A DNA stretch of 64,000 bases from Macrostomum lignano (lineage: Eukaryota), in the NCBI GenBank assembly GCA_002269645.1, contig NIVC01000139.1:62001-126000 (forward strand), given 5' to 3'. The notes under the pieces were generated by a model. That model ran no database searches and was not told where the DNA came from. It was given only the letters and a program-made list of their open reading frames with translations. The translations under genes were made by a program, and so were the position numbers. Positions 1 through 64,000 of this stretch are shown here, piece after piece. Every line of letters starts with the position of its first letter. The first letter of the stretch is position 1.

Positions 1-125
1 CTCGTTCACACCGCCATTAAACAAACCATCAAATCACAAATTGATTTACAAAGCAACCAAAAAGTATTATAAGCTGTGCGATCACGCTAAAATTGTCTTC
101 ATCTGATTGCGGTGTGAACGAGCCT
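1..125. mobile_element. Small MITE-like inverted repeat, probably Harbinger-type; left end clipped
   Basis: ctcgttcacaccgc (1-14) is the reverse complement of gcggtgtgaacgag (109-122). Confidence 0.4.
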
Positions 126-1067
126 TTAGACTCATACTGAATAAGTTTAGACTGCGTTGAGAAGAAGTTCTAGATAATAAGGATAACGTATCAAAATTGA
201 AAACGATCTGCTTCTTCCTAAGAAAAATTAGTTGTCAACTATTAGACAGATTTTTATAAAACAACATTTTGCTAAGCCACTAAAATACGACCCATTTAAA
301 TTTGATAGCTCGTAGCTCTCCAGAAAACCAATCAAAGCATACAATCCAAAACCCCATAGTAGCTCCTCCAAGCACCAAAAATAGCTCGTAGTTCAGCTGC
401 ACTAGAGACCGGCTAGAGCCAATCACATCTGCCCGAACCGACCTATTCGTACCAATCCTTAGGTTGAATACGCCAAGGAGGGACGAGATTTTCATTGTTC
501 GTTTGGGCCATAGGTCGGTAAAGTGCATGCCATAAGTGTTTACTTTTTAGCATCTCACACTTATTCGCCCTAACTTAATAGCATACCCATTAATTTAACC
601 ATATATATTGCACCACTAGTCAAGTCGTTCTTTTTTCTTACTTGGCCTTGTCAGATATAGGTGAGCTGCCGAAATGTTTTTGGGTCGTTCAGATCATTTT
701 TATCTCTGGTTTGTAACTCTGGTGCTAATTCTACCCAGAAGAGTAGTTTGAAAACTTCTTGTTCTGGTGATCCATTAAGATGCCATTTAACACAGTTTTG
801 AAAAATCGTCTACGATTTAAAAAAAGCTTTGACGCATGAATATTCTTTACTTAACACCAAGTTGCAAACAGGATAAAATTTGTTTATCAACTTAACGTGG
901 GAAGCTAGGAAGGATTATTCCAGGTATTCAGTTGTGCGTACTTGAATAACTAAATTACAAGGTCAACTAGCTTAAAGACAAAATAACTCACTGAAAATCA
1001 CTATGAATGCTGTGAAAATTATTCAGTAAAATCTCTAGCTATACACAAAATATTGAGTTTTGCTTAC

Positions 1068-2533
1068 CTATTCAGCTGGTCAGCTTCCTCTGCGAGTAGT
1101 GGCAGAGGCTCCGACTGTCCGTTCCAACCCCCAGTCGGCGCATACGGCAAGTGCCAGGAAATCTCCACGTCAACGGTGCCGCTTGGCCGTCCATTGGGAT
1201 CAAGTAGCTGGTAAGTTCCATGAAGCATCTTGTTTTGGCTCAGGCTCACAAGGTCCACCTTGGCAACGCCGAGATAAGCGCTCTCATCTGGGTCGGCTTC
1301 GTCAATAACCCAGACAGCGAGCTGTGCAGTGCGCAAGTATTTGTCCAGAGCTGGTCCCGGCGGCAACTCCAAGCGCTGATGGAAGTGAAACTCGGGCTCG
1401 CATGAGTTTGGAATGGCTGGTGACAGCGCATCCTCGCAGCTAAAGAACTTGTAAGAGCAATAAGGACTTGGTTGTACACCAGGTCGTCTTGCTTTCAGAT
1501 CTCGACAGCGAACCACTTTCACATCGAGCAAATGTGCACCTCCAGCTTCCCGTCGCTGGTCAGCAGACGTGTCTAGAGCCCGGAGACCATCGGCAGCGGC
1601 CTGCTGATTGGCTGACATGTAGCCAAGCGCCTTTGCCCGCTCTCTGTACAGCCGCATGGCCTGCTCCATTGGCACCCTCATGCGCATCCGGTATTCCACA
1701 ACTCCTACGGGATTGCCGGTCTCAGACAGAAGGGTTGCCTGTCCAAGCACAGGAACTGTGGGCTGTGACTCGAGCAGCTCACGCACTGATATTCTGCACG
1801 CTGCTATCGATTTGTATTCCATTCCGTGAGCCTGAAAGAGCTCCAGCTTCATTTTTTCTTTATTCACGTAATGTAGAAAAGAGTCATCGACCTTAACAAC
1901 ATACTGAACTGTCTTGTCAAAGTCAGGATCGTTGCTTTGAATTACCTCAGTGGTTTGCATTTCGCAAGTGTAAAAAGCCCAGGTGCAAAATAACGCTGGC
2001 TCTGGGTCCCCCAGAAGCTGCAAACCCTCCTCTGTCAGCAATAGGTGACCAATGTGAATCTCCACCAGGTTTTCTCCGCTCTGCAGGCGAACTTGAGATG
2101 TCTCAGCTTCCTCCGCTTCATTCAGACTGGAAGTAGCGATAGAAAACTGTCGCGTGCCGTAGGCGACGTCTCGAAGCTGCCGCTCTAGCTTCCGGATCCT
2201 TGCAGCTCGAATGTCAAGCAACTTGCTGCACTCAGCCATCTTGGAATCTCTGTCTACTTTAATTTCTTCAAGCTGGCGCTCCGTTAGACTGTAGCTCTCC
2301 TTTATATCTAGGTTTATACGGTACTGCGCCTCCAAAAGTTGTCGCGTCTTCTCTAGCTCCTGGATCGTGTCTGCATGCGCAGCCTCCACCTCCCGTAGTT
2401 GCCTCTTGGGTGAATCCTCTACCGAGCCCGTTTGGTGCAGAAAGTCTGGTTTGGTTGCTGGCTCGTTACCCTGTCGACGCTGCTTTACGATCAGAAGCGC
2501 TTCCTCCATCTCGTTCGCATCTCCTGCACTTTC
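1068..2533 (-). CDS. RPGRIP1L: RPGRIP1L large exon (C2-C2_1 and C2 domains); gene continues left of the window
   Basis: ESAGDANEMEEALLIVK, ELEKTRQLL, SKLLDIRAARIRKLERQLRDVAYGT and GENLVEIHI...FCTWAFY are hallmark RPGRIP1/RPGRIP1L motifs. Acceptor tttcag| at 2534; donor AG|gtaagc at 1067. Confidence 0.93.
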
Positions 2534-3566
2534 CTGAAAGTTAATGTGCAAGGACTTTAATCAACTCATCTGACCCTAAACTTGGGCAAAACCTAAACTT
2601 ACTTCGTAGAATTTGTATTTCCCACTCAATTTGGTCCTGCTAGCAGTCAACTTAGTTCTGCATGTTAAAACTACACGAAGTCTGAGTCTTTGAGGTTCTA
2701 TGTCCAATGCTGTCTAATCGTTCCAATCGATTTGATCCCGCGAGTAGTCAATTTCGCACAAGCCGTTTAAAATATATGTTCATCAGTCGTCCCGCATCTC
2801 TCATTTAAAAAACAATGCAACACAAGGCAAGACCGCAAGATAAGACAAGACCCAGCGAGACAACTTAGTGAGGAACAGCGAACAGAGGAGAAGCCTTCGA
2901 GCTTCGAAAAAGCCTCTTTTACTTATTAAATGAAAAAAATAGCAAAAAAATCTTCTGTTGGCAGCTTGGCTTGTCTATATTACGAACAACCTCATTTTGT
3001 GCGTGGCCTCATGAGGTAAAAGTGGAAAACTCGTTTCCAGTCCCAGATGCTAATTATATAGAGTTCGATCTGTGGGCTGCGTGCGCTTTTTCCCTTTATG
3101 ACTACACCATAAAGTGCATGTTGACTGTCTAAATTGGACGTCACTTTGACGAGAGTGAATCGGAGTTTCAATAGGTCTGGACCATAGACTTTTGATATGA
3201 AATGGACTTTGCCGAAAGTGGAAGTGAAGTTTTTAATATTTTAGACATGTGCCTATATCTGTAGTGCAATTTCGTTTTCCAACATTTCAGTTTGCTTTGG
3301 TGCAAAGCTATCCGTACAGAAAGGAGATTCTGATCGTACACTGCTTTAATGAACAGCTGTAAAAATTTGGTACAAATTTGACCACAGGGAAGCATTTTCT
3401 TGAGGTTAGAATTGAACTTCACTTTCAGTTGTCGATGATGAAAGGGAGTTTGCCTGAAGTGGATGTAGTTTCAGAGATGCTAAGCTTGAAGTGTCGAAGA
3501 TGAAGTTCCCTTTGTCGAAAGAGGAACTGAGTTTGAATGAAAATGGAGGTAAAATGGTGTAATATA

Positions 3567-4333
3567 CCTTTTAACAATTTTTGGACATAAGTGAATTAAT
3601 TTTATTTAGTCTTTGGCCAGCTCAGTCCTCGAAAAGTGAGTTTGATTTACACAGCACTCGGGGTTTACCATAGACTATAGTAAAGAAATGAAATCGATTT
3701 AGTCAAGTGCCACGGATTTAAAACCTTCCATGACTTGATTTTAGTCAAAGTGAATTTCATTTAGTCATCATGGCGGCAGCTGCAGGCATTCACAGAGTCA
3801 CTATCTCTGAGCAGGACCGGCGAAGACTCATCGACGCCTTTATTGACAATGCCGATTGGCAGCAACTAGCGAGACAGCTAAACATCCCACGTCAGTCTGA
3901 CAGAAATGTTATCGTTAAATACGAGCAAAGTCGAAGCGTTCAGGTCTCAAGACGAGGAGGAAATAAGCCAAAAGCCTGGCATCGGGAGAGCCTCTGGTAC
4001 ATACCCATGGTATTGCCATGCCATGGAAGACATCGTTGATTGAATTGAAAAGTGAAGCGTCGTAACAAGAATTTTTTGTGTCTGTGTTCGTTTTTGTTGT
4101 TCTTGTTTAACTACTCGTAACTTCTGAAAGCTACAACGACTAAATAAAATTCACTTTGACTTAATAAAAGTTACGAAAGACGGATTTAGAGGAACTTGAC
4201 TAAATTGATTTCATTTCTTTACTATATAGTCTATGGTAAACCCTAAGTGCTGACTAAATCAAACTCACTTTTCTAGGACTGAGCTGGCCAAAGACTAAAT
4301 AAACTTCATGATTGTCCAAAAAATTGTTAAAGG
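3567..4333 (+). mobile_element. Internally deleted IS630-Tc1-mariner-type element with about 200-bp TIRs
   Basis: About 3567-3765 is inverted at about 4138-4333, with TA flanks. The internal ORF 3770-4039 (ISEQDRRRLIDAF...WQQLARQLNI...RRGGNKPK) is homologous to the HTH N-terminus of the neighbouring transposase. Confidence 0.8.
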
Positions 4334-4358
4334 TAGAATATATATAGTATATACTATA

Positions 4359-6013
4359 TCTTTTCAACTTCGGATTCGTCAAATGTGAGTTCAAATAGTT
4401 GAATAGCTTTAGTTATATAGATTCGTCAGCGTATGCAAAACTATATAGTGCTCAAGGGGAAGAGAATGAGTGCCTATGGTATATTTTTAGAGAAAGTGAC
4501 TTCGAATTCGTCTAAGTAAGTGAAATTCATCAGTGCAAACTGCGTGTACTGTCAAAAATGAAAGCACAAAAGCAACAGAACAAACAGAACAGGAAAGCAG
4601 ACTTTAAAATCGCAAAAGGACTTTATCAGTAACTAAATTCAGTCAATCCAAAATGTCTGCGTGGGCCAGACGGCGCGGTCCGTAACGAAGTGTGAATTTA
4701 TGCCATTTTCGGCATTTCTCCTCCGTGATCGCAACCATTGCAGCTTCCACTTCTCGACTGAAAATGCGAAGACGCCGGTTCTGCAGGGTCTCACCTGCTG
4801 CTACAGCCGCCTGACGATCCTGAACTTCAAAGACAACTTGAGGGTCAGTCATGCGCTGTTTCAGGGCCACCTTCATGCAAGAAATTGCCATTTCAGTGGC
4901 GTTCAAGAAAGGCGAAAAAGGTGGCAAGAACTGAAGCCTCTGGTCAGGACGCTCGAAATTCACAACTCCGTGTGCTCTGGCATTGTCAGCAAGTGCCGTG
5001 AATTCATCATCAACAAGAGTCCCGACTTCAATCATAAACTCATGAAACCTCTCTGCTGTAAAGCCACCCACAAAGATGTGGTGGTGGACCAGTCCCAACT
5101 GCGGGCTAACAGCGAGCGCTACCGTCAGATTCTGCCCACGCTGCGCATTAGCAATCATTACTGCGCGATCGCCAAAATCCGCCCATCCTTTAGTTCGTGC
5201 CATCCACAGGTTGCACCCACACTCGTCTACGTAGATTAAATTCCTTACAAGCAGGCCGGTCTCAAGCATCCAGGTCATGTGTAGAAATCTAGCCTTTTTT
5301 GTCACGCCACTGTTCCAATCTCCATGAACTCGTCGTACATCCTTCAATGTAACGCACAAAGTCCCGTCAAGCCGACGACTGATTGTCTGCGTTGTCACAG
5401 CAGGAGCAGCAGGAAAATCTGCAACAAGCTTTTGCTGCATTTCTTTGAGGGTCACAGTCGGCTTCTCTTCTACATACCTCGTCAACGCCCCGAGCATCTC
5501 CTCAGAAAACTTCGGTCTCACTGCACCTCCACGCGCATTAAGAACAATCCTACCCTCATTAACATATCTCCCGATGATGTCACTAGCAGTTGTCCTCTTG
5601 ATATCCAGTTCAATTGCGAGTTGTCTCCAGTCTCGTCCTTGTTGAAAACATCTCACGAGTCTAGAGCGATCCACAGACGAAATTCTCATGTAGGGCATCT
5701 CTGACAGCAATCAAAGCATGAAATGAAGATTTCAAGAAATGGGGCTACTTTTCCACAGACGAACTTCACTCACTTTCTTACTTAAATTTACCATAGACAC
5801 TTTCTTTTCTAACCATGGACAAAGCAAACACTTTTTCTGATCAGGCTGTATTTGCACTGACGAATTTCACTTATGCTCGTACTTAGACGAATTCGAAGTC
5901 ACATTCTCTAAAAATTTACCATAGACACTCATTCTCTTCCCCTTGAGCGCTATATAGTTTTGCATACGCTGACGAATTTGAACTCACTTTTGACGAATCC
6001 GAAGTTGAAAAGG
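4359..6013 (-). mobile_element. Near-full-length IS630-Tc1-type DNA transposon
   Basis: About 170-bp TIRs (cttttcaacttcggattcgtcaa ... ttgacgaatccgaagttgaaaag), TA-flanked, enclosing transposase ORF 4643-5710. Confidence 0.88.
4643..5710 (-). CDS. IS630-Tc1 family DDE transposase, 355 aa
   Basis: N-terminal HTH, then IYVDECG (D1), ADNARAH (D2) and FLPPFSPFLNATE (E). Confidence 0.85.
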   Translation of the reverse strand: MLSEMPYMRISSVDRSRLVRCFQQGRDWRQLAIELDIKRTTASDIIGRYVNEGRIVLNARGGAVRPKFSEEMLGALTRYVEEKPTVTLKEMQQKLVADFPAAPAVTTQTISRRLDGTLCVTLKDVRRVHGDWNSGVTKKARFLHMTWMLETGLLVRNLIYVDECGCNLWMARTKGWADFGDRAVMIANAQRGQNLTVALAVSPQLGLVHHHIFVGGFTAERFHEFMIEVGTLVDDEFTALADNARAHGVVNFERPDQRLQFLPPFSPFLNATEMAISCMKVALKQRMTDPQVVFEVQDRQAAVAAGETLQNRRLRIFSREVEAAMVAITEEKCRKWHKFTLRYGPRRLAHADILD

Positions 6014-6015
6014 TA

Positions 6016-7597
6016 TATAATATAGTATTGGTTTTTTCATGCTAAGTGAGACATTTTTCAAGCAATCTGAGACTGAATAGCAAAAACACTATTGTCTATG
6101 GCCACCCCTCGCTGCAGCCCAGCTTTTTGGGCGCGCTTTGCAAGTAAAGTGAGACATTTTTTCAAGCTAAGTGAGAACCATATTGAAAAAAGGGGTGGTT
6201 TTACGAAATTACAAAATGATGTACTGTCGGAAACTATATATTTAGAAAAGGATACGCAGGAACACAACAAAACAAGCGGTACAAAAATTGTTGATAATGT
6301 TATAAGCGTTCAAATAAAGGGTTGCATGTTGATACACTGAGCAAACTTTCGAGTGCAGTGGAGCTCCCAGCCTGCGATCTTGTGCGGAGTAATGACATGC
6401 AGCGATTCTCTTCCAAGCCGATCCATCAGCATGTATCGCCAATCATCTCGTGTCATGCCTGGTGGGCAACCGTTTTCCTCAGCCACGATTGCGGGCTCTA
6501 CAAGGCGACGCTTAATCTCACTCTTAAGAGCGCTGTGCGCCATCTCCACGGGATTCAAAAACGGCGAGTACGCCGGTAAGATTTGCAGACGAATGAGATC
6601 CTCAAACTGCTCAGGTATCTCAATCCCTTGGTGAAAATTTGGACCATCGAAAATGAGAATAACTCGTCTGCCAGGAGCATCGGCCTGTATGATGTTAGCC
6701 AGTTCCAAAATAAACTGCTGAAATCTCTCTCGTGTCTGACCACCTCGCTGCAGCGTACAGTGGACAAGACCCAGTTCAGATGACACTGCTAAGCACATCG
6801 TCATGTTGGGACCCCTCTGCGTTACCACCGTTCGTCGCACAGGCTGGCCAACTCTTGCTCGACCCTGCGTCCTTCTCGTCCATAGATTGTAGCCAGTCTC
6901 ATCGATAAACACAGCCAGGTCATTCACAGCCAGTCCCGTCATCATCATAGCATAGTCGCGCCTCGCTTGTATCACATCCTGTGTATTCGCAGCAAGCCTC
7001 ACGTCGGCATCCTTGGTGGCGACTTTCAGTGAGATAAGCATGGAGTTCATCGCTCTAGCAATGGTGGATTCAAAGATAGCCGGCTTTTGTGGCAACTCCA
7101 AAGTCAGTTTTCTGTGCACATCCGTCAGAGTAACATAGGGATTTTGCTCAACTATCTGCTCAACGGCGTTCCGCATTTCAGCATCCATTTTTGTTGACCC
7201 CGGCTTGCGGCCACCGCGTTGCAACGCATGGAATTCACCAGTAGCTGCGTAGCGACTCCATATCCGATTCTGGATATGGAGCCGTGATAGGCCGTCTTCT
7301 TGTTCAGATTAAGGATTTTGGACGCAGTCGAAATTGAGTAATCATCTTCGACGGAATTGACCAGGCGCTCTCTATCCTCGTTGCTTGTTAGACGCAGTTG
7401 ATTTGCCGTAGCCCAGCCTTTGTTTTCAAAATGGTTCTCACTTAGCTTGAAAAAAATGTCTCACTTTGCTTGCAAGGCGATCCCAAAAAGCTGGGCTGCA
7501 GCGAGAGGTGGCCATAGACAATAGTGTTTTTGCTATTCAGTCTCAGATTGCTTAAAAAATGTCTCACTTCGCATGCAAAAACCAATATATGTTATTA
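6016..7597 (-). mobile_element. IS630-Tc1-type DNA transposon with frameshifted N-terminus
   Basis: About 160-bp TIRs (about 6025-6190 vs about 7425-7590). ORF 6310-7224 has VFIDETGYNLW, IFDGPNFH and ILPAYSPFLNPVE. The HTH upstream (SNEDRERLVNS...) is displaced by a 20-nt insertion at 7266-7285. Ends are approximate. Confidence 0.85.
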
Positions 7598-7806
7598 CCC
7601 AGGCTTTAAGGGCGATAATGGGAAAGCCAGTGGGATCCATACTGTGATTGTACCATAGACTATTTGGCTGAGTTATACGAGCGCATGAGCTGTAGCTCGT
7701 ATTGATGAATATGGGCATGGGGTATGGGTCTCACCCATAGACATAATGTTTTAATGAGTAACTATACAGTTTAATTATAAGAGAGAATTGAGAAGCGAGA
7801 CTACCG

Positions 7807-10800
7807 CATGGATAAATAAAACCGTGAATTGCTCGTCTGACTTAAATTTAGGGGTGCAATTTTGCCTCGCGAAGCCCCCGTTTGCTACCGATTGGCTACT
7901 GAAGATTCCTTAGTTGTCTATAGTAAAAACTTTGTAAGCTGCAGTGCTGATTCATACACCATTTTACCCTCGATTTTGAACAAGGAGAACTTCGAAACTG
8001 ACAAACTCCTCTTCAATATTGACACTCTATGGTCGGGAACTCAAAATCTACAATCAATATTGACAGATCAAGCTTCAATTTCGACAAACTCTGGTTCAAT
8101 TTTGACAATGCACGTTTAGTCAACTTCTTCTAGAAAATTCGGTAACAAAGTAATCCAATGAAAGCCTGAACGGTGCTGAAGTGATCTGTGCAAAATCAGC
8201 TCATTTTGACCTTGCTTTTGGGATCTACAAGTAATGCTAAAGTTTATTTTTCTCCATCCTTTAACACACACAGTCTAAAATACTGTGGCCAGAAGGGGCA
8301 ACGCGTGACAGTGTGCCTGGCAGTGAGCCCAAACCTGGGAGTTGTGCACTACCAATGCTACAATAGAGGAATGACAAAAGAACGATTCGGCGAATTTCTT
8401 TCAATTGCCATCGGCAACTATCAGCAGGTGCACCCGGATCAGCCCTGTAGCCTCGTGATTGACAACGTCAGCAGTCACAATGAGGCGGAAGACTATGCGC
8501 TGCCTGGACTGGCTATTTTAGACTGTGTGTGTTAAAGGATGGAGAAAAATAAACTTTAGCATTACTTGTAGATCCCAAAAGCAAGGTCAAAATGAGCTGA
8601 TTTTGCACAGATCACTTCAGCACCGTTCAGGCTTTCATTGGATTACTTTATTACCGAATTTTCTAGGAGAAGTTGACTAAACGTGCATTGTCAAAATTGA
8701 ACCAGAGTTTGTCAAAATTGAAGCTTGATCTGTCAATATTGATTGTAGATTTTGAGTTCCCGACCATAGAGTGTCAATATTGAAGAGGAGTTTGTCAGTT
8801 TCGAAGTTCTCCTTGTTCAAAATCGAGGGTAAATGGTGTAGTAAACCCTTCCTGAGAGCTGTCAATTTGTCGAGTCCGTATTTCCATCAAGCAGTGGTCT
8901 GCAGATGGCTGCAAGGATTAAAAGAAGCTGTTAGGCCAAATCGTGCACATCAAATTCGAAAATTTAAACAACTGCGATGGCCTGTCTTTATTTGCATATC
9001 CTGCCAAAGATGCACCGAGACTGGCTATTTGGCTCGAAAACGTTGAAACAGATCGAGAATTCGCACCGACATCTAACAAGTACCTATGTGAGCTCCATTT
9101 CAAGAACGAAGATTTTCTTACTTTGGCACAGGGTAGCCAAGCTCCTAGTAAGGGTATAGAAAAAGATTGAGACCGGGAGCGGTTCCGAAATATGAATGTC
9201 CCGATCCTCCGGTCCTGCAGCGCTTTGATGCTGAAGACCCAGTTGAACCAACACGGAGATCTCGCATTGGTAAACGAAGCTTGAAACCTGATTCAAGCAA
9301 AAGAAGCCTTATTCTATCCAGAAAGCGATGCAACAGAGAAACAGTTTTGGTATTCAGACGTTAAATAGCTTCTGGCGTATAATAGCTTCTATATTCTATC
9401 AATTTTATCTTTTAGAGCTGCGTTCCGTGCAATCACTTTGCATAGGACAAGCGCATTGGGCTCGACAGCGCTTTCGACTTAGTTTGCCACCAGATCTGAA
9501 CTGCTCATCTCGGAATCAGCAAACTGCCAGCCGCTAGACACAGACTTTCCGGAGCTACCTAACCGCCAAGTTTTAGGTTTGATTGGTGACAATATTTCGG
9601 ACTATATCTCTGGATTTGTTGGCTCAAAGCTGATTGCGCGCCTCAAATGTCGAATTCGTCGCCGTTCTCTTGTCAGCGATGAGCATTTGTTAGCGCTTAC
9701 TAGCGTAAAAGACCGAGGTGGCCTATCTAAACCGTCAGCAGATCTTTTTCGCCTGGCACGCATTTGCGAGGGCCAGATTCCAGGTTCGCAGCAGTGCATT
9801 CCATCGTCAGCACAGGTGGAGCTCTTGCTGACACGCTCAATAGCTGAAGCTTTTTCTGCTGGCCTATTCAGCCAGCTTGGTTGTGAGCAGGCTAGAGATG
9901 AAAATCACCGATACTTCTTGATTCTTGAGTGCTGCTCGAAGTACATCAGTGTTTGTATATTTCATCAATGCAAACAGTTGAACATGTGCAAGGCCGTGTC
10001 TGTATGACAGATCCTCACGAAGAAGATATTATTCATGGGCCAGTAACCAACCTACTGAGGAAAACTGTCCTGTGTAACTATTTATTTTATTTTTTATATT
10101 TTAGCTATTCCTACATATTTCTATTTTCTTGTAATGAATTTATTGCTATGGTTTATTTAAAAGTGAATGTACTTACAAACAAATACTCATGAATTGTCTC
10201 TCTCCATATCATAACACTATATAGCAATTTAATGCGAAGATACATTTCACTTAGCTATAAATTGTTTTAAACCACTTTAAAGCTCACTTTCAGGGAGGTT
10301 ATTGACATAGATTTTATTTTGCGGGATTTAATCGATCACTTTCCCGGACATATTGCAAGGATTATTGCAAATTTATTCGGCAAAAAACTTCAGCCATAGA
10401 CAACAAGCAAACAAGTAGGCATACTAGTATGAATTCTCTGAAACTCTTGTAAGAAATAATAATGCAATAACAGCAATAACACTAATAATGATAATATTGC
10501 ACGGACTTAGCTCATAAGAGTTATCGTTAGTGAGCTTTTGCTCACACCCCCATCCCCAACTTCAACCATAGACATACAAGTATGGCTGCGGGATTTATCT
10601 GAATACATCCCACAAAATTAAAGCAGTTTAAATAAGATGTTCTATGGGTTTTTCGGTCGGTAGTTCACTTAAATCCCTCGAGCCATATCTTATACATATA
10701 GGAGACTCGTCTTTCCATGCATAAGCACTGCATCTTACAACGTTTTTACCATAGACAACTAAGAAATGTTCAGTAGCCAATCGGGGGCTTCGGGGGCTTC

Positions 10801-10864
10801 GCGAGGCAAAATTGCACCCCTGAATTTAAGGCAGACGAGCAATCCATGGTTTTATTCATCCGCG
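7807..10864 (+). mobile_element. Internally deleted P-element (THAP9-like)
   Basis: 8-bp TSD GACTACCG at 7799-7806 and 10865-10872; terminus CATGGATAAATAAAACC; about 150-bp TIRs. THAP finger remnant at 8905-9170 (SC*AKSC...LFAYP..D..R..W...LCELHF) and P-transposase C-terminal remnant at 9579-10007 (YISGFVGSKL...RGGLSKPS). The catalytic core is missing. Confidence 0.85.
7958..8838 (+). mobile_element. IS630-Tc1-derived foldback MITE nested in the P-element
   Basis: TA|CACCATTT...AAATGGTG|TA, with about 320-bp near-perfect TIRs. The central 8281-8515 encodes a transposase fragment (GQRVTVCLAVSPNLG...MTKERF...LVIDNVSSH). Confidence 0.85.
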
Positions 10865-11219
10865 GACTACCGTCATATTCCAAATTCACAATTTTGAACT
10901 ACAAAATAATTGCAGAGAAAGAAATTTACGGCCTCTCATTGGACGAACTTCAATTTGTGACAACGCTTAGCGTTGGACGGTGCGATGAAGAAGCTGTCTC
11001 TCAGTTCACGGGACTGCCAGTACCAGGCGAAAACGATTGATACTTTTCTGGCTGAAGTGTCCATACGAGCGTATATGGGGCTTTTACTGGATGAAATTGC
11101 CAAGATGGAGGACATGCTGAGTCTGCTCTGAGTAAAGGCGAGCTTAAAAACACGCAGATATTTACAAGTTCTGTAAAAGCTTGTTATTAAAATATGTTAC
11201 CTGTGCAAAAAAAAGCCAC

Positions 11220-11448
11220 CTTCTGACGCAGGCTCTCATTTTGCTCCTGTAGTTCGAAACACTTGATCCTCAAAGCGCTCAGCTCCCTTTCAACCTCCTC
11301 GCCGCGGTTTCGTTCTTCTTCCAGCCGGTCCAGAAACTGTCCCTTCTCATTAACGTCTCGGTGACCCACAGCCTCCAGCTTCTTCAGTTGCGCCTGCAGC
11401 GCTGCCTCTCTGGCCTGCCATTGGCGCTCCCGCTCGACATCGAAGGCG
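11220..11448 (-). CDS. RPGRIP1L: RPGRIP1L coding exon 4
   Basis: Acceptor catcatcag|C completes Ser; reads SAFDVERERQWQAREAALQAQLKKLE...FLDRLEEER, matching the RPGRIP1L SAF..EEQW..KE..LK.QIAQLE segment. The donor is at 11219 or 11200 (see findings). Confidence 0.8.
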
Positions 11449-12119
11449 CTGATGATGTGACAAGGGCTTCATTAGTCAAAATAGCGTAAAAAATCCTAAA
11501 TTTTTCCTCTCTTTTGATTCTGAATTTTTGTTCACTTCGTATTTATTATATATTTAATACAATTTATTTTTGTTAATTTCCTAAATCACTTATGTTAATA
11601 ATAAAAAATGATCATAAAATTGTATACCAAACGTACTAGCTACCTTTAAAATTCGCTGACTCAAAGAATTTTTCATTTTTCCGAGATCCAACAGATGGCA
11701 AAAACTTGTCTTCACCTTTTGGTGTCAAGCTATCTCACACAATCACTTTAATTTTTCCTAGATATCGATTGCTAACTTGATTGCTAAAGTAATTTTGCAA
11801 GACAATTTGAAAATTTATCGTCTTATTTTCCTGAGTTTTGTTTTCAGCATTGAGAACCACCGTAGTCAAGTTCTTGCTTCATGATCAGCTGGTTGGAATG
11901 ACAGTCGGACAAGGACTACTTAACAACTCAGGACGTTGCACTCGCGAATGGTAGAAATTCTAGAAAAGGCCGCTTGCTTTAGCTGTGTCTATGGTTTTTC
12001 AATGAGCCTTTTCGATAAAGAAGCAAGTGCTACTAGTAATATATCTAGTAATAGATATATTATATCTAGTAATAATTTTATTTTGCGCTATAAAATTTAT
12101 TGTTACAATTATACAAATA

Positions 12120-13162
12120 TAGCATTTTGCAAGCTAGTAGAGAATGCGAGCAAACAATTAAATAATCGATAGCAGTCAGTGGAATTTTTTACAGTCTATG
12201 GTCAAAGCCATGGCCATTCCTGCAACCAAATAAATGGTTGCAGGTTCAATGGTTCCAAATAAATGGTGAATATATTCCCCATTTATACCAGTGCTAGGGC
12301 AATAAATGCTTGAGTGACTTGTTTATTGACACGAAAGCATTTTTGCCCTAGACACGAAAGCATTTTACGTAACAGGGAAAGCGGGGTCAAGGGGGCACCT
12401 AGCCCCCTTGCGGGGGTGTGGTGGCAGAGCCCCCACATTTAAGAACGTTGAGAAAATTTTTAAAAAATGATTTGATGTCTATGGTCCATAGCAGAATTTC
12501 TACACAATTCTCTCTAAGAAGCCAAGCCAAGCCAAGTCAAGTGAGCAGTTAGAAGCAGCGTTTTAATATTGTCTTTGGGCGAGTGAAATATTTAATATTG
12601 TCTTTGGGCGAGTGAAATAAACCGTTTATCTGCACCGATGCAAATAAATGAAATTTACACTGAGACCATAGACGTTCGCCCGGGGCAAGTGGGGGATACA
12701 TAATGCGAGCACGCAATTGATCAATTTTCTCAGTTTTTATGTGAACCAATCTCGATAGCAACTCGAATGGATGCAATCGACATCGAGGATGACGAAATTC
12801 TGGAGGAGGATGGAGAGAGTTTTGTCACCGCGGAGGACGCTCCTAGAGAACCAGTTCAGGCGGCAGCAGCACGGGGTCCGTACACCAAGATAAGCAACGA
12901 AAAATATGAACTGGTAGTGTATGGTGGCTTATTAAATATACAGTATCACGGTTGGCCGTCGATCTTTGAACTTTGATCTTTGAAGAGCAATAGAAATTTG
13001 CTAAGTACTGAGAAATTTATCAATTGCGTGCCCGCATTATTTATTTGGCTGCAGTAATGCTCATGGCTTTGACCATAGACGATAAGAAAATCCATTGATT
13101 TTGCCATCAATTATTTAATTGCTTGCTCGCATTCTCATTCTCTACTAGCTTGCAAAATGCTA
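12120..13162 (+). mobile_element. Deleted IS630-Tc1-type element in a RPGRIP1L intron
   Basis: TA|TAGCATTTTGC...GCAAAATGCTA|TA. The left TIR is interrupted by an insertion of about 460 bp (about 12240-12695). The internal ORF fragment ends RGPYTKISNEK, similar to the N-termini of the other transposases. Confidence 0.7.
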
Positions 13163-14143
13163 TATTAACTAAATACAGAATGTTAGATACAGAATACAGA
13201 ATACATTAAAATGTTAGTAAAAGGCTTCATTACCATAGACACAGCTAAAGCAAGCGGCCTTTTCTACAATTTCTACCATTCGCGAGTGTAACGTCCTGAG
13301 TTGTTAAGTTGGTCCTTGCAGTCGGATAGCAGGTGATCTTCAAAAGATCCTTAGATACAGAAATCTGAATTTTGTGGTTCAAACGGTTCAGAGGCAGCCA
13401 TTTGGGTGTATCTGACTCATGCAGAGATTTAGGCTTTAACTCGCATGCTCTCACGCTTGAAATGACATTCATCACTTCTGGTGAAGCTTCAGAGAGGAGG
13501 AGTAGCTTTGCATCTCACGTAAAATCTTATTCATTGTTTTCTTATTTGTCATCTTGAATTTTTTATTGCGCGTGTATCGTGGCACAATAAGCATGTCTCT
13601 CGCGCCCTGCTCCAACCCTCCAGTTTTCTCGAACGTACGTACATCGATCACGATGCCTGGCACCTCATCCTGCTGTACATTTGCACTAAAATTACACATG
13701 TAGCTAAAATCAAATATAATAAAATTGATGCCTAGGGCCTTCCTTTCCTTTCCTTCCCCCTCCTTTCGTTCCCGCCCGTTGTTGGCTACTTTCAAACTCT
13801 ACTTAACAACCTAAATCTGCTCTACTATTTAAGTTTCCTGTTTTTTTCTGCTTCTCCCTCGGACGTGGGACCTGGGGTCGCGGCTTCAGTCACAGGAGGT
13901 CGGAGCGCTCCTGTGGATGGGCGCACAACACATGCTGTTTTGGAGTGGGGATAAACAGAAAAGTGAAGCTAAAATTTCTTTTGAATGACACTAACTACGA
14001 AGCAAATGATAAATAAGGAAAGAGAAAAGAACCAGAAAATTCTGCTTTAGGCATTCCTTCTAACTGCAGTTATTTGCAGTACTGATTTACGGTTTCGCTT
14101 GCTTGTTCTTTAAAGTACTGAATTTCTGGCTACACTCTCTTAC

Positions 14144-14523
14144 CTGCCCATCAACTTGTCATTTGCTTCTTTCAGCAATTTGGCCTCCTTGTTGGCATCC
14201 TCTAGAGCATGCTCGAGCTCCATCACCCGCCTTCTCAAGGTTTGGCCTGCAGTAGAACTTTCCTTCAAGCTCTCTGCCTCCTGGTCTCGCCTGCGTCCCT
14301 CCATGGTCAATCTTTCCAGCTCGTTTTGGAGCCGAGAGCTTGTTTCCAGTGCCTGCCTCTCGCGCTCCTCATGTGCATCGCAGCGGGCCTGTAGGTGCTC
14401 TACCATGGCGGATTTTTCTCGCACCTCCCGCTGCAGTTTAACCTTTTCAAGATCATCCTGCATTGTCAGTCGCTTATCGTTGCCCACCTGGAGCCGTGCC
14501 GTTTCCAGCTCAGAATGGAGATC
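14144..14523 (-). CDS. RPGRIP1L: RPGRIP1L coding exon 3 (coiled coil)
   Basis: Acceptor cattcag|GAT (DLHSELETARLQ...LKEANDKLMG); donor AG|gtaag, phase 2. Confidence 0.75.
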
Positions 14524-14631
14524 CTGAATGATTGGGAATTCGAACTCGTGTAATCCTTGAAGCGTTTTGTTTAGCACAATTTTCGAGTACAAACTTCTTC
14601 GTAATAATATAAAATGAACAAAAGTACGTAC

Positions 14632-14979
14632 TTGCACTCGCCGCTGATGCTCCATTTCCTGCGCATAAAGCTTGTCTTTGAGACTCTCGATTTCCGCCAG
14701 AAGTTGTCCGTTCTCCGTTTGCAACCGGAGCTTTGTATCATCCTGGCGGCCGAGGCTGCGCTGCGGACGGAGACCCGGTGGCGGCTGGAGAACTCGCGTG
14801 TTGGTTGAGGTGCGTTTGATGGTAGGAGACTCCAGTTTTGATTGCAGCAGCGTCAACCTTTGTTGCAAATGAGCCACCTGCTTTTCCAGCTCGATGTTGC
14901 GCATTTCGAGTTTTGCTACCTGATCCGTTGCCCGTAACTCAGCTGCGCCAGCGCCAACCTTTGCTTGTTGTTGCCTGAT
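14632..14979 (-). CDS. RPGRIP1L: RPGRIP1L coding exon 2 (coiled coil)
   Basis: Acceptor tttcacag|ATC, phase 0, reads IRQQQAKV...MRNIELEKQVAHLQQRL; donor CAA|gtacgt. Confidence 0.75.
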
Positions 14980-15612
14980 CTGTGAAATAAATCACAAAAT
15001 GTCTCTGTTTATCTGTAAAATCCTGATGATGCCATTTTAGTGACCGTTTTTCGAGACCTAAAGTGTGTTCTTTAACGCTGCATTACCAGCAGCAGATTAC
15101 GGTTTCTAAACAGCAAAAACATACTTTGCGATTTTGATGGCTTTTTAAGAGAAGCATAATGGTGATTTTTGTTGTTTTTCTGCAAACATGCAACTACAAG
15201 GAAATAATTTTTATGACTGTCGTGCCGTGAATTTGGCTTAAAACTCAATAAAACTCAATGTTTATTTTAACTAGCAAGTAGCTTATTAAATAATGACACG
15301 AGCAGGGGCTGAGAGAACACCGAAATAAAGTCACGTGATGATAAATAACTACGTACAAGTACATGGCGGCTTAGGGGATGGCCAGTCAGAGCGAAGGGAG
15401 AGAAAAGAATGGTGTGCACGTACGATGCACGTACATAGCATAAGTTAGTTAGTTAGCCAGTGCCTAGAGCTCAGCGCTCCGGCACCACAATGACGTTGCC
15501 ACTCAGCGTGTACGAGCGTATACAAATGCTCAAGTTTAGCGATAGCTGTTTTTTTATTTTTATAACGAATTTCATAACTATCAAGATCGTGGTTCCAAAC
15601 TCTTGCACTTAC

Positions 15613-15888
15613 CTCGTCTTGTCTCTTCTTTAGCACCAGCTTGAACTCATGGATTTTTTCTTCTTGTTCTCTAAACTTCTCTTTTAGTTTGCTGTGGTCC
15701 TGATACAAACTGAGATATTTATCCTCCAGATCGTCCCTAGACCAGCGGCTTACAATGCCCTTGTCCAAAATGTGTCCAGAGCTGCCGTGAGCACTGTTAG
15801 CCGCATTCCAACTGCTTGCCAGGGGCCGGGTTGGATCCTGACGACTACGCTTGACTGGCGACTGGGCTTGCTCTGCCTGTGCTGCCAT
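15613..15888 (-). CDS. RPGRIP1L: RPGRIP1L (fantom/MKS5) coding exon 1
   Basis: MAAQAEQ...SRDDLEDKYLSLYQDHSKLKEKFREQEEKI resembles the RPGRIP1/RPGRIP1L N-terminal coiled coil. ATG is preceded by ccttgcag|cc; donor GAG|gtaag at 15612. Model: 15888-15613, 14979-14632, 14523-14144, 11448-11220 (or 11201), 2533-1068, with compatible phases. Confidence 0.8.
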
Positions 15889-17704
15889 GGCTGCAAGGTG
15901 ACGAATGTGTGGTGGACTCTTTGAACATTGATAACTTGAGAGTCCAACTAAATCATCCAAAAAACTATCAATAGCGCCAAGTTCGAAATTGGCCTAGGAA
16001 TTTTGAAAGTGATTGTTGTACTCTATTATACCTTGCGCCCTACGCCCCTGTCTATTTATATTGTACATCAAACTAATGTACATCCACAATACTCAAGTGC
16101 ACGTTGCTCTCTGAGCGAACCCTTAGATCTCAAATACATTATTTGATAAATATATTTATGAATATCAATAGAGATATAAGAAACGTACAACATATCAAAA
16201 GATGAACACTAAGTCTGCCTCCTATCGAAATCAATAACAATTTTTGTGCTGAAAAAATGAAAACTTCCTATCTCCGTAGTGTATTTTTCGGCGAAAAGTT
16301 GCCTTAAAAAATTGCCATAGATTTTGAGTGTTGCGTCCTTCTACTTAAGTTGTCTTTGGCCTAACGATAAAAAATTAAAAAACTCCTGTGCGAGTGTGTG
16401 CCTGTGCATATGACTGCATATGTATCTGCACGCTTGTGTGCCTGCTCAGGGGAGTTGGCAGAATCAGAAGTACATGTAATGCCTCTCTTGTCATTTGTGT
16501 GAAAATGTTGTTTAAAGTGCACAAGGGTGCACACAGTTCTACCTCTAATAAAAGGAACTTCTTATTAAACAATAAAAATTAAATACCAATTATAAAATAC
16601 TTCTAAATGTTACAATGAGCTTTGGAGGTTAGGTGACTATTATAGAGGTTAAAATAGAGCTTGCAATATTCTATTTGATAACAACTGATAGAAATTAAAT
16701 AAATGAAATAATGAAATAAACAGAGATTAAAATATGTGCATTTAATAACATGACAAAAATATTACAAGTCAAACTAAAAAAAATCCAAATAAAATTCTGC
16801 TAGGTGCAAGGATGTCAGATATATAGGCTCATAGTACCAATAATTTGTAAATGAAACTATCCTCATAGAATATGGTCATTAAGAAACAACATGATTTTGT
16901 AAATTGATTTGAGTATTTAAAACTAGCAATACAAATTTGAAAAGAACTATCAAGCAAATAGATAATTTTGATTTTAGAGAGCCAGGGAAGAATATGATGA
17001 TGTGTTGTTATGATAAAACTGTGCGTTTTGGTTATAGCAGTCTCGTAAATTGCAGTTTTGGTCAAAATCTACTAAAACTCTTTGCAAGCAGGTTTGATCT
17101 TTTAAGCTAGAGACAGGTTGCTAAAGTACTCGTAATCACAATTTAACTAATTAGCTAAAAAATTGATTGTAGAAAAAACTTTAGAATACATTCAGTACTA
17201 CTTACTAAATAAAAGGCATAACATATATTTTCTTTCCTATTTAAAAGTTTACAAATCTATATTATGATATGTTATGCACAGGTATATTCCACGACAAAGA
17301 CATCATTTTAGTTGCAAAGTAAATATTAATGTTGTGAAACCTCAAAATAACCTCAAGATGTGCTTTATTCTTTAAGCTTTAAAGAAGCTTTAACTTAAGC
17401 TTTCTTAAGCCTTTAAAGCACGTTTCTGCGCTGAGTTCGATTAAACACAAGTTACGAACAATTACCGTAATACCTTTGCAACTATAAAATTTACTTAACA
17501 ATGGCTTAATTTATTTAGCATTAGACTTTATACTTTAGATCACAGTATAGTTCTACAACCTATTATTTAAGAAAGGTTACAGTTGGGTTATATGACAGTT
17601 AAACTTCTATGTGAGCACATTTATGATATTTAGACTTGGCTACCTTTAACGAACCTCAGGTTTTAATTTTTATTTTATTTTTACCGTACTGCACATTTGA
17701 CCTA

Positions 17705-17965
17705 GGGCCTTTTCATATTACCAATTCCAGAACCAGAATCGGTTCGGAATTCCAAGAAAAACAGTCAGTATAACTATTAAACTCTGTTAATATTTGACTG
17801 CCTTAACAACCTAACTTAGCACAATTTTTCACTTTCTTCTTGGCGATTGTCATTCAATAATAAAAACTTTATAGCACTTATCTCCCTCTAGTTATGGAGA
17901 CAAAAAGTTATACTTCACAAATTGGTTCTGGTTCTGGAACCAGAGCAAGCAATATGAAAAGGCCC
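17705..17965. mobile_element. MITE with 15-bp TIR (Harbinger-like GGGCC ends)
   Basis: gggccttttcatatt / aatatgaaaaggccc, plus inverted subterminal ccagaacc repeats. No clear TSD. Confidence 0.4.
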
Positions 17966-19079
17966 AGGCTAGTGTAATATTCGGGACCATTTCAGATAAA
18001 TTACAGCTCATTTTTCCTCTTAAAAGTTTTTAGTGTCAACCTCTTTGAAATCAGCCTTTCTACTTTCGAAGTTTTTACTACAAATTACTTTTCTTCTAGT
18101 TTTAATCTGAAAATTATTTACCATCATTTTTTTAAATTCGTTTCAAAAAGGTTTCCAATTTTGTTTTTCTGTTTGAAATAAATGCCGTAATTTTAATAGC
18201 CATCTTAGAGACTATTAGATAACAATCACTTCGGATTTATCATTCACATCACTATCAACTTATCAAATCATCTGAAGGTTGTTAGATCGCAAGAAATTTG
18301 ACCTATAGTAACTGATCGACTCGATCATGTGATCACAAGACATAATCGCAAATCTATTTTCATCAAAATTTAAGAGCGAATGATTTACTTTCTGTCCGCA
18401 CACAATTGGCAATCTACAGATAAACCCCACATTATACCCATTTGGCTTTAAAATCATTTCTACGCGTACAAGCTTCACTATATATCTCCAAATTAAGATT
18501 GCCACTGATGAAGTACATGTGACATAACCCGCGGGCTGCAAATGAAAACACCTTATGCAAAACCCCTTGTCTCTGGAGCTGAAAAGTACAGCCACCAGGC
18601 CTCATCCCCTAGACTTTGTCCGCCTCTGGATGGTGCAGTAGCTGACGTTGCGGCCAAGATCCCTTATCTAAACAGCGGGCCAGGGTTTTTTGAAGGTACA
18701 GGCAAGAGGCGTAGCCAACCACAAGTCAGCTGTGCAGGAGTAGTACTATACATGTACACGTACAAGTACAACCGGTAAAAACTCGCACTAACGGGACGGG
18801 ACTCCCGAGACTAAGGTTCTTGACCTTAACGGTGCAAGAAATGGCCGACTAAGGGACTCTATACGAGGCATACAAGGAAGTCTAGTCAGTTCTGGAAACG
18901 AGAACTTTTGCAATTGCATAGGGGTCTTTTTTATAGCTGGTGAGAAATAGGCTACAATTCCCTCCTAAGCCTTAAGATCCCGGGTGGATAGTAGATAACG
19001 CCATTTAAATATTTTTCCTCCTAGATGGGTTCGATGCGGTAGGGCATAGGGGGTAAGTGCAGTTCCCAGAGCTCTCTCG

Positions 19080-19815
19080 TGGTGCACATCCTACGGGGAC
19101 TTTTTTTCGAGGCACTCCGCCGTAGCTCCTCCAAGCTTGTGGGGAGCTGGGCTATGTACCAGTTGCGTGGAGAGAGGCCCAGTTTGTTTTCATCCCCAAG
19201 ACTAAGAAGAGCGACTACCAATTGGTGAAGGCCTTCAGGTCTATCAGCCTCACCTCTTTCTGCCTTAAGTTCCTCGAAAGGCTGGTACTTTGGCGCTTAT
19301 CCCGCACTCCGATCTCTGCCTCAAGACTCTTGAGGAGTGTGGCGGATTCAACATACTCACGGACTCGATCCCAGCCACTATTCAGCCTCGACACGAAGCG
19401 AGTGACAGCTGGAGCGATTCTGAAGTCCACTGTTACACTGACGACTCAATGAGGCATGGTCTTTCAGGCTTCGGAGCATGCGTCTTCTTCAAGGGAGAAG
19501 CGGTGTGAAGCTACTCCCAGCACACTGGATCAAAGTCAGTGTTTTTCAGAGCGAGGTGCTTGTCATCAGCTTCTGTGCGGCAGAGCTGCGCCGACGGCAG
19601 CTTAGCGGCGGGAAATTAATTTTTTACTCTGACGGCCAAGCAGTCCTTCGGGCCCTCTGCCGCAGCAGCACCACCAGCTTCAGACCTGTCCTGGACTGCA
19701 ACGCCCAGCTTAACGGGCTTGCGCTAGGCAACCAGGTAGAGCTCAGATGGATCCCCGGGCCACGCTGGTTTCCTCGGCAACAAGCGCGCTGACCCGCTGG
19801 CCAAGGCTGTCTGAG
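19080..19815 (+). mobile_element. Degenerate non-LTR retrotransposon fragment (RT start plus RNase H; R1/LOA-like)
   Basis: FRSISLTSFCLKFLERL (RT domain 1-2), VHCYTDDS, SVFQSEV, IFYSDGQA and VELRWIPG, split across frames. Confidence 0.75.
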
Positions 19816-19939
19816 GAGGTGAGGAGGGTTAGTGCAGGCGAGACCGACGATGCCCCCTGCAGCTATGTCAAGTAAGCCAAGGGCTTACCCTAAGCCTCCG
19901 AGCGCATCTTAAGCGGGTCAAGTCAAGTATGCCAAAGTA

Positions 19940-20163
19940 CACCTTTTCACGTTCAATTTTGAACAAAGTCCAGTTCTAAAAAAACTAGCGGAAATTCAAT
20001 TCAGACAATTCAGACTGGGGCAACAAACCCCAGTTCAAAACATTCTGCTACGGAAGCGAGGTTTAGCCATAGACATAATTGTCCCCAGTCTGAATTGTCT
20101 GAATTGAATTTCCGCTAGTTTTTTTAGAACTGGACTTTGTTCAAAATTGAACGTGAAAAGGTG
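19940..20163. mobile_element. 224-bp TA-flanked MITE with about 85-bp TIRs
   Basis: TA|CACCTTTTCACG...CGTGAAAAGGTG|TA; the termini resemble those of the IS630-Tc1 elements in this window. Confidence 0.8.
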
Positions 20164-20949
20164 TAGTAGGGGCATACGACTCGGATTCTGTTATCTCTAG
20201 AAGACGCCCTTCCTAGAGGACCGTATTGTTATAATGTTAATTATGATTATAGTATAAGGGCGCATTTTGATATTGAATTCCGAGCTCTAGAAATATATTA
20301 ACGATGACGAATCGAATTGATGCGTTCACTAAAGTTGCTCTCGTACACGGCTGACTTTAGATTTCAAGAAAGGTAAGTGATCACTAAATTCTGTTCCCAG
20401 ACTAGCAGTCTAGAAGTGGGAGATTTCGAGTGACTGATCACCATGCTCTTAAAATCTTCAGACGTAACAACATTTACAACATGTACGAGCTATACATGCT
20501 TACTACTGACGGGGGGCAGGGCACCGCAATTAGGTGTTCCGCCACCTCTCTATAGCAGCAGAAGAACTCGCAAGAGTGGCGTTTGCGATCTTCATCGGAC
20601 GGGAGTCCCAGAAAAATGCACAAAGGTCTGGTGAGGTTAGCTCGTTAAGAAGAATGGGCAGAATGTGAAGTGATGAGCCGCTCCTCTAAGCCACTCAAGG
20701 GATAAATGGAGGAGCAACCACTTTGTAGTGATATCTGTCTCTGGAAAAAACCTCGGGATAACAATGGGTTATTTTTAAAACAGAAAAATGGAGTAATTCT
20801 TTCTTAAAACAACGCGAACAAGAAAGAATAAGCGCAATATTATACTCGTATTAATGGTGAAAATTAGTCTCCTTAAGTACAGCAGAATTGTCTCAGTACC
20901 ATCCTCCATTATTACAGTTGGCAATTGTTGAGATTACAATTTTTATTAT

Positions 20950-21435
20950 TAAGATACTCCGGCCGTTCATCTCCCGACCATCAGCCACATGATCACTTCT
21001 TCTTGCGCGATGGAGCTCTGTATGCTGATGTCGGCAGGCATTGTTACATGACCGTGGGTCTATGCGTTTTCTCCGATGTTCAGAGCACGCGAAACTGCAT
21101 TTTTGCAAGGACTTTTCCCGCTTCATCGCCAGGTAGCGCCGGACGGTGCTCTCGGACTTTCGACCCGTAATAGCCATGATCTCGCTCATTGAATGCCCTT
21201 CCGATTCCAGGTCGCTCACTCTGCTGACTCTAGTCTAGAACGGAGCAGGAAGCAAGACCAGGGAAATTCTAATTATTTTCAATCATACAAAAAAGTACAT
21301 CGGAAAAGTCAAATATACTTTCATCTACCCACTAACTCACCACGGATGCTGATTTGTGTATTCCTTCGGCAGCTGGACTTCTTTACTCAGCCTTCTTGAA
21401 GGTCCTTAAGTACGAGGTTGTTGATTCCTCGCTTC
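20950..21435 (-). pseudogene. Crypton-like tyrosine recombinase remnant
   Basis: RGINNLVLKDL (about 21430-21400; R box) and VSDLESEGHSMSEIMAITGRKSESTVRRYL (TGHKS...Y box with H changed to R), with stops and frameshifts. Confidence 0.6.
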
Positions 21436-22861
21436 TTTGAAAAAGCTTTGAAAAAAATCGCTTTGAAAAATGCCTTGAAAAAAATCGCCTGGTGCCTCCG
21501 ATCCGACAATCCTCGTCAGTATCACTGTTCTCCAAGAAAGTGCAAGATACTTCAAGTAGAACCACTTAAAGTTAAAAAAGGTTAGGGTTAAAAAAATCTT
21601 CACTGTCCTTCATGTCCTTCTCAGATGAAGAGACTCACGAGATCCAATTTAGTTCAGTGCTAGTTGGCTAAGCTTTCGACATGTAGATTTGCCCAGTTGA
21701 TCAAATAATATTTCTCGTCCTCCTCTATGGTCAAGGTCATGTAGCCTATACGAGTATATGTAGTCAATGTTTCCTCTCTTCTCATCACTTAACGCAATCA
21801 ACCCCCTGCCTGTTTCAATCTAATTGTCTATGGCTTATCTTTTATGTCTATGGCCATCCACTGAAGTTAGACAATGAGGATATTCGTAAGTGAGACTTCA
21901 GGATAATCGCCTCATTCTCACTCGTGCGCTGCAACCTTCCATTGCCAGTAATTTCTAAGTTACGCTCGTATTGATGCAGGTCCGTAAATTAGGCCAGTCC
22001 AGAACACTCAAAGCTCAAACTGGCCCAGTCCCAATTTATATATTATTCTAACCAGGCGAGCGATGTGATGTGCAGTGTAGAACGCACACAAAGCTAGTGC
22101 GAATGAATCAAGAATTTTAGTATAATGAATGGACTGAGCCTGTGTTCACATTTAAAGTGAAACACCCGATACACAACGCGATACACAGGTAATTTTCATG
22201 CCAAACCCTAAACCCCAACCCAAACGCTAAGCCTAAGTCTAACCACGCACAACATATTTTTGCTATGCTTTTTGTGAAAAAGTAGCTTTGCAGTTTTATT
22301 TTGCACTTAGGGACTACTTAAAATGGTAAGTTCCTTTTTATATTCAGTATCTTTCAGCAGATTATCGTCTCCAAAGCTTTGCTGAAAAGTTTTGTTTTTA
22401 TTCCATAGGCAAACAAAGCTTGTCGAAAGTACCTGTATAAAAGTCGGAGCTCTAAAACACTTCTCCAGACTGAGCTCTCCTCAGTAAATTATACGCACTC
22501 TCCATAGCCTATTGTTTCTAAGCAGAAAGCAACCCACTCTACTCCGCATTTGATCAGAGGCTTGTGAGACATACTTTACATGCAGAGACACAGTGAGCAA
22601 GTGTAGATAGAGGAAAGCAAGTGCAGTGCAGTAACTAATGGCAACAGAGATAATTAGAATTGGGCATATGGTTTCTGGCTAGAAATGCATGCTCACAGTA
22701 TACAAGCAGGGTGGGTTGCGTTGCAGTCAGCCTTAGCAACCGGCCTCAGCGCAGTCGCTCACCCTACAATCTTAAACACTTAATACCTAAAGCTAGCTGC
22801 TATCCAGGCGCAGTCAGTCACTTGTTTATTTGAAAAAAGCGGACAGTGAACCACAATTCTC

Positions 22862-25134
22862 ATGTCGGGCAAAGCAGGAGGCGCCGCTGTAGTGGAGGCT
22901 ACTGTGATCAGCCAGTACAAGGGTGAGCAGCTTACTACAATAATTTAATAGAACTTACTGCATTACATGTATATTCAGGTCTATATGCATATTTATGTGT
23001 ACTTGGTTCACTTAACACTTACTGTATTTACTTACTGTTTTTTTCGGAAAGAGTAACTGACTCGATCATGCAGTATCTTTACATGTATTTTCCCAAACGA
23101 TTCTGCAGTAGTGCGACTCCTCCGTGCTGAAGCCTCCATTCATCTCGTAGCATTTTTCGAGAGCAAAATGTCAGCTAGTCAGCGAAATTTGAGTATACTA
23201 AAACGAGCTTAGACACTAAATGCTGAATCGCACTTTAGAATTTCGACTGAATAGCAAGAATATAAATTCAAAGAAAAATCAAACGAATACGTTACTATTT
23301 GTTTAAAATGCACATCTTACTCTTGCAGTGGACTACAAGCCGTGGCAGATGGAGCGGGTACACAAGGTGAAAAACCGGCCCCAGTGGGAGCCCCCCACTG
23401 GCCGCGTGGAAGGCAGGTCGGAGACAGCGGAGCAGTTTCTTACGCACAAAGTACAGCCCCGTGTTCAGAGGGAGCGAGCCGAGTGGCACCCTCCCGCTGA
23501 AAAATTTACTGGCGAGTCCGTCAACAGAACGGACTTTCAGCCTAAGTACCTCCGTGAGTTTTTTGCTTTCATTTTAAGGTTTTTTCAGTCAGCCAGTCAG
23601 CCAGCTATAATTTTGGAAATGTTGGACAATCAATGAACTTGAGTTGCTCTCTCCAATTGGTTCCTAACAGCAAAAGAACAGGCTGTCCGGCCAAAAGACG
23701 AGATCGAACGCACGAAGGCCCCTTTCGAGGGGGAGCCGCTTAGCAGGGAGGAATTTCGGAGCTGGCAGCAGCAGCCGCGGTACCGGCATGAGCAGCCAGC
23801 CTACCACAAGCCGGAGGGCGCCATGGAAACGAGCACCTCCTACTCCGCTGACTTTACTGCCGGCAAAACGATCGTTCGACTGCCTCCGATCCGACCCGCG
23901 ATCCGGATGGGGCCGGTAAAGCCGTTCCAGGGAGTCAGCGAGAGCGCCGAGCGGTACCGCGACTTCCAACCAGCCGATATGGCGGGCGCAAAGCAGGAAA
24001 GTTGCAGGCCGCAGCAGCAATACAGACCACCCAGCCGGCCGCTGGAAGGCCAGTCCTCCTACACTGGCGACTTCGCCGTTGACACTCAGACGAGGCCGGA
24101 GAGGACGCTGCCTGTACGGCACTCAGGCGAGTTGAAGCTGGCCGCTGAGCCAATGGAGACAGGAACCACCTGTCGTGGAGACTTCAAGCCTCCCGACCAG
24201 ATACAGCGCAGGTGAGCTTTGTATAAATTTTTATGATAATTCCTGATAAGCTGACTGTTGATACTAATTACACACCTAAGGTCCAAAGTATAGCTTTTTA
24301 GCTTTCTTAGAGCAACCATGAACGAATTCCCGACATAAATGTACACAAAAAGTACATCGAAACTATGAGTTAACTGTCCAGGTGAAGCTACATGTACGCA
24401 TACATTATCTATCCCAATTAACTAACCCAATTACATGTACACGAAGAACGGAGAACAAAAGGAACTTATAAAGACTTTGACACAGGTTTCTTAAAAATTG
24501 GCGACGTTATTCACCGAGTGCACTAAAAGGCTAAAAATACGATGCAGTGCTGCTCTTCCTCTACTACGAGGAAACGTACATGTGCATGTAGCTAGTTGAA
24601 AAGAACATGAAAAAATTGAGTTGCATCTGAGTAGCAAGACAAAAAATATATGTAAAAAGATCAAACGAATTGTACCAGATCAAAGCTTAACATCTGAGCT
24701 GCTCAAAGATGAACTTGAAGAATGAATGCAAGCTTTTATTTATTTCTAGTAAGAGCTATCAGCTATACAGCAAAACATCTTTATGACACAACAGACAGCC
24801 GATACAACATGGCGGAGAGTTGCATTGCCCAACTGATGCATTCTCGGGCCGAAGCACGCAGCAGGAGGACTTTAGCCCACGCTGGCAGCCTCGCCGCGAG
24901 CCAATCCGGCATAATGATGAGCTGCGGGTACCAGCGGATCCGTTTGTTGCGCGGACTGTGATGAAGGAAGACTACCTTGCCAGGCCAGGGCAGAGACCGG
25001 AAGCGGTGCGACAGCGCGGCGAGCTGCAGCTTTCGAGCGAGCCAATGTTTTCTACGACAACCAGTCGGGCTGTGTACACGCTGTGGCCCGCCACCGAGAC
25101 GACGACAGCAGGCAAGGGGACTACTGCAGGCTGA
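22862..25134 (+). CDS. SAXO1: SAXO/FAM154-family stabilizer of axonemal microtubules (4 exons, about 388 aa)
   Basis: Exons 22862-22922, 23329-23553, 23671-24211 and 24795-25134 have GT-AG borders and compatible phases. Repeated Mn-like motifs: DYKPW, TSTSYSADF, SSYTGDF, P.RH.GEL...P...TT. The paralog (SAXO1 vs SAXO2) is not resolved. Confidence 0.8.
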
Positions 25135-27393
25135 TGGGGTCTGTACGAACATTGAAGCGTAACAGCGTAGGCTTCGGACTTCGTTGATAAACTTTCTTAT
25201 ACATAATACTTACACATTTCAGTAAATGCAAAATCAAAACATGCATGTAGTGAGAAGCTATAGCAAAATTGAAAGGATTTTTGCGGTATCAGAATAATAC
25301 TTCAGAGGAGTAGCCCAGACAATTTTGTAGTTTATCTGATTGAAATGTAAGACAAAAATTTTAGCTTGTGAGTACAAAGCTACAAAAAATCATGGTCATA
25401 ATTAATTAGCCCTATAAAGCACAATTAGTCCAAGTACTGTAACACAGCAATGAAAGTCGATTTTTTGCATGCATGTAGTAATCTGCACCAACGCGAGCAA
25501 TAGTCTCACATAGAACCTAAATTTATTAACTGATTTTCTATTGAACCTTATTGAACCTATCGATGGTAGAAACTCAATCCCCTTACTAGAAGCACGTGTA
25601 GTTTTGAATTTAATGCAGAATATATTTGCTATCGATTTCCTTTTTTTATGTATAACCCAACAACTATTACTTGCTAATTTTGGATTTGGCCCCCATTGAA
25701 TGAGTTAATTATATACGCGTACGTACATGTGCGCGTAAGTCCTACACACTTCAGCCACAATTGACTGTAATGATCAGCAACTCTGAAAAAACCATCTGTT
25801 TCTTCACTGTTTCCTACACGAAGCAGTTTCCTTTCATCCGAAAGACTAATGCAAAAAGCTGTTATTGAGCGTACAATGCCTGCCCATGCAGGCGTACATA
25901 GAAAGATGATGCTACGTATACGAGTATAAAGAGCATCGGATGAATGTATTTTCAAACTGAAAAGTATTGAAATTGAAATACTGTCTACCTATCTATGCGT
26001 GAATAAACTTAAACTATTATCTAGCTCATATTTAGGATCAGGTGCGGCGGAGCGGGGGGAGAGGAGACAGTGTGCAATTGTATGTCCAATAGTTTTGTTG
26101 TGGATGCATTTTCTTCCCAATATTTCAATGGCATCAATAATTATACATGTATTATAGCAATTATTCTTTAACATTTTTGAAGGAGATGCCTAAACAAAAA
26201 TAGAGTTTGCCCCTGTGCCCTTGAGTTTCCCCCACTATTTTTTTTCTTCCACCGCGCCTGTCTAGGATTTATCTATTAGTTGATTCAAAAATTACGACAG
26301 GTACGAGTGCGTACAAGAAAAAAATATAGCTTTTGCTGTCAGTTTCATCTTAGGAGCAGTTGACTTAATCTCTCAAGTGACAGACGCTACACTCAAGACA
26401 ACTATTGCCTTTTTAGCCTATGGCCCATGGGATGAGCCCAGTTTATCACCCAGCGCTCGCTACGATCAGCACAAATACGAGCGTATACTCAATAACATTA
26501 AAAAGTCGCCACATTTGAGAGTGCGCAGTAAATTCTACTCGTAGCTCAGTATTAACTTTTGAGTGACGCAAATTGCGCCACGCGACGCAGAGTTGGGCTG
26601 GGTGAGGAGGAATTAGGAAGAGCGGAGGGCGAAGATTGAATGGATTGAAGCTTCCGCCCGGTTTTCAGTTTTTTTTCAAGCACTAATATCAAAATGGTTA
26701 GCCAGGTAATAGACACTGGTCGAAAGACACTGCTCACTGGGGCAAAGGGTGGCGACTTTTCAATGTTGCTGAGTATATGAGGCTTTGACACAAGCAGCTC
26801 CATTGAAGATGCTCAGCGACTTCTAAAGCATATCAAGGAAGCCATTATTGCTTTTTTGCAAGACAATTCAGGAAACTGTAAGTAAGCTATCGCCTATTAC
26901 CCCAATTCATCGAACTCTTGGAAAGTCGAACTTTGCCGCTGCAGTCAAAAATTGTCTGCAGGCGAGTCGTCACGACATCGGTATTCAATTCATTGCTTTA
27001 GTTGCTGACTAGGAGACAAAACAATGGATGGACACTATTCTCTCAAATGGTCATTTTTTCGCTACTAACTTTCATCCATTAGTAAAAAAAAATAAATTTT
27101 CTTACTGATTTACTGTCTTAAACCCCCTTCACACCGAGTCAAAGTCTGGACTTGTTTTTCACGACAAACATTTTTTCCAGTCGACTGGTCAAAAAGATGA
27201 TTTATTAGATTATATTTATATTATTTATTACATCGAAGAGATTGTAATCTGGTAGATCCAGAGACTAATTTTGCATCAATTTCGGTTTAAAATTAACATA
27301 CCCAGCTTAAAAGCAAGTCCAACTCAAAAAGTAAAAACCAAAAGGTTTGACGGAGTATTCACAATAGAGGTAGTTAAGCAGCGGGAAGAGGCC

Positions 27394-28719
27394 TCAGAAT
27401 GCAAAGTAAGAGGGCAGTTCAGCAGCTGGAAATAGAGTTCTGCGCGACTCCGCTCTCAGAAGGTCTACCAGGAAGCAGAGTTTCCCTGCCAGACCCTCAA
27501 AAAGCGATAAAGGCCGATCGGGGGTTCGACCAGGGAAGTTCAGCATGAACTGCGCAAATGCCGCAGCCCTGTGCAGATGTCGGGGATCGCCGGTGGCGCT
27601 GTGCAGTCGCAGAAACACGTAGCCGTTGCCCGAAATACCATGGCAGAGGCCGTCGCCTTTGTGCAGAAGTCCGCGGTGCCACACCACATCTGCGCACTGC
27701 AGCGCGGCAGGCAGGTCATCGATGCAGAGAAACATTAGGGCAAAACCAGGAGCTCCATGGCACCAGTGGACCAGGCGGTCTCTGTCGCTTCCCATTGAAG
27801 ATGGATAGTTAAGTGACTTGAACTGTTGCTGGCGAAGAAAGTCCACAGTTACGTCGAGCCTGCGCCTGGCATTAGAGAGCTCAACTTCAGACAGACCCAG
27901 ACTGGGTAGAATCCGAGCCAGAACGGACACAATTCCGCTAAGTCCATGAGCCGCACCGAAGTAGACAGAATCGTGCCACTCAAAGAGCAGACCATCGCCC
28001 CGGCCAATTCGTTGCTTCCAAAGTTCGGCTCCGTCCGCCAGGGTGCGCAAAGCAACCAAACGCGCCGCGGCACGGAGGTCTCGACGCGCATCCTGTGAAA
28101 GGTCCGCCAGCTCGCTGGCAACAAAGGCCAGCGCAAATAGGTACCCAGACCTGCCGTATAGCAGCTCGTTGGGAGGTCCGTCAGCAGCAGCGGCTGTCTG
28201 CAAGCTGAGTAGTCTCTCAAGAGAGCGACAGGCGAGGTCGCGGTCACCATGTTTCCAGTGCAACACAGCAGTGAGAGAGAGGACGCCAGAGTCTCCACAC
28301 AGAAAGCTGATTCGGCGGCAGTTAATCTGGCTGTAAAGTTCTTTCATTATATTAAGAGCGTTGCTAAGCAGGTGTCCGGAGTCAGGAAGAAGTCCCGAGC
28401 CAGCCAGGTGCCAGAAAAGGTATGCAATACCAGCCTTGCCTGTGTAAATCGACCTGTCTGTCGTAGGCATTGCCGTAAGATCTGGCGTTGCTCGAGACAG
28501 AAGGTGAACCAAAGCCTGATGTAGCCGCGCCCGAAAATCATCAGAAATTCTCCAGCAGTCATCATTTGAACGCTCTAAGAACTTTAAGTCCGATCCAGAA
28601 ATACCAAAATCAGAAAATTCGTTCGCAAAGTGCCGACCATCATTTAAATCGTAGGTAGTGACGACTTCCTTCCTTTCCTCCGAATTCGAGGACTTGCGCT
28701 GACGCTTGGCTGTCGCCAT
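27394..28719 (-). CDS. LANCL2: LanC-like protein (LANCL2-like), intronless, 441 aa
   Basis: YTGKAGIA, ELLYGRSGYL, YFGAAHGLSGI, VHWCHGAPG, GLCHGISGNGY and PDRPLSLFEGLAG. The Zn-ligand Cys/Cys/His residues are present. Confidence 0.9.
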   Translation of the reverse strand: MATAKRQRKSSNSEERKEVVTTYDLNDGRHFANEFSDFGISGSDLKFLERSNDDCWRISDDFRARLHQALVHLLSRATPDLTAMPTTDRSIYTGKAGIAYLFWHLAGSGLLPDSGHLLSNALNIMKELYSQINCRRISFLCGDSGVLSLTAVLHWKHGDRDLACRSLERLLSLQTAAAADGPPNELLYGRSGYLFALAFVASELADLSQDARRDLRAAARLVALRTLADGAELWKQRIGRGDGLLFEWHDSVYFGAAHGLSGIVSVLARILPSLGLSEVELSNARRRLDVTVDFLRQQQFKSLNYPSSMGSDRDRLVHWCHGAPGFALMFLCIDDLPAALQCADVVWHRGLLHKGDGLCHGISGNGYVFLRLHSATGDPRHLHRAAAFAQFMLNFPGRTPDRPLSLFEGLAGKLCFLVDLLRAESRRTLFPAAELPSYFAF

Positions 28720-28948
28720 GGATATTGCTTTTATAGTAGCAACTTGACGTCAGCATAAACCCAAGGAGGCTATATTATTGTAACATTGTACCGAACACAA
28801 AAGCCGAAACACAATACAAATAATGCGAGTTCTATTAAATGAGAATGTGACTGCAATATTTACTTGATAGATTTTTTATTCTGCTTGACTAAGCATTCGT
28901 CTGCTTTCATAGTTACTACTCCTTCATAGTTACTACTCCTTAGAACTA

Positions 28949-29624
28949 TAGCTTTTGTCCATGGTAGCAAGGCTTGCATTTTATTTGGTCCAACAAGCAT
29001 CAATTGGTCCATATAGCTTCATTTGCAACTGCTACGGAGCAAGCTTAGCCCCAGAATTGTGGACCATGTGCTAGGCTGTCAAACGAATGCCATTGGCTTG
29101 TGATCGAAACACTCGACGGAGGTGAACATCCAAAGGACATTGCAAGGTTGCTGAATGTAAAAGAAATGATGGTTTACAGCATCCATCAGCGCGTTGAAAC
29201 TCCGCCGGCAGAGATTGCGTGCGAAAGGGTGGCAATCACCAAGGCAAGTTGCTCAAGAGCCTCAGGTCCAACTGCTACTCGATGCAGTTGAGACGAACCC
29301 TTTGTTAATATTGCAGAAAATGCAGCAGAAGTTGAAGGAATAGTTCCAGTTAGTTATCAGATTTAGACTATCAGCAGAGCTCTGGAAAAGCGACTGAAAA
29401 TTGTTGCTAGAGACGCTGAAATTCCAGTGGGACGCAACAACCTGCAGACAGTTGCGAGAAGGCAGGAGTTTGTCTAACGGCTCACGAGCATTTAGACCAT
29501 TTTGATACGTGTAGAACCAAATTAAATGCCGCTCTGTCAGCCTTGTTACGAGCTATCATAGACAAAAGCTCCGTTACATAGGCAAACCTATCTTGAATTA
29601 AATTCAATGGGCTGCAAAAATCTA
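28949..29624 (+). mobile_element. Degenerate IS630-Tc1-type remnant
   Basis: TA-flanked TAGC(T/A)TTTT-type ends. HTH MIETLDGGEHPKDIARLLNVKE and LLDAVETNP...QKMQQKL are homologous to the transposase at 4643-5710. A second copy lies at 63745-64000. Confidence 0.7.
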
Positions 29625-30051
29625 TATTTGACGCTCGTGAAATTGAACTGCTTGTGAAACTTATGTCTGGACCAACAAAGCCATAGAAATCGAAACGGAC
29701 AAGTGAAAACATTTTTAGTAGAACCTACTAGATCGCAGCTACCAAGCCAGTCACAAAGGCAGCACGTAATGTGGTGAAACTTTATAAACCATTTAATTTA
29801 ATTTTCAAAGGGACACGAAAAGTACACAGCTAGATATAAATTCTGCGTTATTTTAAATCATTTTGTTGGAAAGTGATAACATTTTTGACATACTACGAGC
29901 GAAATAATGTGATCCTAGTTTCTAGGGTGCAGCTGGTACGCTGAACTGGGCTTGTTTTCTATGGTTGATAATTTTCTGTTCTGTAGAGAAAACCAAAAGA
30001 TGTCTAATTAGCTAGAGCAGTGTGTGCAGGAACAGTCCACACAATCAGGAG

Positions 30052-30243
30052 TCACTTGTGGAGACTGGGCTTTTGCTGCTCGATGGCATTGTTCCCGCCA
30101 CGCCTCTTCATGAGAAACACTAAAGCGAACAGGCCGCCCCAGGTGCTCATGACGATATTAAAGCGACCCCTGGTAGTGTAGGTATTGTAATACCGCCGCC
30201 AGCCCTTGAACATGTCGTCCGGGTAGTGATCACCTCCGGCCAT
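30052..30243 (-). CDS. ATP5MK: ATP synthase membrane subunit K (DAPIT/USMG5), 63 aa
   Basis: MAGGDHYPDDMFKGWRRYYNTYTTRGRFNIVMSTWGGLFALVF matches the MAG...FTG.KKYFNSYT..GR.N.V.AT.G pattern followed by one TM segment. Confidence 0.82.
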   Translation of the reverse strand: MAGGDHYPDDMFKGWRRYYNTYTTRGRFNIVMSTWGGLFALVFLMKRRGGNNAIEQQKPSLHK

Positions 30244-31251
30244 ATTTCCAGCGCTGCGGGAAATCAGAGATTCAAAAAATATACGAACCGTTGAAACAAA
30301 AAATATGTTAATCCATCAAATCAATCTGACAAAAATTCTTATTGTTATATTTTTTTCCGAAAATTCCCCAAGTTTTTATTATTTAATAAGACGCCAAGTA
30401 CCTACGCTACGCATATAAGAATTTGTGCTGCTCAAAGCTCCGGAAAATTTTATCAATCTGCTTAACAGCTGATAAAAATGCACTAAGTCAACAGCCTAGC
30501 TGCTGTCGATAAAAACAGATGGGCCACTCTGTCAGTCGAATTCAAAATTTTCATGTAAGTAGTGTGTTGTGAATATAATAAATGATTCGTGGCAGAGTCT
30601 TCTTGTCTGTGGCGTAAAATGATTACCCAAATACGGGAGCCAACAAAAAATTATTTTCATACTCTCACAGCACTACTGACATAAAAGATGGAAACTCGAC
30701 TAAATTATAGTCACTATTGCTGATAATAAGAAAGTGATTTTTCTAAAACACAATATAATACTGAAGAAATAACAGAAGTGGAGCCAGAACGGTAGCAAAT
30801 ACCGTTGGTTACGTCTGGTGGCGAATTTAAAACCTAAGTAAGCTAATTTATTCACTGGAAGCGGGGCTAGCAAAGCTACTATGGAGGCAGCAATAATAAG
30901 ATAGATGCGAAACAACAATTATTTAACATTTTTTAGAGAATTCAGCTTGCAGGCTTCAAAAAGATGTTAGAATATAACAATAATGCTTTGCCTGACAAAG
31001 CAAACAAAAAACAAAGCAACCCATAATAGATCGGATGAGGACACAAGCACATACAAACGACTACAACTACTAGGGTAGAAGGTACAATAAATTGATCGCA
31101 GCTCCAGCCTACATAAGAATAATGTTGTTGATAGCGTTATTTAATATTTGTAATAATATAATGTAATAATAATAAAAACCAACAATCGCGCCAGTGCGCA
31201 CAAGCCGCAAATTAAAAGTTACAAAGCTGCTCCCGCAACATTGCATAAAAG

Positions 31252-31460
31252 TCACTGCTCTTTTTTCTCCTCCGGGTTAGTCACGCCTGAGGATGCTGCC
31301 TCCTCCCCGACTGCCTCTGGTACCGCAGGTGTCTCAGCAGCGTTGGTGACGTCCTGCTCCGGCTGTTGCAGCATCTCTTGGCTCACGCCGTACTCATTCA
31401 CCCGTTTCGGATCCATGGGGTAAATGTAGCGCTGGTACAGGTAGATGAAGAATATCACGT
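31252..31460 (-). CDS. CLPTM1: CLPTM1 terminal exon
   Basis: Acceptor ttcccacag|AC gives RD-DVIFFIYLYQRYIYPMDPKRVNEYG, as in CLPTM1 (DDVVFFIYLYQRWIY.VD..RVNEFG). Confidence 0.88.
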
Positions 31461-31810
31461 CTGTGGGAAGAATGCAGAGGGATTTGAGAAAAGTTAAAAG
31501 CAATTATTCAGCAACTGAGAGTCTCGCGTTTACATCTTTGATTCTCATCTCATTGGTCTGACAGGGTGCTGTGTTTTCTGATGTTTCTTTTTATTATGTT
31601 TTGAGAAATACAAAATTTCTATAACATGATGTTGAAAGACATTAAGTTTACCCAGATATTTCAGCTGGCTTCCAATAAAACCCCAACTGAAATATTAAAT
31701 ACTATGAAGCATACATATAGCTCGTATTAATCGTATATTATTCTTCTGCAGTCGGGATGCATAATATTGGAATAACAGGCCCAAGGCACCCGGCTGCAGA
31801 TGAGTGCACT

Positions 31811-32305
31811 GACTAGTGTTTCCCGGCATTGACTAGTGTTTCCTGGCATTAACTAGTGTTTCCTAGCATTGAATAGTGTTTCCTGGCATTAACTAGTGTT
31901 TCCTGGCATTGACTAGTGTTTCCTGGCATTAACTAGTGTTTCCTAGCATTGAATAGTGTTTCCTGGCATTAACTAGTGTTTCCTGGCATTGACTAGTGTT
32001 TCCTAGCATTAACTAGTGTTTCCTGGCATTGACTAGTGTTTCCTGGCATTGACTAGTGTTTCCTAGCATTGACTAGTGTTTCCTGGCATTGACTAGTGGT
32101 TGCTGGCATTAACTAGTGTTTCCTGGCATTGAATAGTGTTTCCTGGCATTGACTAGTGTTTCCCGGCATTGACTAGTGTTTCCTGGCATTAACTAGTGTT
32201 TCCTGGCATTGACTAGTGTTTCCTGGCATTGAATAGTGTTTCCTGGCATTGACTAGTGTTTCCTGGCATTGACTAGTGTTTCCCCGCATTGAATAGTGTC
32301 TCCCG
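31811..32305. repeat. 20-bp minisatellite (about 25 copies, GACTAGTGTTTCCTGGCATT)
   Basis: Exact 20-bp phase without indels; lies in the CLPTM1 intron. Confidence 0.95.
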
Positions 32306-32343
32306 ATACTACGCTAGTACTCGTCGTAGTCTATGGTCTAGAG

Positions 32344-32565
32344 CATGGATGAAGAAATACTAGTACTATGGATTGCTCATCTGAAACAATTTCTAGTCAA
32401 TTTGGCTGATGAAAGTTGGGAATGCAAATTTGCATTTGACGAACTTATTCAACAGCAAATCGAGTCCTATGGAGGTTTATTTTTAACTTTGATCAGCCAA
32501 TAGTTTCCTACGGGGGTATATTCCAAGTTTCAGATGAGCAATCCATAGTATTCCTTTATCTATTG
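32344..32565. mobile_element. P-element-type MITE
   Basis: Starts CATGGATGAAGAAATAC, with internal tatggattgctcatctg similar to the P-element TIR at 7807/10864. TCTAGAG is duplicated on both flanks (32337-32343, 32566-32572). Confidence 0.65.
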
Positions 32566-33907
32566 TCTAGAGAGACAGTACTCGTAACACGCTATATCGA
32601 TAGAACAGCTCGGGGATGGGGTATTATATGTCTATGGGGTAGTAGTATTCAGGTTTTCATTGTCGGATGCATCCCCAACCCTAGCAGATCAACCACTTTG
32701 AGACCCGAATAATTTACTGTGCAGCTACTTTTACAAGTAGTTTCTTGTACATGTATCAAGAAAAATAAGACCACTTTTCAGCGGAAGCACATGAGACAGC
32801 ACAATTTCAGTCAATAAGCAAAAACGTGGTTGACAAAACCACCAAGCACCATCATTGTCATCATAAAAAACAATGTATTTGACAACAACACAATAACAAT
32901 TCACAACAATCCCACAGGGTGCCCGTGTGAAATTTAATATCAATCTACCATTTTTTCCCGATTGAAATGAGTAAATCTCACGATTCTATCACTATGCACG
33001 ACAAAAGTAGAACAGCGGTTAAATTGATTCCCAGAGTGATTCTTGTCCTAGAAACATCTGACTGCGCTGATTCCCTGTATTGACAGTTTCCTTCCTATAG
33101 GTGGGTTGATTCCTTTAGCTACATTTAGCTGATTCCTTAAGTGGAATCGTCCTATTAAGCTGATTCCTAAATTGGCAGATTCCTTCCATTAAATTTGGCT
33201 GATTCTTTACCTGGAATCATCTGAAATATGTTGGTTCAGTTGATTCTCAACTTCGGCTGTTTCCATTCTGTGGAATCATCTGAAATTACTGCTGATTCCA
33301 GCTGGAATCAACCGAAGAATCAACCGAATTTTTTGGCGGGAAGATGTGTGAAAGGGGTTTAAAATTAATTAACTTTCAGCTGCCATAAGTTTGCTCCACG
33401 TACAGCGATTTACTTTAAACTTGATACAATTCTTCATTGACTCATTCTCCGTCTAAATATAAAGTCTCAACTTTGTACCTCAATTAGGACAGAAAGTGTA
33501 GGCATGTGAAGCTTGTCTGCTTTTTCTATTGTGCCGCTAATCGGACTCATCCAAATCATTCCCCCAGACCAAGAATCAGGTGATAGGGCTCAGTGTACAT
33601 AGCAAATGTACCTAGTGTTTTGGAATAAATTTTTATAGCATTCACTGCTAACGTTTAGCCACGACAGTCTAGTAAGGAATTCAACTACTGACCTACTACG
33701 AGCTATCTGCGACTTGAGAGCATTCTGTCCCCCACAAAGACAAACTGACTTTCCAAGCACTTGAACTGATGCTGATGCTTTTAGTTATAAAATATTTGGG
33801 ATTTTTACCCACTTCTCTGGATTTTTTAGCTAAAACCATGCATTGCCATTGCCAGAAAACAAGCAATCTAACGACACCGGTTGCAAGAAGTTCGGTCAGC
33901 AAATAGG

Positions 33908-34352
33908 ATGCTAGCAGATTTTTGGCTAGCTAAATACTCGCTAGCAAAATTCCTGCTAGCAAGCTTCGGCGGGCAAACTTGGCTAGCAGACTTCGGCTAG
34001 CAAACCTCGGTTAGCAGGTTTCGTCTAGCAGATTTCGGCTAGCAGATTTCGGCTAGCAGACTTCGGCTAGCAAACCTCGGTTAGCAGGTTTCGTCTAGCA
34101 GATTTCGGCTAGCAGACTTCGGCTAGCAGACTTCGGCTAGCAAACCTCGGTTAGCAGGTTTCGTCTAGCAGATTTCGGCTAGCAGATTTCGGCTAGCAGA
34201 CTTCGGCTAGCAAACCTCGGTTAGCAGGTTTCGTCTAGCAGATTTCGGCTAGCAGACTTCGGCTACCAGATTTCGGCTAGCAGACTTCGGCTAGCAGATT
34301 TCGGCTAGCAGATTTCGGCTAGCAGACTTTGGCTAGCAGATTTCCTGCTAGC
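33908..34352. repeat. 14-bp minisatellite (GAYTTCGGCTAGCA) with a 70-bp pentameric higher-order repeat
   Basis: The variant aacctcggttagca recurs at 34003, 34073, 34143 and 34213. Confidence 0.92.
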
Positions 34353-34554
34353 AAATTTCATAGACCCATCACTACGCGTTAATGTTATCAACTTTTGTTT
34401 TAATTTCTTTGACTAGATTATTGACTTTTTACATTTCACTACATCTGCCATAATAAACTCGTTAAAATGCATTCCACATGCGCATTAGTAGTAAAACGCT
34501 TGTCACTGTGCTCAGAATACATAAAGCAAAAAATAAAAACAGATAATGACGTAC

Positions 34555-36253
34555 CATCGCGAAGACAGCCAATTCGGTAAAGGGTGGGCATGCGGATGAC
34601 GAAGGCGAAGATGTCGTCAATGAAGGTGTTGAGTGCCTTGTAGGTGAGCATACGCCAAGGCAGGTGGGCTACGGACTTCATCTTGTAATTTATAAACAGC
34701 TGTGGCGTCATCATGATGAATCCGAACGTGAGCAGAAATCCATACAGCATGCTGAGCACCCAAGAGTACCAGCTCTTATGCTCCTGGTATAGCAGGGAAT
34801 AAACCGCGTACATCCCCAATAGGGGGAACAGCAGCCAGCTGAGGTAGCGGAAGGCCATCTGGTCGTATTTTTTTGTTTGCGATTCAGTATAGGTGGACTT
34901 CTCTCGCATGTGCACCCGCGGAATCAGACCCAGCAGCTTGGCGGTCCAGTCCACCTGTACATCTACTACTTTCTTGATCTTCCACAGCTCGATCAGCAGG
35001 CCGACAAAGACCGATACCCGCACAACAAAGTTGGTCTCATTATCCATCACGTACAGCAGAACCACAACGGACTGAAACACACTGAAAAAGACGCTGCGTA
35101 CGCTGAGACCCTCCAGCGACTGTCGGCTGCGCCAGAACTGGATGTCATTTTTAAAAGCCAGAAACTCAAACACAGAGTGCACAAGGCTCACCACCACAGT
35201 TAGGGCAAGTAGGTAGGGATTGGTCTCGACCAGAGTTCTCTTCAACGTGTCTTGCTCTTCATCAGATTCTTGGAATGTATCCTCGCCAAGAAAAGCCCCG
35301 TACCACTTATTGCGCATAGACTGGGCTGCATAAAGCTGCCAGCGAAAGAGAGACAATGGTTGAAATGTCACCGTTAGGTTCAGAAGCGGCGTTGTGTCAT
35401 TCACTGGCATGTAATCAGAGTTTAAATTCCAGTAATCGTTATAGTACAGAATAGGATAGTACTCGTTGGTTGGAGGATGGAATTGCACATACTCATCAAG
35501 GGGAGGCGGCAGAGATCCGGGGGTCCACGGTGTGTGATCATCAACGAGGCTGATGGTGAGGTTTGGGTGCCAGTGAGTACTGGGCGGAAGGTGTGTGGTA
35601 CCACCTGCCAGTCCTTCCTTGTCGAGTGGACCTTCGGTGCTTCCCGTAATAAGGTTTTGGGTGTTAGACACCCGCCTCCGCTTGTACTTGGTAAGCATTC
35701 GGCCGCTGTGCATTGTGTAGCGCTTGTCGTGATAACGGCTGCTCGGATCGGGCGAGTTGCCTGGTCGCACCACAAAGGTGTGAATGTACAGACTGCCGTT
35801 TTTCATGATAGTCTCGGGCACCTTGATCTTTCCGTGCTTGTAGTACACCCCGTCCCGATTCTCGCCGCTTTCCCAGTCGCCGTACACTAGGCCCGGCTGG
35901 TGCCAGAACAGATCTGAGGCCTCGTTAAACCGAGTGAAGTTCTGCTGCTCGTTGACGAAGATCCACAGGTCCAGCTTGCTGTTCTTTGGGAAAATGTTTT
36001 GGCAGGGCACCCGGAAGCTGCTGCCGGCCGAAGCTGGGGCGGATGGATCGCCAGGTGCAGTCTGGGGTTGTTGGCCACGCCGGAACAAGCTGCTGATGAA
36101 GTAGATAATGAGCATGCGTACAATGAACCCTTTGACCATGGCCCAACCGTTAGGCCGTTGCTGCTGCTCCCCACCCTGTTGAGCGTCGCCAGCGGCGGCT
36201 GCTGGTGCAGCGGCCTCACCAGCCACTGGAGCAATTGCTGCTGCATCTGCCAT
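34555..36253 (-). CDS. CLPTM1: CLPTM1 main exon (gene about 635 aa)
   Basis: NGSLYIH, HWHPNLTI, YYPILYYNDYW, ETNPYLL, FEFLAFKNDIQFW, LINYKMKSVAHLPWRMLTYKALNTFIDD. Start MADAAA at 36253; donor G|gtacgt at 34554. Confidence 0.93.
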
Positions 36254-37224
36254 TTGTGCTTTCAGGAGTGAGGTAAATTTATTAGTTGCAGTTAAAATTT
36301 GGCCCTCGCTGCAACATAAGAGGCATGCTTCACAGTAATCCAAAAGGCAGTTTATCTATGTTTTTAAATTAAATTCTACCTAGGCTTTAAGGCTTGGTGA
36401 TTTTTGTTGCAATTGTCCATGGTTATAATTTAAATAATTGGATTCACAAAAAGTTACAATATTAACTACTTATATCTAATCTAATATCCAATCTATCTAG
36501 TCTAGCCTACTTTTCTCAATTTCGATTCTTTAGTATGTAAATTATGTATCTTCTCTTGTTTATTATTACTGTAATTTATCATCATTAACAATTAAAAACA
36601 GCTTATTCTTATTCAATTTTCAGCTCACTATGTTTATGTTTATTCAATATTTATCATGATTCATTCTTCTTGCATAATATAGCTATTCTATTACAATATA
36701 AAGTTGTTATATCATATATAGTATAGCTAAAGCTAAAGCTAACAGTCAATTAACACAATTTTTCTTTATTTTTTTAAATGAATTAAATAACAATAGCTAT
36801 TTATATATATAATTATTTATATATTAATATTAGTATTACTCAGGCCAATTGCCATTGCCCAATTCATTGTTATTACTATTATTAAATTCAAAATTTTATA
36901 TTTATATACATTTATATAGCATATAGCATAAGCATATAACATAGCATCAGCTTTTACTTTTGACTTACAACTTATGAAAATCTGTCACTGGTGACATCTA
37001 CTAGTATCATCTGCAAGATGGCTTCACTTCAACCAAAGCAGCAAAAGCTAGACTAATTCTTGATTTCATAGTCATAGAGAATGCCACAATGCTAGGACTC
37101 GTCTCTGTCTATTTCAACTGATGATGCTATTGCTGCTACAATGGCAACCCATACATGCCCAACATCCATCCAACTCATCCAAACTGGACAGGTGAAATGG
37201 CCACTGGCCAAAGTAAGTCGCAAA

Positions 37225-37378
37225 ATTGAAAATGCAAAAAATGAAAATTGGAAAAGAAAGAAAGAAGAGAAAGGGAAAAGAAAGGAAGGAAAAGAAAGAG
37301 GAAAGAGGAGAAAGAAAGAGAGGGGAAAGAGGAGAGAGAAAGAGAGGGGAAAGAGGAGAGAGAAAAAAGGCAAGAGAA
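37225..37378. repeat. Purine-rich low-complexity tract
   Basis: (GGA/GAA/AGAG)n with repeated agaggggaaagaggaga. Confidence 0.8.
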
Positions 37379-38621
37379 GTCATATACAAAGTGAAAATTA
37401 TGTCACAATCAGGGAAACTAAGTTGAAATTGGGAGGAATTAAGTCGCAAATCTAGACAAAACAAAGCTGCACTGGATAGGTGAAATTTTGAAGTTGGGCA
37501 TGTATGTGGCAACCTATACTACTGGTATATAGGGAGAGACTAGAGAGTCCCTCAGAGTCCCAGAGTATCCTACTCTAGTCTATGCCACTGTTTTTGAAGT
37601 ACCAGAATTGCCTACAAATGCTGCATCTCTACTTGGCCTAGGGCCACTACTACCATTATCTGCTAAGATTTCTGCTTTAGACATTAGTGATATAGTTCAA
37701 TTACATATTCAAGGCAAACAAACAGCTAAGGATTGTAATTATTTCATGAAAGAGGTTTTAAAAGTTTTTAAAAGCTACAAGCTTCTTTTCACTAAGGCAA
37801 CCTAGTAATATCTCTTCAATCATATATAGCTATCTGGGAGGCAAGTATCTAAAAAAGGCTTAATAGTAAAGATGAAGATCTTACCTTTAGATTTTACCAT
37901 AGTTATTATATTTAAGGCCTATAATAACTGACTAATTTTTTTGAGATGGCCTAATTATAAGTATTTTAATATTTTATCATCATTGTAGAGTTTATTTTTT
38001 AATTTTTGGTCCTGAATTTAACAATTTTATAGTTTTTATAAAATTTAATAAAAAATAAGAATTACTTATTGATAGATTAATTGACAGCCCTTTAAGCATA
38101 CAAAGCAAGTTTATCAATTTATGCTATATTAGACCAATAAAAAATAAATATTAAGATAATCAGTTTCATTTATAATTTTAATCTAAACTAAACAGCATTA
38201 GATAAACAATCAATTATACATACACTAAGCCTAAATTATATATAGGCTTTTGTTTAGTTAATGCATTATTTTAACTAAATTAAATAAGACTTTAAGATAA
38301 AAAATATGATTTGAATATGATTTGAATGATATGAAATATAATTATGTTGATGTTCAATAAAAAATAATAAAATAAATTGGTCTAAATTTAAATATAGTTA
38401 TGAAAAGTAATAAAGTAAATTTAATAATTTAATATCTAATTAGATAATAGATTTTAATAAAAAAATGGGACTTCTTCAAGTTTATGTTGATAAATTAGTT
38501 GCAACATTGACAGGATCAAATATTTTTTCTATGAAAGTTTTTGATAGTGCTGATTTCAAATTTGAGTTTCATTTTTTGGTAGCTTAAACCCAACTATATG
38601 TAGCTTAAAACCAACTACTAA

Positions 38622-39225
38622 GGCATGGAAAATGGGGGTTTTAGGATAGAGAGATTCTTCATAGGGATTGATTTTATCAACATAAACTTGAAAAAAGGCA
38701 TGGAGACCTATTCAAGATAGTGTTAATAAATTCTAGACTCACGTGGAGGGGTAGACCTTATTTACCAAGAGGTCAATAACTAAATACTAGGGCATGGGGA
38801 ATAGGATGAGGGTTTTAAGGATAGGGGATTCTTCATAGGGGTTGATTTTATCAACATAAACTTAAATAAAGGCATAGAGACCTATTCAAAATAGTGCTGA
38901 TAACTTTTAGACTTGGGGGATAGGTAGGCCTAGTAGACCTTAAAGCCTACCAAAAGGTCAATGACCAAATACTGGGGCATGGAGAATGGGTGTTTTAGGA
39001 TGGAGATGGAGATCCTTGATGGGAGTTGATTCTATTGACATTAACTTGAATAAAGGACTAGAGACCTATTCAAGGTGTTAATAAATTCTAGATTTAAGAG
39101 AAAAGGGGTGGACTTTGCCAAAAAGGCCAATGATCAACTATCAGGGCATGGAATAAGATGAGGGATTTTTGGGTGGGGGATTCTTCATAGAGGTGATTTT
39201 ATCAATGTAGACTTGAATATTACAG
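38622..39225. repeat. Diverged tandem satellite with 169/185-bp units in an alternating A-B pattern
   Basis: ggcatgg unit starts at 38622, 38791, 38976 and 39145; shared core ttttatcaacataaacttgaa...gagacctattcaa. Confidence 0.75.
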
Positions 39226-41759
39226 ACATTTATAGTACAATTGATTACTTACATCATTAAATCATTCAGTAAAATGCATTAATATAGAACATAACCACAA
39301 AGGTAGCAACAAATCAGAATGCAAGAGACAAGTGCTCAGTGCATTGTGGATGTGGCAAATTTTTAGAAACCATGATGTGGCAATGATAGTCAGCTATTTA
39401 TTATTAGGGTATAAAAAGTCTAATTCACTCAAAGAAATTTATAAAACTTTTTCTTGATTCTACAAATTTAACTCTATTCTACAAAGTTTGAGCAGTTGTT
39501 TTTAATTGATCACATACCTACCTACCCACATATCTATGGATAGACCATTTTTAGTATATAGACTAAACTTTTTTTTTAGAGGCAAGGGGGTTGTGTGCAC
39601 CCTGGCGCACTTTAAGCAACATAGGCACACAACCGGCGAGAGGCATTACTGCCCATTCTGCCGACTCCCCTGAGCAGGCATACAAGCGCGCGGATAGGCC
39701 TACGTTATGCAGGCACACACTCACACAGGAGTGTACAGCGGCCCTAACTTTATCAATTGTTAGGCATGTACACTTCACTGCGCCTTGGGGGGTTGGCTCT
39801 CAAGGCCATTAATTGCACAAGCGAGCCAAGCCGAAATTCCAATTCAGCCCCAAATTAATGTGGCTGCACTTGGAATCGAGCCTGGGTTGCGGCACACTAG
39901 AGCAGCTGCGCTACCGCTGGGCTATGGCCCCCCTTAGACTAAACTTTAATGTTATAACTATTTTAGGCAAATTTTATATGCCAAAACAAAATATGAAAAC
40001 ACAATAAAAATATTGTAAGTTAGCCGCTTAGCCCTATAACTATTATATATTACTGCATGTTTTGTAAGCCCTAGGCTGAGCAAACAATTTACAAACAAAA
40101 GTTAATTATTAAATATAATTATATAGATAAAAGATAGGCCTACTAATATCTGAATAAGGCCTATTATTTCAGTTTATTTGGTTCATTCTAATTTTCTAAT
40201 TCTCTAGTCTAGATAAAGCTCTAAAAAGTGCATGCATGCTATACTTCTTTGAAGACACAGCAACAAAGCCAAACGTGCCAGCTTGCCCTAACTAAGCACG
40301 ATTTTTTTTTACTTTTCAAGGATCCATTCGCCTTTCCTAATGATGATCGATCTAACTCGATTCTAAAAAACAAAGCTAGTCATTGTACACTGTACGTATG
40401 AAACATTCGCCGACACTTATTCAGACACTTCTACAGACACTTTATTTTCTGTCGTACGGTTAGGAACAAGCATTAAATTTGTCTAGGACACTTCCTAATT
40501 CATATTTAATGAAATAAAGCAGTCCATGCATAGTTTTAATTTTGCAATTTTGTTTTTGTGCACTCGTTCCAGACTTTCAAATTATGGCTTTTATCGCGTA
40601 GTGTGCGTGCATGCATCGTGTACAACGATTAGCTGCAGCGTGCTAAATAGTTCAATTAGGTATTAAAAGCGTACAAGGTATTTGTACAATAGTATTTGTA
40701 CATTTTAGTTGAAGTTAAAAGTTCAAGCTTTTAGTGAATCATTGGAAAATAAAACTATCCGTTTTAAATCGTGCAACATATTGTTTTGTCTCGGACATTT
40801 GTGACACTGTCACTTAGGGTTGCAAGGTTTTTTAAAAGAGAAACTGTTGCTTTTCCAATGCTGAAGTATTTGTGTTGTATGGATCAGGGTTTTTCGTCAA
40901 AATTTGGATGCATGTATACATCTAAACATATAAAAATGATCAAGGTTGAAGATTACCCTATGGTATAACTGTTTTCTCCATTTTACTATTTCAAAGTGCC
41001 CACGTGAAGTTAGATTTAGCATGCCAGCCTTAAAAAATAAAAAAATCTACATAGTGTAGAATTGTATACTCTTTTATTTAAGACTATATTATATTCCCAA
41101 TATATTTGCTTAGATAAATCGAAAAGTATTTACTTTACTTGAAAAAAATAATGTTCACTACAAATATTTCAATGTAGAAACCAGGAAACATAAACCTATC
41201 AAGTGTTATATAGAAATGAAGGATAAAGATATGGATAGAATACAATAAAGCCATTGTGGGCATTAAATATAAAACAAAAGAATCACTTAAGGCAAAATTT
41301 GAAAAAAGTGAATTTTTGGCATGCTCCAAGAAAAGAGGCTTATAATTTGAAATATTTTTGCTTTTGTTTGACAAAAAATATGTATAGATTTATACTTTTG
41401 GGCAAGGTTTATTTTCTCTTAAAATTCTAATTGTAAATTTGCCAGTAAGCTTAAAAATTGTTGTAAGTTGAAGCTCAAATAAAATTAGTCTTAACTCCAA
41501 TCTGACTTTCCAAAGTAAATCCCTAAATTATTTGTTACAATTGCTTTAAAAACTTGCCATTTCATTTATTCATTAATCAAAATTTTGTTCTAGAAACTGA
41601 TACCTATAGAAGGTTTTTAGTTTTTAAGAAATCTAGTAACTAGTGTCAGAGAAATATGTTTATGTAGGTTTTATATATATATATCAACCTTATATATAAA
41701 AAAGGTTGCACACTGAGATTTAAATACAGCTTCTAACATGTGTGTCCAGAGGTGAGATT

Positions 41760-44625
41760 GTGGCCAACTGCACACCAATAGCATACCAACTCTATACCAA
41801 ATCCATACTGACATGCCAACTGTATACCAACTGTATACAAACACCATATCAACTCCATACCAACTGCATACCAACCCCATACCAATATGCCAACTGCATA
41901 CCAACTCCATACCAATATGCCAACTGCATACCAACTCCATACCAACATGCCAACTGCATACCAACTACATACCAACATGCCAACTGCATACCAACACCAT
42001 ACCAACTCCATACCAACTGCATACCAACTGCATACCAACTCCATACCAACTACATACCAACATGCCAACTGCATACCAACACCATACCAACTCCATACCA
42101 ACTGCATACCAACTCCATACCAACTATACTCCAACATGCCAACTGTATACCTACACCATACCAACTGTATGCCAACTGCATACCAACTCCATACCAACAT
42201 GCCAACTGCATACCAACTCCATACCAACATGCCAACTGCATACCAACTACATACCAACATGCCAACTGCATACCAACACCATACCAACTCCATACCAACT
42301 GCATACCAACTGCATACCAACTCTATACCAACTACATACCAACATGCCAACTGCATACCAACACCATACCAACTCCATACCAACTGCATACCAACTCCAT
42401 ACCAACTATACTCCAACATGCCAACTGTATACCTACACCATACCAACTGTATGCCAACTGCATACCAACTCCATACCAACATGCCAACTGCATACCAACT
42501 CCATACCAACTGCATACCAACTCCATACCAACATGCCAACTGCATACCAACTCCATACCAACTGCATACCAACTACATACCAACATGCCAACTGCATACC
42601 AACACCATACCAACTCCATACCAACTACATACCAACATGCCAACTGCATACCAACACCATACCAACTGCATACCAACTCCATACCAACATGCCAACTGCA
42701 TACCAACTCCATACCAACATGCCAACTGCATACCAACTACATACCAACATGCCAACTGCATACCAACACCATACCAACTCCATACCAACTGCATACCAAC
42801 TGCATACCAACTCCATACCAACTACATACCAACATGCCAACTGCATACCAACACCATACCAACTCCATACCAACTGCATACCAACTCCATACCAACTATA
42901 CTCCAACATGCCAACTGTATACCTACACCATACCAACTGTATGCCAACTGCATACCAACTCCATACCAACATGCCAACTGCATACCAACTCCATACCAAC
43001 ATGCCAACTGCATACCAACTCCATACCAACATGCCAACTGCATACCAACTACATACCAACTGCATACCAACTACATACCAACATGCCAACTGCATACCAA
43101 CACCATACCAACTCCATACCAACTACATACCAACATGCCAACTGCATACCAACACCATACCAACTGCATACCAACTCCATACCAACATGCCAACTGCATA
43201 CCAACTACATACCAACATGCCAACTGCATACCAACACCATACCAACTCCATACCAACTGCATACCAACTCCATACCAACTATACTCCAACATGCCAACTG
43301 TATACCTACACCATACCAACTGTATGCCAACTGCATACCAACTCCATACCAACATGCCAACTGCATACCAACTCCATACCAACTGCATACCAACTCCATA
43401 CCAACATGCCAACTGCATACCAACTCCATACCAACTGCATACCAACTACATACCAACATGCCAACTGCATACCAACACCATACCAACTCCATACCAACTA
43501 CATACCAACATGCCAACTGCATACCAACACCATACCAACTGCATACCAACTCCATACCAACATGCCAACTGCATACCAACTACATACCAACATGCCAACT
43601 GCATACCAACACCATACCAACTCCATACCAACTGCATACCAACTGCATACCAACTCCATACCAACTACATACCAACATGCCAACTGCATACCAACACCAT
43701 ACCAACTCCATACCAACTGCATACCAACTCCATACCAACTATACTCCAACATGCCAACTGTATACCTACACCATACCAACTGTATGCCAACTGCATACCA
43801 ACTCCATACCAACATGCCAACTGCATACCAACTCCATACCAACATGCCAACTGCATACCAACTCCATACCAACATGCCAACTGCATACCAACTACATACC
43901 AACTGCATACCAACTACATACCAACATGCCAACTGCATACCAACACCATACCAACTCCATACCAACTACATACCAACATGCCAACTGCATACCAACACCA
44001 TACCAACTGCATACCAACTCCATACCAACATGCCAACTGCATACCAACTACATACCAACATGCCAACTGCATACCAACACCATACCAACTCCATACCAAC
44101 TGCATACCAACTCCATACCAACTACATACCAACATGCCAACTGCATACCAACACCATACCAACTCCATACCAACTGCATACCAACTCCATACCAACTATA
44201 CTCCAACATGCCAACTGTATACCTACACCATACCAACTGTATGCCAACTGCATACCAACTCCATACCAACATGCCAACTGCATACCAACTACATACCAAC
44301 ATGCCAACTGCATACCAACACCATACCAACTCCATACCAACTGCATACCAACTGCATACCAACTCCATACCAACTACATACCAACATGCCAACTGCATAC
44401 CAACACCATACCAACTCCATACCAACTGCATACCAACTGCATACCAACTCCATACCAACTATATTCCAACATGCCAACTGTATACCTACACCATACCAAC
44501 TGTATGCCAACTGCATACCAACTCCATACCAACATGCCAACTGCATACCAACTCCATACCAACTCCATACCAACATGCCAACTGCATACCAACTCCATAC
44601 CAACATACTAACTACATACCAACAT
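41760..44625 (+). repeat. CCAAC-core minisatellite array in the left TIR (about 2.9 kb)
   Basis: Variant 8-11-bp units: CCAACTGCATA, CCAACTCCATA, CCAACTACATA, CCAACACCATA, CCAACATG. Confidence 0.95.
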
Positions 44626-44701
44626 GACAACTTATATTATGCCACACTAAACGAAAACATGGCAAATTCATACCATTGTTTCATGTTTCAGGCTTCTTTG
44701 C

Positions 44702-47179
44702 ATGGCAGCGAAGAAAAGTGTGAACGACACTTCTGAAGCCATTAGCGGTGACCATTCAGGTGCTGCTGGTGCACAAGTTTTTTCTGCTGGAGGTTTTTTT
44801 GTGGAATCATGCATATCAACTAATCTCTTCGTGAATCACTTTGATACAAGAACTTGTAAACTTAAGCCTTCTTGGTTGGATCAAGTCATTTATCCACTGT
44901 TAAGACAGCATGGTGAGTATTGTCAGTTCTCAGTTAATAAGGTTAGACTGCGTGCATTTAAGCGCCATAGGAAGGACTGCAGTTTTCTTTGGATGCGCCT
45001 AGTCTGTGCCGAAGGCTCTGGTTGCAGTATGGCATTCGTCGTCACCTTAAACAAGGCGCCGACTGATGGGCAGTCCTCTACACTGACGCTACGAAGAATC
45101 TCAGAGCACTCGGGGCATGATGTTCCATCAAGTTGTTCCTCTTATCGCTATCTGTTGCAACGAGGTTCACAAGAGTGCCGTAACTTTGTTTTATCTCAGG
45201 CCACCAACCCTGCTGCCAAGCCAACGCAGATCTATGTGAAAGCAATCGAGCTGTTTGGTAGCGAAGCATGCTCTCTATCTGCTGTCCGTACAACTGTTAG
45301 TCGGACAAAAGCTGCCGACGACAAGTCTCCAGACGACATAAGAGATTTAAGACTCCAAATGAAAGACTGGAAGTTGACTATAAACGAGGATGGAGTCATT
45401 AGCGGCTATATCCAAAAGATTGACGTTGCACCAGTTAGTGTGATTCTCCATACCTCCATGCAGTTGGATTTGCTTCGCGACGTGCTGAAAGGCAATCAGC
45501 TTGCTCCTCTCCACTTAGACGCCACCGGCGGAATTGTGCGACAGACCCAGAACGTGCCGAGCACTGTACTTCTGTGCAGTGCTGTTGTTGCAACCCCGGA
45601 TATAAAGAGAACAGCTGTATCAGAAAGCATCATGGAGGTCACGCGCTCGGAAAATGTGTCCAGTTGGCTAATGCATTTTTTAGCAGATTTCGCTCGTCAC
45701 TGCAACATAGGACTGTGGGAACTACCCAAGAAAGGTCCGCAAATCTACGTGTCTGACTTTAGCTGGGTTTTCATTCATGGTATTCTCCGAGCCGCATGCA
45801 CGACCTGTGTTACAGACTACCTGCGTGTACAGTACAATCGACTTCGGAGTGCTGATCTGAAGCCACCTGAATCTCCTGTTGTGTTTATCTGTAGCTCGCA
45901 TTTGCTGCGCGCTGTTGCCAGGACTTTGAAGTCACCAGATAAAATCGATAAGGTTACTTATCGCGAGTTCATGCTCTCTTTTGCACTATTAGTGACGTCG
46001 AAAACTTTGCGTTGCGCCCAAGCTGTTTGGAAGGCAATGGTCGAGGTGTTTACCTCCAGGCGGGTAAATCCTGCCACTTTGAAGGCTTTACAAATTCTAC
46101 ATGGTAGGTTCGACTTCAGTTCGTTGGAGATTCCTGATGAAAACCAAGTGGCTGAAGATTCTGCTAATGTCTCAAATGCAGTGCAAGAAGACGTCGCATT
46201 GGCTGAATTGGAGACTGGACTACGAGCCTCATCACCTTTTGCGAAGTACTTCAACGATTTGACAAGCGAAGTGACAGCAAGCGATGGCAATGGCGTGCTG
46301 AACAATCTTTTCTACCCTCAGGCTGTTCAGGTTGTATTGCGAAAGTGGATGCCACTGTTTCCTCTTTGGAGTGTGGCAGTGTTTGGAGGAAATCGTAGCG
46401 CACACGTGACCAACGCCGCTGTTGAATCATGGTTCAGCTGGTGCAAAAGCGAAGCACTGCCTTCTCCAAGTTCTCGGCTCAGGTTACCAAGATTTGTCCG
46501 TGCGCAACTAACAACCGTAAAACTGCAACTGAAGCGGTTGCAGCACGAGCAACATCCAATTCGCCCCCCAAAGCGTGCTAGAGGACGCAAATGTGGCTTT
46601 GATGCTCCGTTAAACCCACCTGGAGATCCCTGGAAAAGGTCAGGAGCCTCAAAAAGACGAAGAACCAGCTTCATTCAATCGGCATTATCAATTCCGCCAG
46701 CCGTTGCACCCACGACCTGTACTCTAGCTGCGCCTGCTGCAAGTGGGTCTCGCTTGGGCAGCCAGCCCGTCATTGTCCAGGTTCGGCCTGCTATTGCACC
46801 CACGACCTGTACTCTAGCTGCGCCTGCTGCAAGTGGGTCTCGCTCGGGCAGCCAGCCCGTCATTGTCCAGGTTCGGCCTGCTATTGCACCCACGACCTGT
46901 ACTCTAGCTGCGCCTGCTGCAAGTGGGTCTCGCTGGGGCAGCCAGCCCGTCATTGTCCAGGTTCGGCCTGCTATTGCACCCACGACCTGTACACTAGCTG
47001 CGCCTGCTGCAAGTGGGTCTCGCTGGGGCAGCCAGCCCGTCATTGTCCAGGTTCGGCCTGCTATTGCACCCACGACCTGTACACTAGCTGCGCCTGCTGC
47101 AAGTGGGTCTCGCTCGGGCATTTCACCTGCACCAACAGCACAGAATACCACCTGTCACAGCCTACCAGATGAGCAAATT
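44702..47179 (+). CDS. MULE/NOF-like DDE transposase (first exon of a putative transposase-USP fusion)
   Basis: LHLDATGG (D1), YVSDFSW (D2), FICSSH (CxxH) and AVESWF (E), uninterrupted. It ends in 30-aa repeats and a phase-0 donor ATT|gtgagt at 47180; the unspliced ORF stops at 47308. Confidence 0.85.
46702..47119 (+). repeat. 90-bp coding tandem repeat (about 4.6 x 30 aa, IAPTTCTLAAPAASGSRxGSQPVIVQVRPA)
   Basis: ttgcacccacg recurs at 46704, 46794, 46884, 46974 and 47064. Confidence 0.92.
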
Positions 47180-47715
47180 GTGAGTGATGAAATTGCATTT
47201 TTTCAGTTTAGAAATACCTTCAGTCAACCCTTGTATTGGTTTACGTATTGTGTATGCGCCGTACACTCACTCCGCCACAATTTGCGTCTCCCACTAGATC
47301 TGTCGTAGTAATGTATGTGCCATGTCTCAGCAACTTGTGGGTAAGGTGCAACCTTATCAATCAACTCTCTTTGTAGGCCTCCTCCGTCTCGACTGGCACA
47401 GGTATTTATATTGCACAATCCAACATGTTCCGTATGATGCACGTCTCTGTTACGTGATTGTTCTCTGATTAGAGATCTAAAGTTTATGATTCTATCATTT
47501 TTTTGCTTTTCGTGTCACCGATTATGCCCTTTTAAGTTTTACTAATTTCCATGAATTAGCATTCAACATGTTGCTTTCCATAAGTATTTGTACTTTTAAG
47601 TTTCGTTTCTTTTGCTTACGTCGAGGCGCCATTTTTTGTTGTTAAATGGATGTGACTGGGCTGTTCACTGGGACATTTTGATGGTAAATTCGTTCCTAAC
47701 CGCCAATTTTATTAG

Positions 47716-48796
47716 GACGCGCCGACACTGCAGTGTCATTTCCTGCACTATCGCCACGGTCGCCAGAGGGGCTACCGAATCCGACGGGCACGTATTGTGC
47801 TTTCAATGCCGCCAGTCAATGCTTGGTTGCAACATTAACGAGCGCACTATCGTGTGATGCAGATTCACCACTTGCATTGTTCCTTAACTGCCTAATGACA
47901 GGCAAAGACGTTCTGTTGCTGCATTCAGCCGCGTTTCAGTGGTGCAGTAAAGCATTTCATATGGATCCTATGGCACAAAACTGTGCCTTAGAGTTTCTGA
48001 CCGGAATGCTGTTTCTTTCTGAGCTCAAACTGCGATTCAGCTGCGAGGTAAGGGTGAACGGTTTATTAAGTTTATGACTATTTAAATGCGTTTTAGTAAA
48101 GTGATTTAAGCCTGCATCCTGAATCTAAATTTATTTGTAAGTTACCTTCGAAGACAGTATATACTTTGCTGGAAGGCAAAGAATACCTTTCAATCGCGCT
48201 TCCACTGTGTGTTGGTCTTCACAGTTGCACCATGAGTACTGTTCCTATCCATCTTTTTTATTTCGTAGATTTCTACAACTTTGAGTTGTTCCGCCTGTTT
48301 CAAAGTGACACGACTGCTACCTAGAGACACGGCAACTATTCTACGTTTATCAATTCCTGATCACGACGACTCGCTTGATTTCCCGGCACTCATTAGACAG
48401 TCACTGTTTTCTACTCAAGACCACACCGACATCCGTTGTCCGACTTGCGACGTCGGGGGGTGCAGCTATGCACAAACACTTGCAACAACGTCGGAGCACA
48501 TATGCATGGGAATTAGCCGAGTCTCTGTCAAGCGCAGAAAGGGACAAACTGTACTATTCGAGAAGAACACTAAAGTTGTACCCATCGAGATGAAGCTTAC
48601 TTTGAGTGGCAGAAGCTACAAGCTTCGTGCAGCCATCGTTCACATTGGTAGTCGCGTGAATAGTGGTCACTATATTGCATACGTATTCTGTGGCCGCACT
48701 AGCTACTGTGTCAGTGATTTGACTGTACGAAAAGTATCTTTGTCAGCGGCATTCAATGACGTGAAGCGAAACTGCTGCGCTCTTTTTTACGGCTAA
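47716..48796 (+). CDS. Ubiquitin-specific protease (C19/USP)-like domain, exons 47716-48047 and 48269-48796
   Basis: Cys box GLPNPTGTYCAFNAASQCL, QNCALEFL, Zn-ribbon CSAC...CPTCDVGGC, His box YKLRAAIVHIGSRVNSGHYIAYV, then VSDLTV and CALFY. Phase-0 intron GAG|gtaagg...tttcgtag|ATT. Confidence 0.8.
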
Positions 48797-49638
48797 CGTG
48801 CTGGTGATCTCCGTGTTATTAACATAATGTGGACGGTTTACTTATTTTCTTGAGTTTATTCGTGTTTGTAATGGTCTCATGCCGTTGAAAGTATAAATTC
48901 ATAACTGATGATCGTGCTGTGTAATGTATTTATAACAAAAACTTTTAACTGTGTTGAAAAGGTCTACATATATACATGTACGGATTTGCATTTTATAGTT
49001 TACCGCCATTTTAATTCTCTATTTTTCTGTATGCGCTAAAAGCTGGGACTAAACGCCGTTAGTAAACCGTTTAGACAACGTGAGTTCTAAAACTTATAGT
49101 GTCAACTATATACTCTTTTCTTGCAGCTAAATACTCTCCATTTGAGTATAATCGTAATTGTTTTTGGCCTGTGAAACCTGTACACCTGTCACTTATCACT
49201 TAGGCCAATAAATGTCACAAAAGAAAAAATTGTTCAACGAAATACGTGCCATGAAACATTCCTTTGCTTTATTTATCCGAAAGAATTTATTTCAACACAA
49301 GGACTGACAACTAATACGGGTAAAGGAAATGAAACTGTTCAAATATAAGTATAAACTACAATTAATCGTTCAAGGAAGTATAGATTAAAAACCACATAAG
49401 ATACTTGTCTCATAGTTACTACTACGCTGAAGTCATTCAACTACATACTTTGTTGCAATGAAAATTGTTGCATGGTACAATAGATAAGCCAATAAGCTAT
49501 ACGAACGGTATGACTTTGTTTAATGCTCGAATACCAGCGTTCTTATTTTCGTGCAAAAGAAGCTGGCAAACTCGCATAACGAACTCGCAAACTGAACAGA
49601 CACGCATCCGATATTCCGTCACGCATCATCCTAGTCTG

Positions 49639-50778
49639 TTACTCATGCCTCGTTCGCGAGCGCAATGACATCGCTGGTTGGACCGACCTTAAAGATCTCT
49701 GGGGCCTCTGCGATCTCCGACGCATTGGTTTTAGTGGTCCAAGAGCGGGACACTCGTACTGTTGGGACTGCCGCTGTTCATCCAGCTCGAGCTGCCGCTG
49801 CTCCTCTGGCAGTGCGAGTTGCCGTTGGCCGTCCTGTATCTGCGGATGCCGCTGTTCATCCAGCTCGAGCTGCCGCGGCTCCTCCTGCAATGCGAGTTGC
49901 CGTTGGCCGTCCTGTATCTGCGGATGCCGCTGTTCATCCAGCTCGAGCTGCCGCGGCTCCTCCTGCAGTGCGAGTTGCCGTTGGCCGTCCTGTATCTGCG
50001 GATGCCGCTGTTCATCCAGCTCGAGCTGCCGCGGCTCCTCCTGCAGTGCGAGTTGCCGTTGGCCGTCCTGTATCTGCGGATGCCGCTGTTCATCCAGCTC
50101 GAGCTGCCGCGGCTCCTGCAGTGCGAGTTGCCGTTGGCCGTCCTGTATCTGCGGATGCCGCTGTTCATCCAGCTCGAGATGCCGCTGCTCGTCTTGCAGC
50201 GCGTGCTGCCGCTGCTCCTCATCAGTTGGGCGTGATCGCCGCTGCATGAAACGCCGACGGTGCACAGTCGATTGTAGCTGACTGAAGCCGCGCGAGACAA
50301 CGAGCAGAGAACGAAGAACAGACACATCACATGAAGAAATAAGGAGCCGAAAGCTCTGCAAAACTTGCTTCCGCAGTCGCTTTGAACTTTGAAAATGGTG
50401 ACCCGGAACCTCTCGACGTAGGACAACTGACTGCGTCAGATGTGGCTTAGTTACACGCTGCAGCCAAGCAATGCCATTACCACGGTGGTCTTTGTTTCCA
50501 CAACCATATACACCGTGCAAAAATGCAACCTTGCTAGGATCGGTTATTAATTGGACAACAGACACTCGATCACGTCCGCACCTACGAAATCCGTCTCGCA
50601 CACGGATATTAGAATGATTAAATGAACGTGTGCAAACGCAAAGCCTCTGGCAAACCGACTGAATCGATAGTTCATCGCTGTTGTTGAACGTCACAATGAC
50701 AGGAAGAGAAGGGCATGGTAGGACCGCACCTACACAAGGCAGAACAGCATCTGGTGGGCCTTGTAATAACTGGTCCAT
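49639..50778 (-). CDS. Second MULE ORF, convergent with the transposase, with Gln/Glu-rich 26-aa repeats; function unknown
   Basis: 379-aa ORF beginning just inside the right TIR, in a mudrB-like position. The repeat region is open in several frames, so the coding frame is uncertain. Confidence 0.45.
   Translation of the reverse strand: MDQLLQGPPDAVLPCVGAVLPCPSLPVIVTFNNSDELSIQSVCQRLCVCTRSFNHSNIRVRDGFRRCGRDRVSVVQLITDPSKVAFLHGVYGCGNKDHRGNGIAWLQRVTKPHLTQSVVLRREVPGHHFQSSKRLRKQVLQSFRLLISSCDVSVLRSLLVVSRGFSQLQSTVHRRRFMQRRSRPTDEEQRQHALQDEQRHLELDEQRHPQIQDGQRQLALQEPRQLELDEQRHPQIQDGQRQLALQEEPRQLELDEQRHPQIQDGQRQLALQEEPRQLELDEQRHPQIQDGQRQLALQEEPRQLELDEQRHPQIQDGQRQLALPEEQRQLELDEQRQSQQYECPALGPLKPMRRRSQRPQRSLRSVQPAMSLRSRTRHE
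49770..50220. repeat. 78-bp tandem repeat (about 5.7 copies)
   Basis: gccgctgttcatccagctcgag recurs at 49770, 49848, 49926, 50004, 50082 and 50157. Confidence 0.92.
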
Positions 50779-50904
50779 GCATATGGAAGAGTGCGATTTT
50801 AGTCATCAAAAGAGTCAGGAAAGATGGCAACATGGCAGAAGTATCCCAAGAGTTGTACAAAAAGAGAACCTAAAAGTTCCTACGAGTCTCGCAATTTAAC
50901 ATTC

Positions 50905-51930
50905 TTGGTATGGAGTTGGCATGCAGTTGGCATGTTGGTATGGAGTTGGTATGCAGTTGGTATGCAGTTGGTATGCAGTTGGCATACAGTTGGTATGGAG
51001 TTGGTATGCAGTTGGTATGCAGTTGGTATGCAGTTGGTATGCAGTTGGCATACAGTTGGTATGGTGTTGGTATACAGTTGGCATGTTGGAATATAGTTGG
51101 TATGGAGTTGGTATGCAGTTGGTATGCAGTTGGTATGCAGTTGGTATGCAGTTGGTATGGAGTTGGTATGCAGTTGGCATGTTGGTATGGAGTTGGTATG
51201 TAGTTGGTATGCAGTTGGTATGGTGTTGGTATGCAGTTGGCATGTTTGTATGGAGTTGGTATGGAGTTGGTATGCAGTTGGTATGGAGTTGGTATGCAGT
51301 TGGCATGTTGGTATGGAGTTGGTATGCAGTTGGCATGCAGTTGGTATGGTGTTGGTATGCAGTTGGCATGTTGGTATGTAGTTGGTATGCAGTTGGTATG
51401 GAGTTGGTATGGTGTTGGTATGCAGTTGGCATGTTGGTATGTAGTTGGTATGCAGTTGGCATGTTGGTATGGAGTTGGTATGCAGTTGGCATGTTGGTAT
51501 GGAGTTGGTATGCAGTTGGCATACAGTTGGTATGGTGTAGGTATACAGTTGGCATGTTGGAGTATAGTTGGTATGGAGTTGGTATGCAGTTGGTATGGAG
51601 TTGGTATGGTGTTGGTATGCAGTTGGCATGTTGGTATGTAGTTGGTATGGAGTTGGTATGCAGTTGGTATGCAGTTGGTATGGAGTTGGTATGGTGTTGG
51701 TATGCAGTTGGCATGTTGGTATGTAGTTGGTATGCAGTTGGCATGTTGGTATGGAGTTGGTATGCAGTTGGCATATTGGTATGGAGTTGGTATGCAGTTG
51801 GCATATTGGTATGGGGTTGGTATGCAGTTGGTATGGAGTTGATATGGTGTTTGTATACAGTTGGTATACAGTTGGCATGTCAGTATGGATTTGGTATAGA
51901 GTTGGTATGCTATTGGTGTGCAGTTGGCCA
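50905..51930 (-). repeat. Inverted CCAAC-core minisatellite array in the right TIR (about 1.0 kb)
   Basis: Reverse complement of the left array, but shorter. Confidence 0.95.
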
Positions 51931-53689
51931 CAATCTCACCTCTGGACACACATGTTAGAAGCTGTATTTAAATCTCAGTGTGCAACCTTTTTTATATATA
52001 AGGTTGATATATATATATAAAACCTACATAAACATATTTCTCTGACACTAGTTACTAGATTTCTTAAAAACTAAAAACCTTCTATAGGTATCAGTTTCTA
52101 GAACAAAATTTTGATTAATGAATAAATGAAATGGCAAGTTTTTAAAGCAATTGTAACAAATAATTTAGGGATTTACTTTGGAAAGTCAGATTGGAGTTAA
52201 GACTAATTTTATTTGAGCTTCAACTTACAACAATTTTTAAGCTTACTGGCAAATTTACAATTAGAATTTTAAGAGAAAATAAACCTTGCCCAAAAGTATA
52301 AATCTATACATATTTTTTGTCAAACAAAAGCAAAAATATTTCAAATTATAAGCCTCTTTTCTTGGAGCATGCCAAAAATTCACTTTTTTCAAATTTTGCC
52401 TTAAGTGATTCTTTTGTTTTATATTTAATGCCCACAATGGCTTTATTGTATTCTATCCATATCTTTATCCTTCATTTCTATATAACACTTGATAGGTTTA
52501 TGTTTCCTGGTTTCTACATTGAAATATTTGTAGTGAACATTATTTTTTTCAAGTAAAGTAAATACTTTTCGATTTATCTAAGCAAATATATTGGGAATAT
52601 AATATAGTCTTAAATAAAAGAGTATACAATTCTACACTATGTAGATTTTTTTATTTTTTAAGGCTGGCATGCTAAATCTAACTTCACGTGGGCACTTTGA
52701 AATAGTAAAATGGAGAAAACAGTTATACCATAGGGTAATCTTCAACCTTGATCATTTTTATATGTTTAGATGTATACATGCATCCAAATTTTGACGAAAA
52801 ACCCTGATCCATACAACACAAATACTTCAGCATTGGAAAAGCAACAGTTTCTCTTTTAAAAAACCTTGCAACCCTAAGTGACAGTGTCACAAATGTCCGA
52901 GACAAAACAATATGTTGCACGATTTAAAACGGATAGTTTTATTTTCCAATGATTCACTAAAAGCTTGAACTTTTAACTTCAACTAAAATGTACAAATACT
53001 ATTGTACAAATACCTTGTACGCTTTTAATACCTAATTGAACTATTTAGCACGCTGCAGCTAATCGTTGTACACGATGCATGCACGCACACTACGCGATAA
53101 AAGCCATAATTTGAAAGTCTGGAACGAGTGCACAAAAACAAAATTGCAAAATTAAAACTATGCATGGACTGCTTTATTTCATTAAATATGAATTAGGAAG
53201 TGTCCTAGACAAATTTAATGCTTGTTCCTAACCGTACGACAGAAAATAAAGTGTCTGTAGAAGTGTCTGAATAAGTGTCGGCGAATGTTTCATACGTGTA
53301 CACTGTTCATGGAAAATGTAAACTTATGACGCATGTATGAATAAAAGAGTTTAACAAAGACTCTTTTTATACTATAAACAGAAGGCCTGTCTCTATATCA
53401 ATTTAGAAATGGTTCGTCGAATTTGGTCTATAAGATAGCTTTATTTTTGTTACAACTAAGGTATTTTTTTAACACCGGATGCACGGGTTCACAAAAAAAT
53501 TAATCTATCGCGTTTAAGAAGCACATTTTTTGTCCCTAGCAAGTCGCGACGAGCAGAATTAGTTTCCAGCCTTGAAAACTTTAGGAATTCCGTGTTTTAG
53601 CGTTTGCAGTAATTAACTTTGAACGTGCTACTAAATTTATTTGCAACGAGTCTATCAAGACAAGAGACCAAGTGCCAATTTACAAAAAC

Positions 53690-55510
53690 CCACAGGCTTG
53701 GACCGAGGCAAAGGTGATTTTCATCCTTAGCCAGGCCACCCTATCAAATCCTTCAGACCGATCAGCCTGATCTCCTTCCTCCCTGGTCAAGCCAATGGAG
53801 AGCCCGGTGTTCTGGCGCCTTCTCTGTGGAGTCGAGCTGAAGAACAAAACCCTCAGCGAAAATCAGCAGGCATTTCAGGCGCGGGTAGCTACACTGAAAG
53901 CGCGCTGCACGTCCTGATCGATAAACTAGAGAAGGCCGTGCTTGGAACCGACTTCGCATCTGGGGATCTTCCTGCTGGACACCACACGGACTACTTAAGT
54001 AGAAATATAAACGACAATTAAGTAGTCCGTGGGACACCATTGGCGCCTTCGGAACGCCTCGAAGAGGACGCGCGTTATCGAAGAGCCCTCGTGAGAGGCA
54101 AATGCACTCACATCTCACCAGGTGGATCACGTACATGATCAGCCATATATATCAGCCATCGCACGGCACCGCCAGTCTGCTGGTCTACCAGAGGACGGTC
54201 CCCGTATGCAAAGGTAGCCCGCAAGGTGGGGTGCTGTTTCCAGTTCTCTGGAATATGGTCATCGGTGAGCTCCTTCAGAATTCAGAATTCAGAATTCAGA
54301 AGTAAGAAATGCGGACGATTTCTCCGCGGTGTCGTCTGGTCCGTCCCCTGTTACCCTCAGGGACCTTCTTTAGAATTTCATCTACATGTACGCCGCTGAG
54401 TGCTGGGCGGATCGTTGTGGCCCAAGCTCTCTGAGATTAAGACGGCAGCTTTCATGTTCACCAGCAGGACCAAGAACATGCAGATTCGGCCCCTCATGTT
54501 TTACGGAAGGGAAATCCCCTTCTGCAAGCAGGCTAAAATGTCTAGGGATTACCCTGGACCACAGGCTGAACGGGTCACCCCACGTTCAAGCAAAAGCCAA
54601 GAGGGCCCTCGCAGTCCTCGTGCAGCTATACTAGCTGCGCAGGGCTGCCGGCACCACCTTGGGGCTCACCCCAAGCGCCTCTGGTGAATCTACACTACAC
54701 TACACTGCACTACACGTTGAAATGGTTAGGCCTGCTACCTCGTACGGCGGCCTGATCTGGGCTAGCGCCTTTCAGATGAAGACTTGCCTGGAAACAGGAG
54801 AGCGCAAGAGCGCGCATGCTGCATGATCATCAGCGCCCCCCGTCTGCTCTATACGATGGCCTCAACGCCTTCCTCAACATTCCCCAGCGCGCTAGACATC
54901 TTTGTCTTCAGGGAAGCAGCTAAGACAGCCCGCCTTATCACGCTGGCATTTGTTTCCTGCTCCATAGGGCCATGGCTAAGCGCAAGCTCCGGCCTCACGC
55001 CGACTTCTCCCTCAAAGACTTGAGAGACGGCAGCGGGCTCCACTTCTTGTCTGACGGTCAACCCGCACTCTCAGCCTCAGCGCTACAAGGTCACCATCCC
55101 CTCCCCTCAACTGATGCTACCACTGACCACTGGAATTTCCAGGAGGTCCATTGTTACACCGCCACACCGGCTTTGGGGTCTCCATCATCATCAACGACCG
55201 CGTCATTGCCACGCATGCCCAGCACACTGGCAGACTCTCCACGGTCTTCCAGAACGAAGTCCTGGTCCTGGTCCTGCCCCGCAGAGCTGAATGCCAAGGG
55301 TACGAGAGGAGAGACTATCGTCATCCACTCTGACAGCCAGGTGGCCTTACAGGCCCTTTGACACACCACTACGAACTCCCGGACAGTCGCTGACTGCACC
55401 CAGCAGCTCAGCCTCCTGGCCAGTAGCAATACTGTCAGGCTGAAGTGGATCCCAGGGCACGCAGGGTTTCCGGGAAACGAGTTGGCAGACACTCGCCAAG
55501 AGGGGCGGCT
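53690..55510 (+). mobile_element. Degenerate non-LTR retrotransposon (RT plus RNase H; R1/LOA-like)
   Basis: KSFRPISLISFL, KGSPQGGVLFPVLWN, LGITLDHRL, STVFQNEV, IHSDSQVAL and LKWIPGHAGFPGNELAD, with many frameshifts. Confidence 0.8.
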
Positions 55511-55559
55511 CTGGCTCTTTCCTTGGCCCTGCTCGTCAGATCGATGACTGGCCTGATTC

Positions 55560-55955
55560 CCTTCGTCCAAGCAGGCCCCTATGTACAGCAGCCTAAGAGC
55601 GAACGAGAGCTCCATGACTGATTCGCCATTCTTGCGTTGTCTATTTTGGAACTCGTGCATGGCGCGGTGCTGACTGGCAGAGCCGCCGTACTGCTCGACA
55701 AGAAGTGCCTTGATTTTCTTTTTCTCGGCATCCGGCATGTCCCAAACACAGACCCGGGCCTCCCCTCTCAGCAGGAGAGCTTCACTTTGGAGGCTCGCTT
55801 TGCATCGTCCCAATTCTTGTCTTCGGCGAAGTCTTCAAAAAAGATGCTCAGCCAAAAGTGCACGTTTGATTGGCCGCAAAACTTGGACGAGCAAACTGGC
55901 GTCGTTGCTCTTTTCATCGCTGATCTGCAATCGGTCAATGCCTGTCTTTCTCGCA
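55560..55955 (-). mobile_element. LTR-retrotransposon Gag fragment
   Basis: FCGQSNVHFWL..FEDFAEDKNWDDAK and HEFQNRQRKNGESVMELSFALRLL resemble Ty3/gypsy gag. Confidence 0.6.
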
Positions 55956-55961
55956 CTCTGC

Positions 55962-56307
55962 CAGTGGCGTGGGGGGGGGGGCACAGACGGCCAATCGTTA
56001 AAATTTCGAGTAATAATTTTTCAAATTTTTAGCAAAAAGACTGTCATAGTAGATGTGGGAAAATTACTTTTTAAATATCTTGCCTGTGGAGCTAAATTTG
56101 TCTTGAAATCTTGTCTGCGGCGCTAAAAATTTTTTGCATTCGGCACTTAATTAGCAAAATGTTTTGCTTAGTGAATGGGGACTGGTACTCTTTCCCGGCT
56201 GACAAAAAGTAATGCAAAGCTTGGCGCCTGAGTATATTCCAATTACATTGACTTGTGACGCTGGATCCTGACCCCCGACCCAGTAAAAAATCTTGGCTAC
56301 GCCACTG
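55962..56307. mobile_element. hAT-like MITE
   Basis: TIR CAGTGGCGT(G/A)G...CTACGCCACTG; the 8-bp flanks cactctgc and cacgctgg match at 6 of 8 positions (decayed TSD). Confidence 0.6.
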
Positions 56308-56977
56308 CACGCTGGTGGCTTCTGATTTATTTAATATTCATTTTGACTGCAATGAAATATTGTGTATAGCCATTACTTCACTGTAAGCCTGCCGTTCCTA
56401 CATGTAGATATAGCGCCAAACTTTGCATCATATTAAAGAGAACAAATTTTAAACAATTTGGCGAAAAATTATCATTCTAAATGCAATTAATCCGGAGTTA
56501 TGAGCGTCAAAAGTTTAGCTGCAATGCAAACAAGCAGGCCTTCAAATAATTTTGCAATATTTGGCGAGTGTTATGTCGTGATACAGCGGTAACTTCTAGT
56601 GGTCCTTGGTTTAGTGTCACCAAGTTTGTACATGTCACTGAATGAATTAATAAAGAAAGGAGTTACCTATCACTGGGTGTACTACTCGGATATTGACGAT
56701 TTTAAAATTGCTGAGATTTACATGTAAGTCCTACTGTCTTTCAGTTCTACAGATTTTCTGCAGCTTGAGTACATGTACGCCCGCGCAAAAGCTTTAGCTT
56801 CTCTAAGCTATAGAGAGATGGGGTCCATGAAGACAGCCCGCGTTTGAATCCTCCCTTCTTGTACATTTATGTACATTTACGAGTGCGTACAAGCATCTGC
56901 AGTTCGCAGAAGCTTAAACGGGTGTTGAATATGGGATGGGCTGGATCGGATGTACAAACGCTGCATAAATTTTAAGA

Positions 56978-56990
56978 GTTGCTTGGAAAC
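56978..56990. promoter_or_regulatory. Candidate RFX X-box (GTTGCTTGGAAAC)
   Basis: Fits GYTRYY-N1-RRHRAC; about 280 bp upstream of the calmodulin-like ATG. Confidence 0.35.
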
Positions 56991-57272
56991 CGAGAATTAG
57001 AGGGTAGAGAAAACAGAGAGGACTGGGTTTTGGAACTTTGGGGAAGGGATGTGAATTGCACTTGTTTCCACCTGCTGCTCAGTGCAAAAGGCAGAAAATA
57101 TGAGAAGGTATGAGAGTTACTTGGGATTAATGGAGGATGTGAAGTTAGCTGCCCGCCACGATTCAAACCCAAAATTGTATTCTTATCTTTCTCTCTCTAA
57201 TACTGAAGACTTATTTTGTCTGCCGATACTTTGCATTCTTCTCAAATAAATTTTTAAAAGGCTTCTGTGCTT

Positions 57273-58926
57273 ATGGCGACAAGCAAGGCAACCTCAGCAA
57301 CCGGCAGTAGATTGGCAGGTGCAACTGGCAAAGCCTCTGCTAAATCTCAGCGCGCGTCGACAACTGTATCAACTGTGCGCAGTGGAGAGGTCACAGAAAA
57401 AGGTCATATCTCAGTTTTTTTCTTTAAGGTTTTATAGTAAATATGCTAAAGCAGTTGCTTATGAAAAAAATGATATGCATATATGCATAATATTATGTAC
57501 TATTTCAGTGACGAAATCCCCAACATAAAACATTTCATTTTCAAGGATTACAAAAAATCATTTGATCCATTGTACAGCTAGATAGCGTCCTATATAAATG
57601 TTACTTGAGTAAGTCCTTGTAGCGTACATGTGCGTGTTCACGTTGAGTTATCAGGTTGAAATTAAACTATAGAAAACCACACCAACTTATATTATACAGC
57701 ACTCAGGGAGACCTTTATCCAACTAAGCACCAAAAAGAGCGGTTTGCTGCCACTGAATCTGATTGGCGTCGCGCTGCGCTTAAATAACCAGTGTCCCACG
57801 GAAGCGGAGCTCAGAAAAATCATGGCTGAACACCAGCGTGAAGATGATGCTGACCCAGGTCTGAAGCGATCTAACTTAAGGCTAAATTTCTTCGACGCTG
57901 TGAAACTAAATCAAATTGCTCTTACAAAATTAATTTCAGCTTCTGTTCCAGCAATTGACTTTGAAGAGTTCTGCGTCATAATGCGAGATAACTGGAGAAG
58001 CAGAGATCTACTGTTAGAAGAGATCTCAGCTGCTTTGAGCACCTTCGACAAAGGAGAAACGGGAGTGATCGGGGCAGACGAGATGAGGATGCGGTTGATG
58101 AGTCTTGGAGAAGTGCTTGATGAAGCTGAAATCACCGAGCTGTTGAAAGACGCCAACGTAAATGAGGGAAACATTGCATATACAAGTAAGATACTAAACT
58201 TTTTTTGAAATTTTAAAAAGTTTTTGATATTCCAAATGCTGTTGTCACAAAGTTGAGATTCATCTTAACGCATAGATCTTCGCTGAAATCTAGGCTCGTA
58301 ATTTAGCTGTGTTTGAAAAAACTCATGAGAAACTTTTATTAATAAATAAAAAAGAAAGAGAAGGGGTTAAGGGGACAAGCAAAATTAAGCTAGAGCTAAA
58401 ATGGCAAAATGGCAAAGTTATTTTTGGTTTATTGCTTTTATTGCTTCTGTGTGGCATCTAAGATCGAACTGTGCATTATTAAAAGCTCGAGATGCTAAAT
58501 AATAAAAAATATTCCTGATCTTTCCATAATCGATGGGGGCCATTCCTGAAAATTACGAACCCTTTGCTACGATAGGCTAGATGCTCGTAGATAGGCTACG
58601 GCTTTCTTGAATTATGGTACACTGCTTGTGCTTGTATCCCATGGAACCATTGAAATTATACTCGACGCTGCAGTTATAACTGTCCTTTTTATATTCTAAA
58701 ATCTCTTAGTAAGTTACTCACTGAGTATTATTCACTGGCAGCTCCTTACTTTTCTTTTTCTCCATATTAATTTTAACTGGGGAAAACATTTATCATTAAT
58801 TTGCTAGGTCTGGCCACACTACTGCTAGATGCCTACAGCCGGCCCTCGTCGATAAAGTCAGGAAAGAAGAAGGGAAACGCCTCCGCGAGAAGCGTAAAAA
58901 GCAAAAAAAATGAAAGTTTAAACTGA
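57273..58926 (+). CDS. Divergent calmodulin/myosin-light-chain-like EF-hand protein (4 exons, about 217 aa)
   Basis: Exons 57273-57402, 57700-57858, 57940-58185 and 58808-58926, with compatible phases. Motifs LRETF...QCPTEAELRKIM, IDFEEFCVIM, FDKGETGVIGADEMRMRLMSLGEVLDEAEI. The first and last exons are less certain. Confidence 0.7.
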
Positions 58927-59289
58927 TATTTTGCCTCTCTCGGATTGAATTTTTCAACTATTTGGAGGGAATGTATATGTACGAGTTCGTATGTTGTTGC
59001 GTATTTTTTCGGGCAAAAAGTTTCTGAGCTACGAGTTTTTATACGCATACGAGCGTACATTTTTGTATGTACTCGTATATGATGCAAATACATATAAGAT
59101 ACATATACAAGAAATGAACTGACTGGTCAACAATAAAATTTTGATAAAGTTGAAACTGCAAATATATAAACGAATCCGATCCAGTCATTTCACTACTGTC
59201 CGCTCTTTGTATCCGATTTTTGTGATTGGAATGGCTGCTTTGCTTGTTTCATTTTATTTGTGTTCCTAGAAATGAGTTAGCCCGGTGTT

Positions 59290-60420
59290 TTCAAAGACCT
59301 AAAAACTCGGCTGCCCAACTTACGTGACTTAGCATCCGGATACAGCAGCTGGGAGGCTTCGCCGCCCATTCCGCTAACCTCTGGCGACCACAAGCAGCTA
59401 GTTCTACGGTTTCGCGGATAACTCCTGGGTGTCGGGAGATCCGGTGGTGCCGGTGTCCGCAGCGAGATCCCCCTCCGGAGGAGTCCAAGGGGTGGATGGT
59501 CGCTCGCCCTTGGGTAGCGTACGAGCTTTTAGATTCTCGGACCTGAAAGAGATCCAGGTTTGGGCCTAGGTAGGTGAGCCTGTCATTCACAGATGAAGTC
59601 CTCCGCATTCTCGAGAGACAGAATGGGCATTCCTCGCTACGGATTTTTCCTTGGAGGTGACGATGCCTGGCAAAACAGCCATGTCCTGAGAGGGCCATGG
59701 TCACCGCCCTGATGTCCCTCCGGTTAAGTCCAAGCAGGGCCCTGCGGAGGGCGGGGGAAGCCCGCGCGAGATTGGTGGCAGTCGGGGGGCGTTAGCCCAC
59801 CTTTCCCTGAGCTTTGAAGCCACCCATAGGTTAATCCAAGTGGCGACAACGGCGGTTGGGGTGGGGACCACGGGCAGGGGACCAGAAAAAAACCGGTCAA
59901 GATAGCCTTGGCCAGGCGATCGGCCAACTAGTTGCCAGGGTGGCCCGAGTGCCCGAGAATCCACCTTGAGAATACCATGTTGGACCTTAGAAGCGGTTAA
60001 GCTGCCCGCTGAAGTCGGGGATGGTGCGCCAGCAGTAGATGGTAGTGCGCTGAATGGCGAGAATCGCCGCTTGACTGTCCGAGTGGAGGGTAATCTCCTT
60101 CCACCAGACACGCCGATTGTACAGCTCCATGGCGCAGGATCTGATGGCGAGAACTTTGTTCTGGAAAAGGGTAAAGGGTGTGCTGGGAGAAGGACGCCAG
60201 GGTTCTTCTTCCATCCACAATGCAGTAGCCGTAACCAGAGGCGGAGTTGATTTGGGACCCGTTAGTGAAGCAGTGGATTTCATGGGGTTTCCAGCTGTCC
60301 TTTGCTTCGTGAAGTGGTGGAATGCTGGTTTTGAATCCAAGCGGAGAGCAGAGCGGGGACGGGATTCCATCTGAGAGGGTCAGTAAACCTCCAGCTGCCT
60401 CCAGGTCTCCCAGGCGGAGC
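59290..60420 (-). mobile_element. Degenerate non-LTR retrotransposon 3' part (RNase H plus C-terminal Zn finger)
   Basis: IHCFTNGS, TLFQNKVLAI, ITLHSDSQAAILAI and LSGHGCFARH...ECPFC. Confidence 0.75.
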
Positions 60421-60694
60421 TTGACGAGCGGCCGGAGGTTCTGATTTCTGAAGGCGAACTGCTTCTGGATGACGACACCCGCGTGGATTGCTGGATTGCT
60501 GGATAAGAAAATTTTTGGAATGCAATGCTTGCAGCAAAATGCTCACTGCGGATCGGACTGCGGTACTTCCATCCAACTGAAGTGGCATCCAAATGCTTTG
60601 GCAGGTCTTGTGCTGCGTTTGTGTTGTGCAGGGATCGAGATGGTAGAGAAAATGTTTCAGCAACAAATCACGACTTTTCTGCACCAGAGTCAAA

Positions 60695-63399
60695 GGGGAT
60701 GTCAACTTAAGCACCAGAATGGAGAAGTTCAGCTCCGGACCAAACCGACTGCAATCGATAACTTGTCGGCCTGGACGACTAGAATCGCCGAGACATCCCA
60801 TCCGGGTCCCTTCCTTGGGGTCCCAGGGGATAAAGGGGATAAAATGGGGATCTCATGTCAACTTAAGGCTCTGGAATGGAGCCTGAAGTTCAGCTCCGGA
60901 CCAAACCGACTGCAATCGATAACTTGTCGTCCCAGACGACTAGAATCGCCGAGACATCCGCTATGTCATTTAGTGCTGCTTTGCTGCCATTAAGCAGGAC
61001 AAATGTGTTAACGAGAGGCACAAACCATATCAGTGGCTGCAGTCAACCGGCTTCAGCGAGCGCATCAGATTAGGCGTTGTTATTGAGAACTCGATGGCAA
61101 AGTACAACCGGGCGCATCCAGGTTTTGAATCACTTAAACAGCTGCCACCGTCATGGACAGGGCTATCGTTGTTCGAATTCGGTCAGAATTTCATGCGCCG
61201 AGTGCTCTTGTCCAACGAACTGGACGAAATTGAGCAGCTACGCTTTAACTGTGATCTGACGTATGTCCCCCTTCTAACACAAGGGCATGGATTTTCCGAA
61301 AACCCGCTGGATCCAAAAAGCTCGGAGTTCCCCCGAATTCACACAGAATTTGACAGAGGTTTCGGTGGGTCCGTATCAACTAAATCAAGCCGATGATTAC
61401 ATTCAAAACATTCGTGTCAAAGAGGTTCTCGGTAGCTACGAAGGTGACTCCTGGAGAGACTTTGAGTCGCTCACATCCGAACTTCCGAGCCACCTGAAGT
61501 GTTGGAAGTTTCGGCAAGAGACGCAGCCAGAAAACTGAAGCAACCGATTCGGTCGGTAGCATCCGTCTTGGATTTTTCTAGCTGTCGTTTTCTCGCGCCA
61601 TAATTCGAAATCCTACCGCGTGATTCTTAGAGTGTGTGACAGCAGCGGATAATCGCTTTGGTTTTAGAGATCCAGGATTGCAACTTCTTCATGGCTACTA
61701 CTCGTCAGCAAAAGCTGGAAGTAGAACTGCAGGCTGCGATTGTCATGTAATGGCAGTGCTCAAACTCCTGGGCTGCTATGCTTACCACCAAGAGATAGCT
61801 ATCGAAGGTCTGGTGCTAGCCTTCGCTTTGTTGATTCCGCTCTTCCACGCAGCCTTGTTGCCAGTCTTTATGCCAGAGAAAATGCTTTACCACAGCAGCG
61901 AAAGCCTACTGAGCAACAGTCTAGCGGCCAGCAAGAGGAGTTTCAGTCAGCCAGCAGCAGCTCACGATCCAAGCCTCAGTCTTCAAGAGTCTTTGGTCTT
62001 CAAAACCATGGTCAGCAGTGCTACGCAACTGTTTTTGCACTGTTTCACTGCATCAGCAGCAAAGTCCAGCTCTTTCAGCCGGTCAGAGGTGGGGCAGTGA
62101 ACACCGCAATGACCAACCTGATAACGTCTATGGCGACTTGAGCAAGCGTAGATCAACTTGTCGAAGCTATCCGAAGCCGATATCCGCAGCAGTTTGCGCC
62201 AAGACAGCAACAATGCATGAACGAGCTACTACAGTGCATTCTGCCAGATTTTCAGCTGCAGCGTCATTGCCTAATCGAATTTACACTCGTACGTGCGGTA
62301 GTTGCCTGACTAGCACGGATGAGCTACCCATAGGAGTTCTGGATTATCGTATCCTCAGCATCTCCTTGCAGGAGTTTTCAACCTCACTGTTAACTCTAGA
62401 CGGTCTCTACGCTGCTTTTACGGCACCAAAGCACGTCCCATGCACCAACACCAACTGTGCAGCTGATAGTGTGCAGGGGGATCAGGTCTCTAACGGCAGA
62501 GTGACCCTGATGCATATAGATCGCATTGGAACCGATGGTCAAAAACTGAATACACAAGTCTGGTGGACAAGCCGAGCAGGTAACATCTCCAGCTTGGGAT
62601 GTCCAATATTCACAGTGTCCCATTACGGTAGTACGCCCTTGGAAGGGCACTATACATCTTGTGTCCTGAAAGATGGAGTATAGAATAAGCTGGACGACAT
62701 GAGAGTTCAAAGAAACTACAATCCATTCGTTCATGAGCAATCTTTTATTACCTTAGTAGCCCTGCTGCAAGTATAAAGAGACCCATGGGATCATCTGCGA
62801 GCATGTTTACACTATAACCCTTTCTGCAAACTAATAACCATACTGCTTCATTTCGTTTAAAAAAAGCATCCGGAGCTGAACTTCGGGCTCCATTCCAGAG
62901 CCTTAAGTTGACATGAGATCCCCATTTTATCCCCTTTATCCCCTGGGACCCCAAGGGAGGGACCGGGATGGGATGTCTCGGCGATTCTAGTCGTCCAGGC
63001 CGACAAGTTATCGATTGCAGTCGGTTTGGTCCGGAGCTGAACTTCGGGCTCCATTCCAGAGCCTTAAGTTGACATGAGATCCCCATTTTATCCCCTTTAT
63101 CCCCTGGGACCCCAAGGGAGGGACCGGGATGGGATGTCTCGGCGATTCTAGTCGTCCAGGCCGACAAGTTATCGATTGCAGTCGGTTTGGTCCGGAGCTG
63201 AACTTCGGGCTCCATTCCAGAGCCTTAAGTTGACATGAGATCCCCATTTTATCCCCTTTATCCCCTGGGACCCCAAGGAAGGGACCGGGATGGGATGTCT
63301 CGGCGATTCTTGTCGTCCAGGCCGACAAGTTATCGATTGCAGTCGGTTTGGTCCGGAGCTGAACTTCGGGCTCCATTTTGATGCTAAGTTGACATCCCC
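60695..63399 (+). mobile_element. Foldback-like DNA transposon with 161-bp tandem-repeat TIRs, a PHIS/DDE_Tnp_4-like transposase and SWIM remnant, and a USP remnant
   Basis: AAA|GGGGATGTCAAC...GTTGACATCCCC|TTT. Left arm about 1.6 units, right arm about 3.3 units. Internal RIRLGVVIEN, EFPRI...VGPYQLNQADDY, SRHNSKSYRVIL and KAGSRTAGCDCHVMAVL, followed by USP boxes. Confidence 0.75.
61975..62765 (+). pseudogene. Decayed USP/C19 deubiquitinase domain
   Basis: GLQNHGQQCYA (Cys box), FAPRQQQCMNELL, TCGSC...CTNTNC, VSHYGSTPLEGHYTSCV (His box), and V*NKLDDMRV (TAG where Trp is expected), with premature stops and a frameshift. Confidence 0.72.
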
Positions 63400-63744
63400 T
63401 TTCCGTTCTCCTTCAGGATGCGTTCTGCGTTGCGGAAGTTCGACTGCCTTCCTGCAAGATCCACAGCGATTCCCTGTGGAAGAAGCTGACGACCAAGTTC
63501 ACACAAGTGCGACTGCATCACTGTTGCAGACTGCAGACTCAACAGTTCGATGCAGCCTAGTCTAAAACTGAAGCCTGTCGAAAGTAAAATAAACTTTAAT
63601 TAAGCATTAAACTGCCGCTAAAACAAAAGCCAACCAACTTCTCCGTGGAGAGTCCACATATTTCTCAGCTAGGAATGTTTTCTTAGCGAATCATAGCTCC
63701 TTTTTCGATTTCGAATGAAAGCTCAAAATCCACTAGAGAATATA

Positions 63745-64000
63745 TAGCATTTTGCAGCCCATTTGGGCTTACGCGCATTTAATTTAATCCAAGATACGTT
63801 TGCCAATGTAACAGAGCAGTTGGACCTGAGGCTCTCGAGCAACTTTCCTTGGCGATTGCCACCCTTTCGAATCCCCTTTCGAGAGTTTCAACGCGCTGCT
63901 GGATGCTGTAAGCCACCTTTTCTTTTACATTCAGCAACCTTGCAATGTCCTTTGGGTGTTCACCTCCGTCGAGTGCTTCGATCACAAGCCAATGACATTC
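63745..64000 (-). mobile_element. IS630-Tc1-type remnant (same family as 28949-29624), runs off the window
   Basis: TA|TAGCATTTTGC end; MIEALDGGEHPKDIARLLNVKE. Confidence 0.7.

Follow-up and report, generated by a model that had tools for sequence, protein, structure and literature searches.

The window analysed here, a stretch of 64,000 nucleotides from the flatworm Macrostomum lignano, contains a complete Foldback-like Mutator (MULE) transposon of 12,904 bp at positions 40394-53297. The element is an autonomous DNA transposon which has been active very recently. Downstream of its transposase frame, two exons encode, as judged from motifs and profiles, a ubiquitin-specific protease (USP, peptidase family C19) with intact catalytic Asn, Cys, His and Asp residues, and this linkage of a MULE transposase with a USP recurs in further lineages of the same genome, partly within a single open reading frame (ORF). 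The reading which we prefer, with a probability of roughly 60 %, is a MULE with one main gene that encodes a transposase, a repeat linker and the USP as a tethered deconjugating module, the isoform being set by the choice of the splice donor.

Many unrelated transposons carry proteases of ubiquitin-like modifiers, namely Ulp1 or OTU. 

The transposon and its copies

The first-pass annotation had confined the feature to positions 44702-48796. The transposase ORF and the USP exons are indeed located there, but they form part of the larger element, which had not been delimited. Its ends and its second ORF are as follows:

40385..40393, no strand: left copy of the 9-bp target site duplication (TSD), GTACACTGT, present as a single copy at the empty locus G000:C1280
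40394..42311, plus strand: left terminal inverted repeat (TIR), starting with ACGTATGAAACATTCGCC, a perfect complement of 51380-53297 across 1918 nt
41764..44623, plus strand: left subterminal tandem array with an 11-nt unit, CCAACTCCATA, and a 63-nt higher order, inverted match to 50905-51927
49639..50802, minus strand: second ORF, convergent, 387 aa, with 78-nt tandem repeats at 49769-50211, intact in five copies
50905..51927, minus strand: right subterminal tandem array, inverted match to the left array
51380..53297, minus strand: right TIR, perfectly paired over 1918 nt with the left TIR
53298..53306, no strand: right copy of the TSD, GTACACTGT, likewise single at the empty locus

The left subterminal array makes up a Foldback-like terminus. 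Mutator elements are recognised by TIRs together with a TSD of about 8-11 bp, and both are present in the window element. The TSD comprises 9 bp at this copy, as confirmed by a related, insertion-free locus in the same genome (G000:C1280) which shows 89 % identity across the joined flanks and contains the target sequence once, and 8 bp in seven of nine other full copies. The same ends occur as a pair in at least 12 further contigs. Full copies, of which there are at least 12, are 98-100 % identical and have different flanks in each case. In addition, MITE-like derivatives of about 400 bp exist in the genome. Both the structure of the element and its mobility are regarded as established.

The second ORF has relatives of 35-47 % identity elsewhere, one of them adjoining another USP-bearing element, and no similarity to the opposite-strand ORFs of two further USP-bearing lineages (L019 and L021). 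An Rfam scan of the whole window gave no match.

The transposase

The main gene begins with an ORF for which an uninterrupted DDE/CxxH frame of the MULE type had been proposed, and this proposal is borne out:

44702..47308, plus strand: transposase ORF, uninterrupted, 868 aa (ORF, alignments, hhalign and AlphaFold fold match)

The encoded protein is a transposase of the Mutator/MULE superfamily. In alignments with relatives the catalytic motifs D273 (45518), D352 (45755), C397xxH400 (45890-45901) and E575 (46424) are invariant or nearly so, as expected for a DDE transposase with a C/DxxH motif. Basic, NLS-like stretches are located at residues 622-657.

A Pfam scan of the ORF at E ≤ 1 gave no match, including the MULE domain PF10551, and among 39 relatives only two matched PF10551, at about 0.0015 and under the curated cut-off. 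A phmmer search against the PDB sequences was negative as well. Since Pfam does not assign the window protein to the MULEs, other proof was needed. A family profile of 111 sequences was compared by hhalign with M. lignano MULE ORFs which themselves pass PF10551; the match had a probability of 94.7 % (E 5.7e-8) over 164 columns with D, D and CxxH aligned, while Tc1/mariner controls reached 0.2-0.3 %. Furthermore, the AlphaFold model of the transposase (pLDDT 83) has its closest PDB fold in the IS256-family transposase of ISCth4 (PDB 6xgx), with IS256 ranked over Hermes; for the modelled catalytic core this resemblance is a distant one, at about 9 % identity and a TM-score of 0.27-0.35. IS256 is the prokaryotic counterpart of the MULEs (PMC3169594). 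Unlike the window element, IS256/ISCth4 comes from bacteria and lacks a protease module. Among viral folds (BFVD) the best match of the model is a bracovirus protein (E 1e-10).

An assignment to KDZ/Zisupton, suggested by the 8-bp TSDs and the protease cargo, was rejected on the basis of the MULE homology, and no KDZ Pfam family is among the 25 most-matched of the 46 families found in the relatives.

The USP domain

The remaining parts of the main gene are listed below:

46704..47120, plus strand: 90-nt tandem repeat, 4.6 copies, encoding a 30-aa Ala/Pro-rich linker (repeat finding)
47180..47715, plus strand: intron of the NCBI models, with the donor ATT/GTGAGT after 47179 and the acceptor TTATTAG/ before 47716
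47298..47340, plus strand: putative 43-nt bridging exon of the first-pass annotation, with good splice signals on both sides and an ATG at 47322
47716..48047, plus strand: USP exon 1 with the Cys box GLPNPTGTYCAFNAA, Asn codon 47778 and Cys codon 47796 (motif and profile alignment)
48269..48796, plus strand: USP exon 2 with zinc-ribbon CxxC pairs, GHY at 48668, Asp at 48716 and the stop codon TAA at 48794-48796 (Pfam UCH)

Both the 30-aa repeat linker and a USP with Cys box, GHY and VSD had been noticed before, and both were recovered. The Pfam family UCH (PF00443) matches the window protein with 38.3 bits (cut-off 23.9; profile positions 71-254) and the USPs of sister copies with 42.1 bits. 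Thus one of the two Pfam domains anticipated for this gene, UCH, is found above its cut-off, whereas the MULE domain is not. Profile matches in the PDB are USP15, USP30, USP35, USP12 and USP46, with the Cys box as well as the His box aligned. In USP15 the counterpart of GLPNPTGTYCAFNAA is GLSN-LGNTCFMNSA, matched as a separate domain of weak score. The GHY and the S/N/D-D motif are likewise conserved and have their aligned counterparts in USP15 and USP30, and the third catalytic residue, Asp, lies within CVSD. All four catalytic residues are retained in seven element lineages although the mutual identity of these USPs is only 21-57 %, and exon 2 is collinear with paralogues of 50 % identity. 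AlphaFold gave no usable model of the USP from a single sequence (pLDDT 34), and the putative fold is therefore based on sequence profiles. A Peptidase_C48 domain was not detected by Pfam in the window element.

USP and other proteases in related elements

USP loci with a MULE transposase were found in seven element lineages with three types of transposase. At every USP locus examined the transposase is located immediately upstream on the same strand, with the exception of L058, where the USP is followed by the scored MULE ORF. Two lineages contain direct fusions: in L060 a single ORF comprises transposase, SWIM domain and Cys box, and in L058 SWIM domain and Cys box share one open frame. The top-ranking donor of the L019 transposase tail is compatible in phase with the top-ranking acceptor ahead of the Cys box, and L021 and L056 also offer in-frame pairs among donors and acceptors that share the first rank or come close to it. 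USP exon 1 of these three lineages has no ATG before the Cys box, as is also the case for the window family. The Ala/Pro repeat linker is part of the transposase frame in the window element but is read in frame with the USP in L021, which is what a single polypeptide would lead one to expect.

That Ulp1/C48 or OTU proteases are carried by other elements, as the first-pass annotation stated, agrees with the relatives of the window transposase, in which these domains occupy the same position. A relative of 25 % identity in the same genome (L015) contains Ulp1 and PHD within its transposase ORF, and among 39 long relatives from other organisms Peptidase_C48 is present in 10, PHD in 15 and OTU in two. 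Local HMM searches of the top 150 relatives of the transposase in other organisms revealed no USP; one of the 39 long relatives has a sub-threshold Pfam UCH match (E 0.0056).

MULEs are known to capture fragments of host genes (Pack-MULEs), and the USP might have been taken up by chance in the same manner, without a role for the element. This origin is highly improbable. The USP has the same orientation in 7/7 divergent lineages and lies directly downstream of the transposase in 6/7, its catalytic set is intact in all seven, and its intron (after 48047 in the window) has a position and phase common to the window element and L019. Moreover, element USPs are remote from those of the host (38-42 bits with Pfam as compared to 100-239 bits for host USP genes). 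The features of a Pack-MULE fragment, which is lineage-specific, usually degenerate and closely host-like, are not displayed by the element USP. The USP is thus a recurrent partner of MULE transposases and not a stray capture.

The alternation of Ulp1 and USP, and the presence of USP with three or more types of transposase, suggest that deconjugation at the site of transposition is a common requirement of these elements and speak against chance capture. Because the USP has no start of its own and is located at the C-terminal position otherwise taken by Ulp1 (with or without PHD) or OTU, it is read as the transposase-tethered ubiquitin/Ubl-deconjugating module of this family.

Splicing and the gene product

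In the window family a fusion of transposase and USP is likely but unproven, since the NCBI models are out of frame while in-frame donors and one UniProt model exist. All five NCBI models (Mlig004567.g1-g4 and Mlig024943.g1) join 47179 to 47716, lose the USP frame and end after 40 codons, in agreement with the earlier statement that this direct junction is out of phase. Their naming suggests that one transcript may have been mapped to several loci. In contrast, the UniProt model A0A1I8HZW9 keeps the frame by means of a donor within the repeats and retains the intron after 48047; this model may be an ab initio prediction. Among annotated proteins, short and long, a single UniProt fragment of 197 aa contains the window USP, and no long fusion was found.

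The first-pass annotation had reached the USP by a four-exon model of 3381 nt which includes the 43-nt exon. The arithmetic of the model is right, its frame is kept and each junction shows GT..AG, but it is neither unique nor confirmed: the path is used by neither the NCBI nor the UniProt models, and the 43-nt exon has no gene-model or comparative support. Nor is it the one phase-consistent path. Each 90-nt repeat contains one phase-1 donor, CAA/GTGGGT, with exon ends at 46742, 46832, 46922, 47012 and 47102, and from all five the acceptor 47716 can be reached in frame with no need of the 43-nt exon. The number of repeats varies among genomic copies.

The main gene would therefore consist of the DDE/CxxH transposase followed by the Ala/Pro-rich 30-aa repeat linker and the two-exon USP, and alternative choice of the 5′ splice site would most likely decide on the product. 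Splicing from 47179 to 47716 would yield the transposase alone, extended by a frameshifted tail of 40 aa, and splicing from an in-repeat donor to 47716 a fusion of transposase and USP with at most 1086 aa; the 43-nt exon would be a less likely route to the fusion than the in-repeat donors. We infer that the fusion is translated in the window family and that its USP is active, with the transposon's own chromatin or the transposase as its substrate. There the tethered enzyme could take away ubiquitin which serves repression or degradation, or lend stability to the transposition complex. As possible functions the first-pass annotation had proposed protection of the transposase and the removal of marks such as H2Aub.

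Two other accounts of the gene have to be weighed against the fusion. The USP may be a separate second protein of 292 aa which starts at ATG 47322, within the 43-nt stretch and 14 nt beyond the stop codon of the transposase, and is assembled by splicing 47340 to 47716 and 48047 to 48269. Mutator elements can hold more than one gene, as MuDR with mudrA and mudrB. The ATG is in frame with the USP by way of the good donor G/GTAAGG at 47340, which has no other explanation. Yet this start is used by no gene model, L060 and L058 place transposase and USP in one ORF, and the absence of an ATG from exon 1 of L019, L021 and L056, whose strong tail donors and acceptors pair in frame, as well as the different frames of the Ala/Pro linker here and in L021, argue for a single polypeptide. 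A second protein is accordingly unlikely. An origin of the start codon by spliced-leader trans-splicing at 47716 was considered and rejected. The spliced leader of M. lignano ends in ATG; this ATG would not be in frame with the USP, whose first in-frame Met comes only after the Cys box.

The other account regards the USP exons of the window family as a relic, 3′ untranslated after splicing from 47179 to 47716, with a functional fusion in the sister lineages only. In its favour, the NCBI models without exception read USP exon 1 in another frame and end there after 40 codons, and several copies contain frameshifting 1-nt deletions in exon 2, located at 48354 and within the G-run at 48455. These may represent decay, but lying partly in a homopolymer they may also be errors of long-read assembly. 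Purifying selection is not evident among recent copies: substitutions between the two subfamilies yield a dN/dS of about 1.2 in the transposase, an uninformative value for near-identical copies. Against a relic stand no fewer than four copies, that of the window among them, in which both exons are open and all catalytic residues present, the five in-frame donors, and the identity of about 50 % to paralogues free of stop codons, which needs long-term constraint on the USP. We consider a relic improbable, and the transposase-USP fusion remains the preferred reading.

A more speculative extension of the fusion, which we put forward tentatively and rather doubt, concerns the repeats and the history of the module. 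The 90-nt repeats with their in-frame donors might form a tunable switch between transposase-only protein and fusion, the copy number setting the ratio. The USP, together with a neighbouring ORF in some lineages, might be a mobile module swapped among unrelated MULE lineages, which as a chromatin-tethered deubiquitinase would counter silencing or degradation by the host.

Comparison with known transposons

The window element resembles Tm1 of root-knot nematodes, a Foldback-like Mutator element of the Phantom type (PMC3169594), in its long composite inverted ends of short tandem repeats, its TSDs (8-10 bp in Tm1/Phantom-type elements), its MULE-type DDE transposase and the MITE-like derivatives. 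It differs in the far larger transposase with the additional repeat linker and USP module; the word 'protease' does not occur in PMC3169594. Furthermore, the N-terminal FLYWCH zinc finger, a trait of the Phantom subclass, has no Pfam match in the window protein, which contains only a candidate zinc finger of the C/C/H/H type (C-x5-C-x27-H-x2-H) at residues 102-139.

Plant KI-MULEs carry Ulp1 (C48), and Ginger DNA transposons are reported to carry either Ulp1 or OTU. With the MULEs that carry Ulp1 or OTU the window element shares a cysteine protease of ubiquitin-like modifiers C-terminal of the transposase, but this protease belongs to USP/C19 instead of C48 or OTU, is split by an intron and is reached by splicing. 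The earlier remark that USP is unfamiliar as MULE cargo holds as far as MULEs are concerned, for which no report of UCH/USP cargo was found in the literature. In transposons as a whole such cargo is not unprecedented, since the HELIANO survey lists the UCH domain PF00443 for Helitron-like elements (HLE2) (PMC11417382). According to this survey the UCH domain is held stably at a conserved position in these DNA transposons, as in the window element. HLE2 are rolling-circle Rep/helicase elements, in contrast to the cut-and-paste DDE element of the window, and a transposase-USP fusion by splicing is not described for them in the available text of that survey.

Closely related MULE transposases with either Ulp1 and PHD or USP at the same position offer a natural comparison within one genome. 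M. lignano supports RNAi and transgenesis. With an amenable host and nearly identical, apparently active copies the system is experimentally tractable, and the question of whether tethering a deubiquitinase shields the transposase or clears the chromatin of repressive marks becomes a practical one.

Transposase and superfamily placement

The Foldback-like Mutator-like element (MULE) of 12,904 bp in the window has the following features.

40394-42311 and 51380-53297: terminal inverted repeats (TIRs) of 1918 nt, perfectly complementary
41764-44623 and 50905-51927: inverted arrays of 11-nt units, interior to the element ends
44702-47308: transposase ORF of 868 open codons
46704-47120: 90-nt unit repeated 4.6 times, encoding a 30-aa repeat linker
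47716-48047 and 48269-48796: two exons of a ubiquitin-specific protease (USP, C19 deubiquitinase)
49639-50802, minus strand: ORF2, 387 aa with 78-nt tandem repeats, convergent, on the 3′ side

The transposase ORF is uninterrupted and the repeat linker present, as the first-pass annotation had read them. No Pfam match was found for the 868-aa ORF. With residues 1-700 as query, a set of 1.84 billion representative proteins yielded 634 matches at E≤0.001 and 204 at E≤1e-10; D273, D352, C397, H400 and E575 vary hardly or not at all across the aligned relatives. As MULE reference set the Macrostomum lignano ORFs passing the Pfam MULE model were used, and a 111-sequence profile of the window family matched them in hhalign with 94.7% probability (E 5.7e-8, 164 columns), both Asp residues and the CxxH motif being lined up; the window's two Tc1/mariner transposases, taken as controls, reached 0.2-0.3%. 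An AlphaFold model from 45 sequences (pLDDT 83, pTM 0.80) has a bracovirus protein as top match among predicted viral structures (E 1e-10), which fits the Phantom-type MULEs that reportedly occur in insect viruses. Its top PDB match, ranking above the hAT transposase Hermes, is ISCth4 (E 5.8e-4) of the IS256 family, the bacterial counterpart of MULEs (PMC3169594). Composite Foldback-like ends and 8-10-bp duplications are described for Tm1 and similar MULE/Phantom elements (PMC3169594). On the profile match, the IS256-like modelled fold and the Foldback-like ends, the proposed Mutator assignment is accepted, with the transposase beyond the reach of Pfam's own model and the profile controls being Tc1/mariner only.

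The USP domain

Ulp1 and OTU proteases are well-known cargo, and no MULE carrying a USP was found in the literature. In the HELIANO survey (PMC11417382), UCH, the Pfam family of USPs, is named as one of the domains that Helitron-like HLE2 elements carry stably. The USP domain proposed earlier is borne out by Pfam, where the last two exons together score 38.3 bits on UCH (PF00443; cut-off 23.9). Its closest relatives among the element USPs of the genome lie in L019 and L021, two further loci; the three are 50-57% identical and keep Asn22, Cys28, His245 and Asp261 (domain numbering). A profile of these three matches the solved USP15, USP30, USP35, USP12/46 and USP36 (best E 1.7e-5), and the Cys and His boxes align to GLSN-LGNTCFMNSA and GGHY of solved USPs. 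The USP fold rests on such sequence profiles, single-sequence structure prediction giving pLDDT 34.

A recent capture of the USP was considered and rejected. The same four catalytic residues are retained in four further USP lineages at 21-37% identity, the intron between the USP exons lies at the same place and in the same phase in L019, and the UCH model gives host USP genes 100-239 bits; the element USPs are therefore, judged from their sequences, old and diverged. No sign of purifying selection was seen among recent element copies. In several near-identical copies USP exon 2 lacks 1 nt (48354 and 48455, window vs L002 and L006-L009). These deletions, one of which falls in a G6 run, may be early decay or long-read homopolymer or assembly errors. 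The frame of this exon in the window copy is collinear with the paralogues.

Linkage of USPs to MULE transposases

Ten of the USP-like genome loci found were scanned in six frames with local profiles. A transposase adjoins the USP at each of them, on the same strand and directly upstream at all except L058.

Transposase types beside USPs
L019, L020: transposase of the window's clade, 22% identical
L021, L022, L056, L057, L059, L060: MULE type with a SWIM finger; in hhalign 95.6% against Pfam MULEs and 76.6% against the window family
L058: Pfam-type MULE downstream of the USP; one ORF holds a SWIM finger followed by the Cys box of USP exon 1

L060 and L058 are direct transposase-USP fusions: one 704-codon open frame of L060 leads from the transposase (D..D..DWNH..E) via a SWIM finger to the Cys box GLRNFGESCWFNAAIQ of the USP, the following exon scoring 42 bits on UCH, and in L058 SWIM finger and Cys box lie within one ORF. 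For transposon biologists this recurrent linkage is of moderate to good interest, as are the exchange of modules across transposase lineages and the presence of Ulp1 and USP versions side by side in one tractable animal.

The L019 USP is 57% identical to that of L021 vs 50% to that of the window, whereas by its transposase L019 belongs with the window element and L021 does not. The two loci also have an opposite-strand ORF in common (L019 2719-3363 (+), L021 1155-2276 (+); 40% identity, E 2e-37), unrelated to ORF2 of the window. Since USPs and ORF agree while the transposases are of different types, the comparison points to exchange of a USP-ORF module between MULE transposase lineages.

In relatives, other proteases take the place of the USP. 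Within the M. lignano genome L015 (G000:C2970) is the Ulp1 version of the element: its 1882-codon open frame (799-6447 (+)) begins with long Ala/Gly/Ser/Asp low-complexity repeats, goes on with a window-clade transposase and has Ulp1 (C48) plus a PHD finger at its end. In the 39 long transposase relatives of other organisms, Peptidase_C48 occurs in 10, PHD in 15, a YqaJ-type exonuclease in five and OTU in two; a convincing USP is absent from these 39, one giving a sub-threshold UCH match (E 0.0056). A sister transposase family, 40% identical (L013 and L014; G000:C1607, C130), has tails of very long peptide repeats (ECAATTEIG.., PKRRMAES..), and no protease domain was found for it within the stretch covered.

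Possible routes of USP expression

The four-exon fusion put forward in the first-pass annotation (44702-47179 + 47298-47340 + 47716-48047 + 48269-48796) does sum to 3381 nt in frame with good GT..AG consensus, but is one of five possible routes.

Possible routes to the USP
a: 47179 to 47716; out of frame, with a stop 40 codons on; used in each of the five NCBI models
b: in-repeat donor CAA/GTGGGT (five copies, all phase 1) to 47716; in-frame product of at most 1086 aa
c: 47179 to 47298 and 47340 to 47716, with the 43-nt exon of the four-exon model; in-frame product of 1126 aa; its support is the good splice signals
d: translation from ATG 47322 with junction 47340 to 47716; 292-aa USP on its own
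e: 47179 to 47769; in frame; weak acceptor

All five NCBI models carry just two repeat units, and their names (Mlig004567.g1-g4) suggest that a single assembled transcript was placed at several loci. The exact junction of route b is found in UniProt A0A1I8HZW9 (..APAA/RRADTAVSF..), which retains the following intron as coding. ATG 47322 lies 14 nt beyond the transposase stop, reaches the USP frame via the strong donor 47340, and could start a stand-alone 292-aa USP. No in-frame ATG upstream of the Cys box is present in USP exon 1 of the window, L019, L021 or L056. In L019 the best transposase-tail donor agrees in phase with the best acceptor ahead of the Cys box, and in L021 and L056 top-tied or near-top donors and acceptors also pair in frame, which favours a transposase-USP fusion as the ancestral design.

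Most likely, alternative donor choice would yield both transposase-only and transposase-linker-USP proteins. DNA binding by the transposase would bring the USP to the element, where it would strip ubiquitin from the transposase or transpososome, or else from local chromatin. What is shown is the architecture and its conservation; USP activity, substrate and benefit to the element are inferred by analogy with the Ulp1/OTU modules of relatives and with transposon-encoded anti-silencing factors (summarised in PMC12730594).

Copies, mobility and surroundings

A direct 9-bp repeat, GTACACTGT, flanks the element on both sides. Annotation of M. lignano includes an identical protein. A joined-flank search of the 764-Mb M. 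lignano assembly (window contig, C139) found a related element-free locus on another contig (C1280:262217-262726; 89% identity across all 500 nt) with a single GTACACTGT, and insertion with target duplication is thereby demonstrated. The terminal 120 nt form inverted pairs on at least 12 other contigs at 7-13.5 kb spacing, and of nine other full copies seven have clean 8-bp target duplications, no two alike. Identity among copies is 98-100%, the number of 90-nt repeats being the main difference; copy and lineage counts are lower bounds, as the genome searches score best candidates only. The family is a young, multi-copy, cut-and-paste one with Foldback-like ends, and probably still active.

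ORF2 is intact in five copies and, together with the transposase, recalls the two-gene arrangement of MuDR. Pfam has no family for it; relatives elsewhere are 35-47% identical, one adjoining another USP-bearing MULE (C800).

Outside the element the window holds:

1064-2560, minus strand: RPGRIP1-like C2-domain protein, single large host exon
4643-5710 and 6310-7308, minus strand: adjoining Tc1/mariner-type transposase ORFs with Pfam DDE_3 and HTH domains
27394-28749, minus strand: LanC-like protein, single large host exon
34439-36355, minus strand: CLPTM1, single large host exon, about 4 kb from the transposon

TIR-end pairs about 400 bp apart occur at G000:C459:237598-237995 and similarly in C867, C1237 and C255. 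They are inverted pairs of the outermost ~90 nt of the TIR, 91-93% identical, and are probably MITE derivatives of the window family or of a sister family.

Follow-up and report, generated by a model that had tools for sequence, protein, structure and literature searches.

A probable Spy-like transposon remnant with a USP domain and an unrelated USP-carrying Mutator-like element in the Macrostomum lignano genome

The decayed element and its coding remnant

The window analysed here, a 64,000-nucleotide stretch of contig NIVC01000139.1 of Macrostomum lignano, contains at 60695–63399 a complete but dead DNA transposon of 2,705 bp, which starts with G60695 and ends with C63399. Its features, with the evidence for each, are the following:

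60692–60694, no strand: AAA, left half of the AAA/TTT target, unduplicated host sequence (flank reading; Spy target according to PMC4122938)
60695–60959, plus strand: left terminal inverted repeat, terminal motif GGGGATGTCAACTTA and 1.6 copies of a 161-bp subterminal unit (repeat comparison)
60959–61375, plus strand: transposase remnant in a first frame, beginning at the DDE catalytic-Glu motif, RYVI*CCFAAIKQ versus FAVECTFAAIKQ in the relative P0004 (translation, alignment to relatives)
61359–61652, plus strand: remnant of the transposase C-terminal domain in a second frame, frameshift at about 61352–61388 (translation, relatives)
61645–61800, plus strand: degenerate Cys/His finger region in a third frame, HGYYSSAKAGSRTAGCDCHVMAVLKLLG (translation, relatives)
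61794–61994, plus strand: conserved transposase tail DSYRRSGASLRFVDSALPRSLVASL, then a low-complexity linker up to the USP (translation; the tail is common to P0007 and USP-less relatives)
61995–62776, plus strand: USP (peptidase C19) remnant (translation, profile, alignment to relatives)
61995–62027, plus strand: USP Cys box GLQNHGQQCYA, catalytic Cys codon at 62019–62021
62193–62231, plus strand: USP QQC box FAPRQQQCMNELL, Cys in place of Asp at 62214–62216
62288–62314, plus strand: USP zinc-ribbon CxxC
62435–62467, plus strand: USP zinc-ribbon Cx4C
62618–62659, plus strand: USP His box SHYGSTPLEGHYTS, which includes EGHYTS
62693–62698, plus strand: USP DD box, inside KLDDMRV (62687–62707)
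62774–62776, plus strand: natural stop of the USP
62869–63399, minus strand: right terminal inverted repeat, 3.2 copies of the 161-bp unit (62869–63377) and the terminal motif (repeat comparison)
63400–63402, no strand: TTT, right half of the AAA/TTT target (flank reading)

The inverted arms built from the 161-bp unit are 94–98% complementary. The motif ATGTCAACTTAAG occurs in the left end at 60699 and 60855 and in the right end at 62902, 63063 and 63224, followed by a terminal variant at 63385–63397. Within the window the terminal 13-mer GGATGTCAACTTA is confined to the two termini of this element, and the identical 13-mer, again with AAA just before it, was found at the left end of L011, a relative of 50% identity which encodes P0004. 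No target-site duplication of 2–10 bp was detectable at 60695–63399, whichever way the boundary was read; AAA and TTT could formally belong to the terminal repeat, but a duplication is absent even so. The host site is a degraded non-LTR retrotransposon interrupted between AAA and TTT, and excision of the element in silico leaves a minus-strand frame open across the junction, a candidate for the frame of the retrotransposon. A paralogous empty site was found neither in the window nor in the retrieved loci of relatives. Complete ends of intact relatives were sought in L003, L004–L007 and L132, whose contigs break within the subterminal repeats; the only AAA/TTT-flanked end candidate of L132 matched at 10 of 12 positions, which is chance level, and was dropped. 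Across the metagenome contigs the terminal 14-mer gave at least 120 chance matches, none of them on a contig encoding a related transposase.

The coding remnant as a whole carries at least four frameshifts and six stops. Everything N-terminal to the Glu motif, i.e. the zinc fingers, the HTH and both catalytic Asp, is deleted, and the catalytic Glu codon itself now reads TAG (60971–60973). The C-terminal domain is interrupted in frame by TGA at 61536–61538, TAG at 61557–61559 and TAA at 61650–61652, the first two of which correspond to Trp in the relative P0006. The finger region is bounded by frameshifts at about 61645–61652 and about 61794–61800; the latter is the shift which the earlier note on this DNA had suspected near 61790, and it proved to be real, the frame switching between 61794 and 61800. 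The USP remnant is broken by TGA at 62139–62141, a frameshift at about 62288–62309 and TAG at 62681–62683. With both catalytic Asp gone, the Glu codon converted into a stop and the frame disrupted by shifts and stops, the window copy encodes nothing functional.

All USP peptides quoted in the earlier note were recovered at the positions listed above (GLQNHGQQCYA, FAPRQQQCMNELL, SHYGSTPLEGHYTS and KLDDMRV). The Cys box, the His box and the Asp/Asn box follow one another in canonical order and align with P0007, USP2 and USP15; since the reading frame is broken, no active enzyme is to be expected from this copy. After frame correction the remnant matched Pfam UCH (PF00443) with 19.9 bits (E=6e-4), so that the C19 profile does find it, but below the gathering score of 23.9 bits. 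Against the intact 362-aa relative P0007, which itself reaches 55.2 bits with UCH, the remnant scored 140 bits at 35% identity.

Relatives, domain architecture and classification

Relatives were gathered by exhaustive phmmer searches (28 matches). Upstream of the USP, about 300 aa are homologous to DDE_Tnp_4-type transposases: P0014 matched DDE_Tnp_4 with 32.4 bits and P0011 and P0059 with 20–22 bits (cut-off 24.8), and P0004 and P0017 matched HTH_Tnp_4 with 19–21 bits, under its cut-off. The window copy itself gave no Pfam match to DDE_Tnp_4 or SWIM, both labels resting on relatives. Of the two domain names proposed earlier, DDE_Tnp_4 thus holds by way of P0014, whereas SWIM does not: the best score among the relatives was 16.4 bits (P0009) against a cut-off of 19.6. 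In the window the finger reads YYSSAKAGSRTAGCDCH, lacking the first Cys pair of the SWIM signature CxCxnCxH (PF04434) and matching no Pfam family. As this pair is also missing in L011, its absence is a lineage trait; in other relatives the finger takes the form C-x2-4-C-x9-C-[CD]-x-H. Judged from these sequences, the finger is SWIM-like at best.

As seen in the relatives, the full-length gene encodes C2H2 fingers, an HTH_Tnp_4 domain, a DDE_Tnp_4-type catalytic domain, a long C-terminal domain, the SWIM-like Cys/His finger and the conserved tail. In two lineages only, the predicted proteins carry a USP (C19) fused C-terminally in the same frame as the transposase. In P0007 a single frame connects the tail of the finger region with the USP; the beginning of this protein overlaps L011 at the 3' end of that locus. 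P0013 joins transposase, finger and USP in one ORF of 1,048 aa (UCH 47.2 bits). The expectation that the USP remnant is part of the transposase gene is borne out by these two proteins. By comparison, 12 relatives terminate 42–81 aa past the finger, P0015 and P0018, sisters of P0013 with a neighbour-joining bootstrap of 100%, have no USP, and none was present in any frame of L004–L007. Most of the Spy-like transposase relatives lack a USP, which by this comparison of predicted proteins is a lineage-specific addition.

The P0013 cluster comprises 20 members, mostly intact and 1,048–1,050 aa long. In this marine-metagenome lineage, to which the measurement applies and outside of which the Macrostomum lineage lies, dN/dS was 0.16 for the transposase and 0.42–0.47 for the USP, the latter differing from neutrality with p of about 0.01–0.03 (one-sided binomial). 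The Macrostomum-type Spy USPs have kept their catalytic residues though they are just 33–35% identical to each other. For the P0007 USP, AlphaFold2 gave an unusable model (pLDDT 40.9) from six aligned sequences. As a side observation, the family copies P0001 and P0005 have been absorbed into M. lignano gene models, and A0A1I8IYQ6 and A0A1I8HZW9, entered as M. lignano ‘genes’ in UniProt, are fragments of transposons.

Insertion between AAA and TTT in the absence of a duplication is the defining trait of Spy elements (PMC4122938). Exactly this arrangement is seen at the one complete copy in the window and, for the left side, at L011. An IS5/PIF-Harbinger/ISL2EU-related DDE transposase is found through the relatives, the window copy keeping the Glu motif alone. 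The targets of ISL2EU (AT duplication), PIF/Harbinger (TWA) and Nuwa (CWG) were also considered and rejected, because no target-site duplication exists. The element is thus most probably a Spy-like cut-and-paste transposon of the PHIS superfamily, as judged from one complete copy and one left end. It resembles Spy (Han et al. 2014, PMC4122938; cgSpy, PMC11304231) in its cut-and-paste type, its inverted ends of variable and sometimes considerable length, its IS5/PIF-Harbinger-type transposase (the relatives match DDE_Tnp_4 and HTH_Tnp_4), its one transposase gene unaccompanied by a second, Myb-like ORF and its AAA/TTT site. It differs in that the Spy terminal consensus 5'-GGANNNNG-3' is not matched exactly: the termini read GGGGATGT in the window copy and GAGGATGT in L011, with G first and out of register with the consensus. 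Furthermore, the M. lignano ends consist of tandem 161-bp subrepeats, whereas no subrepeat structure was seen in the 2014 Spy paper (PMC4122938). Reported Spy hosts are arthropods, molluscs, cnidarians and rotifers; flatworms are not among them (PMC4122938, PMC11304231). A zinc finger downstream of the DDE domain or a ubiquitin protease is mentioned nowhere in PMC4122938, PMC11304231 or the PHIS survey.

Origin of the two transposon USPs

The same window holds a Mutator-like element (MULE) with a USP of its own, which served for comparison:

40385–40393 and 53298–53306: 9-bp target-site duplication GTACACTGT
40394–53297, plus strand: Mutator-like element, 12.9 kb (inverted repeats, duplication, ORFs)
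40394–about 44624 and 50905–53297: inverted repeats with satellite arrays
44702–47308: transposase ORF, 868 aa
about 47733–48050 and about 48281–48796: USP exons, with QNCALEFL at about 47976

The Mutator traits, i.e. a duplication of about 8–11 bp and long inverted ends, were both found at 40394–53297. The inverted ends extend over at least 2.4 kb at 96% identity, and a second MULE locus shows an 8-bp duplication, TTATTAAT. The transposase matched no Pfam family; its D...D...CxxH...E pattern was read by eye only. The USP follows the transposase stop codon and contains an intron of its own; its frame is intact in the window copy and carries one indel in the second copy, which lies at another locus and is 99.97% identical. 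The MULE is a young element. A tblastn search with the proteins of the Spy-like element against the MULE gave no match. The two elements are therefore unrelated, as the earlier note had proposed: on the one side a PHIS-type element between AAA and TTT with no duplication, on the other a Mutator-like element with kilobase-long inverted repeats and duplications of 9 and 8 bp.

The QQD box is a conserved feature of the USP family outside the catalytic triad, and the position of its Asp lies in the channel that holds the C-terminal tail of ubiquitin. Its Gln and Glu make contact with Arg72 and the tail of ubiquitin (PMC6231127, PMC8983731). Both of these residues are kept in the transposon copies that have Cys at the Asp position. 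The claim that the transposon-borne USPs of both elements carry Cys at this Asp withstood two alignments: HMMER places QQHC of P0007 on NQQD of human USP2, and MAFFT brings the Cys of the window copy, P0007, P0008, P0010 and the MULE USP into one column. The Cys is thus present in four of four Macrostomum-type Spy USPs, and it is absent from the P0013-lineage USP of the same transposase family. A decay mutation of the dead window copy was considered as its source and ruled out, because P0007, P0008 and P0010 have it as well. A short query around the QQD box found no matches in the PDB. That two transposon USPs of the same genome both have Cys where Asp is normally invariant would be an odd coincidence, and this counts against independent capture.

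In pairwise HMMER comparisons, which are not a phylogeny, each transposon USP scored higher with human USPs than with the other transposon USPs. P0007 reached 32.6 bits with USP2 and 31.2 with USP15, as compared with 12.0 for the P0013 USP and 5.6 for the MULE USP; the MULE USP scored best with USP12 (16.7 bits; 13.8 with P0008), and the P0013 USP with USP15 (21.7 bits; 12.6 with P0007). All of these domains are very divergent, none of them exceeding 33 bits with a solved USP. Word-indexed protein searches with the window remnant and the MULE USP returned M. lignano self-matches only, and the MULE USP is consequently left without a detectable family. A transposon-specific USP clade common to the Mutator and PHIS superfamilies, as had been suggested, is not supported by these scores, which are pairwise only and leave room for a common origin hidden by long branches. 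Of the two options originally offered, two captures with convergent change is the better reading, the pairwise scores favouring human USPs. A grouping of the two domains with different host USPs, named beforehand as evidence against a shared clade, is weakly indicated by the differing best human USPs (USP2/USP15 for P0007, USP12 for the MULE USP; human proteins, compared pairwise), by the Cys-box spacing and by the zinc-ribbon motif. Most likely, the USPs of the MULE and of the Spy-like family were acquired independently; the Cys in both would then be convergence or coincidence.

A single origin is nevertheless worth weighing: both USPs might descend from one transposon-adapted, Cys-marked lineage that moved between the MULE and the Spy-like family, or was taken from one Macrostomum USP paralogue already bearing the Cys, and has diverged since. 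The shared Cys at a normally-Asp position within one genome speaks for it, as do an alignment identity to P0007 of 25% for the MULE USP as compared with 20% for the P0013 USP, a BLASTP match of the MULE USP to P0008 (E=6e-4 over 188 aa), and the divergence of both domains, which is too great for database searches to reach host relatives. Yet the mutual phmmer scores of 5.6–13.8 bits do not surpass those with human USPs and mostly fall below them, BLASTP between the two window domains was not significant, the Cys box is spaced N-x5-C in the MULE and N-x4-C in the Spy-type USP, the second zinc-ribbon motif is CxxC in the MULE and Cx4C in the Spy-type USP, and the P0013-lineage USP lacks the Cys. 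On balance we regard a single origin as unlikely. Somewhat more doubtful still is the proposal that Cys-for-Asp USPs form a transposon-adapted deubiquitinase class with altered tail recognition or regulation, exchanged or convergent between flatworm Mutator-like and Spy-like elements, which would act as a counter-defence module by stabilising the transposase or by erasing a host ubiquitin mark that restrains transposition.

The USPs could also be passively captured host gene fragments (transduplication, in the style of Pack-MULEs) with no role in transposition, their likeness in the two elements being incidental. The position of the MULE USP behind a stop codon, its own intron, the lack of transcript support for its link to the transposase and the many Spy-like relatives devoid of a USP would fit such a history. 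It is hard to reconcile, however, with two divergent Spy-like lineages in which USP and transposase share a frame, with catalytic residues retained at such low mutual identity, with a dN/dS significantly below 1 in the marine-metagenome USPs and with the intact MULE frame, of which the nearly identical second copy differs by one indel; passive capture is accordingly considered very unlikely. That no transposon exists at all, and a decayed host USP gene lies between repeats by chance, can practically be dismissed. The USP remnant is there and nothing further points that way, and the perfectly paired inverted terminal arrays together with the transposase homology of the 300 aa upstream refute it; moreover, other family copies (P0001 and P0005) sit inside M. 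lignano gene models.

Proposed role and known systems

On the reading considered likely here, 60695–63399 is a dead, non-autonomous, internally deleted Spy-like copy of a USP-bearing family, whose USP was acquired independently of that of the MULE and would serve active relatives as a cis-acting deubiquitinase. The window copy could at most be mobilised in trans via its repeated terminal motifs (two left, four right), which are putative transposase-binding sites. In active relatives the USP most likely functions as a deubiquitinase, brought along in cis by the transposase, because the Cys, His and Asp/Asn catalytic residues are kept and purifying selection is seen. Its most likely role would be to strip ubiquitin from the transposase or the transpososome, which might protect these from being degraded by the proteasome or from ubiquitin-dependent processing where the element is excised or integrated. 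Alternatively, local chromatin may be the substrate. The general anti-silencing module proposed in the earlier note is purely conjectural.

With host USPs (human USP2, USP15 and USP12) the transposon domains share the Cys box, a QQD-type box with Gln and Glu, two zinc-ribbon Cys pairs, the His box and the Asp/Asn box in canonical order; they differ by the Asp-to-Cys change in the Macrostomum-type Spy and MULE USPs, by their strong divergence and by the fusion to a transposase. A SWIM finger plus Ulp1 is known from Zisupton. Other transposon proteases are Ulp1 in MULEs and Ginger1, OTU in Ginger1 and Helitrons, and VTD in Helentrons (PMC2836005, PMC9741609). Like these, the present family has a thiol protease of the ubiquitin/SUMO system C-terminal to, or encoded beside, the transposition enzyme, a patchy distribution among related elements, and a proposed function in protecting transposition proteins or manipulating repair; unlike them, its protease belongs to the USP (C19) fold family and not to Ulp1 (C48), OTU (C85) or VTD. 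An IS5-like transposase fused to peptidase C19 was reported from Trichomonas vaginalis (XP_001314237.1; Bao, Kapitonov and Jurka 2010, PMC2836005, citing Gladyshev and Arkhipova 2009), and a wide involvement of the ubiquitin pathway in transposition was already suggested there. Compared by description, both fusions join a DDE transposase of the IS4/IS5 kind (transposase_11 in T. vaginalis) to a USP/C19 domain, whereas the T. vaginalis protein comes from a protist and not a metazoan, has a PF01609 instead of a PF13359 transposase and has no finger domain described. We know of no demonstrated activity for any transposon USP.

The window copy as such is an ordinary dead transposon. The locus extends the known theme of transposases accompanied by Ulp1, OTU, VTD or C19 proteases: USPs, the largest DUB family, are here found on a metazoan PHIS/Spy-like transposase, and the M. 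lignano genome has one USP on a Mutator-like and one on a Spy-like element. DUB and transposition assays could start from the young M. lignano MULE or from the intact relatives whose single 1,048-aa ORF is under selection, and the Asp-to-Cys change lends itself to straightforward testing by mutation. Taken together, the M. lignano pair, the marine-metagenome lineage and the T. vaginalis case point to repeated independent recruitment of USPs, the pattern that would be expected if deubiquitination truly benefits transposons.

Structure and setting of the Spy-like element

The 868-aa ORF at 44702-47308 of the window is 100% identical to the M. lignano protein BOX15_Mlig004567g1, and the window is identical, flanks included, to the fetched locus L001 (GCA_002269645.1, NIVC01000139.1), so that it represents repeat-rich flatworm nuclear DNA. 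The element limits proposed in the earlier note proved exact, with G60695 as the first and C63399 as the last base. The element is organized as follows:

60692-60694: AAA, left flank
up to 60959: left inverted array, 1.6 copies of a 161-bp unit
62869-63377: right inverted array, 3.2 copies of the 161-bp unit
63400-63402: TTT, right flank

The two arms show 94-98% complementarity, and the 161-bp units of the right array are mutually 99-100% identical. Within the window the terminal 13-mer GGATGTCAACTTA is confined to the two termini of the element. A shorter form of it, ATGTCAACTTAAG, is present once in every 161-bp unit, with two occurrences in the left array and three in the right; this is the layout usual for repeated transposase-binding sites, which are putative here. 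No direct repeat flanks the element under either reading of its boundaries. Spy, a PHIS group of IS5/PIF-like transposases, is defined by insertion at AAA/TTT without duplication (PMC4122938); the remaining PHIS groups generate AT, TWA or CWG duplications (PMC4482050). The element is thus termed Spy-like, its membership resting on target site and Pfam family, not on a tree. The contig encoding the relative P0004 (L011) has the terminal 13-mer in common with the window element, preceded by AAA; the ends are otherwise not alignable. Neither an empty insertion site (in the window and the fetched loci) nor complete ends of intact relatives (on their contigs) were found, and scanning the metagenome contigs for the terminal 14-mer gave no useful match.

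The surrounding sequence is a degraded non-LTR retrotransposon (59290-60694 and 63400-63560, minus strand). It has stretches resembling RNase H (HSDSQAAILAIQ) as well as the LSGHGCF...CPFC motif typical of the C-terminus; in silico removal of the Spy-like element yields an open minus-strand frame of >150 codons spanning the junction. Elsewhere in the window, a calmodulin-like EF-hand ORF (57744-58208, plus strand), for which every Pfam EF-hand match was below threshold, probably represents a host-gene exon. A dispersed repeat is found at 63815-63898 and, inverted, at 29187-29276 (84-91-bp stretches, 83.5% identical); its former copy overlaps a minus-strand ORF at 63779-63985.

All four peptide strings from which the earlier note had deduced a USP remnant were recovered where it had placed them. 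The coding remnant is interrupted by four frameshifts (~61352-61388, 61645-61652, 61794-61800, 62288-62309) and six in-frame stops (TAG 60971, TGA 61536, TAG 61557, TAA 61650, TGA 62139, TAG 62681). It starts at the catalytic-Glu motif (RYVI*CCFAAIKQ, compared with FAVECTFAAIKQ in P0004), and the preceding N-terminal part, including both catalytic Asp, is deleted to the edge of the left repeat array. The copy in the window is dead and derived by deletion. After joining of frames the USP remnant reached 19.9 bits (E=6e-4) against Pfam UCH, which is sub-threshold on its own (cut-off 23.9), so that its identity is settled by relatives; upstream of the USP the remnant gave no Pfam match.

Relatives and family architecture

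A word-indexed search with the remnant gave P0001, a mispredicted M. lignano gene model on another copy, as its sole match, and phmmer, run exhaustively over 1.84 billion representatives, returned 28 matches. P0004 (560 aa, 50% identical) spans the transposase part and ends at the position of the window's TGA; P0007 (362 aa; 35% identical, with 140 bits against the remnant) reads in a single frame from the end of the finger region through the complete USP and scored 55.2 bits against Pfam UCH. Since the 3' end of L011 overlaps the N-terminus of P0007, both are pieces of one family. In P0013, from a marine-metagenome lineage, transposase, finger and UCH (47.2 bits) form one ORF of 1,048 aa. DDE_Tnp_4 was matched above threshold by the relative P0014, HTH_Tnp_4 just below threshold by P0004 and P0017, and several relatives start with C2H2 fingers. 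The single transposase-SWIM-USP ORF that had been envisaged is therefore found at the family level (P0013 in one ORF, P0007 in one frame), not in the dead, deleted window copy. Published Spy transposases are 500-700 aa long with DNA-binding and DDE domains and were reported from arthropods, molluscs, cnidarians and rotifers; a finger downstream of the DDE domain or a ubiquitin protease is unmentioned in these PHIS/Spy descriptions (PMC4122938, PMC11304231, PMC4482050).

The finger follows the pattern C-x2-4-C-x9-C-[CD]-x-H in the relatives. The proposed SWIM finger is SWIM-like at most, as no Pfam SWIM match exceeded the threshold (best single relative 16.4 bits, cut-off 19.6). The sequence is YSS.KAGSRTAGCDCH in the window (61690-61760) as well as in L011 (~2740-2800), with no first Cys pair, whereas all other relatives possess it. 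Its absence from both indicates a trait of the Macrostomum-type lineage rather than decay of one copy, and the finger of this lineage may be non-functional or differently liganded.

The same two copies, although 50% diverged, also carry a TGA in place of a conserved Trp codon after ...QPEN (window 61536-61538, L011 ~2583-2585). P0004 ends at this TGA in L011; P0006 and every other relative keep the Trp. Two independent TGG-to-TGA changes could account for this, or it could be a shared feature, for example a read-through dividing a short transposase from a finger-USP extension.

In the marine-metagenome lineage a 580-592-aa ORF lies directly upstream of the intact transposase-finger-USP ORF (L003 202-1944; L008 115-1893). 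It has C2H2 fingers together with long, acidic repeats of Asp, Gly, Asn and Pro, and is the counterpart of the N-terminal extension inside the single ORF of P0017, P0020 and P0023. The public M. lignano gene models P0001, P0005 and P0060 are chimeras on transposon fragments (UniProt A0A1I8IYQ6, 'DUF3480 domain-containing'; UPI0007A1D47C, 2,393 aa; A0A1I8HZW9, 'SPARK domain-containing'). The first two of these entries contain translated subterminal repeats of the Spy-like family; A0A1I8HZW9 is part of the USP of the Mutator-like element (MULE).

Relationship between the two USPs

The following features define the MULE:

40394-~44624 and 50905-53297: inverted ends, 96% over 2.4 kb
~47733-48050 and ~48281-48796: USP exons, both downstream of the transposase stop codon

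On either side of the MULE stands GTACACTGT, a 9-bp target-site duplication without mismatch. A different contig, L002, has a further copy (6319-18580) with 99.97% identity over 6.3 kb; its surroundings differ and its duplication, TTATTAAT, is 8 bp long. The element is hence young, recently mobile and Mutator-like. These duplications and the long inverted ends bear out its earlier assignment to Mutator; the transposase ORF gave no Pfam match. The second USP exon scored 33.2 bits against Pfam UCH.

The ends of this 12.9-kb element measure several kb and contain long satellite arrays (41.7-44.6 kb, 50.9-52.0 kb). Five tandem 30-aa units (PAIAPTTCTLAAPAASGSR.GSQPVIVQVR; 46690-47150) lie in the C-terminal part of its 868-aa transposase ORF, shortly ahead of the region in which the USP exons start. 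The USP of the L002 copy has a frame-disrupting indel. A 379-aa minus-strand ORF, opposite to the transposase (49639-50778; tandem repeats QLELDEQRHPQIQDGQRQLALQEE, faint Pfam match), may be a second MULE gene or merely a repeat-driven ORF.

Direct BLASTP between the two USP domains of the window was not significant, and the HMMER scores place the three transposon USPs no nearer to one another than to ordinary USPs.

HMMER bit scores of transposon USPs against solved human USPs and other transposon USPs
Query; human USPs; transposon USPs
P0007 (Macrostomum-type Spy USP); USP2 32.6, USP15 31.2; MULE USP 5.6, P0013 USP 12.0
MULE USP; USP12 16.7, USP25 15.0; P0008 13.8, P0007 6.3
P0013 USP; USP15 21.7, USP5 20.4; P0007 12.6

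According to the alignment, the Cys box of the MULE USP has one extra residue (GLPNPTGTYC), and its second zinc-ribbon motif reads CxxC, compared with Cx4C in the Macrostomum-type Spy USPs. Furthermore, the USP is the exception in the Spy-like transposase family: 12 relatives end 42-81 aa past the finger, the two closest relatives of P0013 are without USP, and in the Tara Oceans family (L004-L007) it is absent in all frames. The transposon-specific USP clade considered in the earlier note is thus not supported. The scores are pairwise, between very divergent sequences, and are not a phylogeny with host USPs, so that a hidden common origin keeps some probability; given the scores, the Cys-box residue, the zinc-ribbon spacing and the mostly USP-less relatives we consider it unlikely. 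Judged from these sequence comparisons, the simplest reading is that transposases acquired a USP independently several times.

The Asp-to-Cys change in the QQD box withstood alignment. HMMER aligned QQHC of P0007 with NQQD of USP2, and in the multiple alignment the Cys occupies one column in the window copy (QQQC), P0007 (QQHC), P0008 (RQNC), P0010 (EQHC) and the MULE USP (AQNC); in P0013 this column holds Glu or Ala, according to how the gaps are placed. The change is thus real. It is conserved among Macrostomum-type sequences whose mutual identity is no more than 33-35%, and it did not arise by decay. The QQD box lines the channel for the C-terminal tail of ubiquitin; the Gln of the box closes over the Gly-Gly tail, and ubiquitin Arg72 pairs with the Glu (PMC6231127, PMC8983731). 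Both residues are retained in the Cys-bearing USPs.

Possible function of the transposon-borne USP

For three fetched copies of the P0013 lineage, dN/dS was 0.16 in the transposase and 0.42-0.47 in the USP, the latter being below 1 with a one-sided p of ~0.01-0.03. Most of the 20 members of the P0013 cluster are intact at 1,048-1,050 aa, and every USP lineage of the alignment retains the catalytic Cys, His and Asp/Asn. These sequence data argue for a USP that is a working enzyme in the family, under weaker constraint than the transposase. The predicted USP structure model (pLDDT 40.9) was not usable.

A transposase-tethered deubiquitinase might act in cis on ubiquitin of the transposase or transpososome, or of nearby chromatin; the transposase would then last longer, or ubiquitin-dependent responses at the DNA break would be weakened. 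Like proposals exist for Ulp1 and OTU in proteins of MULEs, Ginger elements and Helitrons (PMC2836005) and for the VTD of Helentrons (PMC9741609), and the 2010 Ginger paper described a fusion of an IS5-like transposase with peptidase C19 in Trichomonas vaginalis (PMC2836005). In view of these Ulp1, OTU, VTD and C19 cases the theme is already known, and the anti-silencing module suggested in the earlier note is one hypothetical option of several. As to that note, its observation is confirmed and its interpretation holds in part. Taken by itself, the feature in the window is a dead transposon of an ordinary kind. The novelty lies in the occurrence of a USP on a Spy-like element of a metazoan, in the recurrence of such USPs and in the Cys of the QQD box.
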